DNA of 57,159 nucleotides, from positions 1-57,159 of the IMG/VR virus record IMGVR_UViG_3300005294_000044; one strand, 5' to 3'. Under the pieces are notes generated by a model. That model worked only from the letters and a program-made list of their open reading frames with translations. It had not been told where the DNA came from and searched no databases. Positions 1 through 57,159 of this stretch are shown one piece after another. The number at the start of each line of letters is the position of its first letter. Position 1 is the first letter of the stretch. This DNA comes from a virus. Lineage: Duplodnaviria > Caudoviricetes. The position numbers and the translations under genes were made by a program.

Positions 1-111
1 GTAACGCTAGCAAGGCTTTGCAGTGCATGTTTCCCTATTTTTTGGTAGAGTTGGTGGATCCAGAAAGTACAGGTTCACGGAGGTGGATGCGTGGCGCGAA
101 GGTTGGAGGGT
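1..111. repeat. Inverted repeat, left copy (exact reverse complement of 56202-56312)
   Basis: Base-by-base comparison: position 1 pairs with 56312 and 111 with 56202; first mismatch at 112. Contains TGG-TAGAGT (-10-like), GGAGG RBS and the first 7 codons (MARRLEG). Confidence 0.97.
43..51 (+). promoter_or_regulatory. Putative early promoter, extended -10 TGG-TAGAGT after a T-tract
   Basis: TANNNT with TG extension upstream of the RBS and the first ORF; related TTTTTGG-TANNNT copies at 56371-56379 (+) and about 56485-56497 (-). Confidence 0.5.
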
Positions 112-360
112 CTTCCCTTCGAGCGGTTGTACTTGATCAAGGCCGACAATCAGTGGCCGGTCTACGCCTGCGAGAGCGCGTCACAGGCGATCGTTCAGGT
201 GAAGACCCTCAAGAACCAGTCGGATGATCCCCACAACATCAAGGTCCGGGTGTGGCTCCTGACCCCGCTCGGAGCACAGATCACCGTGGAGGAGCTGGAG
301 CTTCAGCAGAAGGTGATCCAGGAGACCCTGGTACCGGCCGGGTTGGCGGTTAAGGAGTAA
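91..360 (+). CDS. Hypothetical protein (MARRLEG start, shared with 55938-56222)
   Basis: ORF with GGAGG RBS; 5' end lies in the inverted repeat. Confidence 0.8.
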   Translation: MARRLEGLPFERLYLIKADNQWPVYACESASQAIVQVKTLKNQSDDPHNIKVRVWLLTPLGAQITVEELELQQKVIQETLVPAGLAVKE

Positions 361-363
361 GGA

Positions 364-651
364 ATGACCCACGAAAGGGCGCGAAGGTTGGAGGGTTGTC
401 CCGAAGCGGTATGGGTGCCTTCGCCAGGGTGGGTGGTGCCCTGCGGGGAACCACCAGTTCCAGGAGAGCACCACTGTCCGCGCCACAGACCGAAGATGAT
501 GGAGAGGACCTATGACAAACGAGGAGAGGTTCAGGTACTTCCTGATCAGGGCCGAACAGGTCCAGCTCAGGATCGAGAAGATGGAGGAAGAGGTCCTGGC
601 CCGCTACCAGGCGGACCCGACCCGCAACCAGGGCCAGGGGCCGTGGGCTGA
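364..651 (+). CDS. Small Cys/His-containing hypothetical protein; 3' end uncertain
   Basis: AAGGAG RBS; contains ARRLEG again; long overlap with the next ORF. Confidence 0.5.
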   Translation: MTHERARRLEGCPEAVWVPSPGWVVPCGEPPVPGEHHCPRHRPKMMERTYDKRGEVQVLPDQGRTGPAQDREDGGRGPGPLPGGPDPQPGPGAVG

Positions 652-799
652 GGCCAGCAAGGAACTGGACAAGGACCAGGGCTACCGGGGAATGGTGAAC
701 CGACGCACCGCGTACCAGGAGCAGGCGCACATGTACGGCCTGGGAGCGATCCTGGACGCGCTACAGGCGGGGAACAGCATCCGCCCCCAGGACTGCTAA
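512..799 (+). CDS. Hypothetical protein
   Basis: GGAGAGG RBS, GC3-rich codons. Confidence 0.75.
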   Translation: MTNEERFRYFLIRAEQVQLRIEKMEEEVLARYQADPTRNQGQGPWAEASKELDKDQGYRGMVNRRTAYQEQAHMYGLGAILDALQAGNSIRPQDC

Positions 800-905
800 C
801 CTTCCCCACGTCGCACGCTTCGGAGGAACACCGAGGCGTCCCGGGGGGCCTGTACGACACCGTGCGGCCGGTTTGGGGTAGAACCCCTGGCCCTCCACCA
901 AGACC

Positions 906-946
906 AGCCCCCTGACCTGGATTGAAGCCGGGTCAGGGGGCTTTTT
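906..946 (+). terminator. Intrinsic terminator
   Basis: AGCCCCCTGACCTGG/CCGGGTCAGGGGGCT stem followed by TTTT. Confidence 0.75.
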
Positions 947-953
947 GGCGTCC

Positions 954-983
954 TTGACCTTGTGTACCGGGGAGGGGTAGGGT
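954..983 (+). promoter_or_regulatory. Putative sigma70-type promoter
   Basis: TTGACC-N18-TAGGGT just after the terminator and upstream of the GAGGAGG RBS. Confidence 0.55.
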
Positions 984-1003
984 GCTCATACGAGGAGGTG
1001 AAG

Positions 1004-1351
1004 ATGCTTGAAATCGAGTTCATCTACGACTGCGGGTGGCGGGTCATCTACGGACCATCGGTAGAGGACCGGGCCCTACCCCTGAAGGACCTGATCAAGA
1101 TCCACGAACGCGAAGCAGACTTCAAGCATGTCCTGAAATGCACCACATGTATGGAGGGGTTCAGTGTCCCAGGGCGAAGAAGACCGACAGCCACCGGACC
1201 CTTGGATGAGTTGGCGCACCCGCCTGGTCGGGTGGCTGTTCAAGAACAAGACACGGTCCCTGAGGGCGGGAGTCAACCCGATAACCCACAAGATCATCGC
1301 GGCCTACCTGACCGGGGACCAGGAGCTGATCTTCCTGATCACTATGTCTGA
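1004..1351 (+). CDS. Hypothetical protein; probably really ends at 1209 (suspected missing G at 1156-1159)
   Basis: Strong RBS before ATG 1004; one extra G gives an ATGA overlap with the ORF starting at 1206. Confidence 0.55.
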   Translation: MLEIEFIYDCGWRVIYGPSVEDRALPLKDLIKIHEREADFKHVLKCTTCMEGFSVPGRRRPTATGPLDELAHPPGRVAVQEQDTVPEGGSQPDNPQDHRGLPDRGPGADLPDHYV

Positions 1352-1415
1352 AACTGAAGCCAGGGCCTGGATCAGGGAGATCGAGGCCGCCCTCAAGGTA
1401 AGGGAGATGATGTGA
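1206..1415 (+). CDS. Hypothetical protein
   Basis: ORF 1164-1415 with likely start MSWRTRL at 1206. Confidence 0.65.
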   Translation: MSWRTRLVGWLFKNKTRSLRAGVNPITHKIIAAYLTGDQELIFLITMSETEARAWIREIEAALKVREMM

Positions 1416-1557
1416 GCTACTTCTACATAGGAAACCACCGAGCACCTCGCGAACACTGGGATCCCCTGCACCGGCTCAACCTTCAGCTTCAGTACTGGTT
1501 CTTGGGCTTCCAGGGGTTGCTGGCCTGGGTGAGCGCCCCCTGGAAGAGGGTGGCCAA

Positions 1558-1830
1558 GTGAGCGAGATGGCCGCCTGGGAGTGCCAATTGTGGGCTGAGA
1601 TCGAGGCCCTACCCATTGAACAGCGGGTCATCGTCTACGCCGAGGCGATCATGTACATCACCCGGGAGCTGCTGTCCAAGCTGGGTGACCGGCGCCGGGA
1701 GCTGATCCTTCAGATGCTGGACCAGCCGGACATGGACGCGATGAAGGTTGCCGAGCTTATCGGCAGCCGACGTAAGACGGTTCAGCGGCTGGCTGATGAG
1801 GGTCGGCAACGGCTTCGGAGTAAGGGGTAG
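1558..1830 (+). CDS. Helix-turn-helix DNA-binding protein
   Basis: C-terminal KVAELIGSRRKTVQRLA HTH-like pattern. Confidence 0.6.
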   Translation: MSEMAAWECQLWAEIEALPIEQRVIVYAEAIMYITRELLSKLGDRRRELILQMLDQPDMDAMKVAELIGSRRKTVQRLADEGRQRLRSKG

Positions 1831-1958
1831 ACGGAACACCCTACCCCCGGTACATTCAGAGTTGCTTGTCTGCACGGATCGATCAACCTTCCCGGGGCCG
1901 GCGTGCTGTCGCACCACCAAGACCGCGCCGGTTCTGGGGAGTCCACAATGGAGGAATA

Positions 1959-2720
1959 ATGGAACTGAACATCCCTGACCATCTGCCCAAGCTGGCCGTT
2001 GGCTCACACGACCGTGGCAGTGGCATGGCGTGCATCATGAACGCCATCTCCTACCTCAACGGTGACATCGAGATCAGCGACGCCCCCGACTGCACTTTCC
2101 CGCTGCTGGCCGATGCCGCGATCGGGCTCAACGACACCCTGTGCAACCACCGCAAAGGCGACCCGGTCATGTGCCAGGAGTGCTCGCACCAGATGTGGCT
2201 GCTCGGGGCCCGGATCATCGGGACTGCTGAAGCAGTCGTCGGGTGGTCGGATCACCACCTGAACGTTCTGCACGTGCGTCTGGCCGCCTGGTGCGCCGAA
2301 CAGGTCCTGGACCTGGTGCCATACCCGCACCGGGAGATCTGCTGGACGGCGATAGTTGCTGCCCGGACGTGGGCCGACAGACCGAACCTGGGTAATGCCA
2401 CGGCTGCTAATGCTGCCGCCAAGGCTACCCTTTCCGCGATCAAGGCCCTTGAGGTTGACTATCCCGGGGCCTCCGCCTGGGCCGCGAATGTCGCCGACTC
2501 GGCAGCCCGAGCCGCTGCTGAAGCTCGTACCGGTCATGCTGGTCACCACACGGCCGATGCTGTGTCCACGGCCAGGCAGGCCATCGCTGCCAACGAACTG
2601 AAGCTGGAACTGTTCCACGGTCTGATCGATGAGTTCGAACGACTCACCGGCACCCGTAGTCCCGGCCTTCCTGAAGGTGCCTACGAGCAGGTGGCCCGCG
2701 AAGCGGCCCTGACCAAGTAA
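1959..2720 (+). CDS. Hypothetical protein with N-terminal Cys motifs and Ala-rich helical repeats
   Basis: GGAGG RBS before ATG 1959 (MELNI); ACIMNAISY...D.PDC motif. Confidence 0.8.
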   Translation: MELNIPDHLPKLAVGSHDRGSGMACIMNAISYLNGDIEISDAPDCTFPLLADAAIGLNDTLCNHRKGDPVMCQECSHQMWLLGARIIGTAEAVVGWSDHHLNVLHVRLAAWCAEQVLDLVPYPHREICWTAIVAARTWADRPNLGNATAANAAAKATLSAIKALEVDYPGASAWAANVADSAARAAAEARTGHAGHHTADAVSTARQAIAANELKLELFHGLIDEFERLTGTRSPGLPEGAYEQVAREAALTK

Positions 2721-2734
2721 CAGATGGAGGAATC

Positions 2735-3355
2735 ATGGAACTGAACATCGCAGGGGAGACGTTTGGCGAAGTCCCCCGCCCCAAGATGCTGGCCTGGCAC
2801 GGTGACCCGGATCTGAAGGCCGAGGCCCTGATGCGGATGAAGACCCACCAGGTCCAGGACGAGATCACCCAGGGCACGTACTTCACTGAAACAAATGTCA
2901 AGATCGGACCTGGCTTCGGATCCGGCTTCAAGGGTTGCTTCCACGGCTGCCTGACCAGCGAGAAGTACATGCAGGAGAACAAGCTCTCACGCAAGAAGTT
3001 CAACCGGATGCTCGACGCCATGGACCTGGATGCCCGTGGTGACCAGGGTGACTGGTATCACCGGCAGGGGGAACTGATCTGGGGTATCCCCGAGGATCTG
3101 GGCGGCCTGCTCGATGTCACCTTTGAAAGCATCGATGGCCCTGAAGAGGCAGCCATGTTCGCTGTCGAATCGATCGAGGCGATGGCGGTAGGAGCTGACT
3201 TGACCGGGGTCGTGCAGGCCCTCGATGACGCCGATACCGCGCTCTACAACAATGACCGCGAAGCCTGGTACGTGACCCGGAGCAACCCCATGATCGGGGC
3301 CCGAGCCGTGCTCCAGATGCTGCGCGAGGCCCCCGTACCGAACCAGGAGAGCTGA
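2735..3355 (+). CDS. Hypothetical protein
   Basis: Same GGAGG/MELNI start cassette; KGCFHGC motif. Confidence 0.8.
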   Translation: MELNIAGETFGEVPRPKMLAWHGDPDLKAEALMRMKTHQVQDEITQGTYFTETNVKIGPGFGSGFKGCFHGCLTSEKYMQENKLSRKKFNRMLDAMDLDARGDQGDWYHRQGELIWGIPEDLGGLLDVTFESIDGPEEAAMFAVESIEAMAVGADLTGVVQALDDADTALYNNDREAWYVTRSNPMIGARAVLQMLREAPVPNQES

Positions 3356-3356
3356 G

Positions 3357-3740
3357 ATGGAGCCGAACAAGGAACGGATCGAAAAGTGGGTGGCCGCCCT
3401 GGAGTCCGATGAGATGCAGGGACGGCAGACCACCGGTGGACTGGGAACCCCGCAGGGCTCTATGTGCGCCGCAGGTGTGGGCGTACGTGTCTGTCAGCAG
3501 GAGATGACGTATATCGGGGTGGATACACCGACGTTCATAGTGGGCTCGGTGGAAGCGGGCCGGTGGTACGGCGTCACTGAGGTTATCGCGGAGATACAGC
3601 GTCTTCCCCAGTTCTACAGCGATCTCCAGTCCCTACCGATCAAGGTCGATGAGCAGACCTACGAACTCTGGTCGGTCAACGACAACCTGAAGCTGAGCTT
3701 CCGGGAGATCGCCCAACTGATCCGCAAGCAGTACCTGTAA
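3357..3740 (+). CDS. Hypothetical protein, paralog of 3750-4088
   Basis: Shared KWVxALES...Q...CAxGVG...VND...SF..IAQLIRKQYL. Confidence 0.85.
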   Translation: MEPNKERIEKWVAALESDEMQGRQTTGGLGTPQGSMCAAGVGVRVCQQEMTYIGVDTPTFIVGSVEAGRWYGVTEVIAEIQRLPQFYSDLQSLPIKVDEQTYELWSVNDNLKLSFREIAQLIRKQYL

Positions 3741-4087
3741 GGAGGAGCGATGGAGCTGAACAAGGACAACCTGGAGAAGTGGGTCGGGGCCCTGGAGTCG
3801 GGCAAGTGGGAACAGACTCGTGGACAACTGGCTGAACCTGGCCCCGGTGGGGAGTTGAGGTTGTGCGCCATCGGAGTAGGTATAGCCGCCATGCTGAAGC
3901 AGAAGAAGAAGGGCGTCGTCGAGTGGAGGATTCTTTCTCACGACGAAGAGTTCAGCAAATGGCTAGGAACGCCGTGCAATCTCCCACTCATGTGGGATGA
4001 GACGGAGTCCTGTGTCGTCGACGTGAACGACGAACACGAGCAGTCGTTCCCGATGATCGCCCAACTGATCCGCAAGCAGTACCTGTA
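3707..4087 (+). repeat. 33-bp perfect direct repeat at 3707-3739 and 4055-4087
   Basis: GATCGCCCAACTGATCCGCAAGCAGTACCTGTA ends both paralogs. Confidence 0.95.
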
Positions 4088-4088
4088 G
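3750..4088 (+). CDS. Hypothetical protein, paralog of 3357-3740
   Basis: Same motifs as above; AGGAGG RBS. Confidence 0.85.
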   Translation: MELNKDNLEKWVGALESGKWEQTRGQLAEPGPGGELRLCAIGVGIAAMLKQKKKGVVEWRILSHDEEFSKWLGTPCNLPLMWDETESCVVDVNDEHEQSFPMIAQLIRKQYL

Positions 4089-4090
4089 CC

Positions 4091-4321
4091 ATGTTCTGGT
4101 GGGAGAAACCGAACCGGGATGCTCGCTGGATCGAGACTGCTGGCGGTGACGCGGTTCCTGAAGCAGGACCGTGTCCTGACTGCGAAAGGCTCATCGTCTA
4201 CAACGGGAACTACTTCTGCTCCAGCTACGAGGAAGGTTCCTGCCAGTGGGCCCTGGAGCATCCAGCGACTACCACCCGTGACCGGGAAGTCTGCGACAAC
4301 CTAGGGATCGGATACGAGTAG
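4091..4321 (+). CDS. Small Zn-ribbon-like protein
   Basis: CPDC...C...C. Confidence 0.65.
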   Translation: MFWWEKPNRDARWIETAGGDAVPEAGPCPDCERLIVYNGNYFCSSYEEGSCQWALEHPATTTRDREVCDNLGIGYE

Positions 4322-4323
4322 CC

Positions 4324-4623
4324 ATGCCCCTGGACCCTGAGACCTATCTGAAGGCGACAGCCGCCCTGGATCGGGCTCACCGTAGTGGATGGGACCCGGT
4401 CGAGCATCTTGATCGGCTCGGCCTGGTCCTGTCCCCGGCCCAACGCACCGATATCCAGGGTCAGATTCTGACCAGTCTTCTGGTGGAGTTGGGCACCTGG
4501 CGGCCGGTGGAACTGCTACGGCGCAAGTACCACGCAGGGCACCAGTGCGCCCCAGCGGACATGTACGTGGTACTCCTGGATTTCATCGAGGAGTATCGGA
4601 ACAAGATCAAGGAGGAAGGGTGA
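4324..4623 (+). CDS. Hypothetical protein
   Basis: Tightly packed ORF in operon. Confidence 0.7.
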   Translation: MPLDPETYLKATAALDRAHRSGWDPVEHLDRLGLVLSPAQRTDIQGQILTSLLVELGTWRPVELLRRKYHAGHQCAPADMYVVLLDFIEEYRNKIKEEG

Positions 4624-4793
4624 TGGAGTGGTGGGAGGCGCCTGTCCCACGTTGGTGGCATCGGTGTCAGGTTTACACAAAGGGGGTTACTGGGCTAGGT
4701 GGTCGAGTCCAGGTCCGGCGATGTGCATGCGGAGCCATCAAACTCGATCAGGGTCCATGGCTTGAACGCAATACCCGTAAGGAGAAGCGATGA
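4623..4793 (+). CDS. Small hypothetical protein
   Basis: TGATG overlap, RBS AGGAGG, RCACG motif. Confidence 0.6.
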   Translation: MEWWEAPVPRWWHRCQVYTKGVTGLGGRVQVRRCACGAIKLDQGPWLERNTRKEKR

Positions 4794-5029
4794 ACGGGAT
4801 CCTGCAACCCGCCGAGGGTGGGTCTCTGTCGGATCTGGGGTTCGCGATCCAGTCCCTGGCCACCGTCAGGGGCTATGTCAGGGCCCTGGAGGATGTGCTC
4901 AGGGACCTGGAGCCACTCTTCCAGGAGGAGGGCGTTGGCGAGGACTGGTTCAAGGCTCTGGAGACGGTCAAGTTCACCACCCGGCAGTGGCTGGACGAGG
5001 CCCGTCAGACCTTGGAGAAGCTCAGTTAG
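4790..5029 (+). CDS. Hypothetical protein
   Basis: ATGA overlap, RBS AGGAG. Confidence 0.7.
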   Translation: MNGILQPAEGGSLSDLGFAIQSLATVRGYVRALEDVLRDLEPLFQEEGVGEDWFKALETVKFTTRQWLDEARQTLEKLS

Positions 5030-5037
5030 GAGTTTCG

Positions 5038-5391
5038 ATGAAGGTAGTACTGCTCGTCATAACCACCCTGTTCACGGCAACCGGACTATTGCTCATCGCT
5101 GGTCTCGGCTTCCCAGGCACACTCCTACGCAAGATCAAGAAACCGGGCACTGGGAAGTGGGAGAACCACCCGTGCAGGCTTCCTACCGATGTCGGTATTA
5201 CCAGTCAGGGTCGCGTGTGGCAGTGTCACTGTGGGCGTCGCTGGAAGTATCTGCGGAAGAAGAAGGATACCGACTATCCCTACAGCAGGACGTTGACCAT
5301 CTGGGAGGAACGCACCCCGGAGATGGACATGAAGGATGAGATGGAGAAACTGGAGAAGCTGACCCGTAAGGCGAAGGAGTCGGGGCTGTGA
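5038..5391 (+). CDS. Membrane-anchored protein with HxC...CxCG motif
   Basis: AGGAG RBS before ATG 5038; hydrophobic N-terminus. Confidence 0.7.
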   Translation: MKVVLLVITTLFTATGLLLIAGLGFPGTLLRKIKKPGTGKWENHPCRLPTDVGITSQGRVWQCHCGRRWKYLRKKKDTDYPYSRTLTIWEERTPEMDMKDEMEKLEKLTRKAKESGL

Positions 5392-5521
5392 CCTTCATCT
5401 GTGGACCTTGCCGTGACCAGGACCATGAGCAGTGCAAGGGTGGCACCTACTGCGACTGCCTGCACCGCGTACCGAAGGGAGATACGTCCAATGTGGATGC
5501 TCGGGATCTGAAGGAAACCTG

Positions 5522-5854
5522 ATGCTCAAGGTTGAGGTATGGAGCCATAAGGACGGGGATCATCTAGCCATCGTCAAGGTCCCCTGGTGGTACAACCTGA
5601 ACGAGTGGCTGGCCGGCTGGGTCTGCCCTTGTCATGGCTTGTCTGGATGGTTGGCTCAACGTTCAGACCGGATCGAGGGATGGCTCCATGCCTTGTACTC
5701 TGCCTGGATCTTCTGGCCTTACAACCACCACAAAGAACAGGAGCTGTTCAAGGTCCTGATCGAGGACAGTTGCGTGGCGCAAGAGGCGATCTGGCCCAGC
5801 AAGAAGACCCTGTGCTGGAGGGAGGATTGTCCGGTCCATGAACATCTACTGTGA
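5522..5854 (+). CDS. Hypothetical protein
   Basis: TGATG coupling; start MLKVEVW. Confidence 0.65.
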   Translation: MLKVEVWSHKDGDHLAIVKVPWWYNLNEWLAGWVCPCHGLSGWLAQRSDRIEGWLHALYSAWIFWPYNHHKEQELFKVLIEDSCVAQEAIWPSKKTLCWREDCPVHEHLL

Positions 5855-6101
5855 CAACTACTCCACCTGTAACTCCCTGGTCCTGGACCAGGGATCGGTG
5901 GCCAAGACCGTAGCCAGGGCCCGGGCCAGAGGCTGGCACCTGTACGCCGGTCCCAGTCTCACCGGCAAGAAGCTGGACGTGGTGCTGTGTGATGGGTGCG
6001 TGGGAACGTCACGGTCACGGGGGCCGGCACCACCCAAGCAGCTGGAGGGACAGGAGCACCTGTTCGCAGTGATGGAGGTACAGGAAGATGAATTGCCTTA
6101 A
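5838..6101 (+). CDS. Small Zn-binding protein
   Basis: CD..C ... GW ... LCDGC pattern; GGAGG RBS. Confidence 0.7.
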   Translation: MNIYCDNYSTCNSLVLDQGSVAKTVARARARGWHLYAGPSLTGKKLDVVLCDGCVGTSRSRGPAPPKQLEGQEHLFAVMEVQEDELP

Positions 6102-6363
6102 ATGCAAGGCTGGTGCCCTGGACCTGCGTCTGGAGCCGATCGGCAAGGTGGTGCATCCGATGCCCACCTACCGCTCCCCGGTCCGCACCTCGCCGGGACT
6201 GCGGGTGTCGTGTCTACGCTGTCGGTGCTGGACCACCTACGGATACATGGATGAAGATAAGTTCATCGAAGTCTCGGAAGGGGCTGTCTGTGAAACAGCG
6301 CAAGTATTACCCCGTCGCACCCGACGTGATCCTCAAGGCCAGTTTCGAGGCAAACGGTCGTAA
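6088..6363 (+). CDS. Zn-ribbon protein; may really end at 6293
   Basis: CLKC...CLRC; one extra G at 6280-6283 gives a GTGA overlap with the next gene. Confidence 0.55.
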   Translation: MNCLKCKAGALDLRLEPIGKVVHPMPTYRSPVRTSPGLRVSCLRCRCWTTYGYMDEDKFIEVSEGAVCETAQVLPRRTRRDPQGQFRGKRS

Positions 6364-6496
6364 CCTGGGTGACTGCCGCAACATCTCCTACAACGACATG
6401 TGGGACCGGTACGGGGCCATCTACAAGAACGAGTACGCCGAGTGGGAACTGAAACGGATCCATGATCGGTGGCGCCGGATCGTAGCGGATCTATAG
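6290..6496 (+). CDS. Hypothetical protein
   Basis: Likely GTG start MKQRKYY within ORF 6113-6496. Confidence 0.6.
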   Translation: MKQRKYYPVAPDVILKASFEANGRNLGDCRNISYNDMWDRYGAIYKNEYAEWELKRIHDRWRRIVADL

Positions 6497-6681
6497 ACCA
6501 AGGAGTGATATCCCTTGCGCAAGATAGATGGGATCACTTATGAGGAAGTGTATCTCGACGAGGAAGATGGCCGTTATCACTACCACTGCTACACGTGCTC
6601 AACATCATTCAGTGGTCCTGATGAATACAAGATCATGAACAAGGCCGACGAGCACGAAAGATCGCATCAGGAGACGAGACA

Positions 6682-7053
6682 GTGACTGAACAGAACCTGC
6701 CCGCCGCACCCGTGTACCGGAACAACAACCGGGACGTTCGGGTGAACGTCTACGACCCACCGGTCATGGGGTTCACCCCCCAGGACCTGACCGAGTTGGG
6801 AGCCCTGCTGGCCTCGTCCGGGTTCACCACCATGCAGACCCGGGCCCTGATCGCCAAGGTCCAGCAGGTGGCCGCACAGGCGGCCGTATCCATGGCCCCG
6901 GACCTGTTGGAGGAGATCCGGAAGATCCAGGAGACCAGGATCCTGGAGATCCTTCAGCGCATCCGTCTGCTGCCCAACACGATGGGCTGGGTGTCACGGG
7001 ATCGGGTGCTCCAGATCATCCAGGATGTCGCCACCAAGGTGCCCCGGTCATGA
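6682..7053 (+). CDS. Hypothetical protein
   Basis: GC3-rich ORF with RBS. Confidence 0.75.
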   Translation: MTEQNLPAAPVYRNNNRDVRVNVYDPPVMGFTPQDLTELGALLASSGFTTMQTRALIAKVQQVAAQAAVSMAPDLLEEIRKIQETRILEILQRIRLLPNTMGWVSRDRVLQIIQDVATKVPRS

Positions 7054-7361
7054 TCGATGAATACGATACCCAGCACCCGGAAACCGGGTCCAGCAACATC
7101 TCCAAGGCCACACCCGAGTGGACAGTGGTCTTGGAGGAGGCCCGCAGGAACTATGACGGGGTCGGCTACGTGCTACACGACGCCTATGCCATTGTCAGCG
7201 AACAGGCCAAGGCTGGGGTTCCCTGGTTCAAGTGCATGAACTGTGGCTGTCCCTACCGGGCGGACCGGGAGGGAGCATCCGTCGACAGTTGTTCCCCGCA
7301 GTGCTGGGGTGACTACCTCAGCTACCTGGACAATTCCTTAGAGGGCATGTGGGACCGGTGA
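7050..7361 (+). CDS. Zn-finger protein
   Basis: CMNCG...CSPQC; ATGA overlap. Confidence 0.7.
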   Translation: MIDEYDTQHPETGSSNISKATPEWTVVLEEARRNYDGVGYVLHDAYAIVSEQAKAGVPWFKCMNCGCPYRADREGASVDSCSPQCWGDYLSYLDNSLEGMWDR

Positions 7362-7554
7362 GGATGTTCATCACCAACGCCCTGGGGACCGTGCACCTGA
7401 TGCGTCAAGACGGCACCACCTGCCCACAAGGGACCAGGGTGCAGCGTCGCCTGGCCGTGTCCGATCTTCAGTGCAAGGTGTACAAGCTGACCCCCTGTGA
7501 CCACTGCTGGCCCCAGTCGAACGAGTTCGATCGCAACATCAACCGGAGGATCAG

Positions 7555-7737
7555 GTGAAGCGCCGGGACCCGGCCCTACTCGTAGGCGGGGCGGTGATGC
7601 TTGTCATTGGCACCGTTGGCGCCATATCCCTGAAGTCCTATGACTTCTGGGATAACACGTGGGGGTTCTTCGCAGGAGCCGGAGCCGCGCAGATAGCCGG
7701 CTACATAGAAAGGTACAGACGAAATGAACAAGACTAG
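7555..7737 (+). CDS. Small membrane protein
   Basis: Two hydrophobic segments; GGAGG RBS. Confidence 0.6.
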   Translation: MKRRDPALLVGGAVMLVIGTVGAISLKSYDFWDNTWGFFAGAGAAQIAGYIERYRRNEQD

Positions 7738-7893
7738 ATGGGCTCTGGCCCTGACGATCGCAGCCGTGACCGGAGCCGTGGTGGCCAACATCTGGTTCCG
7801 TGAGACAGTGACCGAGGCCCTGAACAAGGTTCAGGAGAAGGCCACTGAGCTGGCCGAGGCACTCGGGGTACACGGGGAAGAGATGGAGGAAAA

Positions 7894-8133
7894 GTGAGCG
7901 ACGCACCGTTTTATCTGGGGTCGGTCGCTGCGGTCATTGGCCTGGTCGTTGGTATTGGCGGATCAGCGGTTGCCTTCGCCAATCACTCTGATCACGTCAC
8001 CTGCCTGCGGGCCCAAGAGCAGACGGGCCTGGAAACCAGGTTCGCCCGGTCTGGCTTCCAGGGCGAGTGCTACATCAAGGTCAATGACCGCTGGGTTCCG
8101 CTGGAACGCTGGATCAACGTCGGTAGCGAGTAG
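7894..8133 (+). CDS. Small membrane-anchored/secreted protein
   Basis: N-terminal TM, two Cys, GGAGG RBS. Confidence 0.7.
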   Translation: MSDAPFYLGSVAAVIGLVVGIGGSAVAFANHSDHVTCLRAQEQTGLETRFARSGFQGECYIKVNDRWVPLERWINVGSE

Positions 8134-8216
8134 ATAGGCTCCCGGGTCCAGGTTGTTGCACAGGCTGCTGGGGTGTGGCCGCGCACCCTGGACCCGGGGC
8201 TTTTAAGGAGGAGTAG

Positions 8217-8429
8217 ATGAAAGATCCCAAAGACCACGGCTACTGGGCGGGGGACGTGTTCCACTTCACCCCACCGCTGGAGTTTCCAGGCAAAGATGAT
8301 CTGCCCCATACCGTCAGGTCGATCGACTTGTCCCAGTTGGTTTTGGGCGAGAACATCAGCCGGGATGATGTAGTCCACGCCATGCTCAATTCAGTCCATC
8401 ACGCCATCGAAGGAGAACCTGATGCTTAA
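8217..8429 (+). CDS. Hypothetical protein
   Basis: AAGGAGG RBS. Confidence 0.65.
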   Translation: MKDPKDHGYWAGDVFHFTPPLEFPGKDDLPHTVRSIDLSQLVLGENISRDDVVHAMLNSVHHAIEGEPDA

Positions 8430-8921
8430 CCGGATCAAGAGCGCTGTGATCGTGGGGCTACTGGCCCTGACCGGGATCGGAGTCGCTGCCGCTCCGGCCC
8501 ATGCCGACCAGAACGCCGGCTACGAGTACTTCGATCCACACGATCAGGACGTGCACGGGGACCAGCCCAAGTTCGGTGAGTTCGGGTACAAGGTCGCACC
8601 AGTGGGGTTCACCGCTGCACCAGCGACGATGATCTCTTGCCCGGCTGCGTACCTATGCACGTATGAGGATTACGGGTACGCCGGTCAGATGTACTACTAC
8701 ACGGGCCCGTTCAACGCCTGTATCACGGTCGGCGCCCCGTGGACCAACATGATCTCGTCGGTGATCAACAACAAGTCGATACCAGTGCGCCTGTACTACA
8801 ACATCTGTTCGTCCAACCTGTTCAATCAGAACATGGGTCCCAACAGTGACAAGTACACCTTGGGGCCGCACTGGACAACCACGTGAAGTCGATGTGGATC
8901 GGATTCACGCCACCGCACTAA
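8422..8921 (+). CDS. Secreted peptidase-inhibitor-I36 / beta-gamma-crystallin-like protein; apparent frameshift at G-run 8862-8865
   Basis: Signal peptide ending AAAPAHA; CPAAYLCTY...WTNMISSVINN. Annotated frame stops at 8886, but the -1 frame continues LDNHVKSMWIG to 8921, completing the second repeat. Confidence 0.65.
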
Positions 8922-8947
8922 GTGACAGCAACGGAAACAGGAGCAGC

Positions 8948-9466
8948 ATGATCTCACCGATAAAGCTGGGCTGGATGGCCGGGGTTATTGACCTTAAAGG
9001 CCGCCTGGTCCACAAGAAGAACCAGATGCGGGCCACCCCACAGATCGTGCTCATGGTGGAGACCAAGGAGTTCGGGGTGGTCCGGGAGCTGAGCAACCTC
9101 ACCGGCACCCGGCCCGAGGCCATGGACCGGCGTCCGGTCAAGGACTGGATGCGTAGGGGCTGCCTGGAGCACTGCCCAGAGGCCCACATCCACGTGTACG
9201 ACATGAACCGGGACGAGTCTTATATGCCACCGATCGCCCGCTGGACCATCACCGGGGGCGGGATGTACGTGGTGCTGGACAGCGTGCTGCCCTTCATCCA
9301 GATAGACCGAGGCTATCCAGAAGCCATGGACCAGGTCATGGTCAACACTCCACTGACGGGACAGGGATCCGCTGCGGTGATCAACTCCCTGCGCCGGCTG
9401 CATGGCCTGGGCTGGGAGATGCCCGAAGAGTTCAAGGAGGTTGTTGGCGATGCCGCTTCCACCTGA
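8948..9466 (+). CDS. Single-motif LAGLIDADG-like protein (degenerate)
   Basis: N-terminal GWMAGVIDLKG resembles the LAGLIDADG helix, with K at the acidic position. Confidence 0.5.
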   Translation: MISPIKLGWMAGVIDLKGRLVHKKNQMRATPQIVLMVETKEFGVVRELSNLTGTRPEAMDRRPVKDWMRRGCLEHCPEAHIHVYDMNRDESYMPPIARWTITGGGMYVVLDSVLPFIQIDRGYPEAMDQVMVNTPLTGQGSAAVINSLRRLHGLGWEMPEEFKEVVGDAAST

Positions 9467-9635
9467 CATGCCCAAGGTCATTCGGCTGCTCCGACAGATG
9501 CACCGCCAACAGGTGGAAACTGATGACCTGGGTCAACGCGAGATCGCTTGGTACTACTGGAGCGGGGATATCGAGGAAGCACTGGGGCTTGACCCTGGAG
9601 CTATTACCGGAGAGGACCCAGATGCCGCTTCCTGA
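9450..9635 (+). CDS. Hypothetical protein
   Basis: AAGGAGG RBS before ATG 9450. Confidence 0.65.
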   Translation: MPLPPDMPKVIRLLRQMHRQQVETDDLGQREIAWYYWSGDIEEALGLDPGAITGEDPDAAS

Positions 9636-9990
9636 CAAGTATGCGGATGAGCCGGTAGTGGAGTTGGACAAGGACAAGGTCACGCTCTGGCGCAACGCCC
9701 AGGATGCCGCCGATCAGTGGCAGGCCCATGCTGATGCCTTGAAGCGGGAGCTGATCGAGGTGGTCGGGGCCAACCACGCCGGCACCGTGGACGGCCAGAA
9801 GGTGATCACCTACCGGCCCATGAACAAGTGGGCTGAGGCCCAGCTGCGGGAGCAGTACCCGGATCTGGTCCGGCACTATCTGGTGGAGCGGCTGGAGTCC
9901 AGGCTGGACATCGAGGCGTTTAGGCGCCAGCATCCGGACGTGGTCGACAAGTACCAGGTGCGCCAGTTCCGGTTCGTGGAGGAGACGTAG
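9622..9990 (+). CDS. Hypothetical phage protein
   Basis: GGAGAGG RBS before ATG 9622; GC3-rich. Confidence 0.75.
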   Translation: MPLPDKYADEPVVELDKDKVTLWRNAQDAADQWQAHADALKRELIEVVGANHAGTVDGQKVITYRPMNKWAEAQLREQYPDLVRHYLVERLESRLDIEAFRRQHPDVVDKYQVRQFRFVEET

Positions 9991-10233
9991 ATGGATGACA
10001 CCGGCTTCGACTGGGAAGCGCACACCTACTCCTACATTTCCAGTGGTGGGGTGCGGAATATGGTCCGGGAGAACACGTGCTCCCGCTGCGGATACAAGGT
10101 CACCGAGACCTGGGTCTTGAACCACATTCCTGACACGTATCCGCCGCAGGGAACCTGGAGTTACTACGTCCTGGGGGACACGAACCATGATCACCCAGAT
10201 CCGGAACCGGTCGGTGCCAGGATGGCGGCATGA
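9991..10233 (+). CDS. Small Zn-ribbon-like protein
   Basis: CSRCG; abuts neighbours. Confidence 0.6.
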   Translation: MDDTGFDWEAHTYSYISSGGVRNMVRENTCSRCGYKVTETWVLNHIPDTYPPQGTWSYYVLGDTNHDHPDPEPVGARMAA

Positions 10234-10607
10234 ACCCACGAGCGATCAAAGCCAAGGGTCGTGACGCGGAGAACGCCATCGTGGACCTGTTGCGCACCTC
10301 TGGCTGGCCCCTGGCCGAACGGAGACGCCTGACCGGGACCCTGGACCGGGGTGACATCACCGGGGTCCCTGACGTGGTCCTGGAGTCCAAGTCTGGGGCC
10401 ACCATCAAGCTGGCGGAGTGGCTGCGGGAGACCGAACGGGAGCGGCTCAACGACAATGCCCTGTATGGGGCCCTGGTCATCAAGCTGCGGGGGGTGGGGG
10501 CTACCCGGGCCCACGAGTGGCCGGTCCTGATCCCCCTGGGGCAGTTCCTTGCCCTGCTTCGGGAAAGTGGACGGGGGGGACCCTTAGAACAGGAGGATCA
10601 ACCATGA
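10230..10607 (+). CDS. Holliday junction resolvase (Hjc-like PD-(D/E)XK)
   Basis: KAKGRDAE...ERRRLTG..DRGDI....VVLESK motif. Confidence 0.8.
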   Translation: MNPRAIKAKGRDAENAIVDLLRTSGWPLAERRRLTGTLDRGDITGVPDVVLESKSGATIKLAEWLRETERERLNDNALYGALVIKLRGVGATRAHEWPVLIPLGQFLALLRESGRGGPLEQEDQP

Positions 10608-10816
10608 GAGATGGGACAGCGTTAGGATATTGCCAGACGCACAGTAAGCTGATGTATCCGGACCGTAAGAGTGCCCGCAAGGCAGCTCACCGCCTGTCCG
10701 GGCATCTCAACGCCTACCGATGCACGGCCGTGCCCATGTTCTGGCACGTCGGCACCCTGAACCCCTACGTGATCCAAGGTCACGTAGACCGGTCCACCTG
10801 GTACCAGGCGGCCTGA
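10604..10816 (+). CDS. Small Cys/His Zn-binding phage protein
   Basis: C...K..Y..RKSA...AYRC....WHVG pattern; AGGAGG RBS. Confidence 0.7.
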   Translation: MRDGTALGYCQTHSKLMYPDRKSARKAAHRLSGHLNAYRCTAVPMFWHVGTLNPYVIQGHVDRSTWYQAA

Positions 10817-10992
10817 TGGACACCATGTCGCAGATCCAGCAGAAGGCCCGGGACCGGGCCGAGATGGTGCGACAGATCTACAGGCGCAAGGCCGCCCGCA
10901 AGATCTGGCGCCAGGCCAAGCAGGAGAAGTGGTCGGCCTACGACCTGGACCTGGTGCTGGGATCTTTAGGGCTTGATGATCTAACTCAATAG
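10816..10992 (+). CDS. Hypothetical protein
   Basis: TGATG coupling. Confidence 0.6.
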   Translation: MDTMSQIQQKARDRAEMVRQIYRRKAARKIWRQAKQEKWSAYDLDLVLGSLGLDDLTQ

Positions 10993-10995
10993 CTT

Positions 10996-11101
10996 GGGTA
11001 TGGGGTGTCAACGGGTCCATTCCGCACGAGATCCGACACCGCCCGAAGGCTGGTCATGACAAGGAATCCGATCCCTCTAGCCAGACCTGCGCCCCATACC
11101 C
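10996..11101. ncRNA. Candidate structured RNA 1
   Basis: 12-bp closing stem 10996-11007/11090-11101, with inner CGGGTC/GACCTG and GGCTGG/CTAGCC pairings. Confidence 0.4.
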
Positions 11102-11125
11102 TCACCCCCCTGGTACCATGGAACA

Positions 11126-11204
11126 TGAAGGACCCATGGTGCCTGGGGAGACCCCAGGACAGCCTTGAGGGGTGACTCGCATCGGCCATGAAACAGGTCC
11201 TTCA
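11126..11204 (+). ncRNA. Candidate structured RNA 2
   Basis: TGAAGGACC/GGTCCTTCA closing stem; inner CATGG/CCATG and CCTGGGG-AGA-CCCCAGG; TGG-TACCAT -10 at 11111-11119 would start transcription at the stem. Confidence 0.45.
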
Positions 11205-11296
11205 CTAGCTTGGGGGTACGCCATCAACACCAGGGCGTATCTGGTTCAAGGTTCGGCGGGGCGCCTTGCCCAGAAAGCCCCGCCTCCTAAATTCAT

Positions 11297-11368
11297 AGCG
11301 GAGTAGAGCAGCAGTAGCTCGTCTGGCTCATAACCAGAAGGTCACAGGTGCGAATCCTGTCTTCGCCA
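11297..11368 (+). tRNA. tRNA-Met (CAT), initiator-like, no encoded CCA
   Basis: Cloverleaf AGCGGAG/CTTCGCC-A, GAGC/GCTC, TCTGG-CTCATAA-CCAGA, ACAGG-TGCGAAT-CCTGT. Confidence 0.88.
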
Positions 11369-11369
11369 C

Positions 11370-11491
11370 GACGCCACCGAGTAAACCGCCAAGCTACACA
11401 GCGGTTCCGAGGCAGTCTGAGGTCGCTAAGCTCGGTAAAGGGCGGCCTCGCTTAATCTCGGAAACATTCCTTCGGGGCGCCAGTGTTTCCG
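11370..11491 (+). ncRNA. Structured tRNA trailer (candidate RNA 3) and UUCG hairpin
   Basis: ACCGAG/CTCGGT, AACCGC/GCGGTT, and CGGAAACA/TGTTTCCG enclosing CCTTCGGG. Confidence 0.35.
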
Positions 11492-11502
11492 GCCAGGGGC
11501 CG

Positions 11503-11829
11503 TTACTGGGGTGAAACCCGGTAGCGGCCCCTGTTTTCGTGTGGGGGCAGGTTCTCCCACATCGGCTCAGGTACCGAGGTGCCCCGCTTCCCGATCGACT
11601 CGTAGACCTGGGTGGCCAGCCACATGGCCCGGCGGTGACACCACCACTGGTCCCGGCCACACACCTCGAAGCTGAACGTGAGCCGGGCAAACGGGGCCCC
11701 GGTCACCTCCGGCTCGTTGTACCACCAGAACTTCTCGGCCAGGTGGCGCAGCAGGCCCAGGATTTGATCATGCTTGTCTTCGGCGTACACCCCAGGATGT
11801 TGGAAGAAGTACCGCCGATGGGTGGTCAT
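11503..11829 (-). CDS. Hypothetical protein
   Basis: ATGA-coupled to the upstream gene; last gene of the - strand block. Confidence 0.7.
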   Translation of the reverse strand: MTTHRRYFFQHPGVYAEDKHDQILGLLRHLAEKFWWYNEPEVTGAPFARLTFSFEVCGRDQWWCHRRAMWLATQVYESIGKRGTSVPEPMWENLPPHENRGRYRVSPQ

Positions 11830-12416
11830 TCCAGACCCACACCCAGGCTCATCATCGGGATCGCGGAGCGGTGCTGCTGGTGATGTCCATGGGCGTGACC
11901 GCCACCGGGGAGCACAGTGTCGAACAGGGTGTCCACGAAGTACAGGCCACCACCGAAGGAGTCTTCCGGATAGGTCAGGGCAGCCCCCACATGGAACTTG
12001 CCGTTCTCGATGGTGGCGAACGGGGCGGTCTGATCCTGGATGGCGGTCAGGTGCCCGTTGGTGACCTGCTGACCCAGGAAGAACAGCGGGGTGGCTGCGT
12101 AGTTGTCAGCTATCAGGACCGTGGTCACGTAGAGCTGCGGGTTGGGAAGGATCACCTGGGCCAGAGGGAACAGCACCTCGTTCCAGGTGTTGGCGACCAG
12201 GGGCCCGAAGTTCACCTGTTGTAGCAGGATCCCCGTGGCGTTGTCAGTGACACTGAACAGGGCCCCGGTCACCGTTCCCGAGGGCAGGGCCACCGGTGCG
12301 TACCATCTGACCCCGAAGACGAACCCGGGCACATCGCTGTAGAAGATGGTGCCCAGGCTGTACGGCCCATCGTTTCCCTGGGTCGTAGGCGTCTGCGAGG
12401 TGAAGATGGACTGCAT
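11826..12416 (-). CDS. DUF4082-like beta-sandwich protein
   Basis: SIFTSQTP...YSLGTIFYSDVPG.V.GVRWY...WNEV.F...YP......YFVD pattern; likely start MQSIF at 12416. Confidence 0.7.
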   Translation of the reverse strand: MQSIFTSQTPTTQGNDGPYSLGTIFYSDVPGFVFGVRWYAPVALPSGTVTGALFSVTDNATGILLQQVNFGPLVANTWNEVLFPLAQVILPNPQLYVTTVLIADNYAATPLFFLGQQVTNGHLTAIQDQTAPFATIENGKFHVGAALTYPEDSFGGGLYFVDTLFDTVLPGGGHAHGHHQQHRSAIPMMSLGVGLE

Positions 12417-12423
12417 AGGTGGA

Positions 12424-13026
12424 TCATGCCACCGCATCACCCTTGGTGGGCAGACCTGAAGTGTTCTGGCCATGGTGGCGCCATAACCACGTCTTGCGGA
12501 CCAGGTGACTGATCTTGGCACCAGCGGCCAGGCACTCCAAGGTGAACCGTCGATCCTCACCCGAGTTCGTGTTGTGCCCCCGGTTCAGCACCTGGAACCC
12601 CACCTGCTTGGCCAGCTCAGTCCGGACCAGGGTGGTGATGGTGGTCTCGATCGGGTTGTCCGGATCGAACGGCATCATGTAGTGGGTCAGGGGGAAGATC
12701 GGATCCTCCTCCAGGACCTGACCGTCAGCGGTCAGGACCTTAAACCACGAATAACAAAAATCTGCACCGGTCTCTTGGGCGTGCTTGGCCAGCAGCTCCA
12801 GGTGCCGGGGCAGGAACATGTCATCCGAGTCCAGGAACGCCACCCAGTCGGTCTGTACGGCGTCCAGGGCCCGCTGGCGGGTTGGGGCAGCACCTTGTCG
12901 GTCTACGTCCACAGCGACGCTGATAGCGGCCGGGGGCAGGGTCTGTAGCGCTACCGAGTTCATCGCCTGAACGAACAGGCGGTTGCGTGGGCCCAGATGC
13001 GTGGGGGTGACGACTGTGATCTTCAT
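12424..13026 (-). CDS. Glycosyltransferase family 2 (GT-A)
   Basis: ITVVTPT...SVALQT...DWVAFLDSDD...GED motifs. Confidence 0.9.
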   Translation of the reverse strand: MKITVVTPTHLGPRNRLFVQAMNSVALQTLPPAAISVAVDVDRQGAAPTRQRALDAVQTDWVAFLDSDDMFLPRHLELLAKHAQETGADFCYSWFKVLTADGQVLEEDPIFPLTHYMMPFDPDNPIETTITTLVRTELAKQVGFQVLNRGHNTNSGEDRRFTLECLAAGAKISHLVRKTWLWRHHGQNTSGLPTKGDAVA

Positions 13027-13559
13027 GGGACCATCGCCGTCACACCGGGGATAAAATCGAAGTCTGCTATGCCCGGCCTACGCGCCAGTAGGAACACCCC
13101 AGGCGCCTCGGGATCGTCTTCAAGCTCCTCAACAGTGAGCCCTACCAGTCTGGCAATCGCATACATGGCATCCACCGTGTAGCGCCAGGTGTCGATCGGA
13201 TACGGATGGTACGGGAACCCCGGGGACCGGGTGGTGACGAGCAGGTAGCCGCCCGGGATGACCAGATCCGCCAGCGCCAGCACACTGATCTTCCAGTCGA
13301 CCACATGCTCCAGCATCTCGGTGCTGATCACGAGTTCGAACTGGCCGAAACGCGACCGGGCCTGAGCTAGGTCACATACCTGATCCACGCCAGGGCCAGC
13401 CCCAATGTCAATGCCCAGGTAACTGTCTGGCCCGAGCGCCCCCACGATCGGACGCACCGATCCATTCACGTTGTATGAGCCAACCTCGATCACCCGTTGA
13501 CCACGGACATGCTCGACTGTCAGGACTTTTCTGGTCCAGGCCAGAACTGAATCATGCAT
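13023..13559 (-). CDS. Class I SAM-dependent methyltransferase
   Basis: VIEVGSYNVNG...YLGIDI..GPGVD...FELVISTEMLEHV...PGG..H.YP.D.WR. Confidence 0.88.
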   Translation of the reverse strand: MHDSVLAWTRKVLTVEHVRGQRVIEVGSYNVNGSVRPIVGALGPDSYLGIDIGAGPGVDQVCDLAQARSRFGQFELVISTEMLEHVVDWKISVLALADLVIPGGYLLVTTRSPGFPYHPYPIDTWRYTVDAMYAIARLVGLTVEELEDDPEAPGVFLLARRPGIADFDFIPGVTAMVP

Positions 13560-14761
13560 TACAGCACCACCGGATACGGGATCGGGACCAGCCATTTGGT
13601 GGACTTGTAGTGGCTCAGGTCAGACTTGCGTAGCACTGAGCCCAGGTAGTTCCAGGCCAGCAGCAGGTACAGGTCGGGGTAGCCGCGCTCCAGCTCCTGC
13701 TCGGGGGAGATGATGGGGATTCTGGTGCCGGGGGTGAACTTACCCACCTTGGCTGGGGTGGTGTCCACGACGTAGTCGATGACATCGGAGTCCAGGCCAC
13801 AGAAGTTGAGCAGGGTGGTGGACTTGGCCGTGGCCCCGAATCCGGCGATGGTGCCGTAACGGTACTGGTCGATCAGGCTGAAGAGTCGGTGGGCTACGTG
13901 CTGGACCCGACCCTGGAAAGAGCTATAGGTGTCAATGTTTCGAAGCCAGCTCTCAGTGTAGAGCTGGTGATGTCGAGCCTTGGTCCAGTCCTTACTGACA
14001 CTGACCCGGATCGACCCACCCTGTGGTTCAGTCTTTCTGATGCCCTGGATGTGCAGCCCCGCCCGCTGGAGCAGGTTGCTCAGGGAGTTGATCGAGAAGT
14101 AGAACCGGTGCTCGTGGTAGACGTGGTCGAACATGTTGCCAGCCAACAGGTCCCCCAGGTACTGGACCTCGAATACGGCCACACCATCAGGGGCCAGCAG
14201 ATCGGCCACCCCGTTGAGGAAGTCGTGCGGATCCGCAACATGGGCCAGGACGTTGTTGGCGATGATCAGACCAGCCTGACCGTGCTCCGCCCGCACGTCC
14301 TGGGCCAGGGCCCGGTTGAACGGCTGGGTGAGGATGTCCAGGCCAGAGTCCCGGGCCACCTGTGACGGTCCTCCGGCCGGGTCAATGCCCAGGGTGCGTC
14401 CTCCATGATCGGCGAAGTGACGTAGCAGGGAACCATCGTTGCTGGCGATCTCCACCGTGAGATCTTTGATCTGCCAAGGGTAGCGCTGGATCAGGTCCAG
14501 GGCATAGTCGCGGTGATAGCGCTGGATCGGGGCCAAGGTGCTGGAGTAGAACATGTAGTCCTGGTTGAACAGGACCTCATCCGGCACCACCTCGCGAAGC
14601 TGGACCAGGAAGCAGTTCTCACACACCAGCAGGCTCAGGTCGTAGGTGTCCGGGTCGTCGTCCACCTTGTCCATGAAGGCGCCGGCCAGTGGTGTGGATC
14701 CAAGCTCCAGGAAGAACCTCAGTTCCATGGACCCGCAGCTGGCACATTCTTCACGAATCAT
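13559..14761 (-). CDS. NDP-hexose C-methyltransferase (Zn-binding N-domain, SAM domain, C-methyltransferase C-domain)
   Basis: CASCG...LG.TPLA..F...L..C.NC.LVQL; EIASNDG; ANNVLAHV; FDHVYHEH; GATAKSTTLLN; GKFTPGTRIPI; LAWNY; VPIP. Confidence 0.9.
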   Translation of the reverse strand: MIREECASCGSMELRFFLELGSTPLAGAFMDKVDDDPDTYDLSLLVCENCFLVQLREVVPDEVLFNQDYMFYSSTLAPIQRYHRDYALDLIQRYPWQIKDLTVEIASNDGSLLRHFADHGGRTLGIDPAGGPSQVARDSGLDILTQPFNRALAQDVRAEHGQAGLIIANNVLAHVADPHDFLNGVADLLAPDGVAVFEVQYLGDLLAGNMFDHVYHEHRFYFSINSLSNLLQRAGLHIQGIRKTEPQGGSIRVSVSKDWTKARHHQLYTESWLRNIDTYSSFQGRVQHVAHRLFSLIDQYRYGTIAGFGATAKSTTLLNFCGLDSDVIDYVVDTTPAKVGKFTPGTRIPIISPEQELERGYPDLYLLLAWNYLGSVLRKSDLSHYKSTKWLVPIPYPVVL

Positions 14762-15714
14762 AGACAGCCTCCCATAGATGAATGTTCCGCTCGATGGTGA
14801 AGTTCAGTGCCGTCTGGTAAACCGCCTTACCCAGCTCCAGCTGAACGGCCGGGTCCATCATCTGGCGCAGTTGCCAGTGCCAGTCACTGTCCAGATCCGG
14901 GTGCACCAGCAGCCCGTTCTTGCCGTGCTCGATGAAGTCCGGGTACTGGCCGATGTTCTGCGCCACCGCCGGGATGCCTTTGGCGGCGTACTCCAGCACC
15001 TTGCAGTGCGACTTCATGTCGTTGAACGGGCTACGCAGCAGTGGCACCACCCCGAAGCTGAAGTTCATCTGGCTGTGGTAAGCCTCCATTGTGGACCAGT
15101 TGGTGAACCGGACCGGCAACTGGTAGCCAGCCAGATAGTTGGCCCCCATGGTATGGAAGGACATCTGCGAGTGCTCGCGAGCCAAAGACTCCAGCTCCCC
15201 CGGCAGCGTCAGCCAGTCCTGCTTATGGAACATGGACCCGGCCCAACCGATCACCGTGGGCGCCGGTGGGGGGCGGTAGTCCATCCACGACTGGGGCAGA
15301 CAGTTGGGTAGCACGAACAGCCGGTCCCCCAGGTGCAGTTGCCGGTCCAACATCTCGGCCAGTTTCGGGGTCGACACGCTCACCCGGTCCGCTATGAAGA
15401 TGTTGTACCAGGTGTCCTCGGTCATGGGGTTGTAGATGCTGTAGATCGCCTCGTTCTGCGGGTCCACGTGCAGCAGATCGTCGTCCAGGTCGTAGACAGC
15501 CAAGGTGTCCGGATCAGCGCACACCTTCTCCCACAGCTCGTTCTTCCCCGCGATGCGCTGTCCGATGACCACGTCATAGTCGAGGATGTCAGGACCGGGG
15601 GATCCCCAGTGGGCCCGGAACTTGTGCTTGTTCAACTGGTTCAGGGGCCAATAGAGGCGGTACAGGAAAGCATCCAGCCGTGTCTGTCTGTATTGCGAAG
15701 ATACGTTTAGTCAC
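14751..15714 (-). CDS. GT-B (GT4-like) glycosyltransferase with +1 frameshift near 15667-15669
   Basis: VYDLDDD, IGWAGS, KS..KVLEY.A.GIP motifs. The N-terminus MTKRIFAIQTDTAGCF (GTG 15714) is in another frame and aligns with paralog 17483-18541. Confidence 0.8.
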
Positions 15715-16258
15715 GACGGTCATCACGAGCCGCAGCTCGTTCCCTGCCTTGCTTCTCCAGGTACGCCATACGAGATGCCCTCATTCTGGCTCGTGTTTCG
15801 TCTGTTATTACTCGCACTCTCAGTTTTGCCTTCTGCTCCTCGGTCATCGGCTTGCCCTTGTTGGATGGAACGTTTCCCATGAGCGACTGAGAAATCTTCC
15901 TGCGCACTTCTTCAGACGGTGGTCCATTTTTTCTGCCCTTATTCCACGATGGATGCGTGTACCCGAAGTTGCCTCCACCGTTCACGTTCAGAAGATCATG
16001 ACCCCTTCGGCGTAGTTCCAGGATCCACCAGTGCTCTCGATACCGCCTCTGATCATGGCAATCTGACTCTAGGAGAGTTGCAATTACACGGTTTCCCTTA
16101 TCAGCCTCTTCCCTGATCCAGTGTGCCAAAGGGGTATTTTGCTGAAATCGGGACGCATACCACTGCGTAGCTCTTTTGGTCACGTCCTGATACTTGGTGG
16201 CACCCACGTAACGATAGGTCGAGCCATCAATAGACAGTGCATAGACGTTGTACTCCAT
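15707..16258 (-). CDS. GIY-YIG homing endonuclease with NUMOD3-like repeats
   Basis: VYAL...RYVG.T...E..WI...LLN...GG; WNKG..PSEEVRRKISQSLMG, NKGKPMTEEQKAKL; lower GC than neighbours. Confidence 0.85.
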   Translation of the reverse strand: MEYNVYALSIDGSTYRYVGATKYQDVTKRATQWYASRFQQNTPLAHWIREEADKGNRVIATLLESDCHDQRRYREHWWILELRRRGHDLLNVNGGGNFGYTHPSWNKGRKNGPPSEEVRRKISQSLMGNVPSNKGKPMTEEQKAKLRVRVITDETRARMRASRMAYLEKQGRERAAARDDRRD

Positions 16259-16315
16259 ATAGAGACGATACCAAGCGGCAGCCGGCTGTGTCGGTCTGCC
16301 AGGCGAAGATCCGCT

Positions 16316-16597
16316 TCATCGGAGCTCCCTGTAGGTGCGGTACAGCGCCATCACTCGAACCACTTCAGGGTGTTTAGCTAAGTCGAAACCAAAGTCTGGC
16401 TCCCAACCGACGACCATATGCGAGAGCACATCAGCGAGATCATTTACCAACACCTCGGCTGGCTCCAGCTCATCGATCCGCTTCAGGTACAGGTCGCATG
16501 CCTTGAGAGCAAGCCCCAGGCGTTCCTTGTCGCTGAGCCAGACGTGACCTTCAGCGATCCCGTGCCATGCTCCAGGGCTCTCGTTCAGATCTACCAT
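16316..16597 (-). CDS. Hypothetical protein
   Basis: GGAGG RBS, overlaps upstream GT stop. Confidence 0.65.
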   Translation of the reverse strand: MVDLNESPGAWHGIAEGHVWLSDKERLGLALKACDLYLKRIDELEPAEVLVNDLADVLSHMVVGWEPDFGFDLAKHPEVVRVMALYRTYRELR

Positions 16598-17265
16598 GGT
16601 CTGCCTCCATACTTCGCCGCGAACGTCTCCCCGTCCTTACCTGCCTGTTCCCCCAGGTGGCTGTAAATGTTTGTAAACTCGCCCATCTTCTCGTTGGGTA
16701 CCACGGGTCCGGGGGCAATCACCATGCCGCCAGCCTTACGTCCAGTGAAGTCCATGAACGTGTCACCCCACCACCACTTCAGGTCCTCATCCGCCTCGAA
16801 ACCCTTCTCGCCGCGCATGATGAACGCCCACGGGCACATCCGGTTCCACACATCATGATCCGGTTCAGTCTTCAGGATCGGCTGGGATACGGGACTGACG
16901 TGATGGGTGGAGCCGATCACCGCGTCGTGGTTCCTGATGCAGGTGCTCACGTCGGAGAACCAGCCCGGGTGCACGATGGCGTCATCACACAGGAAGGCCA
17001 CGTCCCAGGTCTGCGGACCGGACGGGAAGTCGATGAACATCAGAACAGCCCGCATACCCCGGTTCCACAGCCGGGACAGGTTGGGCGGCTGCTCGTCGTC
17101 GCGGATCACAATCATGGGATCAGACCCGAACGTGTTGACCGGGGGGTCAGAGGCGTTATCGATGACGATTACTAGATCTACCTGAGGGCCGACGGCAGCT
17201 ACACACCGCTCCAGAAGCTCGGGTCGGTTGTGGGTGAGGATGATGGCGTATCTACCGTGGGTCAT
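16591..17265 (-). CDS. Glycosyltransferase family 2-like
   Basis: AIILTHNRPELL..C...VIVIDNAS...WNRG...FLCDDA...WWWGD. Confidence 0.85.
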   Translation of the reverse strand: MTHGRYAIILTHNRPELLERCVAAVGPQVDLVIVIDNASDPPVNTFGSDPMIVIRDDEQPPNLSRLWNRGMRAVLMFIDFPSGPQTWDVAFLCDDAIVHPGWFSDVSTCIRNHDAVIGSTHHVSPVSQPILKTEPDHDVWNRMCPWAFIMRGEKGFEADEDLKWWWGDTFMDFTGRKAGGMVIAPGPVVPNEKMGEFTNIYSHLGEQAGKDGETFAAKYGGRPW

Positions 17266-17486
17266 GCCATCCCCAGTCCGTGAAATCGTCGCCAGCAACT
17301 CGTGCACCGCACAACTGGCACGCCTGCGTTCTCTCTTAGTCCCCACTGGTTTACTCGGTCGGTGTGACCAACCTTCAGGGCGTCAGCTCCGCAGTCTGCG
17401 CACGTGCCCATGATCATGGGGCCGTGCAGCGTGACGTAGTAGCTGTAGTCATTCAGTGTGACCTTGGAGCCGATCTCCGGGTTCAC
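17262..17486 (-). CDS. Small Zn-ribbon protein
   Basis: CADCG...CTSC; GTGA/ATGA coupled on both sides. Confidence 0.65.
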   Translation of the reverse strand: MNPEIGSKVTLNDYSYYVTLHGPMIMGTCADCGADALKVGHTDRVNQWGLRENAGVPVVRCTSCWRRFHGLGMA

Positions 17487-18541
17487 CCGCGCTCCATCTC
17501 GTACGCCCGGGTCCACGCCTCCATCTGACGCCAGGCGTTGACCTCATAGGTTTGATCTTGCATGTACGTCCTCCCCGCTTCGGCCTGCTCCTTGCGGAGA
17601 ACCTCATCGGTCAACAGGGCCTTGAGCTGGCTGTACCACTGTTTCGGGTGATCGGCCAGCAGGCCCGCCCCCGCCTCCCGGGTCAGCCTACGGTATTCCT
17701 CCCGGGGGGAGGCAACCCATGGGATCCCGAGGGCGAACATCTCGATCCCCTTCAAGCGGGACTTGGCCGCATTGAACGTGGACGGGGACAAAGGGGCCAT
17801 ACCCACATCCATGGTGTCAGCGATCGTCAAAGCCCACTTGTCCAGGGTCATGGAGCCGGTCATCTGCGGAGCCTCGTTCAGCTTCAAGGCGGCCTGGACC
17901 TTGCGGTCGCCGCCCACGATCCGCAACTGGTGCCCCTCGTCGACCAGTTGTTGGGTGGCCTTACCGGTCACCTGAAGGTCGTCCGGGTGGCTGTTGGTGG
18001 TCCCGGCCCAGCCAAAGCATCCGGTGTTGGGCTTGTCAAAGTTCAGGTACGCCTGGGGCACATAGTTGTCGATGACCATTCCCCGCCCATGCTTGGCATA
18101 GGTCTTGAGCAGGGCCCGGGTGGAGCAGGTGACCAGAGTGGCCCGCTTGCAGGACTCAGCCGCCCACTTCCACGAGAACGGGCTACCGGAGCGGGGCCGG
18201 TACATCTGAAAGGCGCTGTTATTGGGGTGGATCGTGGACATGTCATCATCCATGTCCACGACCACCGCCACCTTGTTCTGACGCAGGCAGTCAATCATCT
18301 GGGGCTGTAGTGGGTGAGCTGGACGCTGGATCACTACCACGTCCATGTCCTCGGGCATTTGGATCGAAGTGAGGATCTCCTGGCCGTTGGATCCCTCCAT
18401 CGTCTTGGCCAGGAAGCCAGAGCCCTTTTTCGGTGGCACGATCTCGATGTTGTGGCCCTGCTTCTGGAGCACGTTGGCCGGCCAGATCAAACGGTTGTGA
18501 CCACAGGCGTGAGCGTCAGCCGGGATTACGTACACCTTCAT
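17483..18541 (-). CDS. GT-B (GT4-like) glycosyltransferase
   Basis: ACGHNRLIWP, VVIQR, DMDDD, FGWAGT..H..DL, APL...FN.AKSRLK.IE..ALGIP.VAS. Confidence 0.9.
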   Translation of the reverse strand: MKVYVIPADAHACGHNRLIWPANVLQKQGHNIEIVPPKKGSGFLAKTMEGSNGQEILTSIQMPEDMDVVVIQRPAHPLQPQMIDCLRQNKVAVVVDMDDDMSTIHPNNSAFQMYRPRSGSPFSWKWAAESCKRATLVTCSTRALLKTYAKHGRGMVIDNYVPQAYLNFDKPNTGCFGWAGTTNSHPDDLQVTGKATQQLVDEGHQLRIVGGDRKVQAALKLNEAPQMTGSMTLDKWALTIADTMDVGMAPLSPSTFNAAKSRLKGIEMFALGIPWVASPREEYRRLTREAGAGLLADHPKQWYSQLKALLTDEVLRKEQAEAGRTYMQDQTYEVNAWRQMEAWTRAYEMERG

Positions 18542-18872
18542 TGGAACTCCCTAGCTCAAGGATCTTGTCCTCTAGGGAGGTTAAGGCAGGTCGAGGTTGC
18601 ACGGAAAGTGCGAGGTTGGTCAGTTGCTGCTGAGTTTCCCGCTGCATCTCCATCAGTTTGGTCAGGTTGCCGTTGCTGGCCTCTTTGACCTGATCCAGCT
18701 TCTGGTACACGGCCACGCCAAAGGCACCCAGAACTGGTACCGCGACCAGACCCGCCAGGGTCAGGATCACTGACGGATCCTTGTCCAGAAGGGTCAGGGT
18801 CACCGATCCGGCCACCAGGATAAAGATGATTATCACTGCTGCCCAGATGGTGTTGGGGTTCTTCATTTCCAT
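18516..18872 (-). CDS. Holin-like membrane protein
   Basis: Two TM helices, directly downstream of the endolysin. Confidence 0.65.
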   Translation of the reverse strand: MEMKNPNTIWAAVIIIFILVAGSVTLTLLDKDPSVILTLAGLVAVPVLGAFGVAVYQKLDQVKEASNGNLTKLMEMQRETQQQLTNLALSVQPRPALTSLEDKILELGSSNEGVRNPG

Positions 18873-18887
18873 ACCCTGAAAACCGGG

Positions 18888-19634
18888 CTATTCGGCCAGC
18901 CGCTGAGCTAGTTCGTCAGCGATCTGTTCCACGGTCGGTGCCGGAGTACCAGGAGTGCCGCCAGCCTGCACCAGGGCCAGGATCTGGCCTACCTGGGTCT
19001 CCAGGACCTTCAGACGCCGGGCAATCATGAACGGGTAGGTCTCGGCCCCGTTGACCTGGGTGATGTTGTCGGCGTCGAACAGAACAGCCGTGTTGGTCCG
19101 GTCCAGATTGGCCAGCATCCGGTGTTCGTCGGGGGTCATGTCCTCTACCTCTTCCTGAACAGGAACCAATTTCCAGGCACCCAAAGTGGTGTACTGGTGA
19201 TCGGTCCGGGCCGACAGATGGATGTGGTCGAAATGACCAGCCGCGTCCTTGCCTATCCAGCCACTACGCACATCGTAGGACTTGCCCCGCCAGATCAGAT
19301 ACTTGAGCCACGGCATGCGCCCGGCCCGAGCCTCTTTGATCCAGTAGTTGAATAGGACAAAGCAGTCCACGCCCAGGTCCGGGCGGTGCATCACATCGGT
19401 GGCAAAAACTACCCACTGTGGGGAAACCTTAGGCCAGCCGGTAGACGAAAACGGGGTGTGGTCCTGGGGCGGTTCAGCCTGATAGTGGGCCTCGTTGGCG
19501 TACCAACTGAACAGGTGCTCTGTTGCTGCCTGCGGATAGGCGACCTTGAGCCGGTTCACCACATCCCGGATCGGCTGCGCAGGCTCCAGTGGTCTTCCCA
19601 GCCGGTCCCAGGCGTAGTACAAGGCGACTGCCAT
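18888..19634 (-). CDS. Endolysin (Zn peptidase-like)
   Basis: DH.P....A.D...YLIW....H.DHIHLS; located after the tail genes and before the holin. Confidence 0.7.
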   Translation of the reverse strand: MAVALYYAWDRLGRPLEPAQPIRDVVNRLKVAYPQAATEHLFSWYANEAHYQAEPPQDHTPFSSTGWPKVSPQWVVFATDVMHRPDLGVDCFVLFNYWIKEARAGRMPWLKYLIWRGKSYDVRSGWIGKDAAGHFDHIHLSARTDHQYTTLGAWKLVPVQEEVEDMTPDEHRMLANLDRTNTAVLFDADNITQVNGAETYPFMIARRLKVLETQVGQILALVQAGGTPGTPAPTVEQIADELAQRLAE

Positions 19635-19645
19635 CAGTTCACCTC

Positions 19646-20395
19646 CTACGTCAAAGCAAACGCTGAATTGGCCAGGCCAGTCAAGGTGGTAGCGCTACCC
19701 ACTCTGTGGGCGGTGACCGTCAGTGGCTGATTCGTGTCACCAAAAAGGGATACATTGGCCGCACCCACTGAACGCTGGACCGTTAGCGACAGCAATGTGG
19801 AGATGGTGCCACCTGTCGTGTTCTTGATATAGGACCGGGCGTAGAAGTACGGCACACTGCCGCCGATACCAGCCACCAGGTTGACCTGGAAGAACCCCAA
19901 CAGGGTGCCGGTGATGGTCGCTGCACCTTCCCGGAGTCGGATGCGGGCCTGATGCAGGGTGCCGGCTGAGTCGAACACCCCACCGGACATGTCGCAGGCG
20001 TAGATCGAATCGTCAAGAAAATCGAAGGACGGTTCGAAGTCCCAGGATCCGGAGGGTACCGCCACCTCGGTCCCAGCCGCTGTGGCAACCGTGCCCTGAG
20101 TGGTGGAGTTGGCGTCCAAGTCCCCGATCTCGGTAACGAACCCGATGATGTAGTTACCGGCCGGAGGGACCTTCACCGCATAGACCCGTGTTGCCGGGGG
20201 GATCGGTCCCACCATGGAGGTCATGGCGATGCTGGCAGTGTCGCCGTCATAGGCCGCGATGACCGCTACCGGATCCGATCCGTCTGACACAGTGGCCGGT
20301 CGCAGGTCCCAGGTCAGACCGAGAGCGTCTGCACGTTCAACAACGGTCTGGATCCCGACGCTGATCAGTTCGGGGGCTTCCTTGGAAGGGTTCAC
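19646..20395 (-). CDS. Minor tail protein
   Basis: Synteny; N-terminal OB-like beta region. Confidence 0.65.
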   Translation of the reverse strand: MNPSKEAPELISVGIQTVVERADALGLTWDLRPATVSDGSDPVAVIAAYDGDTASIAMTSMVGPIPPATRVYAVKVPPAGNYIIGFVTEIGDLDANSTTQGTVATAAGTEVAVPSGSWDFEPSFDFLDDSIYACDMSGGVFDSAGTLHQARIRLREGAATITGTLLGFFQVNLVAGIGGSVPYFYARSYIKNTTGGTISTLLSLTVQRSVGAANVSLFGDTNQPLTVTAHRVGSATTLTGLANSAFALT

Positions 20396-21456
20396 TGGTA
20401 CCCCTTACGGAGCAAGTGATTCATGGCCCCACCCTCCACAAGGGACATGGACCAGGCCAGCTCCAGCCACAACGCTCCCTGCCACTTGATCACGTTGTAG
20501 GAGTCGTGGCGTGGATCAGGAGCAGTGGACAGGCTCACTCTTTCGAAGACTGTCTGGCGGTTGACCAGTCCCTCCACCACCGCCTGGGCCTGACTCTGCG
20601 TGGACAGTTGAAGGTTCTGCGTCAAAGAGATGACGAACCCCCTGTTGGGCACCGAGTGGGGCGCACTGACCGGAACGTCAGCGGTGGCGAACACAGGAAC
20701 GTCACGGTCCTGCGCCGCATTGGAGATGACAGCAAACCGGTTCGGTGCCGTGAGCAGGTCATCGGTCTCAAGGATCTGATCCCGGTACACCTTAAACCCG
20801 GTGTCATAGTCCAGGTCTGCGACAGCCTTGGCCGGATCGAAGGTGCGGATGAACCGCATGATTCCATTGTTATCGAACCAGGGGCTGAAGTAGTCACCCG
20901 ATATGGCTAGCGCCTCCAAGACCTGCCCTCGGGAGGTTCCTGAACCCCATGCTTCGGCACTGATGAAACCTGCCGGCTCCAACTGGAACGAGATAGGCAG
21001 TCCGGACAGAGCTGTGGCAATCACGTCGGCTGTATCAAACCCCACCCCATTGATCCCGGCGGTGATCTCCTGGTCCACCAGGAACATCTCATCGTTCAGG
21101 GCCATGGCCCCTAGGCGTCCTGCCGTAGTCAGCACCCGGGCCGCGTCGGTGAACATGTACCGACCCAATGGGTACTGCGTTCCATCGGCCATCACCATGA
21201 ACACCAGCACCCGGTCCGTGATCGTGTTCACGGCAGCGGTGTCTTCCACGCCCAGTGGGAGCGTGAGCTGACGCTTGATGGTCCGGGTGGTGTCGTGGGT
21301 CAGGGAGGCGGCCCGGATCGGGGTGATGTCGCCTAGATGCTGGCCGGTCACCCCGTTGATGAGCTGGAACCGGAACGTGCAGGAACGCTGCCCGATCCCG
21401 GTGTTCAGATCCAGGATCGGGTTATTGGGCAGTGTGGTCAGCGTCGGGCCACTCAT
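20392..21456 (-). CDS. Minor tail (hub-like) protein
   Basis: Synteny; R.I.R.L.L...YPLG.Y...WFD..G...P.PRH pattern. Confidence 0.75.
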   Translation of the reverse strand: MSGPTLTTLPNNPILDLNTGIGQRSCTFRFQLINGVTGQHLGDITPIRAASLTHDTTRTIKRQLTLPLGVEDTAAVNTITDRVLVFMVMADGTQYPLGRYMFTDAARVLTTAGRLGAMALNDEMFLVDQEITAGINGVGFDTADVIATALSGLPISFQLEPAGFISAEAWGSGTSRGQVLEALAISGDYFSPWFDNNGIMRFIRTFDPAKAVADLDYDTGFKVYRDQILETDDLLTAPNRFAVISNAAQDRDVPVFATADVPVSAPHSVPNRGFVISLTQNLQLSTQSQAQAVVEGLVNRQTVFERVSLSTAPDPRHDSYNVIKWQGALWLELAWSMSLVEGGAMNHLLRKGYQ

Positions 21457-24400
21457 GGGTCCACCGGGAAGGCCGTGTCGGTCACTTGGATCACCGTCAC
21501 CGGGGCCATGTAAATTGTTCGGTTCAATTGAACTCGCCCAGACGGAACAACTACGGTGGCGAACCAGCGGTTGCCGTCCTCGTCACGTACACAGATGTAC
21601 GGGACCGTGTCCCAGGCCATGTCCCGCAGGGCTGTGAAGTCCCCCAGGGTCGGTGGGGAGATGGCGGCAGCCTGGACCAGGACAGAGCGGGTGAACCGCT
21701 CCCCGCCCCGCTCCAGGGGCCGGAAGGCGGTGACGAAGTCCTTGTTGTACATCTTCTGAAGCTGGACATCGCCCACCTCGGGGAACTCGAAGTCCTCCGA
21801 GACCGAGGCGTTGCCGTCCCATACCGAGGAGTAGGCCAGGTTGATCGAACCGTCCTGGCGGGAGTTGGAGGTGAACAGCAGGACATGTCCACCGTCACAC
21901 TCAATCTCCAGGCCAGGCTCAGTCAGTGTGGACGTGATGGTGCTGGACCAAGGGCCAGCGAAGCTGTACACGTCCACCGCCCGGATCCGGTACGAGGACA
22001 ACACCCCCACCCGGGCCTCGTAGTCAGCGAACGTGATCTGGGCCGGACTGGTGGCCTTCATGATGGTCTGCCAGTCGGTCAGGTCATCCATGCGTTGCAG
22101 CTCGTAGTAGCCGAACCAGTAGCCAGGAGGAGTGATCACCAGGTTGTCGTAGGACATGGTGTGACCGGTGCTGGTGGACCCGTCCCGACCAAAGACCCCG
22201 GCGAAGTTGCCGGTGGTCAGGTCCGTGTCGGTGGTCTCGATGTCCCACATGGGGGGTTCGGGATCCTCGGCCTTCCAGATCTTGGCCTTGAGGAATGTTC
22301 CGTAGCCGATGATCCGGATCGTCAGGGCCGCTCCGATGCCCCCGGACAGGTCCGGTCGATTGGTCAGGGCGATCTGGGTGATGACGCTAGCTACCCGCTT
22401 CTCCAGGCGCAGCTGCACCACTCCAGCAGAGGTGATGTCCGCCGTGGCGTAGTAGTTGTTGCCGGAGTCGGTGTACCGACCCACCGGTCCACCACGGATC
22501 AGTCCACCACCGTCGGGTGTGGACAGCGGGGAGATGTCCACGGTCACGTCAAAGTCGATGGCACCAACATTGAGCACTGCGAAGCGGGCAGAGTTCACCG
22601 CACTGAACGTGATCAGCCCATGGTCGGTCGTATCCCATGGAGGCAGGGAGGTCCCCACGGAGAAGTCGGCAGCGGTACCGCTGAGCGTGTAGGCACCACC
22701 CACGTCGGCCGTACCCCAGGAACCGGCCGCAACACTACGGGCGAAGCCATCTGACCCGATGCCTGTGTTGATGGGCTTGGACCAGGAGATCGCGTTGTAG
22801 AAGATCTCGGTGGGTATGCAGCACGGATCCAGGCCACAGTCTGGTCCGATGCCGGACACTGCCTGACTGGACTCGATGAGGCTGAAACCGGTCACCGGCA
22901 ACATGTCCTGGGCGAAGATCAGAACACCATCGGAAGTCTGGTCATCACTGGTAGCGGTGACCGCTGGGGCGTACTGCGGGACCCAGCCGAAGTTGACAGT
23001 GTCACCGACCGTGGGGGCGCCGTAGGTGGCCAGGGAAAGCTGATTAGGGCTCGGCACCCGGTTCAGCAGGTTGCCTGGAATCCCCGACAGTGCTGGTGCC
23101 ATACATCCCAGCACCTCCCACCGGTCCCCGGAGTTCTCCCCGTTGGCCGACCAGCGCCACTGGGTCGGACCCGCAGCCCCCATGGTGGGGGCGGTGCTGA
23201 ACCGTAGGGTGACCTCTTTCCAGCCGTCGATGATCTCGTCCAGCTCGTCAAAGTCCTGGGGTGAGATCTGCACACTCAGGCCGGAGCCAGTGATGGTGGG
23301 GGAGTCCAGCAACAGGGGCACGGTGGTGGACCCGAAACGACGGGCGTAGTAGCGCACCTGGGGCCAGGACTTGGCCGAGCCAACCGCCGAATCCAGAACC
23401 TCCTGGGTGGCGGTGATGGTGCCGTAGACCTGGGCTATGGCCTGGCGTCCGTAGACGTGCACCTCGGTCAGTGGACCACCGGAGGTGTGCACCGAGATCT
23501 GCGGCAGGACATGGGTGGTCTCGGCGCTGAACGTCTCCCCCAGATGATCCCCCACCGGGAACGGGATGTTGTTCTGGATCCCCGGATGTGGCGGGATTGC
23601 GTAGTACTCCCGCAGGCCATTGAGCAGGGGATAGGCCGAGGAACTGGTGACACTGGCCAGGGCCAGGGATGTGTCCCCGACGTTGGGTGCAGTGAGAAGG
23701 GCCGTATATTCGCCCACCGGTAGGGCCGGAAGTGAGGCGCCGGCCAGGGTGCGCATGGTGACGATATTGGCGCCAGTAACAAATGGTTGATCCGAACTGG
23801 TGTAGGCGCCGAAGGACTTCATACCTACGGCGACACGCTTCTCTTCGCAGAAGGTGACCACCAGAGCCGCGTAGGTTAGTACGAAGCTGCCACCGAAGTC
23901 GGTCTGGTTCGCCCAGAAGATACGGCCCATGATTCGACCTGAAGCCGAGGCTTCCAGCTTCTGAAGATCAGCGTAAGTCCAGGGGACCCGCTCCACTGTG
24001 GACGTAAACGGCACGCCATTGAACAGTGGGCTTACCTCGCCAAGATCAGCGTAGAAAAGCTGGTCTATGACAATGTCCGGATCGAAGCCCTGAAGAAGTC
24101 CATACAGTGGACCAACCGAAGCGTCGGTGGTTATCTCGACGTTGCCGTTCAAGGGGCTTGGCGAACCCGCATGACTCACGCCGGCTACATAGGCCAGCTT
24201 TACGTCCAGGATGCGCTTCCCGTTCAATTGAGGCGCATAAGCGTTGGTAGCGAAGAACACCGTGATGTTGTTGGCACTACCTTGGCCCGCAAGGATCTGG
24301 ATGTACTTGCCGTCGCTGGGGTCAGAGAGCGCGTCAACAACGGTGGAGGAATTGGCGAAGGCGATACCAGACCCGGTGGTGCCCCCATTGTTCACCGGGA

Positions 24401-24662
24401 TAATCACTTCCCGGATGGGCCCAGTCTGGTCCTCGCTGCCGGTCGGATATACCGACACCGCCATGACCCGGTTGGTTACCACCGCTGGAGCAAACGTATT
24501 CAGGTAGAAGCGGCCATCTTGCAAGATACGAGCTGTGGTCAAAGTGAAGCTATGGCCCAGCTCTACAGCATTCACGGTAGGGGAGAAGGTGATGTCCTCA
24601 TCTCGGATGGGAACCCATTCCTCACCCAGGATCTGCGGCACATGGCTGTTGTAGTTGCCCAC
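21453..24662 (-). CDS. Large minor tail protein (lectin-like domain, distal-tail-like C-terminus)
   Basis: 1069 aa, beta-rich, directly after the tape measure; C-terminal DYEAR...YRIRAV...CVRD..G. Confidence 0.8.
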   Translation of the reverse strand: MGNYNSHVPQILGEEWVPIRDEDITFSPTVNAVELGHSFTLTTARILQDGRFYLNTFAPAVVTNRVMAVSVYPTGSEDQTGPIREVIIPVNNGGTTGSGIAFANSSTVVDALSDPSDGKYIQILAGQGSANNITVFFATNAYAPQLNGKRILDVKLAYVAGVSHAGSPSPLNGNVEITTDASVGPLYGLLQGFDPDIVIDQLFYADLGEVSPLFNGVPFTSTVERVPWTYADLQKLEASASGRIMGRIFWANQTDFGGSFVLTYAALVVTFCEEKRVAVGMKSFGAYTSSDQPFVTGANIVTMRTLAGASLPALPVGEYTALLTAPNVGDTSLALASVTSSSAYPLLNGLREYYAIPPHPGIQNNIPFPVGDHLGETFSAETTHVLPQISVHTSGGPLTEVHVYGRQAIAQVYGTITATQEVLDSAVGSAKSWPQVRYYARRFGSTTVPLLLDSPTITGSGLSVQISPQDFDELDEIIDGWKEVTLRFSTAPTMGAAGPTQWRWSANGENSGDRWEVLGCMAPALSGIPGNLLNRVPSPNQLSLATYGAPTVGDTVNFGWVPQYAPAVTATSDDQTSDGVLIFAQDMLPVTGFSLIESSQAVSGIGPDCGLDPCCIPTEIFYNAISWSKPINTGIGSDGFARSVAAGSWGTADVGGAYTLSGTAADFSVGTSLPPWDTTDHGLITFSAVNSARFAVLNVGAIDFDVTVDISPLSTPDGGGLIRGGPVGRYTDSGNNYYATADITSAGVVQLRLEKRVASVITQIALTNRPDLSGGIGAALTIRIIGYGTFLKAKIWKAEDPEPPMWDIETTDTDLTTGNFAGVFGRDGSTSTGHTMSYDNLVITPPGYWFGYYELQRMDDLTDWQTIMKATSPAQITFADYEARVGVLSSYRIRAVDVYSFAGPWSSTITSTLTEPGLEIECDGGHVLLFTSNSRQDGSINLAYSSVWDGNASVSEDFEFPEVGDVQLQKMYNKDFVTAFRPLERGGERFTRSVLVQAAAISPPTLGDFTALRDMAWDTVPYICVRDEDGNRWFATVVVPSGRVQLNRTIYMAPVTVIQVTDTAFPVDP

Positions 24663-26701
24663 TACAGTGTCCTTACCGCTAGACGTGTCTGCTGTGCGGC
24701 CAGCATAGCGTTGATGCCATTCCCCACTGCGGTACCAGTACGGGTCGCCTGCTGCTCGGTGTCAAAGTTCCCATTGACCTGAATAGCACCCCGACCAAAG
24801 TTGATCTGGCTCATGGCGTCAGTGCTCACTTCACGAAGTTCCGGGGCTTCCATCTTGATACCTCGGATCAGGTCCTGCACCATGCGCTGACCCCGGTACA
24901 GGGTGTATCCGGATCCAGAGAAAGGTCCTTCTTCTGCTGGGGATCCGGGCATGAACCTGGCGACCTGGCTCACGATCCAACCACCAGCGCTCAGTAACGG
25001 CGCCACCATGCTCTTGATGCCGTCAATGAAGCCTTGGACCAGGTTGCGTCCTGCTTGGAACAGGGTCTTGCCTAGGTTCACCAGAGCCTGTTGGGCCCGG
25101 TCTGGTAGACCCCGGACGAAGGCAATGGCCTCATTGAGACGGGCCGAGATGGTGTCCCGTAGGTTGATGAAGGTGGTCTGGACCGGGGTGTACAGGCCCC
25201 GGAAGAAGTCGATGATGCCCTGACCTACGCTGCCCACCTTTTCAAGGATAGAAACGAACCAGTCCCCGATGGCAGGTCCGACTATGTCGATGAGGAACGA
25301 GAAGAAGGCGTGGACTGCCTCACCCATGACCTCCAGCAGGGCCAGTAACCCCAGGATGACAAGGACCAGGCCACCGACAACCTGGATGCTGAAGATCAGT
25401 AGGTCAATGAGTCCTTCCAGGGCTTTCTGACCGGCCGGACTGGACAGGAAAGCGTTCATGATCATGAAGAACCTGACCAGTTCGTCGATCAGCTTCTTGC
25501 CGCCAGCCTCGTCCAACTGGGCCAGCAGGATCACGATGAACTCGGTGACCTGTCCCAGCAACTCGAACACCGACTCAAGTGTCTTTTCCATCGAGTCCAG
25601 CCACTGCCGGGCCTTACCCGAGTTGAGACGGTTGGCGATGAAGTTGCTCAACGAGATCAGGGCGTTGGCGAACATCATGCCGAACTTTTCCAGGAACGGC
25701 AGTGCCAGGTCCGCCAAGGCTATGAACACTCGTAGCAGGTGGATCAGGGCGGGACCGGCTATCTGGATCCATGCGATCGTGGCGGGGAAGATGTCCTTGA
25801 CGAACTGAATGAAGATCGGGGAGTTGAAGAACTGCGCCAGCTCCCGGAAGAAGAACCCTAGAGCCAGAGCCACGTCACTAAGCCCGTGGGTCAGGATCGG
25901 CCGCAGGTTCTTGATCAGGTCGGTGATGGGTCCAGTACCCAGGGCCCGGAAGAAGCTCTCCTGGACCAGGGTCTTGATGTCTGTGAAGAGTTGCTTGAGC
26001 GGCAGCAGGGCCCTGACGAAGTTCTGGGCCGAAGGGGTCAGACCCTGAAGGGCCTTGTTCAACTCGGTGACGTTCTTGGCCGCGAAAGCTCCACTGATCG
26101 CGGTACCCATGCCCTGGAAGGCTATGAATAGAACCCCCACCTGGACCCCGATAGAGGCCAACAGTGCAGGGAGTGTGGCAGCCAGGGCAATAAGGCTGTT
26201 CAGGGCCTGGATCGCTGCCACAACCAGGGCGACGATGGAGGCCACTAGGGGTACCAACAGGGCGATCAAGGGCGATCGACCACTGATATTGAAACTGGCC
26301 CCCACCGCGTCAGCAAAGCCTTGTCCGATACGGTCTAACGGTCCGCCAGGGCCAGCTGCCCGAGCGACTTCCTTCTCTACCTCTTCTTCAAACATCCGCA
26401 CGAAGCGACCAGCAGCATCGTGAAGTCGGCCCCGGCGATCGAAGACGTACCGGACGCCGTCAATGTGCACGGTTTTACCACGGACGCTGCGCTCCATCGC
26501 GCGCCCGAAGTCGTCGCCATGCTTACCTAATTCCTTGCTGGTTGAGTCGGCAAGATGCTCGCCCCAACTTTCGCCAACCTCATCCAGCAGCTTTTCAGCA
26601 TCTCTGGAGGACGCCTTAATCTTCCGTTCAAGCTCCCGCTCATAAGGATCGGTGTTAGCGTGAACGTCGATGAAGGCTTCACCCTCGGACCCAAAAGCCA
26701 C
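24662..26701 (-). CDS. Tape measure protein
   Basis: Amphipathic helical; ALQGLTPSAQNFV; AGRNLVQGFIDGI; PGSPAEEGPFSG. Confidence 0.9.
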   Translation of the reverse strand: MAFGSEGEAFIDVHANTDPYERELERKIKASSRDAEKLLDEVGESWGEHLADSTSKELGKHGDDFGRAMERSVRGKTVHIDGVRYVFDRRGRLHDAAGRFVRMFEEEVEKEVARAAGPGGPLDRIGQGFADAVGASFNISGRSPLIALLVPLVASIVALVVAAIQALNSLIALAATLPALLASIGVQVGVLFIAFQGMGTAISGAFAAKNVTELNKALQGLTPSAQNFVRALLPLKQLFTDIKTLVQESFFRALGTGPITDLIKNLRPILTHGLSDVALALGFFFRELAQFFNSPIFIQFVKDIFPATIAWIQIAGPALIHLLRVFIALADLALPFLEKFGMMFANALISLSNFIANRLNSGKARQWLDSMEKTLESVFELLGQVTEFIVILLAQLDEAGGKKLIDELVRFFMIMNAFLSSPAGQKALEGLIDLLIFSIQVVGGLVLVILGLLALLEVMGEAVHAFFSFLIDIVGPAIGDWFVSILEKVGSVGQGIIDFFRGLYTPVQTTFINLRDTISARLNEAIAFVRGLPDRAQQALVNLGKTLFQAGRNLVQGFIDGIKSMVAPLLSAGGWIVSQVARFMPGSPAEEGPFSGSGYTLYRGQRMVQDLIRGIKMEAPELREVSTDAMSQINFGRGAIQVNGNFDTEQQATRTGTAVGNGINAMLAAQQTRLAVRTL

Positions 26702-26719
26702 AAGGTCATGTTACGGGAA

Positions 26720-27331
26720 TTACTGACCAGCCATCAGTGCCGCAAAATCCTGTGCTGGCATTTCCATCTCATCGAACGGATCGACGCCAGGTAACGGTGC
26801 CTCTAGCTTGGCCAGGAACATCGTCACGTCCTTGGAATCCATGGACCGGATCATGATCAGGAGTGCAGCGTCCAGCCAAGCCGACAGGGATAACGTGGCG
26901 GCATCAATGTGCCGGAACACCATCTCGGAACCGACCACATCCCATGAGGCTTGGGCGCTGCCAATCAGCCTCAAAGCGATATGCCATGGTCTTCCAGCCA
27001 CCTGATCAATGACCTGGAAGGCCAGGTCAACATAATCCTGCAAAGACAGGCGCTCGGTGAACAGGGCCTCATCAAGGGCATCGGCCAGGTCTGGCGCCAG
27101 GGCTAGGAACAGGTTGCTCACATCTAGGGAGTCCGACATCAGCGTGGCCAACCACTCGGCAGCCGGCAGTGCCGGAATCTGAATGGTCTGCCCATCCACG
27201 CTCACATCCAGTGGCCACGGTTGCAGCGACCACACAGGGTCCGTGACCAGTTTGGGTACACGGATCCCGGAATTGGACGCAGGAGCCGAGGTGGCGGGTG
27301 GATTAAACGGGCGTCTTGCGCGGCCGGCCAC
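26720..27331 (-). CDS. Tail assembly chaperone (second ORF)
   Basis: Position just before the tape measure; 29-nt overlap with the upstream chaperone. Confidence 0.6.
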   Translation of the reverse strand: MAGRARRPFNPPATSAPASNSGIRVPKLVTDPVWSLQPWPLDVSVDGQTIQIPALPAAEWLATLMSDSLDVSNLFLALAPDLADALDEALFTERLSLQDYVDLAFQVIDQVAGRPWHIALRLIGSAQASWDVVGSEMVFRHIDAATLSLSAWLDAALLIMIRSMDSKDVTMFLAKLEAPLPGVDPFDEMEMPAQDFAALMAGQ

Positions 27332-27653
27332 GGCGCACCACCGGCTTAGCCGGCTCCTTTTCCTCGCCGAAGGCTTTGATAACGCCGAACAGGTCGCCCA
27401 GCTCCAGGTCCCCGGCCACGTTCAGGTTGGTCAGATAATCCCGGTCCTCCGGCTGCACGATGGCCGACTCCAACACGTCCATCAGCCGACCGATCGCCAC
27501 CAGCTTGCGGCGGTTCTCCACATCATCACGCTCTACCAGTTGCGCTTCACGCATCAGCAGAACCATCTGGGCGTCACGTAACTGGCGCACCACAACCTGG
27601 CGCCCTTTGATCGGAACGATCCGAGTTTCCCGGCCGGGATCTTCTTTGGTCAT
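27303..27653 (-). CDS. Tail assembly chaperone
   Basis: Synteny. Confidence 0.6.
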   Translation of the reverse strand: MTKEDPGRETRIVPIKGRQVVVRQLRDAQMVLLMREAQLVERDDVENRRKLVAIGRLMDVLESAIVQPEDRDYLTNLNVAGDLELGDLFGVIKAFGEEKEPAKPVVRRGRPRKTPV

Positions 27654-27667
27654 AAATCAGCAGCCTA

Positions 27668-28096
27668 CTACCGTTCGTAGATGACGTAGCGCATGTGGTT
27701 GATCCGGGCGATCTCGGCCAGCGGTGCGGTCAGATAATGCTTCCCCTTCTGACCGGGGTGGCTGACTGATTTAAGCCAGACCGTGTGACCCACCTTGCGC
27801 CAGAAGAATTTCAGATGGTACGGCGGGTTGTGGGGATAAATCTTGTGCCGGGGGGCACCGGACTGAGGGTAGGCGGCATAACGCAGCTTGCTGCCCACCC
27901 GCCCCCGGACCCCGTTGGGGGTGGTAACGGTCTCCCGGGTGATTGAGGCGGCCAACTTCCCGGTCGTGTATGGGCCCACCAGAAGTGTCACCCGGGCTCG
28001 GAACTGGATCTGGTAGGTGACCCGGTCGACCAGCTTCTTGGCGGCTGCACGACTGTGCAGATGCGCCTCTAGGCGATGGATCCGGACTCTGGCCAC
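27668..28096 (-). CDS. HK97 gp10-like neck/tail-completion protein
   Basis: P..TGKL..SI...VGS.L.YA....G...H.I......V.HPG....YL..PL; likely GTG start at 28096. Confidence 0.75.
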   Translation of the reverse strand: MARVRIHRLEAHLHSRAAAKKLVDRVTYQIQFRARVTLLVGPYTTGKLAASITRETVTTPNGVRGRVGSKLRYAAYPQSGAPRHKIYPHNPPYHLKFFWRKVGHTVWLKSVSHPGQKGKHYLTAPLAEIARINHMRYVIYER

Positions 28097-28098
28097 AT

Positions 28099-28656
28099 CT
28101 AACACTCGCAGTTGGGGAACTGCGCCGCAATGGTGCAGTAGCGCTCCACGCAGCCACCTGACGGGGTGCTCTGGATCTGTCGTTCCATGACGATCGACAT
28201 GCCCAACATGGCGTCTTCCAGGTTCACGAACCAGTTGCGGAAGCAACACTGGGCCGCCCGCAGGGACCGGGCGTCCCACATGTTCTGGATGAAGGCGGCG
28301 TTCCACTCCGTGTCGGTGGGGGGGAAGTTGATGTCCCCGGTCGGAGCGCAGCGGATGATGCCCATCCGGAACTGGATCCCCCAGCCTGGCGGGGAACAGG
28401 TGCTGTTGGCCTGGCGCACGATGTCCTGTTCCGGGAACGACTGCGAAGACGGCCACGAGTCACCCAGGGCCACGTAGGCGATACCTTCACAGCAGTAGTC
28501 CACCTCGGCACCAATGTCGTGGGCGATCTCCACCCCGACCCGGTAGGCGATGTGCTGCGGTGTGCCTGGAGCCCCGGATACGGCCGTGGACAGACAACTC
28601 AGCAGGGCCTGAGCCATCAGGGGAACAAACGGGTCCAGGGGATCGGGGCTGGTCAT
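28099..28656 (-). CDS. Tail terminator / head-tail connector protein
   Basis: Cys-rich; GIIRCAP...P.GGC pattern; synteny. Confidence 0.65.
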   Translation of the reverse strand: MTSPDPLDPFVPLMAQALLSCLSTAVSGAPGTPQHIAYRVGVEIAHDIGAEVDYCCEGIAYVALGDSWPSSQSFPEQDIVRQANSTCSPPGWGIQFRMGIIRCAPTGDINFPPTDTEWNAAFIQNMWDARSLRAAQCCFRNWFVNLEDAMLGMSIVMERQIQSTPSGGCVERYCTIAAQFPNCEC

Positions 28657-29477
28657 GGAATGATCGTCGTTCTACTGGCCGGCGGCCAGTCCGGGGACAC
28701 TATCCGAGGTCGGGACCGTAGGCCGTACGGGTTGTACGAGGCGATGACAGAGTCCACCGTCTCCACTCCTGTCAGTCCTCGCCGGAGCAGGTCGTCGATG
28801 CTGACCATGGAGATGGACACACCCTGGCGCGTGAGCGACTGGACCCGCTGTGGTAGGCGGCATGGCTGGCCCAGGCAACTTTTGGCCCACTCGCACGCAA
28901 GCTCGCCCGCAGCCCGGGATAGGACCGAGGGGACCTCCAGGCCCTGCTGATACGTAACGAAGAAGGTGCCCACACCAGAATCAACGTTGTAGTCCTGGCA
29001 TTCTGGCCAGCAGTCACCGTCTGTACGTACCAGCCAGGTTCCGTTGTCAACGTCCACTCTCCAGGCATCGACCGGAACGATCTCCCCGTCCTGGGAGATG
29101 CCGGTGGCCGGGATTGCTGCGACCGGGCCGTTGAGCCACACCTGACAGGCTGGTTCACAGGTGCAGCAGCCCATACCGCCATCACAGCCGCACCAGCAGT
29201 TACGCCACACCCCGTTGAAGATGTACGGCAGCCAGGTCCCATCGGACCAGAAGTAGCCCGAGTTTCCCCGCTGGTTGCAGGTACGTCCACAGGGGCGAAC
29301 GGTACGGGTGCACAGCCCGAACCGGCGTCCGGTGGCCGCCCAGACGGTGAACGCCCCGTACTCGGCAGCCGAGACCTGAAGTTCGGGGCTCAGCGTCTCC
29401 CAGAAGTCATCGCAGCAGTCGGTGGTAACGTCCCACGTACAGGGCAGAGCGGGAGCCATGGTGGTGAAAACTTCCAC
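28653..29477 (-). CDS. Head-to-tail adaptor
   Basis: WAATGRRFG.C...VRPC...WP.CQ...ELACE...CRLP.RV.SLTRQGVS...TG...VD...NP. Confidence 0.8.
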   Translation of the reverse strand: MEVFTTMAPALPCTWDVTTDCCDDFWETLSPELQVSAAEYGAFTVWAATGRRFGLCTRTVRPCGRTCNQRGNSGYFWSDGTWLPYIFNGVWRNCWCGCDGGMGCCTCEPACQVWLNGPVAAIPATGISQDGEIVPVDAWRVDVDNGTWLVRTDGDCWPECQDYNVDSGVGTFFVTYQQGLEVPSVLSRAAGELACEWAKSCLGQPCRLPQRVQSLTRQGVSISMVSIDDLLRRGLTGVETVDSVIASYNPYGLRSRPRIVSPDWPPASRTTIIP

Positions 29478-29519
29478 GGCTCCCGCTCCTTTCTGGACTG
29501 CCCATCAAGCTGCCCCAGC

Positions 29520-30227
29520 TTACGGCGTCAGGTCAGCCAGCGTCGTGCACCCACAGGTCGGGTCCGGTGGCGCCAGCCGAGTCTCGAAGAATCTTCGATG
29601 CTCGGTGGAGCGTATTGCCGTCAGTAGCGGTATCTGTGTGGTCGACCCGACCGGGTTGTCCGAGTAGTCGACCATGTATGGGCCGGTGCCCCACGGGGAA
29701 CGGTTCGAGGTGCGACCGGCGATGACCAGATCCACGGTGTCGTTCTGGAACGTCATCGCCTGGATCGTGGCCTGGGTGATCCAGGGCAGGACCCCGTAGC
29801 CGTACTCCACCCCACCGGTACAGGGCGTGGAGGTGTTAGCCAGTCGGGTCCACAGCTCCAGGGCGAAGTTGGCATTGGCCGCCGCACCTGTGTCGCTGGA
29901 CCAGCCGATGGCGTTGGGAGTAGCGGCGTCGTCGTAGACCCGCTGCTCGGCCGAAGTGATGGCGATCAGGTCCGGGTCCACGTCACACATGGTCAGCGTG
30001 ACGTTGTACCACTTCAGGATCGGGGCGTTGGTCACTTCGACACAGAAGGTCCCGTCGCCGTTCTTCTTGAAGAAGTCCTGACGCTCCTCGTATTCGGGTT
30101 CCATCTCCACAGAGATGACCCCGGAAGAGACCACCGTCGAACACCCGGTCTGTGGCACGCCACAGGAGTTGAGCAGCGTTGCCCGGATTCGGGGGATCTT
30201 CCAGATAGTGAAGCACTGGGTGGTCAT
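29520..30227 (-). CDS. Major tail protein
   Basis: R.T.L..CG.P......V.SG...K...G..C...CDVDP...FALELWT...WG.GPY; start MTTQC at 30227. Confidence 0.8.
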   Translation of the reverse strand: MTTQCFTIWKIPRIRATLLNSCGVPQTGCSTVVSSGVISVEMEPEYEERQDFFKKNGDGTFCVEVTNAPILKWYNVTLTMCDVDPDLIAITSAEQRVYDDAATPNAIGWSSDTGAAANANFALELWTRLANTSTPCTGGVEYGYGVLPWITQATIQAMTFQNDTVDLVIAGRTSNRSPWGTGPYMVDYSDNPVGSTTQIPLLTAIRSTEHRRFFETRLAPPDPTCGCTTLADLTP

Positions 30228-31084
30228 TACGTGCCCCCTCCGGAGGTGGTACAGGTTCGGGTGACTTGGATTGCCCACACGCCGCATTCCACGGCCACGG
30301 CATAGGGACGCTCAGCCACCAGGGAAAGCTGGTTGGTGGACTTGTCCAGCACCTGTCCCGGGTCCGGAACCCAGATCTGCGGGTCCTGCCAGACCAGCAC
30401 CCGACCCGAGGCGTACATCCACTCGGTGGTGGCATCGGCCGCCTGGCCGGTGGGTCCCGATCCGTCGTACCCTCGCCCGAACACCAGCGGGGTACGGATG
30501 ACCGTGGACAGAGCCCGACCGTTGAGGTTCTGGTAGTGGATCAGGTAGTTGTTGGTCAGGTGGGCTGACATCCCGGGCCGGGCGTGGATCATCCCCCCCG
30601 GCACGTCGTTGTCGGCCAGGGTCTGTTCCAGGATTTCGATCGCCTCTACCGGGCAGCCGGCCGAACCCAGGTTGACCGCGTTGCGGAACAGGCCGGTGAT
30701 GGTGCCCAGGGCGCCGCTGGTTCCCGACCACACCCGCTGCTCCACGGCCGTCTGCTCCCGCATGGCCATACGGATACGGACCCGTCGCTCTGCTTCAGCG
30801 AAGGAGAAGCTGAGCGAGCCACAGGTGTAGCTGGTCAGCACCGAGAACGGGGCACCGGAAACCGAGCCTTCAACGGCATCGAAGGTCTTGGTCCCGGTGA
30901 TGGGCGGGCAATCCAGGGGAACCAGGTAGTAGTTGTCCTCACAGATGTCCGGGACGTACTGGACCCCACCACCCATGGCCTGGGGGTTGGGGAACGGCAT
31001 CGGACCCAATGCCACATCGAACAGCCCGTAGGGCCGCTGAGGTGGAGCTGGAGGGTCAATAACGACCGGGGGTATCAGTGCCAC
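30227..31084 (-). CDS. Second capsid protein (pentamer-type, as in cluster-B-like actinophages)
   Basis: PYGLF...GGVQY...PF.V....C...EQ.AVE....G.IH...TP.V.G.GY...N.....AER.Y; follows the major capsid gene. Confidence 0.7.
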   Translation of the reverse strand: MALIPPVVIDPPAPPQRPYGLFDVALGPMPFPNPQAMGGGVQYVPDICEDNYYLVPLDCPPITGTKTFDAVEGSVSGAPFSVLTSYTCGSLSFSFAEAERRVRIRMAMREQTAVEQRVWSGTSGALGTITGLFRNAVNLGSAGCPVEAIEILEQTLADNDVPGGMIHARPGMSAHLTNNYLIHYQNLNGRALSTVIRTPLVFGRGYDGSGPTGQAADATTEWMYASGRVLVWQDPQIWVPDPGQVLDKSTNQLSLVAERPYAVAVECGVWAIQVTRTCTTSGGGT

Positions 31085-31099
31085 CCGATCCTCCTTCCG

Positions 31100-31143
31100 G
31101 TAGGGGTGGCGTGGGGGCGACCGAAGCCGCCCCCACTCCTATC
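31100..31143 (-). terminator. GC-rich hairpin after the major capsid gene
   Basis: Imperfect inverted repeat GGGGGCG/CGCCCC with outer TAGGGGTGG/CCACTCCTA. Confidence 0.45.
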
Positions 31144-31145
31144 CG

Positions 31146-32864
31146 TCAGGAACAGGTCGGGCAGGTCAGGGTGCCGGTTGCTGTGGTCTTACCGCTCGGG
31201 CACACCGGAACCGTGTAGACGCGGGAAACCGGGCACATCTTCACCATGGCCCAGCCGGTCTCCGTGAACAGGTGGGTCACCTGGTTGGTGGCCAGCTTGG
31301 TCGAGTCGTAGACCGAGTTCAGGGTGATCACATCCGACACCGCCCGGACCCAGGTGCCGGCCGGGTAGACCAGGAACTGGAGCGAGCAGGGAAGGTTGTT
31401 GATCGGAGTGTCCGCGCCCGGCGAGCCGGTGGCCGCACCGGTGGCGAAGGCGTCCTGCCAGTCGTAGACGTACTGGACCCGGGCCCCACGGCAGGAGAAC
31501 GCCGAGGCGATAGCCGAATCGGCCAGGCACAACATGTCGGAGTAGTCCCCGCCGTTGCGACGGATCCAGTCAGCCCGCATCTGGGCCAGGATCCAGTACG
31601 GCATGACCACTTCCAGAGTGGCGCTGCGCTGCATGCGCAAGCGGTACTTGATGTCCACGATGGCCATCTCGACCGCCGACAGGACCTGGGACACGGTCGA
31701 ACCGTCAGTAGCCCACGGGGCAGCAGCGGTCAGGTTCACGGCGGTGGAGCCGGTCACCACATCGGCGATCTGCTCACGGTTGATCTGGTGGGCAGAAGCG
31801 GCCAGGGCGCCACGAACGAAGGTGGCGGTGAACTCCGGGTAGCCCCGGTTGGCCAGGATGTTTCCGGTCAGACACAGACCGGTCACGCCCAGGCGGGTGT
31901 CGGTGAAGTCGGGGCAGGGAATCTCCAGACAGGTCTTAGTGGTGCCGGAGATGACCTGGGCCTCGGTCAGGTCGAAGTAGCCGGTGCCGGCACCGAAGAT
32001 CGAGTCGAACTCGATACCGGTGTTGTGCCGGATGCCACCACGACGGGCCTGCACCTCAGGCACGTCGTACATGCCATCGGTGGTGATCTGAAGACAGATG
32101 TCGTAGTCGGTCTCCGAAGGGGCACACCAACCCTGGGCCGCCACCAGGGCGTCCCGCTCCGGGTGCTGGGCCTGGATCTCCTTGAACCGCTGCTCCACCG
32201 AGCGCAGCAGCGAACCACCGGGCAGCCGGGTCTCATCAGCCACGGCCAGCAACTTGACGTAGTCACTCTCGTCACCGTTGACCGAGAACTCGGCCGGGTA
32301 GTCGCGGCGCATGACCGCCACCGGGTAGTGCACCGGTCCGGCCACGCTGGGGGCCTTGGATCCGGAGAAGCCCATCGAGCGGGCCTCGAACGCCTTGGCC
32401 ACATCCAGCAGGGTGGGGAATTCCTGGCCGGCTTCGAAGTTGGGGACGCCGGCTGCCGCCACTAAAGACGAGTAGCGGGGGCGAACGTCACGCTTGCCGA
32501 CGTCCTGGGTGACCTTGTCGTTGTTCGCGATGATGTCGTTGAGGGAGACGTTGATGACGTTGGCCGACGCGGTCACCGCAGCCGGTTCCTCTACGACCTC
32601 GTCGTCGGCCCCTTCCTCACCCTCGGGCTGGGTGCCCAGGGCAGCGAAGGCGTCCTTGCGCCGCTTGCGACCCTGTACCTCACCCGGGACCGTGTCGCGG
32701 ATGAACTCCTGCAACGCCTGGGCGTGCTCGATCTGCTCATCGGTGATGGTGTCGGGAGTGGCGCCGGACATGATGGCCGTGAACTCGGCCTCAGCCTTGC
32801 TGCGCATGTCCTCGATTGCCGTGAACGTGTACGGCGTGAGGTCGTCGGGGATCTGGAATGGCAT
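31146..32864 (-). CDS. Major capsid protein (hexamer-type) with N-terminal scaffold-like region
   Basis: LVAAQGWCAPSETDYD...PEV..RGG...K.C.EIPCP.F...YPE...YPAGTW...YDS.KL..N...LFTE. Confidence 0.88.
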   Translation of the reverse strand: MPFQIPDDLTPYTFTAIEDMRSKAEAEFTAIMSGATPDTITDEQIEHAQALQEFIRDTVPGEVQGRKRRKDAFAALGTQPEGEEGADDEVVEEPAAVTASANVINVSLNDIIANNDKVTQDVGKRDVRPRYSSLVAAAGVPNFEAGQEFPTLLDVAKAFEARSMGFSGSKAPSVAGPVHYPVAVMRRDYPAEFSVNGDESDYVKLLAVADETRLPGGSLLRSVEQRFKEIQAQHPERDALVAAQGWCAPSETDYDICLQITTDGMYDVPEVQARRGGIRHNTGIEFDSIFGAGTGYFDLTEAQVISGTTKTCLEIPCPDFTDTRLGVTGLCLTGNILANRGYPEFTATFVRGALAASAHQINREQIADVVTGSTAVNLTAAAPWATDGSTVSQVLSAVEMAIVDIKYRLRMQRSATLEVVMPYWILAQMRADWIRRNGGDYSDMLCLADSAIASAFSCRGARVQYVYDWQDAFATGAATGSPGADTPINNLPCSLQFLVYPAGTWVRAVSDVITLNSVYDSTKLATNQVTHLFTETGWAMVKMCPVSRVYTVPVCPSGKTTATGTLTCPTCS

Positions 32865-32908
32865 TGTGGGCCAGCCTCTCGGAAGCCGTGGTTAATAGGC
32901 TCCCGGCG

Positions 32909-32971
32909 CGGCTCACAGCTCAGCCACCGGACGGTGGTCAGATCCCGATACGGCTCACAGCTCAGCTACCG
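32909..32971 (-). repeat. Tandem 21-nt hairpin repeats in the capsid 5' leader
   Basis: CGGT(A/G)GCTGAGCTGTGAGCCG at 32951-32971 and 32909-32929; TATAGT -10 at 32984-32989. Confidence 0.85.
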
Positions 32972-32990
32972 ACGATCAAGGACACTATAA

Positions 32991-33143
32991 CTATCTGCGA
33001 CTGTAAGTGCCACCACCGGCCATGGTGATGGCGATTTTGGCATCGTGTTCGGTCTCCACGATCCGGACCTCCCCATTGGGAAGCCGGACCTCGAACGAGG
33101 ATCCATTGGCCGTTTGTTCGGCCGTCTTACCGCAGTTGCACAT
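32991..33143 (-). CDS. Small 50-aa protein MCNCGK...AGGGTYSRR (not in ORF track)
   Basis: Hand-translated; GAGGGGG RBS; CxCG start typical of small head-region proteins. Confidence 0.7.
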   Translation of the reverse strand: MCNCGKTAEQTANGSSFEVRLPNGEVRIVETEHDAKIAITMAGGGTYSRR

Positions 33144-33146
33144 GGG

Positions 33147-36100
33147 TCACTCCCCCTCTGTTTCTTCAGAATACCGGTGGATCAGCTCCTGGATCAGAGA
33201 GGACCTGGTGTTTACCCTCTTCGGGATGCCCAGAGAATCAGCCCACGCCCGCAACTCTTCCAGCGACAGGTCGGCTATAAGGTCACCGATCCGTTTCGGG
33301 GTCGCCTCACCAACGTTCAGTTCGTCAACCTGGTCCCGGATGCCCCTCCACTGAGTCGGGGCGGACTCTGACCGACTGGCCCGCAACTCCTCCTTCCGAG
33401 CGTCCATGAACATCAACAGGTGTCGGTCCTTGGCCCCGATGTGAACGCCCGCATCGCGTTGCCGCTGAGTCAATGTCTTCTGGTTCGACTCACCGATCAG
33501 TTGGGCTTTACGGCTACGGTTCATCGCATGCAGAACACGGTCAACCTGCTCCCGGGGGAACTGGTCGTCAAGAGCGTCACGAAGATCGGCCAACGAAACG
33601 ATGTTGGCACTAGCTCCCTCTGTCGCCTGTCGATCGACCATATCTAGGAACGTATCCTCGATGGTGCGCTGGACCGCAGTATCGTCCACTGGGCCTTTGG
33701 GTGCCGCATACCGATCGATCAGGCCCTGGATGATCCAGTCCCTGCTCCGGGTGCTAACCCCATGCTGACCGCTCAGTTCCTTCAGCTCCTTGAACGTGAG
33801 CCCAGCCACCGCATCACGAACCTGCTGCTCGGACTTGGCACCCTGCAACCGCTCCAGGGCACCTTGGAGCAGGCGCCCTTCCAGGGAGTCAGCCTTAGCT
33901 TCAGCAGCCTTGACCGCAGGGGCCACCTTCTTGGCCGGGGCAGCCTTGACCGAGGGGCGCTTGGTGCCCTGGAGACGCTTGGCCAGCTCAGAAAGTTGAT
34001 CCGCCTCTGCGTATCTAGCGAGCTTCAGCCTCTCTCTCTCGGCGATGAATTCGGGATCGTAGAAGGGGCTTGAAGGATCCGTCATTGAACTGTTGCCAGC
34101 CCCGTAACGTATCGCGGCAGAGCCCCTCCGAGCACTTGCACTGCGCTCTAACCATCTACCGATAGCCGCAGGCGTGGAGTTCTTCGGCAATCCGCCTACT
34201 GATTCACCATCAAGAGCACGTTGAACGTCGTCAAGATACGTCGACTGTCCTGGAGCCAGAGCCTGATCCCACTTTTCAATGCCCAGACCCTCGGCCAGGA
34301 TCCGGGCATCGAGCTTGCCCTTCTCCTTGGGTAGGGCCGGTGGGGCCGCCTTCTTCGGTGCCGCCTTCTTGATCGGAAGTCGCCGGGGGGAAGGATCACC
34401 GAATAGGACCGCGTTCTGTTCTTCGCCACCAAGGTTCACCGCAGCGGCGCGATCCCGGTCCGTCAACGCCTTCCGGTTCGCGACCGGGATCAACCGCACA
34501 CTCTTCTTGCCAGTGAAGTCGTACCCACCGCCGAACCCGATGATCCCGGCGATCGCCTCGTCCTGCTGGTCGCGGGTCAGGTCACTTAGCGCGGGGTGCT
34601 CACGAAGGTCGGCCAAGCCCACCCATTCGCCTGGACTACGAAGATCGCGATAGGCGACCCGGACCCGGTTATCGAGTTGCACCGCACGTACGGCCGGATC
34701 AGTCGACAGCCCCGACGGGCCACGGCCCTCAAGGTCCGCCGCCGACGTTGTCTTGCGGGGAGCAGGTTTCTTGGCAGCACGACGATCCAGCTCCTGCTGC
34801 GCCACCTGACGGGCGATGTCCTGGATCACTTCATCCTTGGTCTCGCCCTTGGGTCGCTTCAGGCCCTGACGCTCCACTTCGTCTTTCAGTTGCTCAGGAG
34901 TGGCCTTCTGGAGCGCGTCATGGACATCGGCCGGCAGTTCGAGCTGGAGGACTTCCTTCTCAGTGAGTGGGGCCTCTTCCTTGAAGTGGTCCCGCATGAA
35001 GCTGGACGCCTTCTCCTGGGCTGCGATCCCCTCCTCCAGGGCGTCAGCCTGGGCGATGAGCTTGCGCCGCTCAGCCGCCGGCATGTCGCCACGTAGCGTG
35101 GCGTCAATGTCGGCCAGCTCGTCCTTGTTGAGGGAGACCTCACTCTCCAGACGCCGGACCCCCTCCTCCGGACTGATCTTGCCCGTGGCGACATCGTCAC
35201 GGATCTCGGTCAGGGAACGTCCAGCCGACCCGGGCGCCTTGATGTCAGCCGAGTTCCAAGCCTCTTTGAAGGAAGCCTTGCGTTCCGTGGAGGCGATCGG
35301 AACCTGAGCCTTGGGACCGGGAACCGACCCTTCCGGGACAAGCTTCTGGGCCTTGACCGTGGCCGGGGAGGCTTCCACCACCTGGGGCTTGAACAGGCGA
35401 ATGTCCTCGTCCCCGCGCTTGAAGCTGTAGCCACGGCGCACGATCTCCACCGGGGTGCCAGCCTTGATCCCGGTACCACTGTGCTTGGCCGAGTCAAAGG
35501 GAACAACCTCCCCCGCCTTGTTGATCGGGGTCAGGCCAGCTTCGGAGGCAACCTCATCAACCAGCCGGGACAGGGCAGGTGTGTCGCCTCTGTCGACGGC
35601 CTGTAGCCAACGGTCCCGAACGTCGTCAGGAACACCGAGACGCTTGGCAGTACTGGTGATGGTCCGTCTCACCACGGCCGGATCGGCCTGGTTGTTGAGG
35701 ATCTCATCAACCTCGGACGCGGCGGTGGCGATGGACCCCACCTTGTTGATGTCGGCCTGACGAGTGTTGGCAGCCGCTTCTGCTGCTGGGACTAAGGGGG
35801 CTGCCTTCTTGGCTGCTCTGCTCCCGGCTGCGCTGCGCAGGTCCCGACTGTCCTGGATGGCCTTGACGATGTCAGCCTTCAGGGCCTTCTTGGGCAGGGT
35901 GATGTTCTCGTCCAGGGCAATCTTGCGAAGCTCGGAGACAGTGTTCTTCTCCAGTGGTCGTTCTGCTCCAGCAACAGCCTTCTTTGCCGGTACCTTCTTG
36001 GCTACCTGCTTCGCCTCCTGCTCCAGGCGCTGGGCTTCCTCGACAGCCCCCCGTTCACGACTGACTTCCGCGTCGCGACGTAGCAGCTTCGCCTCATCGG

Positions 36101-38195
36101 CAGCGGTGACCCGGTCGCCACGCTCCAGGGGCTTGGTCGGTGCAGTCTTACTGTCCCGGGAGCGCTGGATCTCCTTGACGATGTCGGCCTTGAGCATCTT
36201 GGACTTGAGTTCAACGCCCTCAGTTCCAGCGATGTCCCGAAGTTCTTTGATCGTGTTCTTCTCAAGGGGGCGTTCGGCTGGAGCCTCGGGTACTGCCTTC
36301 TTAGTGACACCGCCACCTGGACTCAACCATGCCCGATGGGCGCTACCTCCAGAGTTGACTAGCTTCCCGGTTTCCGGGTCCATGAGGTCATACATCCCGG
36401 CACGGGATTCGATCCGAACAAGACGACCATCAGCCTTCGGACCTTTACGGTCACTGCCGTGATACATGACAATGTCGCCAGGTTTAGCCCCAAAGCTCTT
36501 GATCGTGCCCCACGAAGGCTTGCCAGCTTCCGGAGCCGCTTTGGGAACAGCCTCCTTGACTGGTACTTCTGAAGCCTTGGGTGCAGCCGGTGCCGCCTTC
36601 TTGACCGCCGCCTTGGGCGCGACCTTCTTTGCCGGACCCTGGATCTGGTCCACAAGGGACTGAAGTCGCTGGTGTTCCGGGTTGTCCGGGTTGAACTTGC
36701 CCTCCTGGTGCATCCGCTCGACCCGGTTGACCACAGCCTGACGCTGCTCCGGGGTCAGACCGGCAGCCTTGGTCCCACCTTGGGAGGAGACAGCTTTACG
36801 GGCAGCCTTGGTAGGCGCTGGCGCTTCGGGGGCGGCAGGAGCCTGCGGCGTGGCGGGAGCAGGCGCTGACGGTGTCGAGGTTTCCTGCTTCTGGTCAAGG
36901 TTGTACTTCTCCCTGATCAGGTCAGCCAGTTGCTCCTGGGCCTTGATGTCATCGGCCAGGTGCTCGTCAACCCGACCGGCGCTGCGATTACCTTCCAGGG
37001 TCGACTTGTTGACCCTGATGTCGGTCTCCAGCTCTCGCAGGGCGTCACCAGGGTCCTTCTTCCCGGCGGCTACCCCCAGGTAGGCGGAGTTCCACTGCTG
37101 GCGCCGGGGCCCGGCCGAAGGGGCAGGGAGCAGGGCATCGCGCACAGCGGTGCGGAACTCTTCAGGCGTCGGGACCGTGGAAACTGCCTCGGGTGCCGGG
37201 GCTTCGCCTGGTGCCGTCGGAGCCTGGACCGGCTCGTTGCGTGGCTCCACGCCCTGGGGCAGTTGCTCGGAAGTCTGGGGGGATGGAACCGCTGGCTCAG
37301 ACTGACGCAACCTCGTGTCCGGCTGCTCGTCCAGCTTGCGCTGCGCCTCCTGGGCGGTAGCGGCACGCTGGTTGGCGGACTCGATCTCTCGTAGTTCCGA
37401 AGGGGGATGGGCGTAAGAAGTTGCGGCCCGAGAAATCCTCTCCTCGCGCTGCGCTTCAGTTAACGGTACGCCCCGGGGGCTACGACTGATCGGCTCCGGG
37501 GTGGCTCCCTTGGTGCGGGGGGTGGCCACGGCCATCACGTAGTAGCCGCCGGCCCCATCAGGCTGGACCTTTGTTATCCGGATCTCTTGATCATGGTCCA
37601 GCATGATGGTTCGACTGTCCCGGTCACGGGCCGGAATAATCGCTGTGGTTCCCTTGGGTACCGCGATGCGAACCGAGATCTTCCCCTTCCCGGGAGGTTC
37701 AGTTTGTCCCGTGATAATGCCACCAATATGTGCCCCGCTATATGCCCGGTCAGCGATCAACTGACCCATGAGCTGGTCTTTCAGGCCACCTTCTGGCAGA
37801 TCTAGTTGATCTTCCGTCAAGCCAAAGGTCTCTGGTCTGACAGTTCGGGTAATGATGATGTCGTCAGGTAGAGAGAGTTTGTGACGATCCATCATCGCCA
37901 CAAACTTCTTGGTGGTTTCATCAATGTCGCCAGACCGTAGATGCTCATTGGTCTGGTCGATGTCCATACTCAGTCGAGTCAGATCTGAAGCCTCGAAACG
38001 AGTATGTGGCAGATTGAATAGGTACTGGGCGGCCTGACCATCACTTCGAAAGGTCCTGGGACTGAAGCCCTCCAAGAACTTCAAGATGCGTTGAGCTACC
38101 CCAGTGGCCATCTTCCACTTGGTCCGGAACTTGCCGTCAGGACCGCGCGGATGCAGCAACTCATCCGCAGTGCCCCAAACGTGCCCGATACCCAT
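33147..38195 (-). CDS. 1682-aa mosaic head-region protein (degenerate ADP-ribosyltransferase-like N-domain, Rho-N-like repeats, GrpE-like motif, KKAAP linkers)
   Basis: Motifs read from the translation; located between the protease and capsid genes. Confidence 0.75.
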   Translation of the reverse strand: MGIGHVWGTADELLHPRGPDGKFRTKWKMATGVAQRILKFLEGFSPRTFRSDGQAAQYLFNLPHTRFEASDLTRLSMDIDQTNEHLRSGDIDETTKKFVAMMDRHKLSLPDDIIITRTVRPETFGLTEDQLDLPEGGLKDQLMGQLIADRAYSGAHIGGIITGQTEPPGKGKISVRIAVPKGTTAIIPARDRDSRTIMLDHDQEIRITKVQPDGAGGYYVMAVATPRTKGATPEPISRSPRGVPLTEAQREERISRAATSYAHPPSELREIESANQRAATAQEAQRKLDEQPDTRLRQSEPAVPSPQTSEQLPQGVEPRNEPVQAPTAPGEAPAPEAVSTVPTPEEFRTAVRDALLPAPSAGPRRQQWNSAYLGVAAGKKDPGDALRELETDIRVNKSTLEGNRSAGRVDEHLADDIKAQEQLADLIREKYNLDQKQETSTPSAPAPATPQAPAAPEAPAPTKAARKAVSSQGGTKAAGLTPEQRQAVVNRVERMHQEGKFNPDNPEHQRLQSLVDQIQGPAKKVAPKAAVKKAAPAAPKASEVPVKEAVPKAAPEAGKPSWGTIKSFGAKPGDIVMYHGSDRKGPKADGRLVRIESRAGMYDLMDPETGKLVNSGGSAHRAWLSPGGGVTKKAVPEAPAERPLEKNTIKELRDIAGTEGVELKSKMLKADIVKEIQRSRDSKTAPTKPLERGDRVTAADEAKLLRRDAEVSRERGAVEEAQRLEQEAKQVAKKVPAKKAVAGAERPLEKNTVSELRKIALDENITLPKKALKADIVKAIQDSRDLRSAAGSRAAKKAAPLVPAAEAAANTRQADINKVGSIATAASEVDEILNNQADPAVVRRTITSTAKRLGVPDDVRDRWLQAVDRGDTPALSRLVDEVASEAGLTPINKAGEVVPFDSAKHSGTGIKAGTPVEIVRRGYSFKRGDEDIRLFKPQVVEASPATVKAQKLVPEGSVPGPKAQVPIASTERKASFKEAWNSADIKAPGSAGRSLTEIRDDVATGKISPEEGVRRLESEVSLNKDELADIDATLRGDMPAAERRKLIAQADALEEGIAAQEKASSFMRDHFKEEAPLTEKEVLQLELPADVHDALQKATPEQLKDEVERQGLKRPKGETKDEVIQDIARQVAQQELDRRAAKKPAPRKTTSAADLEGRGPSGLSTDPAVRAVQLDNRVRVAYRDLRSPGEWVGLADLREHPALSDLTRDQQDEAIAGIIGFGGGYDFTGKKSVRLIPVANRKALTDRDRAAAVNLGGEEQNAVLFGDPSPRRLPIKKAAPKKAAPPALPKEKGKLDARILAEGLGIEKWDQALAPGQSTYLDDVQRALDGESVGGLPKNSTPAAIGRWLERSASARRGSAAIRYGAGNSSMTDPSSPFYDPEFIAERERLKLARYAEADQLSELAKRLQGTKRPSVKAAPAKKVAPAVKAAEAKADSLEGRLLQGALERLQGAKSEQQVRDAVAGLTFKELKELSGQHGVSTRSRDWIIQGLIDRYAAPKGPVDDTAVQRTIEDTFLDMVDRQATEGASANIVSLADLRDALDDQFPREQVDRVLHAMNRSRKAQLIGESNQKTLTQRQRDAGVHIGAKDRHLLMFMDARKEELRASRSESAPTQWRGIRDQVDELNVGEATPKRIGDLIADLSLEELRAWADSLGIPKRVNTRSSLIQELIHRYSEETEGE

Positions 38196-38203
38196 GACCT
38201 ACC

Positions 38204-40804
38204 TCACTGCGCTGATGTCTGCTGTACGGGCGTTGGAGTAACGGGAGTTGGTTGTACGAGTGCCGGCTGGGCTGGCGCTGGAGCGGGTTCCTGTGGAACT
38301 TCCTCAGTTTCCATGCCCGGCTCTGCCACAATCGAATACCTGGCGTCCTCTTCCAGGGCCACTTGCCAAGCATCCCAGTCTTGTACTCCAGCAGCCTGAT
38401 CGGTGGCTGATTCCCCGCTCTGGCCCTGTGGGGCATTCGGATCTACCGGCATCCCAGGTGCGGCCGGTGCCGGAACCGGGGGCTGCACAGGAACCGGTTC
38501 GGGGGCGGCGGCGAACAGCATCTGGAACCGGGCCGCCCGGTTGCGTTGGGCGTAGATGGCCTCGTCTTCCATGATGTCCTGGAAGCGCTGCCAGCGTTCC
38601 TCAGCGTCACCATCGCCTTGGGCATCGAACTGTGCCGAGACCTGCTCCCTGATGGCGTCAACGATCCCGGTGGGCGGGGCTTCGTACACTGTGTCCTCCT
38701 CGTCGGCGAAGACCATGCCGGCAGCGGTCAGGGCGAGGCGTTCCTCGTTGTCCATGGCGTAGACCGGGAACGCTGGGAAGTTCACCGCCAGGGCGGCAGT
38801 TAACTCCAGGTTCCCCTGCACGGCGCGCCAGTCCCCGGACAGGGGGCTGCGCCGTAGCTTGGCTGCCTGCTTGGTGGTGGCTTCCGGGACCAGGGCGCCA
38901 GCCACCCAGATGCCGAACTCGTCCTCACCGGCTCGTACAGTGGCGATCTCGTATCCGGTGTCGTCGTAGTGGCGCACCACATTGGAGTAGTTCCACGAGA
39001 TCGGGGCGTGCCCGGTGTCCATGGTGATTTTCCCGGTGCGCACCAACTGCCCATCGGAGGTGAGCGTGGAACCCAGGTGGAAGGGGCGGTAGCCCAGCTT
39101 GGTCCGGGGGGCCAGCACACATTCGCGCATGGTCACGTCACGGTGGCACTCGTTCCAGGCGGCCAGGTGACCGAACACCCGACCGTCACCAGTCACCTGG
39201 AGCGGGGTGCGCTGCTTCAGGCTCGGGTTGTCGAACCAGTCGGCCGGCGGGGAGACGGTGGAGTCGAACGTGTCCACTTCGGTCACCGCGTAGCCGGAGT
39301 TCTGTTCGGAGTCCGAGACGTTGACCCCATACTTCTTCAGGGCTGCGGAGATCCGACCCTTGATCTGGTCCAGTTCCTTGGCCGAGTACTGACGGGCGTT
39401 CTTGGGCATGTTGATGTACGACCAGGCAGCTCTACAGTGTTCCTCGGAATCGAGGGGATACCGCTTCTTGCCGTCATCCTGGTAGCCCGGGTCGGCGTAC
39501 TGAACATCACCGTAGGGTTCCTTGGGGTCCTGTGCGGCGAAGTCTTCCATGGCTAGTTGCACTCCTTCCTTCGCCGAGCGATCCCAGGGGGCCCGGATAT
39601 CATTGTCGTTGAATTCACGTGCCATTACCGGATAGATGTCGCTGATCACACTACGCAACTGGGCCATGTCTTCAGTAGAGATGCCCGGCAAACCACCATG
39701 GGCCCCCGACAGCAACGCTGCGGCGGCATAGACGGCGTGATAGATCAGGGTCAGGCGACCATTGATGATGTCGCCTACCGGAAGACGGTACGAGGTGGTC
39801 GCTGTCTCCGGCTGGGCCGGGTCCCGCCACAAGAATGCGCGGCGGAGCTTACCGATATCAGCACCTTGTGCACTGACCTGAGCCCAGGCTGCGATTCGCT
39901 TGACCGCGTCGTCATTGTCAAAGACCGCATTTCGAGGCGCCAGGGGGAGCCCATGCCACCCGGTCGTGTTGACGGTAAAGACCTCTTGGAGGTCAGCATC
40001 CACACTCGCTCGGTACCGCTGGTCCGAGCAACCACAGTCATCGGCGTCGTCGCCAAGTTCCCCCACCATGTCCGGATCGTCATCGGGCCAGTCCCCGTCC
40101 CCCAGGTCCATCAACCGCATGGCGGCGAAAGCTGGGATGGAGACCAGGGTGGCCCCACCGATCGTGTACATGGTCATGTGGTCGAACCCGGTCTCCGGGT
40201 TCACCGTAGCGGAGATCCGACCCCCTGGGTCCACGCTGGGTCCGGCTACCCCCATCTGCACCAGGTGTCGGGCCTGCTTCACCTGGGGGACGATGTCCTC
40301 GTTCAGCCAGTCCCCCCAGGCGTAGGCCCAGTCCTTCCCCTCGTGGTCGGGGCCGTAGGTGATGCCCAGGATCCGGCCCACGGTGACGGCACCATCGTGC
40401 CCCGGGCCGGTCTTCTCCCGCCAGGCCAGCGGGAGCGGCAGCATCCGGTGGGACAAGGCGCCGTGCTCGAAGATCCGGGTCTTGTTGGGTTCCCCGGTGG
40501 GGCGTCCGATGGGCGCGATGGGTCCAGCCCAGACCTGCCCCAGCTCCGGCTGCATGTCCATCAGAGCCTGAGCGGCAACCAGGGCGCGTTCCCCTGGATG
40601 TCCTTTCCCGGGTGGGGCTCCTACTGCCTTCTGGTGCAGAATATTGCACAGGCCCTTAGGGTCCTTGGGGAAATACTTCTTCAGTTGCAAGACGCATCGA
40701 TAGAAGTCATTGGGCATACGCCAGCGAATCTTGGCAGCACCTTTACCCACGAGCCAGTAGCGAGCTAAAGGTAAGGGCATACCCCTAAGAGGATTGGGGT
40801 CCAC
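38204..40804 (-). CDS. Capsid maturation protease (multidomain)
   Basis: PLPL...GHDGAVTVGRI...GPSVD...GATLVSIPAF; YADPGY...KRYPLD module; GRVFGHLA.W..CH...SGDWR....LEL.AAL.VN.P.FP; AGGAGG RBS before GTG 40804. Confidence 0.8.
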   Translation of the reverse strand: MDPNPLRGMPLPLARYWLVGKGAAKIRWRMPNDFYRCVLQLKKYFPKDPKGLCNILHQKAVGAPPGKGHPGERALVAAQALMDMQPELGQVWAGPIAPIGRPTGEPNKTRIFEHGALSHRMLPLPLAWREKTGPGHDGAVTVGRILGITYGPDHEGKDWAYAWGDWLNEDIVPQVKQARHLVQMGVAGPSVDPGGRISATVNPETGFDHMTMYTIGGATLVSIPAFAAMRLMDLGDGDWPDDDPDMVGELGDDADDCGCSDQRYRASVDADLQEVFTVNTTGWHGLPLAPRNAVFDNDDAVKRIAAWAQVSAQGADIGKLRRAFLWRDPAQPETATTSYRLPVGDIINGRLTLIYHAVYAAAALLSGAHGGLPGISTEDMAQLRSVISDIYPVMAREFNDNDIRAPWDRSAKEGVQLAMEDFAAQDPKEPYGDVQYADPGYQDDGKKRYPLDSEEHCRAAWSYINMPKNARQYSAKELDQIKGRISAALKKYGVNVSDSEQNSGYAVTEVDTFDSTVSPPADWFDNPSLKQRTPLQVTGDGRVFGHLAAWNECHRDVTMRECVLAPRTKLGYRPFHLGSTLTSDGQLVRTGKITMDTGHAPISWNYSNVVRHYDDTGYEIATVRAGEDEFGIWVAGALVPEATTKQAAKLRRSPLSGDWRAVQGNLELTAALAVNFPAFPVYAMDNEERLALTAAGMVFADEEDTVYEAPPTGIVDAIREQVSAQFDAQGDGDAEERWQRFQDIMEDEAIYAQRNRAARFQMLFAAAPEPVPVQPPVPAPAAPGMPVDPNAPQGQSGESATDQAAGVQDWDAWQVALEEDARYSIVAEPGMETEEVPQEPAPAPAQPALVQPTPVTPTPVQQTSAQ

Positions 40805-40812
40805 GGTGATCC

Positions 40813-41328
40813 TCACCTCCTAGGTCGCCGCTTGGCGTCGCCCCTCCGGTCACCGTTCCGCTTGCACTCCAGGCAGGTCCGTGCCCCATAGGTATTGACG
40901 TACCAGGACTCAGGCTTCGTGATGTCGTGCAATCCGCTACGACAAACTTTACGGATCGCATATGAGTTAATTCCTCGGGCGATATTGATCGACGAGGTAG
41001 TGGGGTCCAGGTGTGATGGATTAACGCACAACTTGGTTCGACAGAGGTGATCGAGTACAAGTCCGTCAGGTATTGAGGCTCGAAGCAATTCGAAAATAAC
41101 ACGATGAGCTTTTTGACCATGGAAGATTCCATAGCCATACATCTTGCTGACTTCGCCACGCCATAACCAGCACTCATCCGCTGGGCCTTCTGTCCAGCAT
41201 TCCTCCAGCTTCCATTGCGATCGCTTCTTCGTAAAGAGTGGATCTCCGTAACGCCACCAGCGCTTGTAATGCTTATCGCACATACCTCGGGTACCGGAAG
41301 GACCGTCACAGCCAGGAGTGCAGCACAT
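40813..41328 (-). CDS. Free-standing HNH homing endonuclease
   Basis: CWLW.G....YG...AHR....LDHLC...CVNPSHL...N; Zn motifs at both ends. Confidence 0.9.
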   Translation of the reverse strand: MCCTPGCDGPSGTRGMCDKHYKRWWRYGDPLFTKKRSQWKLEECWTEGPADECWLWRGEVSKMYGYGIFHGQKAHRVIFELLRASIPDGLVLDHLCRTKLCVNPSHLDPTTSSINIARGINSYAIRKVCRSGLHDITKPESWYVNTYGARTCLECKRNGDRRGDAKRRPRR

Positions 41329-41356
41329 GTGCCAATACTACTGGATTGTCCTACCA

Positions 41357-42082
41357 TCACCGGCCCCCTTCAACTATCACTACATCGCACCGACAGCCGA
41401 TAACTTCCTCGGGTGGTCCCATTGGATCACCTGGGAACATCAGAGGGAAGTTGCCGACCACGAATGGAGCATAGAGTTCTACAGTTTGTCCATCGGCAGC
41501 GGCGTGTGTTGGACGTACCCGTCGATCACGCTCAGAGTCCCACCGCTTAAGAAGCCGGCGTCCAGAAACTCGGCTCTGCTCCAATCCAGCAGCAACGGTG
41601 CCAGCCCCATATGCTCGCGTTGTTTCCGTAACTGCAATAACTCTCGCCCGATTCGGCCATCGCTCACTATCGGTATAGGTGAGCACCCGATCGACTCGTT
41701 GAGCGACCTGCTCCACAGATCCACCACTGTTCGTGGCATCAGTTATCTCCGTAAAGATCAGGTTGTAGACCTCGGACGGGATCCGGACCAGAAGGTTCTG
41801 GGTCTGGGCCAGTTGACTCATGACGAAGGCGTGCCGGGATACTGGCGGCAGGTTGGTGGCCTCGTTCCATGCCCCCATGGAGATCTGCCCGATGACGGAC
41901 AGGATCGTGTCCACCTCATCATCCCAGTCGCCCTGGGTCTGGAAGATGTTGGCCGGGTCCGGCATCATCTTGTACCGGTTCCACGGATCCATGACCGCAT
42001 CTTTGGCCTTGCTCAGCCAGCGACGCAGGGCCCCCGACACGACCCCGAACAGGTGTTGTTCGTCGCGTTCACGGTTGGGCAT
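41357..42082 (-). CDS. MuF-like (SPP1 gp7) minor head protein
   Basis: RARVIAVTETTRAY...K.W....D.RVRPTH...DGQ...PF.VG...L.FPGDP...EVIGCRC. Confidence 0.9.
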   Translation of the reverse strand: MPNRERDEQHLFGVVSGALRRWLSKAKDAVMDPWNRYKMMPDPANIFQTQGDWDDEVDTILSVIGQISMGAWNEATNLPPVSRHAFVMSQLAQTQNLLVRIPSEVYNLIFTEITDATNSGGSVEQVAQRVDRVLTYTDSERWPNRARVIAVTETTRAYGAGTVAAGLEQSRVSGRRLLKRWDSERDRRVRPTHAAADGQTVELYAPFVVGNFPLMFPGDPMGPPEEVIGCRCDVVIVEGGR

Positions 42083-44981
42083 CGAGGAACCCTCTGGTTC
42101 GCAGAGCCTCCCCTAGGGCGTTGGCATCATGCTCCGCGCCACTGGCCAGGGTCAGGGTGCAGTAGCTTTCCAGCACGTTGCGCAGGGCATTGGTGTCCAC
42201 GGTCATGGACAGGTTGTCGGTCAGGACCGACAGGTGATCCCACACTCCCCGCAGCAGGGTCTGGGCGTGCACCACACCCTTCACTTTGATCTTGGTGTGG
42301 AGCTGATGCGGTGGGGTATCCGGATACTGGCCCCGGGTGGTGGGATCCAACAACCGCTTCCCGGCCACCTCCAGGGCCCGCAGCGCTACCGCGTTGGCGA
42401 CCACGAAGGTGGTGATGGGGGAAGGCACCGAAGCTGACGCGGTGCGGGCCTCTACTGGGGTACTAGCGTTCTGGCCCGGTCCAGCCAGGGCATTGGCGGC
42501 GGTGGAGTTGACCGGCATCGGGGGCGGCACCGTCTCCTGGATCCCGGTGGGCGGTGCCGGCGGGGGTGCGGGGCCGGCACCGTTGCTCTGGGGTGTGACC
42601 ACCGTGTCGGCCGGCAGGATCGCCTGGGTGTAGCCGGCCACCTCCCGCAGTTTGGCGATCTGGAACAAGTTGGGATCCCTGAGCATAAGCTCGCGGGTGA
42701 AGCGCTTGAGGTCCTCTTCATCGGACGGGGCATCGGTGAGCTTGTAGTCCCCGGCGATGAGCACCGCCTCGTTGGAGACGATGCCCTTCTCTTGTAGATT
42801 CAGGGTGTCCTGAAGCCTTTGTGGACGGACGACTAGCGGGGCCGTGTCGTAGGAGAACGTGTACCGGTCCGGGTCCTTCTTGATCGCCTTCAGGGCCGGG
42901 GTCAGGTACGTCATCGACAGCGCTTCACAGATGCGCGTCATGATCGGTTCAATGTGGACTTTGACGTTCTCAGCGCCTACGTGCCAGGCGCTGTTACCGG
43001 TGTAGTAGGTGGTGCCGTTCCGTTTGGCGAACCAGGTCCCGTTGTCGGTGACCGGGCACCATACAGTGCCGGTGTATTTGACAACCTCTTGGTCATGGGT
43101 TCCAGTCAGCGACTTCATGGGCCGGACCGTGCTACGAACCCAGTTACCAACGGCATGGCCACCGTCAGACTGAATGGTAGATACCATTCGTCCGGACAGG
43201 ACTAGGGCCAACTCGTAAGCGTCCAGGGCACGAGGATTCCGTTGCCAGATGTCTAGGTTTCGGGGGTAGTGCCAACCGTCACCCTGGCACGACACATCGA
43301 TGAACAACTCCAGTTGGGCCCTGGTCAGGTTCTGGATGAAGTCCAGGGAGACGATCTTGCTAGGAGCCAGGGGGCGCAATTGATCCCCGGCCAACTTATT
43401 GAGCCGGAAGACAGTAACCGGGCCACCGTACGATGAAACGCAATCTTGAATGGCGTCCGTCCATGACGGCACGACCGACTTGCGAAGAGTCGTCGCCCTG
43501 GCTCCGAACAATCGCGTCAAGCATCCTCTGATCCGATCGACCTTGACGGGGTTCTTGGTATGCGACTGACAGATGGTGATACGACCGCTATCGCTACCCT
43601 CGGTCCAGTACCAGGCCATCAACTCAACGAAGTCGTCAAGATACTTCGGCTCAGTGGGTAGGTCTGCTGCCGGAGCAGCCGTGGGTATGGCGTGTTCGCG
43701 GAATAGTTCCTGAGTGGTAGTGAACTCACGAGCCAGGTACCTGACACCGTCTTGGTAGCGCGGTCGCAGGACCGGCCAACGATGCTCCGGAGTGGTCAGT
43801 GACGAGTGACCCTTACGCTGCATCGAGAGCATCGGTTCATCTACGACCTCAGCTCGGTAGATGTCCTTGACGGGCCCCCACTCACTGAGCCCGGTCTCGT
43901 GGTTCAAGGTCAGGACCTGATCCCCGACCTGGATCTCGCTCTCCTTCTTCCATCCATCTCGGGTGAGGATCTGGGTCTGGTCATCGACGCACCAGTGATT
44001 TGCGTCCCCGGTTCCCAGCAGAATTTCCGGCGCCATATCCATCGCTAAAGCGAAACGTCTCACTGCTTCTTGGCGAAGGTCCAGAGCCTGTCGGCTCAGC
44101 TCGCTGGCGAAGTTCACCAACTGGATCTTGCCCAGGGCGTCCAGCGGAACTTCCATGATGGTGGGGACCACTCCAGCGGCAGTGCCCTCGCCTTTCAAGG
44201 AGGCCGAGCCAGTGCGCAGCAGCTTGGTGGTCAGGCCCTCGGCACCAGTGAGCCTGCCATCTTCGTCACTGTCATCGTCCGGGAAGCTGATCTCTTGTGG
44301 GATCGGTAGAAGTCCAGCAGACACCAGGCGAGAGTCAATCTGGGCAAACACATAACGTGTGAGACGCTCGATCTCCCACAACATAGGCAAAGCCGCCCGC
44401 GTCGGAGAATCAGCCCAGATATTGCGGCGCGGGTGGGGAGTCCAGACTCGGATAACAAGGTCAGAGTTAGGGTCCAGGTATTCCTTGGAGCCGTCCGGGT
44501 AGATGTAGGCAATGTTGCCTCCCCATCGCCTCAGTTCCGAACAGGAGACGATGAACCATTTATCTGGATCATCGTCGTTCTTGGCCCCGCGTCCGACGAT
44601 GTAGAAGTCCCCCGCCACCGTCAGGTTGATCCCTGCCAATCTCAAGGCTTCAGCCTTGGAGCTGGGACCTCCGAGCACAGTGTCGGCAATGGCGGCAACC
44701 TTCGGGTCGGTGCTCTCCTGCTGGACCCGGCCGTTCTTGTCCACGTCGGCCACATAGATCCGCACCCGGGAGCAGGCTGAGCCCACCCAGTTGGCGGCGA
44801 ACCGTAGCTCTCCCACGATGTCGTAGAGGCGCCAGGCTTCGGACTGCCACTCGTCGTTGCCGAACCGGTAGGTGCGCCAACTCTGACCCTCCAGGTTGAC
44901 CCGGGCGGCCGAGGCAACCAGGCTGGAGGCTGCCTCATGGGGCGGTGGGGTGACCTGTGGGGTGCGCCGGAACCGTCCCAT
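42069..44981 (-). CDS. Portal protein containing an intein
   Basis: WQ.EAW..YD.VGEL.F...RVW.PHP...DSP.RA....EI..L; synteny after TerL. Confidence 0.88.
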   Translation of the reverse strand: MGRFRRTPQVTPPPHEAASSLVASAARVNLEGQSWRTYRFGNDEWQSEAWRLYDIVGELRFAANWVGSACSRVRIYVADVDKNGRVQQESTDPKVAAIADTVLGGPSSKAEALRLAGINLTVAGDFYIVGRGAKNDDDPDKWFIVSCSELRRWGGNIAYIYPDGSKEYLDPNSDLVIRVWTPHPRRNIWADSPTRAALPMLWEIERLTRYVFAQIDSRLVSAGLLPIPQEISFPDDDSDEDGRLTGAEGLTTKLLRTGSASLKGEGTAAGVVPTIMEVPLDALGKIQLVNFASELSRQALDLRQEAVRRFALAMDMAPEILLGTGDANHWCVDDQTQILTRDGWKKESEIQVGDQVLTLNHETGLSEWGPVKDIYRAEVVDEPMLSMQRKGHSSLTTPEHRWPVLRPRYQDGVRYLAREFTTTQELFREHAIPTAAPAADLPTEPKYLDDFVELMAWYWTEGSDSGRITICQSHTKNPVKVDRIRGCLTRLFGARATTLRKSVVPSWTDAIQDCVSSYGGPVTVFRLNKLAGDQLRPLAPSKIVSLDFIQNLTRAQLELFIDVSCQGDGWHYPRNLDIWQRNPRALDAYELALVLSGRMVSTIQSDGGHAVGNWVRSTVRPMKSLTGTHDQEVVKYTGTVWCPVTDNGTWFAKRNGTTYYTGNSAWHVGAENVKVHIEPIMTRICEALSMTYLTPALKAIKKDPDRYTFSYDTAPLVVRPQRLQDTLNLQEKGIVSNEAVLIAGDYKLTDAPSDEEDLKRFTRELMLRDPNLFQIAKLREVAGYTQAILPADTVVTPQSNGAGPAPPPAPPTGIQETVPPPMPVNSTAANALAGPGQNASTPVEARTASASVPSPITTFVVANAVALRALEVAGKRLLDPTTRGQYPDTPPHQLHTKIKVKGVVHAQTLLRGVWDHLSVLTDNLSMTVDTNALRNVLESYCTLTLASGAEHDANALGEALRTRGFLDAQP
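42993..43991 (-). mobile_element. Intein (333 aa) with LAGLIDADG domain, in the portal
   Basis: NHW|CVDDQTQILTRDGW...TPEHRW...AWYWTEGS...QGDG...VWCP...TGN|SAW. Confidence 0.92.
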
Positions 44982-45265
44982 CAGCTATCACGGTCCAGCA
45001 GCAGGCCGCAGATCATGGAGGCGGCCGGTATGGCCAGGACGCTGATCACCCAGACGTTGGGGAACAAGGTGACCACCGGCATCACCGGGATCGCCACCCA
45101 GATACTGGTGCACCAGACGCAGTGGGCCAGATAGGCGGCCAGCGACTGGGGACCCCACTTTTTCACCACCCACTGGCGATAGCCGACCGCTAATTTGTCC
45201 TCGACAAGTAGCCGGGTCACCCGGGCTACTGCGAGAACCCCCACGATCAAACTGACGACCAGCAC
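44981..45265 (-). CDS. Small membrane protein (DUF1360-like)
   Basis: RVTRLL.ED...YL..C.WC.SIW; hydrophobic. Confidence 0.75.
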   Translation of the reverse strand: MLVVSLIVGVLAVARVTRLLVEDKLAVGYRQWVVKKWGPQSLAAYLAHCVWCTSIWVAIPVMPVVTLFPNVWVISVLAIPAASMICGLLLDRDS

Positions 45266-45317
45266 GCCTCATACTCTAAGGCCATTGATCACGCAATAGG
45301 TAGTAGCCGCGTTATCC

Positions 45318-47612
45318 TCAGAGGAGTCGGCCCAGGTCGTAAAGCTCCTGGCCGAGACGGAAATCGTACTTGCCTGGATCCGACACCCGCATCCGTCGTT
45401 TCTCCCCCGCCATCAGGTATCGACAGGCATGGACCAGGGCGTCCATCCGGTCCGGGGAATCGCGGGTGGACTCGGGATCGAACAGAACCATCTGGTTCTC
45501 CAGCTCCTCGAATTCCGCGCACTGGGACAGGTCCACTACACCACAGGTGCAGACCATATGCAGGCGTCCCTGTTCGTTACGCATAGCCACCGGCTCGGCC
45601 CGGGTCTTCTTCCCGTGCTTGGAATCCACACCCTTCATGGGGGGGGTGGTGCCGGGCGGGAACAGCCTTTCCTCGTCGCGTAGTTCCACGTACGCATCCT
45701 GGAGCACTTCCTGCATCCAGCGCTTACCCAGGTTGGTTTCATAGACGAGAAGATCTGCTCGGTACTGGGCCAGGACCCGCCACATGTGAATAGCAGCCGC
45801 TCGACCAGTGCCAGGGAAGCTGTGATCTGCGAGCACGAACATTTCGTCCGCCGGGTCCCGACCCACCACCACGATCCCGGTCTCGGCCTCTTCGCCGGTG
45901 AGGTTCGGGTCCACTCCCACAACGCGGGCAACCAACTCATCGGGAACTCCTACGATCCGGTTGCGGTAGATGTCCATCCGTTTGAACAGTCCGCCCCCGG
46001 TGGCGTCAAGCATCTTGCCGTACAACTCCTGCTCACCCAGGGCGGTGCCGGCGTAGCGGTTCTTCAGCTCCCGCAGCACGTGCTGGGACAGGTTGTCAGC
46101 ATTGTCGAAGGTGGATCCACCCATGACGTGGACGGTCCCGTCACTGCGGGACAGCCATTCGATCAGGAGCTTGATCGGCTTGGGGGTGGTGGTGACGAAT
46201 GCCCGTGGGTGATCGTCGACAAGGTCGATGCGGAGCGAAGGCAAGATGCCTTCATACCAAGACTCGTATGGCTTGGGCCACTTGGCTAACTCGTCGCAGT
46301 TGTGGATCTTGATACGACCTGAACCAGCGAAGAACTCGGGAACATTCTCCACGACCAGGTCAAAGACATCAGCGGGGTTGATCTCCCGCTCTACGTGCAG
46401 CACGACCACTGGCACCGTATCTACGGGCTGATTCTCGTCGACAGTCGTCTGAACAGCGTTTGGCTCGCATCCCGGTACTGAGGAAGGTACTACCGCACAT
46501 GTCGCAGATAACTGGACGCGGTTCCCGTCGTTGCCAGTAGGCCCGGAGCCGGTCGCGAACCGCCTCTGGTGTCTGGTGTCTCGTCCACGCATCATCGTCT
46601 CGTTGCAGGGCAGTAAGTCTGCGATGGTCTGAGATGGTGAGAAGTTCAAGGTTCGATAGGGAGTTGTTACTTCGGCTTCGATCGATGTGATGGATCTCGT
46701 AGCCCTCGGGGATGACTCCATGGACGCTGATCCAGACGGCTCGATGCAGGAGCATCCCGTCTCGGTTGTAGTAGTACCTGGCCCGCTTGTTGTAGAACCA
46801 GGACTCTCCTCCCCACTCGAAGAAGGCGGGGGCTGAGGATGGCACAGGATCTGCGTATCCATTTTGGATGACCATGACGATAAGGTATCACCAATATGGA
46901 CCTGATCTGCTCTTACCCAAGATCCATTAGCCCATATTCGGTGATCGCCGGTGACGGCAACGGAACCTTGCGAGGTGTGTATGCGGAGTACTTGGGCACC
47001 CTTGCCGGACAACCCGCTTCGAAGCACCCGCCGCCATCCCTGAGTGGTCGCCACCAAATCTCCGGGCTGAACGTTTTCTATGCTTACTGGGCCCTTGAGG
47101 GTGACGACAGGTTCGCCCTCAGCCACGCACCAACAGCCCGAGGCGTTGTATCCACGCCCCACATCCTCGTCATCCGCACCTTCCGCGTAGACCTTCACCC
47201 CATCCGGGAACAGGACCATGGGACGGGGGGACTGCTTGTAGCGGTGGGGCATCTTGCGCCGGTCCAGAACGGAGAGCATGCCAGCCGGCCCGTCCATACA
47301 GATGGTGCGGGTATCGGCCAGAGTCTCCCCGATGACCAACCACTCGGTGGGGCGCCCAGCTCGGTCGACCGGGTGCTTCTGGATCTGGTCAGTGAGCCAC
47401 TCCGAACCGGCCCGACTCTTCCCCCAACCTCTGCCGGCAAGAGCCAGGGCGACCAGCCAGTCCCCAGGTGGGGGGATCTGCTCCGGTCGGGCGACCCACC
47501 ACCACTCTCCCCGGGCCATCTCCTCCAGGGCCAGGTCGGACTGTTCCGACAGCCACTGTTCCCGGACATCTGTCGGAAGTCGGGAAACTCGTTTGAGAAG
47601 GGACAGGCCCAC
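45318..47612 (-). CDS. terL: Terminase large subunit containing an intein
   Basis: Walker A AGRGWGKS; spliced Walker B GCWCDE; TTTPK; GEQELYG; VGVDP; SPDRMDA; likely GTG start at 47612. Confidence 0.93.
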   Translation of the reverse strand: MGLSLLKRVSRLPTDVREQWLSEQSDLALEEMARGEWWWVARPEQIPPPGDWLVALALAGRGWGKSRAGSEWLTDQIQKHPVDRAGRPTEWLVIGETLADTRTICMDGPAGMLSVLDRRKMPHRYKQSPRPMVLFPDGVKVYAEGADDEDVGRGYNASGCWCVAEGEPVVTLKGPVSIENVQPGDLVATTQGWRRVLRSGLSGKGAQVLRIHTSQGSVAVTGDHRIWANGSWVRADQVHIGDTLSSWSSKMDTQILCHPQPPPSSSGEESPGSTTSGPGTTTTETGCSCIEPSGSASMESSPRATRSITSIEAEVTTPYRTLNFSPSQTIADLLPCNETMMRGRDTRHQRRFATGSGPTGNDGNRVQLSATCAVVPSSVPGCEPNAVQTTVDENQPVDTVPVVVLHVEREINPADVFDLVVENVPEFFAGSGRIKIHNCDELAKWPKPYESWYEGILPSLRIDLVDDHPRAFVTTTPKPIKLLIEWLSRSDGTVHVMGGSTFDNADNLSQHVLRELKNRYAGTALGEQELYGKMLDATGGGLFKRMDIYRNRIVGVPDELVARVVGVDPNLTGEEAETGIVVVGRDPADEMFVLADHSFPGTGRAAAIHMWRVLAQYRADLLVYETNLGKRWMQEVLQDAYVELRDEERLFPPGTTPPMKGVDSKHGKKTRAEPVAMRNEQGRLHMVCTCGVVDLSQCAEFEELENQMVLFDPESTRDSPDRMDALVHACRYLMAGEKRRMRVSDPGKYDFRLGQELYDLGRLL
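46299..47129 (-). mobile_element. Intein (277 aa) in the TerL Walker B motif
   Basis: GCW|CVAEGEPV...TGDHRIW...VFDLVVE...FFA....IHN|CDELAKW. Confidence 0.92.
46369..46875 (-). CDS. HNH endonuclease nested out of frame inside the TerL intein
   Basis: LHRAVW...G.IPEGYEIHHID....NN...NLELL...H plus CDMCG...CS..C; own ATG and stop; frame differs from TerL. Confidence 0.85.
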   Translation of the reverse strand: MVIQNGYADPVPSSAPAFFEWGGESWFYNKRARYYYNRDGMLLHRAVWISVHGVIPEGYEIHHIDRSRSNNSLSNLELLTISDHRRLTALQRDDDAWTRHQTPEAVRDRLRAYWQRREPRPVICDMCGSTFLSTGMRAKRCSDDCRRESARRYGASGRAARRAGDQPR

Positions 47613-47706
47613 GAGATGATCATAAACGGCCTGTAGTATCAAAGGACCACCCGGCGTCTTTGGCGCCGGGCTTCTTTTGTCGTATCCAGGGGGTACCCTG
47701 ATCAAC

Positions 47707-48129
47707 ATGACTTCCGAAATGATTGAACACGTTCTTCTTGGCCGTGAAGTGGTAGAAGACGGCCGTCTCAAGCAGCTTCGCGAGCAGCTCGGATTTTCGG
47801 TGAACATCATGTCCGAGGTGCTCTACATGAATGCTGTCAGCTACCGACGTTGGGAATCTGGCACTGGTGCGGCCCTTCGTCCCTCTATTGCCGAGCGACT
47901 CGGTCGGTTCTATATCCAGGCCAATAAGGCGCTGGAGTTGCTGAGCGAACAGGGCCTGGACCTAGGGGGACTAATTCCGTTTCATCTGGTCGCCGGGGCC
48001 GCTGGGCTTCCCCATGAAATCCTGCTCCAGCACTGTCGCCAGGGTCGGGTCAACGGAGTGGACCTGGGCATCCTGGGGATGTGGCTTCGTCGCAGTGATC
48101 TGGACAAGTTCATGGCGGATGTGCGATGA
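47707..48129 (+). CDS. XRE-like HTH DNA-binding protein
   Basis: LKQLREQLG.S...MSE.L.....SYRRWESG; divergent from terL; likely start 47707. Confidence 0.75.
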   Translation: MTSEMIEHVLLGREVVEDGRLKQLREQLGFSVNIMSEVLYMNAVSYRRWESGTGAALRPSIAERLGRFYIQANKALELLSEQGLDLGGLIPFHLVAGAAGLPHEILLQHCRQGRVNGVDLGILGMWLRRSDLDKFMADVR

Positions 48130-48959
48130 CCTTTGTCAACTGCCCGATCTGTCAGACCCCGGTTGATCCAGCAGCTGGCACCACCCATCCAGGTTGCGCC
48201 CCTTGGGCCGATGCTGGAGAAAATCCTGATGCAGCCCTGTTGAAACATGAACTTATGCAAATGATTCTATGGGCTGATCGGGATGCCCCCCGCTCCCGGC
48301 AGAAGATGATCGGACCCTCGCAGATCGGCGTGGTCTGTGACCGTCGCATCGGCTACCAGGTCGCCGAGATCCCTGAGGTCAATGTGGACGATGACCCGTG
48401 GCCAGCAATCGTGGGCACTGCAATCCACACCTGGCTGGATGCTGCGGTGACCAACTGGAATCTGGCCAACTCCTCCACTCGCTGGGTGACCGAGCGGACC
48501 CTTCCGGTGACCGATTTGATCACTGGCCGGGGTGATCTTTTCGATACTCACCGGGGCGTGGTCATCGACCATAAGGGGGCTGGCTCGACCGTCATGAAGC
48601 AGGTTCGAGTGCAGGGACCAAAGCCTGAACATCAAGTACAGGTTCAGCTTTACGGCCTGGGATACCTGAATCTGGGATACAAGGTCAATAAGGTGGCCGT
48701 CATCTACTACCCCCGTGCCGGATGGTTACGTGACAGCTACTGCTGGGTTGCTGACTTTGATCCGCAAGTGGCCTACGATGCTCTACATCGCCTTGGAGAG
48801 ATCAGTCGCACCGTTATAGGTCTGGACGTGCTGTCTAACCCCCATCGCTGGGAGCAGGTAGACGCTTGGCCCGGTAACGGTTGTGGACTGTGCCCGTGGT
48901 ATGACCCAGGGCGGGACAGCGAGCGCGGAGCAGACGACAGGGGCTGCCCCGGACGGTGA
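48126..48959 (+). CDS. Cas4/RecB-like PD-(D/E)XK exonuclease
   Basis: IGPSQIG..C.R...GTAIH...G..DL....VIDHK...Q.QLYG.G...C..CP. Confidence 0.85.
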   Translation: MTFVNCPICQTPVDPAAGTTHPGCAPWADAGENPDAALLKHELMQMILWADRDAPRSRQKMIGPSQIGVVCDRRIGYQVAEIPEVNVDDDPWPAIVGTAIHTWLDAAVTNWNLANSSTRWVTERTLPVTDLITGRGDLFDTHRGVVIDHKGAGSTVMKQVRVQGPKPEHQVQVQLYGLGYLNLGYKVNKVAVIYYPRAGWLRDSYCWVADFDPQVAYDALHRLGEISRTVIGLDVLSNPHRWEQVDAWPGNGCGLCPWYDPGRDSERGADDRGCPGR

Positions 48960-49573
48960 CGAGTAGAGACGGAGAACGAGACGTGGAAGAGGAATGGGGA
49001 GAACCCAATCTTTCCGGCGATCGGCTCAACCCCCGCGAGATCGTGGGACACCTGCTGATCCTGTGGCCGGTGGACTACATCGCCCACAGCCCGACCAAGT
49101 TCACCCGACCGGACAAGCCCAGTGACGCCGTCATCCTGGATGTGTGTGACCTGGATCTCCCCGATGAGGTGGGCGTACCCGGGAAACTGTGCCGGCGGGT
49201 GTGGTGGCGTCAGTCGCGGCTCATCATGATGCTCAAGGAGAAGATCGGCATCCGGATGCTCTGCCTCATGACCCAGGGCACCGCTAGTACCGGGTTCAAT
49301 GCACCGTTCGAACTGATCTCGGTGCTGTCTGATCCAGACTGTCGGGCCCGAGCCGAGACCTGGCTCAAGGCCAATCCGGACTTCTGCCCCAGTACCCCGG
49401 CCAATAAGCCGCAGCCTGGTTCCATCAGTGCGGTAGCGGCGCCGGCCGAGGTGCCATACGTGGCCCCGACCACCAACGTGGCTGCGATGACCACTCTGGA
49501 GCGACTGGCCCGCCAGTCCCAACAGGGGGTCCATCTGCCACCGCCTCCGCCGCGCGAAGGCATCCCTTACTGA
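48956..49573 (+). CDS. Probable ssDNA-binding/recombination accessory protein
   Basis: Between nuclease and primase; beta-rich core with a Pro-rich tail ending IPY (inference). Confidence 0.5.
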   Translation: MTSRDGERDVEEEWGEPNLSGDRLNPREIVGHLLILWPVDYIAHSPTKFTRPDKPSDAVILDVCDLDLPDEVGVPGKLCRRVWWRQSRLIMMLKEKIGIRMLCLMTQGTASTGFNAPFELISVLSDPDCRARAETWLKANPDFCPSTPANKPQPGSISAVAAPAEVPYVAPTTNVAAMTTLERLARQSQQGVHLPPPPPREGIPY

Positions 49574-49694
49574 CTGGCGCGCCACTGGCGCAACCAGCCG
49601 ATCAGGATGATGATGTAGGACTACAGGGCCGTAAACCACTGATGGCCCCCATACCTCAGCAGGAGGGGCCATCAGTGTGGAACGAGGAGATGCG

Positions 49695-52124
49695 ATGAGC
49701 TTAGCAGAAGCTGCCCGCACATGGCATCTTGCCGGCGTGTCGACGATACCGGTGATGGCGAATGGCACTAAACGTCCAGCCGTTCGCTGGGGTGAATACA
49801 TCGCGGCCCCACCCTCAATGGAGAAGGTCAATTACTGGTGGGGTAACGGCCAGGAGTATGGACTGGCCTTGATCTGCGGAAAGGTCTCCGGCGGCCTGGA
49901 GATGACCGAGCTGGAGGCACGGGCCGCCGAGCCCGATCAGCTCACCAAGATTGCCGCCGAGATGACCACTCCGGACCTTTCCGGGATCTGGGAGATCTTG
50001 TGTCAGGGATACATGGAGTGGACCCCTTCCGGGGGCATCCACTTCCTGTACCGGATCTCTGATCATGATGTTCCGGGCAACGAGAAGATCGCCCAAGACG
50101 CCTCAAACCACGTCATGGCCGAGACCCGGGGCGAGGGCGGCTACGTCATCGTGGCCCCCACCTCGGGCCCGGTGCATGCCACCGGGGAGCCGTGGACGCT
50201 GGTTCATGGCAGCTTCGGCAAGGTCCCCGAGATCACCTGGGAGCAGCGCTGCCTGTTCCACCAAGCCCTGCGTGCCGCGCTAGACTCGCGTGCGGTGGTT
50301 CCGGTTCCTCCATCCCAGATCCACCCATCGGCCCCGCTCCCGATCACGTCCCCCCCGGGGCGCCGGTTGAGCGGGGCCACCTTAACCCCGGGTGATGATT
50401 TCGAGCTGCGTACCGACTGGGCCGAGATCCTGGAGCCGCACGGCTGGTCCCTGGAGCATGCTCGGGGTCAGGAGCGGCACTGGACCCGGCCAGGGAAGAA
50501 TCCTCGGGAGGGAGCTTCGGCCACCACCGGCCGGGCCAACGATCGGGACCGTCTGTACGTTTTCAGCACCTCCACGGTCTTTGAGGCGAATACCTGTTAC
50601 ACGAAGTTCGCCGCTCACGCCATTTTGAACTTCGGGGGGAACTTCCACGCTGCTGCGGTTGAGCTAGCATCCAGGGGATATGGGTCCCGTGCGGTTACGC
50701 CACCAGAACTGGAAGAGTGGATCATCGATGGAGTGGAGTACGTAGATCCGTACTACCGCAACAACGATGACGGAAACGGACGCTACTTGAGAGACCGCAT
50801 CAGAAACCGGTACGCCTACGTGCGCCAGGAGCGGCAGTTCTACGTCTGGGACGGCAAGGTCTGGGCTCCTGACCTGGGCAACAGCATCGAGTATGAGTTC
50901 AAGATCCTGGCCCGGGAGATGTGTGACCGGGCCGAGGCCAACGGGGACGAGAAGGCGCTGAAACGCTGGATTCTGGCCGGCAACATGGCCCGGATCCAGG
51001 CGGCCGTCAACGCCCTGAAGACTGAGCCGACCATGACCATCGGGACCGAGGATCTGAACCCGGACCGGCACCTGGTCAACCTGGACAACGGCATCCTGGA
51101 TCTTGAAGACGGACAACTGCACCCCCACGACCCGGGTAAGCGCATGACCCGGACCATGGGTGCCGCCTTCGACCCGCAGGCCGCCTGTCCCAACTTCGAC
51201 CAGTTCATCGAACAAGTCCTGCCTGATGAGGCAACCCGGGACTATGTCCAGCGGGCGGTGGGCTACACCCTGCTCGGGGACGCTGACCAGCGGGCCATGT
51301 TCCTGATCCATGGACCCTCCGGAACAGGCAAGAGCCAGTTCGTTCGGATCATGGAGATGGTCTTCGGGGACTACGCGGCCACCGCACCACCAGGCACGTT
51401 CAAAATGTCCCGGGACAAGGCCCCCTCCAATGATCTTCACCGCCTGCGGGGTCGTCGCTTCGTCTCCACCTCCGAGACCGCCGACAACGCCAGCTTCGAT
51501 GAGGATCTGCTGAAGCGGATCACCGGCCGAGACCAGATCTCTTCCCGGGGCCTGTACCAGGAGTATCAGGAGTGGACGCCGGAGTGTTCCCTGTGGCTGG
51601 CCACCAACCATCCCCCTCGGTTCAACTCTGATGACGATGCCATCTGGCGTCGGGCCAAGCTGATCCCGTTCACGACCCAGTTCGGCCGCGAGCAGGTGGA
51701 AATCCCCGACATCGCCCGGAAGATCTTGCAGGCGGAGTCTGACGGGATCCTGAACTGGATCTTGGAGGGTGTGCGTGAATTCCAGGCCCGGGGTCTAGAT
51801 GAACCGGACCCGATCCGCCGTAGCTCATCGGAGCACCGCTCCAAGTCCGACTCGGTGGTCCGGTTCCTGGACGACAAGATCAACGATGGGGTGCTGGTCC
51901 TGCAAGAGCATGAACGGGTCAGCCTGCTGGAGCTGTACAACATGTACTCGACCTGGAGCCAGTCGGTAGGCGAGCACCGGCTGGGCAGCCGTCGCTTCAT
52001 GCGGCGCCTGGAGTCCTGCGACTACCCCATCACCCGGACCCCTGAGGATCAGCCGGGTACGGCCTTCTGGATCGGTCTGGGCCGTGCCCGCATGGCCAGC
52101 CTGCTGGGTTCCTTCATGACTTGA
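49695..52124 (+). CDS. Bifunctional primase-polymerase / SF3 (D5, P4-like) helicase
   Basis: K.PAV.W..Y, TPSGG.H, ETRGEGGYV..APT; GPSGTGKS; ITG.D.I..R.LY; TNH.P; D.AIWRR. Confidence 0.92.
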   Translation: MSLAEAARTWHLAGVSTIPVMANGTKRPAVRWGEYIAAPPSMEKVNYWWGNGQEYGLALICGKVSGGLEMTELEARAAEPDQLTKIAAEMTTPDLSGIWEILCQGYMEWTPSGGIHFLYRISDHDVPGNEKIAQDASNHVMAETRGEGGYVIVAPTSGPVHATGEPWTLVHGSFGKVPEITWEQRCLFHQALRAALDSRAVVPVPPSQIHPSAPLPITSPPGRRLSGATLTPGDDFELRTDWAEILEPHGWSLEHARGQERHWTRPGKNPREGASATTGRANDRDRLYVFSTSTVFEANTCYTKFAAHAILNFGGNFHAAAVELASRGYGSRAVTPPELEEWIIDGVEYVDPYYRNNDDGNGRYLRDRIRNRYAYVRQERQFYVWDGKVWAPDLGNSIEYEFKILAREMCDRAEANGDEKALKRWILAGNMARIQAAVNALKTEPTMTIGTEDLNPDRHLVNLDNGILDLEDGQLHPHDPGKRMTRTMGAAFDPQAACPNFDQFIEQVLPDEATRDYVQRAVGYTLLGDADQRAMFLIHGPSGTGKSQFVRIMEMVFGDYAATAPPGTFKMSRDKAPSNDLHRLRGRRFVSTSETADNASFDEDLLKRITGRDQISSRGLYQEYQEWTPECSLWLATNHPPRFNSDDDAIWRRAKLIPFTTQFGREQVEIPDIARKILQAESDGILNWILEGVREFQARGLDEPDPIRRSSSEHRSKSDSVVRFLDDKINDGVLVLQEHERVSLLELYNMYSTWSQSVGEHRLGSRRFMRRLESCDYPITRTPEDQPGTAFWIGLGRARMASLLGSFMT

Positions 52125-52149
52125 CAGTCCCTCGTGGACGAGCTACGTT
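52121..52149 (+). promoter_or_regulatory. Sigma70-type promoter
   Basis: TTGACA-N17-TACGTT upstream of the GGAGG RBS. Confidence 0.7.
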
Positions 52150-52195
52150 GGGCTCGTAAGCAAGGGGGTACTCCCCTAGATGGAGGAGTTCGTGA

Positions 52196-53020
52196 ATGGT
52201 CGAAGATGTAGACATTGACTCATTGATCATCGATCGTCCCATCCGAACGGGACCCGTTGAGGTTCAGGCGGCCCTGGAACAATCGATCAAAAAAGTGGGG
52301 ATACAGCAACCCCTCGTCGCCCGTCCGGACCATGTTGTCATCGACGGGGTACGTCGTATCGCTGCGGCCAAGAACCTCGGCATCACGCACGTGCCCGTGG
52401 TAGTGACCAGCGACTTTGATCTGGTCGTCGAAACAATGACCAGCACCCTCAAGGATGGGTTACACGCCGTACCAGCAGATCATTACCGCGCCTGGTACCT
52501 CTACCAGGTGACTCGACCCATACTTGCGGGTGTTGGGTCTCGCCTACGGAGGTGGAAGAAGACACCAGGAATGGCGGGGGTTGTCGCCAGGAAGAACAAT
52601 GACACCGCGTTTAGTCAGCGGGTCTTGCTGGGGGAAGCCATAGGCTATCACCAGGGGAAACTTCAACAGGCGGTCTTCCTGCTCGCCCGGGTGTGGGACC
52701 CAACCCATCCTGACCACGAGCACGCTTTGAAGGTGCTTGAACAGGTAGACAGGGGTGAACTGACAGTTTATTCGGCGGGCCCCAGGGTTCAGTTTCTTCG
52801 TCGCCGCCTAGCAAACCCTTCCTACGAGGAACAGTGGTCGATCCTGACCAATTCGGTCGTAACGATGGGCGCCTCTGTCAAGGCCCTACAAGGGATCTTG
52901 GAGGTGCATGACAAGTTCGCTGCCGAAGAACTGGATCGGTTTATCGACACGTTCATGAAAGATCGGTTCGACCTGTACCAAGTGATCAAGAAACTGCGAC
53001 GCAAACGAGGAGAAAAATGA
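52196..53020 (+). CDS. ParB/Srx N-terminal domain protein
   Basis: L..SI..VGI.QP.V......IDG.RR..A...LG...VPV. Confidence 0.8.
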   Translation: MVEDVDIDSLIIDRPIRTGPVEVQAALEQSIKKVGIQQPLVARPDHVVIDGVRRIAAAKNLGITHVPVVVTSDFDLVVETMTSTLKDGLHAVPADHYRAWYLYQVTRPILAGVGSRLRRWKKTPGMAGVVARKNNDTAFSQRVLLGEAIGYHQGKLQQAVFLLARVWDPTHPDHEHALKVLEQVDRGELTVYSAGPRVQFLRRRLANPSYEEQWSILTNSVVTMGASVKALQGILEVHDKFAAEELDRFIDTFMKDRFDLYQVIKKLRRKRGEK

Positions 53021-53826
53021 GCAGGAACAAGTACAGCGAGGAAGAGATCGGTGTCGGCGCCCTCACCATCGACCACAAGGTTCAGCGGGCCGCGATCGAC
53101 ATGGCCAAGGTGCAGAACATCGTCAGCAACTACAACCCTGACGCCATCGGTGTCATCACCGTGTCACGGCGTGACGAGGACAACCAGGTCGTCCTGGACG
53201 GCTGGCACCGGGTGGAGGCCGTACGCCGCCTGACCGACAACCAGGGGACCGTGCCGGCCCGAGTGTTCGAGGGCCTGACCTTGCAAGAAGAGGCCAGCAT
53301 GTTCCTGGCCCTGAACACCACCAACCAGCCCAAGCTGTACGACCGGTGGAACGTTCGGGTCACCGAGGGCGACCCGGTAGCGGTGGAGGTCACCGAAACG
53401 CTGCGCCACTTCGGCTGGAAGCCGAACAACCAGCAGGCTGACGGCTCCATGTGTGCCATCGGCTCCCTGGAGCGCATCTACCTGCTCTCCGAGAAGGCCC
53501 AGGTGGAACCCAACCTGGTCCACGCCACCATCATGGTGCTGACCAAGGCGTGGGGTCACAACCGCTTCGCCGTGGTGGCACCCATCTTCGAAGGTGTCGG
53601 GCGCCTGATCGCTGAGCACGGCTCCAAGCTGGATCTGACCAACCTGATCGCCGTGCTCAAGGAATACAAGGGCGGCCCTCAGTCCCTGCACCAGGAGGCC
53701 CGGGTGCTGGCCAACCTGCGCAACGTGCGCATTGCGATGGCGGTAGCCGACCAGCTCACCGAGCGGTACAACAAGGGCAAGAAGTCAGAGAAGAATCAAC
53801 TGCCCGCCTGGCGTCACCGGGTGTAG
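53017..53826 (+). CDS. ParB-like domain protein
   Basis: L.ID..VQR......I.......IG...VS.R....LDG.HR..A....EA..F..LN. Confidence 0.8.
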   Translation: MSRNKYSEEEIGVGALTIDHKVQRAAIDMAKVQNIVSNYNPDAIGVITVSRRDEDNQVVLDGWHRVEAVRRLTDNQGTVPARVFEGLTLQEEASMFLALNTTNQPKLYDRWNVRVTEGDPVAVEVTETLRHFGWKPNNQQADGSMCAIGSLERIYLLSEKAQVEPNLVHATIMVLTKAWGHNRFAVVAPIFEGVGRLIAEHGSKLDLTNLIAVLKEYKGGPQSLHQEARVLANLRNVRIAMAVADQLTERYNKGKKSEKNQLPAWRHRV

Positions 53827-53830
53827 ATGC

Positions 53831-53867
53831 AAAGAAGCCCCTACCGGATCCCGGTAGGGGCTTCTTT
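53831..53867. terminator. Bidirectional intrinsic terminator
   Basis: AAAGAAGCCCCTACCGG-ATC-CCGGTAGGGGCTTCTTT between convergent genes. Confidence 0.9.
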
Positions 53868-53874
53868 GTTTGAG

Positions 53875-54579
53875 CTAGTTGACATCGATCAGTTCGGCAC
53901 CGTTGAGACTGCGCAGTTCCTTGGCCAGGGTGCTGGCGTATCCCTCGGATACACCGGCTCGTTGGGCCAGGACCTTGATTGTCACGATCGGGTCCTTCGC
54001 CAGGACTGCCATCACCCGCTCGCGACCGTTAGGTCCCCGCTCCTTCTGGAGCGGAAGCTCCGGCTCCTGGGTCTTGACGACCCGGTTGCCGGCCGCAATG
54101 TACGCCTCCACCTTCTGGATCTGGAAGCCCAGTTCGATGAGTGAAACCGAACCAACGATCATCAGACCGTCGATAGCCAGCGGCAGAAGATACGCCGCGA
54201 GCTGGTCGCCTTCGCTGTGCAGGAAGATGGCGTCACGCTGGTGGAAGTACGACAGGATGGCGGTGATGGCCGCGATCGAGGCGGTGCCAACGACCCGAAG
54301 GATCTTGAACCACCAACTGCGATCAGGGTCCATCGGGATCCGGGTGACGATCTCGAAGGCCACGAACAGGAACGTTGGCGCGACCAGTGAGATGCCGATT
54401 CCGAACGGTGTGTGTGGTGCGTGGAGCACGTTTCCAATGGCTGAGGTGGTGAAGCCGAACGTTGTCGCTGCCCGGCACGCCTTCTTGAGCCACAGGAGCA
54501 TTTCCAGCTTCTTTTCGTGCATGACTACGTTCCCCTTTCTAAGGGCTTTAAGTGATTGGTCCGGGGTTAACGGGGGCAT
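53875..54579 (-). CDS. DUF2637/SpdA-like membrane protein with C-terminal HTH
   Basis: Four TM segments; A..SY.H....F...A...PL.IDGL; LAQRAGVSEGYAS. Confidence 0.7.
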   Translation of the reverse strand: MPPLTPDQSLKALRKGNVVMHEKKLEMLLWLKKACRAATTFGFTTSAIGNVLHAPHTPFGIGISLVAPTFLFVAFEIVTRIPMDPDRSWWFKILRVVGTASIAAITAILSYFHQRDAIFLHSEGDQLAAYLLPLAIDGLMIVGSVSLIELGFQIQKVEAYIAAGNRVVKTQEPELPLQKERGPNGRERVMAVLAKDPIVTIKVLAQRAGVSEGYASTLAKELRSLNGAELIDVN

Positions 54580-54612
54580 AGCCTCGCCCGTTCAACTTCA
54601 CCGGTACCATGA

Positions 54613-54640
54613 ACTGTACCAGGGATCTCTGGGGTGTCAA
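54613..54640 (-). promoter_or_regulatory. Sigma70-type promoter
   Basis: TTGACA-N16-TACAGT with TG extension, - strand. Confidence 0.55.
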
Positions 54641-54651
54641 GGGCTGGGCAG

Positions 54652-54693
54652 AAAAAGAACCACCCTCCCGGCGTGAGCACGGGAGGGTGGTTC
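54652..54693 (-). terminator. Intrinsic terminator
   Basis: GAACCACCCTCCCG/CGGGAGGGTGGTTC stem plus T5 on the - strand. Confidence 0.8.
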
Positions 54694-54732
54694 GTGGGGG
54701 AGGCTCCCCCCGGAAGGGGGCCGGTATCTATC

Positions 54733-55941
54733 CTAGGGGGTCTCGGGACAGTTAGCCACCCTGGCGCCCAAGGTCAGGATCCGGTAGCTGGAGTCGATCG
54801 TAGCCACCCGGTTGTCGTGCCAGCGGGCCACGAGCGAGCAGTTGTCTACGTCTGCTGGCCCGAAGCCCCAGCTCTTGTCGATCACCCGGTTCCCGGAGAT
54901 GTCCGGGTAGAAGGCCGACCCCGAGGTCAGGAACCGCAGCACGTAGCCGCCGCCACCCACCAGGTTGTCCTTGAACACCCCACCGAAGCCGGCTGCCCCC
55001 ACCGCGATCGCGGCGTTGGCCTCAGGCTGTCCGATCCGGGCGTCGATGGTGTTGTGGATGACCTCCATGCCCCCGGGGATCCCGTCGAACTCCTGGATCC
55101 CGTCAGCGTGGGTCTCCACGTTCCCGTCCTGGACCAGCTTGACGAAGCTGTCCTGGATGGTCACCTTCTGGCAGCGGTTCCCCGAGTCACCACCGCCACC
55201 GATACGGAATCCTTCAGTGCTATTCCGAATATGAACCCGGATCGCGGTGTACCCACACACACCAACCGCCCCGGTTCCGCCCCGCAGAATGCCGCTGGGC
55301 GGGCCGACTGTGGTGTCCATGATGAGCAGCCCGTTGTAGGCCCGGTTAGAGACCTGGTTGTAGATCTGCCCGTAGACCATCGAGTTCTTGACCGTCACGT
55401 TCTGGGCCCGGATGAACAACGTCCCCTTGACCAGGAAGTTGTCCAGCACCCGCCCGTCCTGACTCACCGTCAGATCCCCGTTCACCGTGGTCACCGGATG
55501 CCAGGTGGCAGGCACACCGGTACAGCTCGCGGTCGGGTACGCCGGCAGTGCACAGGGCCACGTGGGTGAGGTGGGCGTGGGCGAGGGGGTAGGCGAGGGG
55601 GGTGCTGTGGTCGGGACAGAGGTAGGTGAAGACGAAGGTTCCGGCGTCGGTGTAGACGTACTCGAAGGCGTGGGTGTCGCCGAGAGCCGGTCCAATGCAC
55701 GTTGCGTGTCCTGTAGACATTCCTGCGCTCGCTGCTCCTGTTCGGGTGTGGTGGCCGACTCCAGCTTCACCTGGCAGCCGGCCAGGTCCAGTTGCAGGTG
55801 GTGTACAAGCTCATCGACCGGCACCGGATCTGCTACCGGTACCGGTCGACTGAGCGGGATCGTGACGGCCAGGACCAGCAGGCTCAGGGTTCCCAGCACA
55901 GCCGTGATCCAGTGTCGATTGCGTTGCATGGATCTGGTCAT
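54733..55941 (-). CDS. Secreted/membrane-anchored pectin-lyase-like beta-helix protein
   Basis: N-terminal TM, PT-rich linker, P....TGVP...I.A.NVT.KNS...HADGIQ...I.HNT...N.V.GGGY. Confidence 0.75.
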   Translation of the reverse strand: MTRSMQRNRHWITAVLGTLSLLVLAVTIPLSRPVPVADPVPVDELVHHLQLDLAGCQVKLESATTPEQEQRAQECLQDTQRALDRLSATPTPSSTSTPTPEPSSSPTSVPTTAPPSPTPSPTPTSPTWPCALPAYPTASCTGVPATWHPVTTVNGDLTVSQDGRVLDNFLVKGTLFIRAQNVTVKNSMVYGQIYNQVSNRAYNGLLIMDTTVGPPSGILRGGTGAVGVCGYTAIRVHIRNSTEGFRIGGGGDSGNRCQKVTIQDSFVKLVQDGNVETHADGIQEFDGIPGGMEVIHNTIDARIGQPEANAAIAVGAAGFGGVFKDNLVGGGGYVLRFLTSGSAFYPDISGNRVIDKSWGFGPADVDNCSLVARWHDNRVATIDSSYRILTLGARVANCPETP

Positions 55942-56222
55942 GGCTCCAGAGTAGGCGCCTTGGTCGCGGGGAGCGGTTCATAGAACTGCACCCCGTAGGT
56001 GTCCTCGTCCACACGCCAGAATCGCAGCCGACCCTTGCGGTAGTACGCGGCAGAGTACAGCCGCTGATGCAGGGTCTTGGCCGGCCAATGGGTGGGGAAG
56101 TCTTTTGTCCGGACTAGGTGCCAGACGTCCCCGTTCATTACATCGTCAAGGAACTCGAACTGGAACCGGAACACTCGCTCCATCTCCAGCCGTGCCTCTT
56201 CACCCTCCAACCTTCGCGCCAC
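55938..56222 (-). CDS. Hypothetical protein (MARRLEG start, shared with 91-360)
   Basis: Promoter, RBS and first 7 codons come from the inverted repeat. Confidence 0.8.
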   Translation of the reverse strand: MARRLEGEEARLEMERVFRFQFEFLDDVMNGDVWHLVRTKDFPTHWPAKTLHQRLYSAAYYRKGRLRFWRVDEDTYGVQFYEPLPATKAPTLEP

Positions 56223-56312
56223 GCATCCACCTCCGTGAACCTGTACTTTCTGGATCCACCAACTCTACCAAAAAATAGGGAAACATGCACTGCAAAGCCT
56301 TGCTAGCGTTAC
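56202..56312. repeat. Inverted repeat, right copy
   Basis: Exact reverse complement of 1-111. Confidence 0.97.
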
Positions 56313-56521
56313 GTACCCCTTCAAGATCAACTACGCTATAGACACTTTGCAGTGCGTTATTCCCTATTTTTGGTATTGTTTAGAACCTGATACAGACATA
56401 AACGGTTCAAGTATCAGCTTCTGGGCACGAAAAAGGGACCCTAGACGGCAATCTTCTAGAGTCCCTGCGCTTTACGAAAATGCGGAAAGTACCAAAAATA
56501 AGTTAGTTGATCTTGCGGAAC

Positions 56522-56860
56522 CTAGGAGCGGTTTTCCATCTCCTCGATCTGGGCCCTCACGATGCCCTGAATCCCCGCTCGACCCTCAAGATCGGCATCA
56601 GGCATCGAGGATTGTGGGGCATGTAGGCGATACAAGGAAGAGAGACGATCGAGGATTCTGAGTCCGGCTTCAATGAACCGGGGATCGGGCCTCATCACTA
56701 GACCAGTGTCCGGATTGACCTGCACCTGGATGTGTGGATCACAAGCCCTCCACGCCTGTTCCAGGCGCTGCACCACCAGGGCCCGCACGAAGGGCACGGA
56801 CGCGGTCACGTCCTCGTCCCTGATCCCAGCCTGTCCGGCTTCAAGTTCCCACATGCCCAT
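56522..56860 (-). CDS. Possible terminase small subunit-like protein
   Basis: RLEQAW...D......L.ILDR...L..L.AP resembles the helical core of actinophage TerS-like proteins; start could be 56878, 56860 or 56854. Confidence 0.45.
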   Translation of the reverse strand: MGMWELEAGQAGIRDEDVTASVPFVRALVVQRLEQAWRACDPHIQVQVNPDTGLVMRPDPRFIEAGLRILDRLSSLYRLHAPQSSMPDADLEGRAGIQGIVRAQIEEMENRS

Positions 56861-57122
56861 CAGGATGCAGGCAAACATGCAGTGTTGGGAAGATGCATAT
56901 CAACATGCACTCCGCTACACCATAATGTTCCTGGGTCATGGTCCCTCCCCCGCCAGGAGAATCAGGGCCCACGTTCAAGACATTGAACAAGAGTCATGGA
57001 TCAGGGAACAAGGGCACGGATCAGGGTGCTATGCGTAGCCTGGACCGGCCCCGTGTTCGTTTCCTCCGGTGCCTGCTTCTGGATCTTGTACCTGGGGGTG
57101 GATCTTGGAGCGTGGGCGTGTT

Positions 57123-57159
57123 CCCCCCTCATGATCATGGGGGGGGGTGGTCATGATCA
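57123..57159. repeat. Terminal palindromes
   Basis: C6-T-CATGATCATG-G8; TCATGATCA at 57129-57137 and 57151-57159. Confidence 0.8.

Follow-up and report, generated by a model that had tools for sequence, protein, structure and literature searches.

Inverted repeat at the two ends of the record

The window analyzed here is an entire IMG/VR virus record of 57,159 bp, a metagenome-assembled contig of a soil phage, and its edges are therefore assembly edges. The record is classified in IMG/VR as 'linear' (without end repeats), with a CheckV completeness of 89%. A repeat search confirmed that nt 1-111 are, as a sequence-only reading of this DNA had claimed, the exact reverse complement of 56202-56312 (111 nt, 100% complementary), and the same pair was recovered by BLAST within the record (E = 2e-54). 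The features of the two repeat copies (IR_A and IR_B) and of the gene arms A and B next to them are listed here; related contigs and loci (L) and related records (G) are introduced below.

1..111, + strand: inner tip of IR_A, 111 nt retained by the assembler; exact reverse complement of 56202-56312
91..360, + strand: first gene of arm A, 89 aa; first 7 codons inside the repeat
378..396, + strand: third exact copy of the 19-nt GGCGCGAAGGTTGGAGGGT found at the repeat's end; repeat search and BLAST
55938..56222, - strand: first gene of arm B, 94 aa; first 7 codons inside the repeat
56202..57159, no strand: IR_B, 958 nt of the ~1.07-1.10 kb repeat; a single unbranched contig in 4/4 runs
56271..56371, no strand: imperfect palindrome of two promoter-like blocks facing apart, TTTGCAGTGC.T..TTCCCTATTTTT; 39-nt arms, 79% complementary, 23 nt apart
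56430..56465, - strand: terminator-like hairpin GGGACTCTAGA..TCTAGGGTCCC followed by TTTTT, after the terminase-small-subunit-like gene; found by reading
56522..56878, - strand: 118-aa gene located within the repeat and, accordingly, present twice per genome; profile searches
56890..56912, - strand: conserved non-coding block GAGTGCATGTTGATATGCATCTT just upstream of the 118-aa gene; alignment A1
57100..57159, no strand: homopolymer and TGATCATGA-rich stretch at the record's end, strain-variable; indels in runs X2 and X7

The retained tip of IR_A contains an AT-rich promoter-like block, a leader, a ribosome-binding site (RBS), a GTG start and 7 codons. The inner repeat edge lies 21 nt into both 91-360 (+) and 55938-56222 (-), and the common N-terminus claimed for these two unrelated genes was recovered: both products start with VARRLEG, followed by LPFERL... 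in the former and EEARLE... in the latter. Both ORFs look coding given their GC3 values (0.84 and 0.76, respectively), and neither has a family in Pfam or PHROGs. Homologs of the arm B gene in L010 and L012 retain the N-terminal pattern GEExRLExERVFRF, so that the first codons look native to the arm B gene.

Of the control elements previously read in the repeat (a -10 element, an RBS and 7 codons), the last two stand, with the RBS-like GGAGGTGG located 6 nt upstream of the shared GTG. The -10 element was not recovered, a sigma-70 consensus scan of 55900-57159 having returned no sites; judged by its letters, TGGTAGAGT, at nt 46-54 and mirrored at 56259-56267, is a possible extended -10. The description of both arms as transcribed inward holds locally, for + strand genes from 91 to ~10992 and - strand genes from 56222 down to 53875, but gene direction switches further in, to + strand genes at 48126-53826 and - strand late genes at 47810-11503. 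The additional copy of GGCGCGAAGGTTGGAGGGT lies 285 nt downstream in arm A, where the overlapping ORF 364-651 lacks coding-type GC3; the 17-nt core has 3 matches against 0.01 expected. This copy might represent a binding site or the remnant of a former repeat boundary.

Length and copy number of the repeat in soil sequencing runs

Runs containing the last 10 kb of the window were sought, and 4 of the 24 listed were compared over 54500-57159: X1, the probable source run, and X2, X3 and X7 from other soil studies, all in the form of Logan contigs (k = 31), which leave out rare variants. The other 20 runs had word shares of 0.24-0.38 (one near zero), and no evidence on distribution was drawn from them. 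In all four runs, the arm B contig ends at 56231 and the arm A contig also ends 30 nt inside the repeat (in X1, it is the reverse complement of window positions 82-1792). A third contig begins at 56202 and runs unbranched to 57147 in X1 and 56938 in X3, whereas in X2 (1,095 nt long) and X7 (1,070 nt) it passes the window end by 138 and 108 nt, respectively. In 4/4 runs, the unbranched repeat piece, given as 946-1095 nt, is present at 1.5-3.0 times the depth of the arms:

X1: repeat contig 15.7; arm contigs 8.7 and 7.32; ratio to mean arm 1.96
X2: repeat contig 24.4; arm contigs 14.1 and 13; ratio to mean arm 1.80
X3: repeat contig 15.4; arm contigs 4.86 and 5.5; ratio to mean arm 2.97
X7: repeat contig 8.85; arm contigs 5.7 and 6.3; ratio to mean arm 1.48

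A 111-nt repeat would force a branch at 56312/56313, and this branch is absent in 4/4 runs; thus, the repeat is ~1.07-1.10 kb long and present twice. The sequence-only reading had proposed a longer repeat with a collapsed left copy and predicted about twofold depth over 56313-57159. Both proposals proved correct: an unbranched piece is joined by both arms at its inner end, and 56202-57147 is covered at about double depth. Judging from the unbranched contig, the second copy appears to be identical over its full length. The outer end of the piece in X2 and X7 is compatible with a branch or a dead end. Both of these runs have indels at 57118-57145, and the X1 contig ends, at 57147, in the same homopolymer and TGATCATGA-rich stretch, where strain variation would have broken the assembly.

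The strains in the three other soil studies (X2, X3, X7) are ~94-98% identical to this phage, with a longest Logan contig of 52,047 nt. In the strains of X2 and X3, identity is higher in the repeat (97-98%) than in arm B (about 95-97%).

Organization of the repeat cassette

From the outside to the inside, the cassette consists of the conserved block, the 118-aa gene, the hairpin with TTTTT, the palindrome of divergent promoter-like blocks, the leader, a G-rich RBS, and the start with 7 codons. This order is shared by the relatives, in which the place of the palindrome is taken by inverted motifs particular to each lineage, among them a 145-nt palindrome in L016. In the window, one block of the palindrome points into the arm and the other one outward, the latter, at 56333-56371 (+), matching the AT-rich promoter-like block at 79% in the opposite orientation. 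The terminator-like hairpin has equivalents in L008 and L010; the consensus promoter and terminator scan returned no sites, and this applies to the hairpin at 56430-56465 as well. The block GAGTGCATGTTGATATGCATCTT represents the best conserved non-coding columns of A1, an alignment of 6 sequences, and 56890-56910 is exactly common to two other X1 contigs. An Rfam search of 56150-57159 yielded nothing near the gathering score.

On the + strand, 56333-56470 comprises the outward promoter-like copy and then ~100 nt with two hairpins, ending at the terminator-like hairpin, which is two-way. This stretch could specify a small antisense RNA directed against the 3' end of the 118-aa gene.

The inner edge of the repeat lies just past the shared start codon in all relatives tested, with the following numbers of shared codons:

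G001: 1.3
G004: 2
G002: 4.3
window: 7
G005: 15
L008/L010: 17

One of the two first genes of G001 encodes an HTH_31 regulator.

The repeat encodes a homolog of an annotated terminase small subunit

A profile search with the 118-aa gene identified 470 homologs, and 23 of the 44 members of the family matched phrog_645. Among the best 120 of the 470, 66 are located on short contigs (900-1500 nt) and six on long ones (25-61.5 kb); this lends weak support to the pair of repeats proposed below, the collection consisting mostly of short contigs. The profile of the 118-aa gene aligned with residues 65-171 of gene 1 of Gordonia phage Lilbeanie (MW314850.1; hhalign 94.3%, E = 9.7e-8), which was also matched by tblastn (E = 0.01) and is annotated in its record as 'terminase small subunit'. 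The 118-aa gene is thus a homolog of the C-terminal two thirds of an annotated terminase small subunit, without the first ~64 residues of the Lilbeanie protein and without the N-terminal DNA-binding domain expected of a small subunit. In Lilbeanie, the gene encodes 196 aa, is present in a single copy and lies at the start of the record, with the large terminase gene immediately downstream, whereas in the window it encodes 118 aa with a truncated N-terminus, is duplicated, and does not adjoin the large terminase gene (45318-47810), from which it is separated by 8.7 kb.

Other comparisons of this gene gave no assignment. No consistent family was found in Pfam, tblastn searches of phages with the window's repeat gene and with P0097 produced no match, and a profile search of PDB sequences returned only rows at E 0.7. 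The AlphaFold model of the protein is helical (mean pLDDT 68.4), and a Foldseek search of PDB with this model gave no match at E <= 0.001.

Related phages carry the repeats inside the genome

Twofold depth is predicted equally by terminal repeats and by an internal pair, and relatives were therefore compared. The repeat's gene (56522-56878) retrieves five metagenome contigs with 65-71% identity. In L008, L009 and L011, the repeat-like segment leads into arm A genes; in L010, it leads into the arm B gene, and L012 has a homolog of the arm B gene downstream. L008 and L010 have 1,569 nt in common at 91% identity, followed by different first genes that share the same 17 N-terminal residues, and L008 extends 348 nt beyond the start of L010, with unique coding DNA there. 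L009 was rejected as evidence, the contig being probably chimeric: its positions 1-592 contain a bacterial CoA_binding_2 gene truncated to its C-terminal part (positions 43-115 of the 116 in the profile) and fused inside the small gene beside the repeat. Positions 45-100 of L008 (minus strand) resemble, by eye, the 3' part of a tRNA (T-arm and acceptor), but this candidate is unsupported, given that ARAGORN found no tRNA in L008-L012.

With P0098, a homolog of the repeat's gene, as the seed, seven IMG/VR loci (L014-L020) were obtained. In four of these, the outer edge of the repeat continues into 3.4-5.7 kb of unique DNA, hereafter S, which is followed by an exact inverted copy of the outer edge (overlaps of 69 nt in L015, 113 nt in L017, 86 nt in L018 and 111 nt in L019). 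The mirrored site is located 376-600 nt upstream of the repeat's gene in these four loci, and the relatives that show S are only 45-50% identical to the window in this gene. The outer-edge inverted overlap is absent in L014, L016 and L020: L014 and L020 end ~510 nt upstream of the repeat's gene (the window ends 281 nt upstream), and L016 reaches 5.4 kb outward without a terminal overlap.

The far contig ends of four of the five related records repeat the inner edge exactly and in inverted orientation, as nt 1-111 of the window do (121 nt in G001, 96 nt in G004, 115 nt in G002 and 69 nt in G005); no such overlap was detected at the far end of G003. The order in G001 and G004 is the inner tip of copy A, arm A, late genes, arm B, the whole copy B, S, and the outer tip of copy A, with repeats of 1,172 and 1,353 bp and S of ~5.6 and ~4.6 kb, respectively. 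With inverted tips at both contig ends, these two maps close as circles of ~64-65 kb. The S-bearing relatives are 62,359-64,011 bp long and are rated 96-100% complete: completeness is 99-100% where S reaches the repeat tip and 96% for G002, compared with 87-89% for the window, G003 and G005. The size of the window divided by its completeness (57,159/0.89) is ~64 kb.

Taken from these contig layouts, the repeats are probably internal and not genome ends. The linear genome with terminal inverted repeats that had been proposed for this phage conflicts with the four of seven related loci in which the outer edge continues and returns inverted. The alternative offered at that time, repeats flanking a segment of a circular genome, agrees with the circular map but not in the position of the segment: 56313-57159 belongs to the repeat, and the window lacks the segment between the copies. 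The claimed absence of a recombinase, PolB and a protelomerase was upheld: the window and four relatives, three of these five records being 96-100% complete, were searched in six frames, without a match to Phage_integrase (PF00589), Resolvase (PF00239), the ResT/TelK protelomerase (PF16684) or protein-primed DNA_pol_B_2 (PF03175).

Further searches for relatives were mostly negative. Comparison of 55800-57159 with phages by blastn detected no close relative, and no relative among viral contigs was found with the exact promoter-like pattern, the 402-aa arm B gene, the repeat's gene or alignment A2. The primase search of viral contigs identified L005 (76% identity) and two distant loci; L005, a contig cut inside the primase, was discarded as a source on genome ends. 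Searches of genome contigs with A2 and the primase yielded no isolate or MAG genome with the element. Actinoplanes phage phiAsp2, the best capsid match (42.8%), was considered as a similar layout and rejected, its replication and end regions being unrelated. A soil actinobacterium is the likely host of the phage.

The enclosed segment and parS-like sites

The ORFs of S in four relatives match one another, and none matches the window, so that S is missing from the contig rather than relocated within it. Ten S proteins had no match in Pfam or PHROGs and, hence, gave no tail-fibre signal. In G003, S has the orientation opposite to that in G001, G004 and L017; this is no proof of inversion because the phase of a segment beyond a 1.1-kb repeat is out of reach of short-read assembly.

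In relatives, the 16-mer TGTTTCACGTGAAACA, with at most 2 mismatches allowed, clusters within S and at the outer edge of the repeat, with up to 8 copies of this parS consensus in the S of one relative:

L015: 1812, 3453, 3735, 4504
L018: 19, 611, 931, 2103, 2395, 2817, 4595, 4967
L017: 1000
L019: 3127
L008: 373
L010: 25
L011: 297
L012: 17

No copies were found in the window, L005, L009, L014, L016, L020 or the five far ends. The core of TGTTTCACGTGAAACA is identical to the chromosomal parS of Mycobacterium smegmatis as given in the table of a review (PMC7022226). The phages encode genes with ParB_N domains, and the six-frame search of the window and four relatives found no ParA-type ATPase (AAA_31). 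Adjacent genes of the window, 52196-53020 and 53017-53826, encode a ParB_N-domain protein (Pfam 29.4 bits, above the cut-off) and a DUF6551 protein, the latter denoted ParB-like in PHROGs.

Alternative explanations of the repeat

Linear virion DNA of ~58.3 kb with the 1.1-kb repeat at both ends would produce the twofold depth and the unbranched repeat piece, and the positions of some contig ends fit it as well: L014, L020 and the window all end ~280-510 nt upstream of the repeat's gene, and L010 and L012 end 15-24 nt past the parS-like palindrome. Terminal repeats are improbable, however, given that four of the seven related loci continue for 3.4-5.7 kb past the outer edge and return inverted, that L008 runs 348 nt beyond the end of L010, that records without S are 87-89% complete as against 96-100% with S, and that protein-primed polymerase and protelomerase families are missing from all five records searched. 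A phage packaged by a terminase and ending in inverted repeats is, thus, not supported. We give little credence to a site-specific invertible segment of the Mu G or P1 C kind, in which a dedicated invertase would recombine the edges of the repeats, even though relatives have inverted repeats around a few-kb segment and S is reversed in G003. Resolvase-family and tyrosine recombinases were found in none of the five records, three of which are 96-100% complete, the ten S proteins have neither a Pfam or PHROG match nor a tail-fibre signal, and the repeats are much longer than a recombinase site requires.

S has been seen in relatives only, which would allow the two copies to abut head to head in the lineage of the window, as a ~2.2 kb palindrome without S. 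Long perfect palindromes are unstable in bacteria, and this arrangement is further at odds with the CheckV completeness of 89% and with L008, the closest relative with sequence past the repeat, which has unique coding DNA there; it is less credible still. An assembly or chimeric-read artefact would be a natural suspicion at contig ends, where artefacts gather, and L009 does look chimeric, but both junctions recur in 4 runs, which were assembled independently and come from 4 studies or samples, and related records obtained elsewhere show the same layout at four of their five far ends, so that we consider this highly unlikely. A short duplicated promoter cassette, with only ~111 nt repeated, is all that the record itself displays; with 56312/56313 unbranched in 4/4 runs and 56202-57147 at about double depth, its probability is negligible.

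A probable circular map with two inverted cassettes

The remaining explanation, to which we assign a probability of about 80%, is that the record is an incomplete short-read assembly of a genome with a circular map of ~62-64 kb, which contains two inverted cassettes of ~1.1 kb and from which S, of a few kb, is missing. The observations behind this reading are the length of the repeat, its double dose, its two junctions and the layout kept in relatives. IR_B (56202 to about 57297) would be nearly complete in the contig and IR_A reduced to nt 1-111, with S between the outer edges of the two copies, a position that the relatives predict for the lineage of the window. The cassette would give both diverging arms one start of transcription and translation and, in this way, could switch them on jointly. 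Recombination or gene conversion would keep the copies identical, and the end of the homogenised tract might drift inside the first gene, to leave 1-17 shared codons depending on the lineage. The same recombination could flip S, yielding two genome isomers without a dedicated invertase. A gene for a RecE/Cas4-like exonuclease is located at 48126-48959.

Kilobase-long perfect repeats that are kept down to 45% identity and end a few codons into the first genes point to selection or steady gene conversion, either of which would keep the control regions of the two early transcription units identical. For viral metagenomics, the repeat interrupts short-read assemblies in a consistent manner, generating records without S that are rated 'linear, 87-89% complete', and an inverted contig end can be misread as a terminal repeat. 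The presence of up to 8 copies of an actinobacterial chromosomal parS consensus in the S of relatives is a testable link between the phage and the segregation machinery of the host.

A broader scenario is speculative and, taken as a whole, rather unlikely. It envisages soil actinophage-like viruses, a widespread and uncultured group, with two perfect inverted cassettes of 1.1-1.6 kb, in which a truncated small-terminase homolog, perhaps with a packaging site, would be coupled to an early promoter and translation start, and which would enclose a flip-flopping S of 3-6 kb with host-type parS sites. Packaging or ejection might then proceed in both directions from identical sequence, and parS together with a phage ParB-like protein or the host ParB could provide for plasmid maintenance or interfere with host segregation, without an integrase or ParA.

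Comparison with known inverted-repeat systems

In the tailed phages Mu (G segment) and P1 (C segment), inverted repeats, ~0.6 kb long in P1, surround a segment of a few kb that is flipped by the serine invertase Gin or Cin, which switches tail-fibre genes. The phages described here resemble these systems in having inverted repeats around a few-kb segment (in G001 and G004, and by extension probably in the window), but differ in lacking a Resolvase-family gene in 5/5 records, in the S genes being without a family, and in repeats that carry a terminase-small-subunit-like gene together with early gene starts. The large inverted repeats of plastids and herpesviruses flip the enclosed unique region by homologous recombination. 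The likeness to these includes copies of at least 1 kb kept identical, a unique segment, drifting boundaries and the lack of a dedicated invertase; hosts and scale differ, and the present repeats are known from contigs, with isomers that would follow from the layout. Terminal inverted repeats are typical of protein-primed phages, such as phi29 and PRD1, and of actinomycete linear replicons, where, as in the window, the same sequence, inverted, heads two gene arms. Unlike in phi29 and PRD1, the repeats are internal in the relatives, DNA_pol_B_2 is lacking, and a large terminase and a portal are present; the replication gene of the window encodes a PrimPol-D5 primase-helicase. The hairpin-telomere phages of the N15 kind differ as well, the protelomerase family PF16684 having no match in 5/5 records.

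The internal inverted-repeat architecture is real, conserved and unusual; it would function in the manner of the plastid and herpesvirus repeats, and its likeness to the Mu G and P1 C segments is superficial. Short-read assemblers stop at a repeat within a genome and leave a short exact overlap of contig ends (COBRA, 10.1101/2023.05.30.542503). The break points observed here are alike in their exact end overlaps; the COBRA passages on this point deal with neither an inverted case nor this phage group. Within the available text of openly licensed papers, we found no case of such internal inverted repeats in a tailed phage.

Other genes of the window

The large terminase (45318-47810, - strand, 830 aa) appears interrupted: its Terminase_6N match starts only at residue 503, and residues 270-504 give an Intein_splicing match below the cut-off (22.7 bits vs 35.8), which suggests a gene split by an intein. 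Between the capsid and portal-region genes, 33147-38195 (- strand) encodes a 1,682-aa protein with sub-threshold Pfam rows only (ADP-ribosyltransferase exoenzyme, 19.4 bits vs 23.4; MCPVI; Rho_N) and short PHROG matches to endonuclease VII and Arc-like segments. A tRNA-Met gene (11297-11369, + strand) is located in the gap between the rightward early arm and the leftward late genes. The late genes 13559-14761 and 17483-18541 (- strand) encode a C-methyltransferase (Methyltransf_14/13/23) and a glycosyltransferase, and a similar group of glycosyl- and methyltransferases is annotated in phiAsp2.

Follow-up and report, generated by a model that had tools for sequence, protein, structure and literature searches.

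Inteins of actinobacteriophages can carry an endonuclease VII-like nuclease in what has been termed 'reading frame 3' (Gosselin, Arsenault, Gogarten; bioRxiv 10.1101/2025.01.02.630785). In the accessible portion of that preprint, the terminase large subunit is listed among the four types of host protein that harbour these non-canonical inteins, and the authors propose that a free-standing nuclease gene invaded an intein. The initial annotation of the locus described here mentioned out-of-frame intein endonucleases in actinophages, and the same portion of the preprint bears this out. Another example is the dnaX intein of cyanobacteria, whose LAGLIDADG nuclease occupies a +2 ORF (Phillips, DeSimone, Gogarten; bioRxiv 10.64898/2026.09.14.751524); that preprint cites Gorbalenya 1998 for the first proposal. 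Hidden out-of-frame HNH genes are also described by Arsenault et al. (Genes 2025, PMC11855218) for ShiLan-type insertions in the DNA methylase genes of phages, where no ribosome-binding site is reported as detectable and leaderless initiation is proposed.

The window analysed here is the full 57,159-nt stretch of a metagenome-assembled virus record, IMGVR_UViG_3300005294_000044 (Caudoviricetes), which derives from an uncultivated soil phage. Its large terminase gene, terL, likely contains a mobile class 1 intein in the Walker B motif, together with a homing HNH_3 gene that is overprinted on the intein one base out of register. The features of this arrangement are collected in Table 1.

Table 1. 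Coordinates of terL, its intein and the overprinted HNH gene in the window
Feature	Position	Strand	Remarks
terL (large terminase) open frame	45318..47810	-	830 codons including the intein
Intein, class 1 type, 277 codons without a stop	46299..47129	-	terL residues 228-504; Cys1 ... His-Asn, then Cys+1
N-terminal Hint lobe, intein residues 1-92	46854..47129	-	with Cys1 and, further on, the block Thr60..His63
Intein-frame filler, intein residues 93-229 (137 residues)	46443..46853	-	these bases also code for the HNH when read in the shifted frame
C-terminal Hint lobe, intein residues 230-277	46299..46442	-	terminates in His276-Asn277
+1 Cys codon of the C-extein, splice-junction nucleophile	46296..46298	-	+1 Cys in 11/11
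HNH nuclease ORF, 168 codons plus TGA	46369..46875	-	+2/-1 from the intein frame; own ATG at 46873..46875
HNH_3 catalytic core, HNH residues 42-86	46618..46752	-	profile match
Cys4 zinc-ribbon-like motif of the HNH protein	46441..46506	-	C124, C127, C141, C145, all invariant
-10-like hexamer TACCTT, candidate	46882..46887	-	six bases 5' of the HNH ATG

The terL product is matched by the Pfam profile Terminase_6N (E 3.3e-13) and weakly by Terminase_6C (21.3 bits, below the 22.6 cut-off). The true start of terL probably lies near 47612, because a 97%-identical database protein (P0001) begins 66 codons later and because the longer version is overlapped by a divergent HTH gene (47677..48129, + strand). 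The insertion point of the intein lies inside the Walker B motif, between GCW and CDE. Class 1 inteins are recognized by Cys or Ser at position 1, a Thr-x-x-His block, a terminal His-Asn, and Cys, Ser or Thr at position +1. All 11 distinct inteins of the family, including that of the window, carry these blocks, with C1, T60, H63, D257, F266, H276 and N277 invariant, and the boundaries initially assigned to an intein with intact splicing blocks (46299-47129) were reproduced exactly. The Pfam Intein_splicing match remains below threshold (22.7 bits vs 35.8). Structural comparison aligns the predicted Hint fold to the Mtu RecA mini-intein over 128 residues (Z 20.1, rmsd 1.4 A), and 83 of the 147 aligned chains score at Z of at least 8. 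Both Hint lobes are modelled with pLDDT above 90, the N-terminal lobe at 84-96 when averaged over blocks of 10 residues. Protein splicing of the terL product is expected because terL is essential and the splicing blocks are conserved.

Between the lobes, the model shows a different picture: intein residues 93-229 have pLDDT below 50 and adopt no secondary structure. The fraction of Ser, Thr, Pro and Gly in the filler, taken over 166 residues, is 0.45, compared with 0.26 in the exteins. The structure model thus supports the view that the filler is a disordered linker, which would be tolerated and spliced out.

The same DNA read in the other frame has a clear protein-family signature. PF13392 (HNH_3) matches the ORF with 57.3 bits against a cut-off of 24.8 (E 1.2e-15), and the same family was detected with 59.8 bits in a six-frame search; no endonuclease VII or LAGLIDADG family is listed by Pfam for this ORF at E up to 0.01. 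The protein combines a beta region at its N-terminus with the HNH core and a Cys4 ribbon; the ribbon is modelled as a pair of short strands leading into a long helix. The metal-site residues His63, Asn75 and His84 are invariant in 11/11 sequences. With the HNH_3 match, the ATG, the TGA and the Cys4 motif all present, the initial annotation was right to describe the intein nuclease as a separate ORF on the same strand in another frame (46875-46369), and its product is presumably an active nuclease. The mean pLDDT of the HNH model, in which a beta-beta-alpha metal fold would be expected for an HNH_3 (His-Me finger) nuclease, is 77.8. The top Foldseek row is a weak match to I-HmuI (PDB 1u3e; E 0.033, TM 0.27), an enzyme that we take to belong to Pfam HNH_3; I-HmuI is an intron-encoded homing endonuclease, whereas the HNH described here is overprinted on an intein. 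Similarity to Cas8-HNH domains is local (rmsd 2-3 A over ~50 residues, 27-34% identity, all with E >0.001), and no PDB sequence was matched when the HNH alignment served as a search profile.

As the window is a metagenome-assembled record and read-level checks are limited to contigs of other runs, an assembly or sequencing artefact has to be considered, in which the HNH would truly share the intein frame, its apparent shift stemming from a pair of compensating indels in the contig. The probability of such an error is next to nil. Two contigs from two other soil studies, one of 52,047 nt (run X2) and one of 7,154 nt (run X4), span 46100-47350 with 0 gaps, and the frame of the HNH relative to terL is identical in all 16 related loci fetched as DNA (7/7 metagenome and 9/9 viral). 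In the two contigs no indels appear near 46880 or 46400, where a compensating pair would have undermined the out-of-frame reading. Additionally, the intein frame is open and the HNH ORF intact in each of the 11 distinct inteins, among which indels are multiples of three. Members of the family come from uncultivated phages of soil, freshwater and other metagenomes.

Across the HNH ORF, neither the HNH frame nor the intein frame contains a stop (0 in each), the third sense frame contains 6, and the antisense frames contain 5-7 each. When the HNH protein was held fixed and synonymous codons were redrawn from the codon usage of the window (5000 draws per sequence, three sequences tested), the intein frame was open in a fraction of 0.0006-0.004 of the redraws; double openness therefore exceeds chance. 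The early proposal that about 500 nt are kept stop-free in two frames is supported, both frames being open in all 11 distinct inteins.

Constraint falls on the two readings very differently. Among six sequences, dN/dS in the HNH frame is 0.04-0.21 (11 of 15 pairs with computable dS), and over the same bases it is 1.06-2.19 in the intein frame (15/15 pairs). Among all eleven sequences, pN/pS is lower in the HNH frame than in the intein frame in 54/54 usable pairs, with a median HNH value of 0.42, near the 0.47 of the splicing lobes. Substitutions pooled by HNH codon position occur at 0.53 for third, 0.32 for first and 0.27 for second positions. These values bear on a possible dead relic, an HNH ORF once functional, no longer expressed and now open by chance or through the constraint of the other frame. 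The intein frame must indeed stay open in any case, which limits some changes, but third positions of the HNH are second positions of the intein frame, and the observed pattern is thus opposite to that expected from intein-frame constraint. Start and stop codons, catalytic residues and all four Cys are also retained in 11/11 sequences, with terL identity falling to ~46-50%. A relic is accordingly a highly improbable explanation. The substitution data instead indicate that selection acts on the HNH frame, and the intein-frame reading over the HNH bases looks unconstrained.

The position of the ORF raises the question of how it is translated. It extends from the end of the N-terminal lobe to the beginning of the C-terminal lobe, where an in-frame nuclease domain would be located, and the HNH might be fused to the intein, as in a canonical intein-nuclease protein, by programmed ribosomal frameshifting after the N-lobe, perhaps with a shift back again. 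This is very improbable in light of the sequence around the start: a stop in the HNH frame lies 3-4 codons ahead of the ATG in 9/11 sequences, leaving almost no room for a shift, the TGA is conserved, and no common slippery motif is seen in the aligned bases there. Splicing would moreover need a second shift back. The HNH ATG is invariant, even though the residues that the intein frame encodes over it differ (Ser-Trp, Thr-Cys, Thr-Trp, Ser-Cys). Translation of a separate HNH protein is the preferred reading, and it would begin at this invariant ATG, either by an internal start on the terL mRNA or on a separate transcript.

The initial annotation had placed a leaderless promoter ahead of this ATG, which is a candidate at most; the uncoupling of nuclease timing from late TerL expression that it also suggested is conjectural. 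The TACCTT-N6-ATG spacing it described is present in the sequence. Positions 2 (A) and 6 (T) of the hexamer are the same in 11/11 sequences, and intein codons also fix both. A sigma-70 scan found no site on the HNH strand and none ahead of the HNH ATG, nor does any conserved Shine-Dalgarno motif precede it. The sole RNA datum is a 256-nt metatranscriptome contig (run X7, 46598-46852) that lies inside the HNH ORF and from which strand, ends and transcription are not readable. A weak hairpin (46390..46371) occurs at the HNH stop; lying within terL, it was not regarded as a terminator.

The distribution of the intein is consistent with a mobile element. At 18 of 21 related viral loci it is absent, the terL sequence being continuous across residues 228/505 and the empty junction reading W-[LVC]-D-E without an insert; several of these loci have exteins 80-85% identical to those of the window. 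HNH proteins assist cos cleavage in some phages, and a further explanation is that the HNH is a terminase-associated packaging factor nested in terL rather than a homing nuclease. The location of the gene in terL itself, and the placement of three isolated-phage relatives directly downstream of terL, would agree with such a role, but the homologue is found in 0/5 intein-less records, three of which are 94-100% complete and have terL 58-69% identical. It is present exactly once, nested, in 4/4 intein-bearing records checked, and lies inside the terL intein at 16/16 related loci that carry it. Packaging therefore does not need the HNH, a role as packaging factor is improbable, and the occurrence of the gene at these loci indicates that it travels with the intein.

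A further observation comes from the X2 contig, which differs from the window at 18 positions. The 17 differences listed all fall in the 420 nt of extein flanks, the 18th being unplaced, and 0 of those listed fall within the 831-nt intein (Fisher p ~2e-9), a pattern that would fit recent transfer of the intein. Across the family, however, the identities of intein, HNH and extein are positively correlated with one another (Spearman 0.51-0.84); inheritance thus appears to have been mostly vertical or local, with homing perhaps a rare event. No relative in the form of a prophage copy was found among 65 pattern hits in a genome-contig collection scanned with the HNH alignment. At the DNA level the region matched none of 50,697 phage records, and tblastn with the HNH against the same records returned 3 distant matches only, all free-standing, which means that no deposited phage in this set carries the nested element.

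Taken as a mechanism, the preferred reading would proceed as follows. Translation of terL would yield a precursor in which the two Hint lobes are joined by the 137-residue disordered linker, this linker being the terL-frame reading across the gene for the 168-aa HNH_3 nuclease. The lobes would fold together, remove the intein and restore GCW-CDE. The free HNH protein would, during co-infection, cut or nick an intein-less terL near the Walker B codons, and repair would then transfer intein and HNH, along with a short stretch of flank, to the allele lacking them.

The insertion point differs within the family, falling at one of three Cys codons (W/CDE, WLDE/CVKW and WLDE[IL]/CKW, the slash marking the insertion point) that lie within five codons of Walker B. 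A tree of intein plus HNH was built on 10 rows, L048 being nearly a copy of L038 and therefore omitted; its resolution is poor (1/7 inner branches well supported), and it is compatible with a minimum of 2 site changes, which speaks neither for nor against repeated site switching. A speculative and rather doubtful extension is that the nested HNH has its own promoter in terL and a leaderless mRNA and acts before the late terL message, and that a free nuclease with a loose or distant cut site let the same intein re-seat at the three Cys codons. If true, this would be a natural case of intein insertion-site drift driven by a nuclease outside the intein protein.

The origin of the arrangement is a separate issue. 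The initial annotation suggested that a free-standing HNH gene invaded a mini-intein; the free-standing architecture of the HNH and its own start speak for this, and the existence of distant in-frame HNH_3 inteins speaks against it. Three relatives of the HNH in isolated phages are free-standing genes situated between terL and either the portal gene or a 62 kDa structural gene, a setting that, together with the shared architecture, fits invasion of a mini-intein. With respect to origin only, an ancestral in-frame HNH intein could instead have been shifted by two indels. In-frame HNH_3 inteins with a common HNH core do exist in ribonucleotide reductases (P0006 and P0007; core 40-49% identical, E 2e-6 and 1.3e-5, query coverage 43-54%), but their domains have neither the N-terminal beta region nor the Cys4 ribbon. 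Free-standing proteins of ~205-230 aa match the HNH better and over more of its length (P0045: E 3e-12, 76% coverage), with the full architecture in common, and the nested ORF retains its own start and stop. A two-indel origin is thus unlikely, yet it deserves some weight, and invasion by a free-standing gene remains the favoured course.

Inteins with a separate overprinted nuclease gene are still rare, and they are informative on how the association of inteins with homing nucleases arose ('splicing first, nuclease later'). The family described here contributes 11 distinct DNA sequences, whose terL diverges to about half identity, as well as a clean selection signal specific to one frame, alleles without the intein, a transfer-like pattern and three neighbouring insertion points. 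It also provides a natural example of ~500 nt open in two frames, one reading of which would be needed merely as a harmless linker. For annotation, the case implies that the nuclease may be overlooked by gene callers that settle on the long terL ORF.

Several known systems resemble this locus in part. The HNH genes of Sphaerotilus phage SN1, Pseudomonas phage vB_PaeS_FBPa53 and Exiguobacterium phage vB_EauM-23 share its overall architecture and terL neighbourhood (29-38% identity over 78-85%) but are separate 205-aa intergenic genes downstream of terL, not nested in an intein. The B12-dependent ribonucleotide reductase inteins P0006 and P0007 have in common with it a Hint domain and the HNH_3 core, and differ in that their nuclease is in frame and minimal. 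The terL of Microbacterium phage A3Wally was examined and set aside, as its large insertion is at a different site and no nuclease-like out-of-frame ORF was found in it.

The closest parallels are those with an out-of-frame nuclease, compared here on the basis of the available portions of the respective reports. ShiLan-type insertions likewise consist of an HNH gene overprinted on an insertion that is open in the host-gene frame (PMC11855218), but they are described without splicing domains, so that the insertion stays in the protein, whereas the Hint lobes of the terL intein should remove it. The dnaX intein shares the +2 offset, the low omega in the nuclease frame alongside omega >1 for the overlap as read in the host frame, and the proposed secondary invasion of a mini-intein; it differs in combining a cellular gene with a LAGLIDADG nuclease, in contrast to a phage terminase with an HNH. 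In the actinophage inteins, the nuclease ORF also lies on the same strand, in another frame and between the splicing blocks, and the in-frame reading is structureless (10.1101/2025.01.02.630785), but the nuclease is endonuclease VII-like there and HNH_3 with a Cys4 ribbon in the terL intein. As far as the accessible text of these 2025-2026 preprints extends, the architecture of an intein with an out-of-frame nuclease is already described, and what is new in the present family is a different nuclease family, HNH_3 with a zinc ribbon, as a third nuclease type in the same-strand +2 architecture.

The large terminase gene (terL) of this metagenome-assembled virus record (57,159 bp, estimated completeness 89%) is interrupted in its Walker B motif by an intein, whose centre is overprinted in a shifted frame by an HNH nuclease gene. 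Re-analysis recovered exactly the intein boundaries and the out-of-frame HNH ORF of the initial annotation, confirming that the arrangement is real. The core interpretation offered there, of the HNH as a separate overprinted gene, is supported overall, and a mobile terL intein whose homing nuclease would be the overprinted HNH is, with good confidence, the main explanation of the region; the leaderless promoter and the separate nuclease timing proposed there are conjectural. The HNH ORF scores 57.3 bits against Pfam HNH_3 (cut-off 24.8), and over its length its own frame and that of the intein are both free of stops, which number six in the remaining sense frame and 5-7 per antisense frame. 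On the terL ORF, Terminase_6C stays below threshold (21.3 bits, cut-off 22.6). At its annotated length, starting at 47810, this ORF overlaps a divergent HTH gene (47677..48129). The database protein P0001, which is 97% identical, and the related terL sequences begin 66 codons later with a GTG start (MGLSL...), so the true terL start probably lies near 47612.

Features of the terL region and insertion points of homologous inteins (slashes mark insertion points; L, related loci from viral or metagenome contigs; P, database proteins)
Feature	Position	Strand	Characteristics or members
Large terminase (terL) ORF	45318..47810	minus	Terminase_6N, E 3.3e-13
Intein	46299..47129	minus	terL residues 228-504, 277 codons; Cys first, His-Asn last, Cys next
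HNH ORF	46369..46875	minus	168 aa; offset +2 (= -1) from intein frame; Pfam HNH_3
Candidate second intein in portal ORF (42069..44981)	42993..43991	minus	333 codons; motifs
Free-standing HNH_3 gene	40813..41328	minus	171 aa; E 5.2e-8; Cys-rich N- and C-terminal parts
Insertion point 1	before Cys of W/CDE		window, L049, L052, P0001, P0003
Insertion point 2	WLDE/CVKW		L012
Insertion point 3	WLDE[IL]/CKW		L033, L034, L036, L038, L044, L048, L051, P0002, P0004

Contigs of four public sequencing runs were compared over 46100-47350; these are contigs and not reads, so rare variants are possible, and no indel is listed in any of the four. Two contigs from other soil studies cover the whole interval with 0 gaps (X2, 52,047 nt, from a different study, and X4, 7,154 nt, from a third), including the surroundings of 46880 and 46400, where compensating indels had been a concern. 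An assembly artefact as the source of the frame offset is effectively ruled out by these gapless contigs together with the related loci, the latter being much the stronger evidence. The loci were collected by a terL scan of viral contigs and by HNH scans of metagenome and viral contigs, and the HNH lies one frame behind terL in 7/7 metagenome and 9/9 viral loci (tblastn). Removal of duplicates left 11 distinct intein sequences, the window counted, with L048 and L038 one base apart. All 11 have an open intein frame and an HNH ORF of 164-170 codons, whose ATG lies at intein nucleotide 254 or 257 and whose TGA falls 55-73 nt upstream of the intein end. When the HNH protein was held fixed and synonymous codons were redrawn from the window's codon usage (5000 draws), the fraction of draws preserving an open intein frame was just 0.0006-0.004 in three sequences.

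Selection acts on the HNH frame within the overlap. Pooled differences between relatives amount to 0.53 at HNH third codon positions, which are second positions of the intein frame, versus 0.32 at first and 0.27 at second positions. The comparison of both frames among homologues called for in the initial annotation gave Nei-Gojobori dN/dS values of 0.04-0.21 for the HNH frame (six sequences; 11 of 15 pairs with computable dS, four being saturated) and of 1.06-2.19 for the intein frame over the same bases (15/15 pairs); overlap between genes biases such estimates but leaves their direction unambiguous here. Uncorrected pN/pS is likewise lower in the HNH frame in all 54 usable pairs of the 11 sequences (one identical pair skipped), with a median of 0.42, close to the 0.47 of the non-overlapped splicing lobes, against 1.18 for the intein frame over the overlap. 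All 11 sequences retain His63, Asn75, His84 and Cys124/127/141/145 in the HNH. Its ATG is also invariant, while the overlying intein residues vary (Ser-Trp, Thr-Cys, Thr-Trp or Ser-Cys), indicating that the constraint there comes from the HNH start.

In an AlphaFold2 model built on a six-sequence intein alignment, most of residues 1-92 and 230-277 exceed pLDDT 90, and residues 93-229 fall below 50 and lack secondary structure. The confident part superposes on the splicing domain of the Mtu RecA mini-intein (Z 20.1, rmsd 1.4 A, 128 aligned residues); 83 of 147 aligned chains reach a Z of at least 8, with many other inteins among the matches. Residues C1, T60, H63, D257, H276 and N277 do not vary among the inteins, and Cys occupies the +1 position in 11/11. 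In the HNH model (mean pLDDT 77.8), beta strands are followed by a strand-strand-helix core, which a helical linker connects to two short strands and a long helix around the four Cys. I-HmuI, an HNH homing endonuclease, is the top Foldseek match, though a weak one (E 0.033), and Cas8-HNH domains match locally with an rmsd of 2-3 A across some 50 residues; searching PDB sequences with an HNH profile gave no match.

The intein is absent from most relatives. The insertion point is uninterrupted in 18 of 21 terL relatives on viral contigs, several with exteins 80-85% identical; of the other three, L012 carries the intein and two give no information. In the nearest empty alleles the sequence is W-L-D-E-[LM]-A-K-W, lacking Cys at the window's site, so the window's +1 Cys belongs to the inserted allele. 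A search with the HNH alignment found no match in 5/5 records of intein-less relatives (three of them 94-100% complete), and the positive control yielded a single match, the nested copy, in 4/4 intein-bearing records. This argues against a packaging role required by the phage and links the HNH with the intein. Contig X2 differs from the window at 18 positions, of which the 17 listed all fall in 420 nt of extein flanks, the nearest 24 and 31 nt from the junctions, and none is listed within the 831-nt intein (Fisher p about 2e-9, all 18 counted outside). An intein unchanged, as judged from the listed differences, within diverged exteins is the pattern expected after recent homing if co-conversion tracts were short. 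Database entry P0009 places the window's own HNH protein on a 52,047-nt contig as well. Across the family, intein, HNH and extein identities are correlated (Spearman 0.51-0.84), which counts against frequent transfer.

Regarding HNH expression, no conserved Shine-Dalgarno sequence was found before the ATG among the aligned sequences, and a sigma-70 scan of this region gave no site on the minus strand. The hexamer at -12..-7 reads TACCTT, TAGCAT, TATTAT, TACCAT or TATCCT, TAGTAT twice and CATTAT four times, so that position 2 is always A and position 6 always T (11/11). Actinobacterial leaderless promoters carry TANNNT, which shares these two bases. Within the intein, however, the A also opens a Thr/Ser/Ile codon and the T is the middle base of a Leu/Met codon. 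One hint is the coding of Ser there as AGY in 3/3 sequences, which are related and so not independent; AGY accounts for 0.28 of Ser codons among the long genes of the window. Production of the HNH through ribosomal frameshifting is unlikely, since an HNH-frame stop precedes the ATG by 3-4 codons in 9/11 sequences and no common slippery motif was seen in the alignment.

A separate frame change affects terL at Walker A in a single clade of relatives with the intein, in L036 (about 2425-2450) and at the same place in L038, L039, L044, L045, L046 and L048. An extra T converts the usual TTC-GGx to TTT-C-GGx, so that ...AGRGF leads into a shifted frame that stops after 7 codons, and downstream terL (GKS...) continues in the +1 frame without its own start codon. 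The extra T is absent from the window, L033, L034, L049 and L051. Because it is common to sequences that differ at neighbouring synonymous sites, a programmed +1 frameshift, with tRNA-Phe slipping from TTT to TTC before a CGG codon, seems likelier than an error.

Homologous inteins occupy three positions within five codons of Walker B, and empty alleles with Cys exist at the first (L030) and third (L019, L028, L029). The intein and HNH tree is poorly resolved and fits a minimum of two site changes. P0005 belongs to a different terminase family and carries, at an unrelated position near its C-terminus (PDRMDA/C ... HN/C), a related intein N-lobe (45% identity, 32% query coverage); the central part of this intein has a very high content of Ser, Thr, Pro and Arg, which would fit overprinting there as well. 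Large in-frame insertions also occur in Walker A of L012 (about 342-1433) and L028 (about 1726-2880). That of L012 directly follows GRGWGK, begins with Ala, ends in THN before Ser and contains LAGLIDADG-like motifs, so its terL has two inteins, one canonical and one with an out-of-frame HNH. In the window, a portal stretch with Cys after HW, a TPEH motif, two LAGLIDADG-like motifs and a Gly-Asn end before Ser resembles, by the usual motif definitions for inteins, a second, canonical in-frame intein; it matched no Pfam family and nothing significant in a PDB sequence search. The free-standing HNH_3 gene, between a Mu F-like head gene (41357..42082) and an 870-aa gene (38204..40816), shows only a distant relationship with the nested HNH (24% identity, 62 residues aligned). 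Counting this gene, the packaging/head module contains two nuclease genes and one, perhaps two, inteins.

Across 50,697 deposited phage genomes the nested HNH has only 3 relatives, free-standing 205-aa genes each located between terL and a portal or 62 kDa structural gene. In a set of 5.8 billion proteins, 36 clusters of 121-191 aa match at E about 6e-22 or better, followed after a gap by weaker matches (E 3e-12 at best) to proteins that are mostly about 200-230 aa long and have the N-terminal region, HNH core and Cys ribbons in common with it. An in-frame HNH intein that was later frameshifted is a possible ancestor, as two ribonucleotide reductases carry in-frame HNH_3 inteins with a related core (40-49% identity); these lack the N-terminal region and ribbon, whereas the nested HNH has a complete free-standing architecture with its own start and stop. 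This favours invasion of a mini-intein by a free-standing HNH gene.

Out-of-frame nucleases of this kind are known from three papers of one research group. Gosselin et al. (bioRxiv 10.1101/2025.01.02.630785) describe actinophage inteins whose endonuclease VII-like nuclease lies 'in reading frame 3', as well as antisense LAGLIDADG and VSR-like nucleases, and suggest that free-standing nucleases invaded them. Phillips et al. (bioRxiv 10.64898/2026.09.14.751524) present a cyanobacterial dnaX intein with a LAGLIDADG nuclease in a +2 ORF, whose frame-dependent omega pattern is the same as that of the window's family, and Arsenault et al. (PMC11855218) report methylase insertions that lack splicing domains and conceal HNH genes in another frame. 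The passages of Kelley et al. 2016 (PMC5050341) place terL inteins at ATPase motifs, Walker B included, and mention no out-of-frame nuclease. A literature search found no report of an out-of-frame HNH_3 nuclease inside an intein; the kind is thus known, and the nuclease family differs. With the same kind of architecture as the published out-of-frame nuclease inteins but a different nuclease family, this intein and its HNH_3 family form a clean, well-sampled addition to them.
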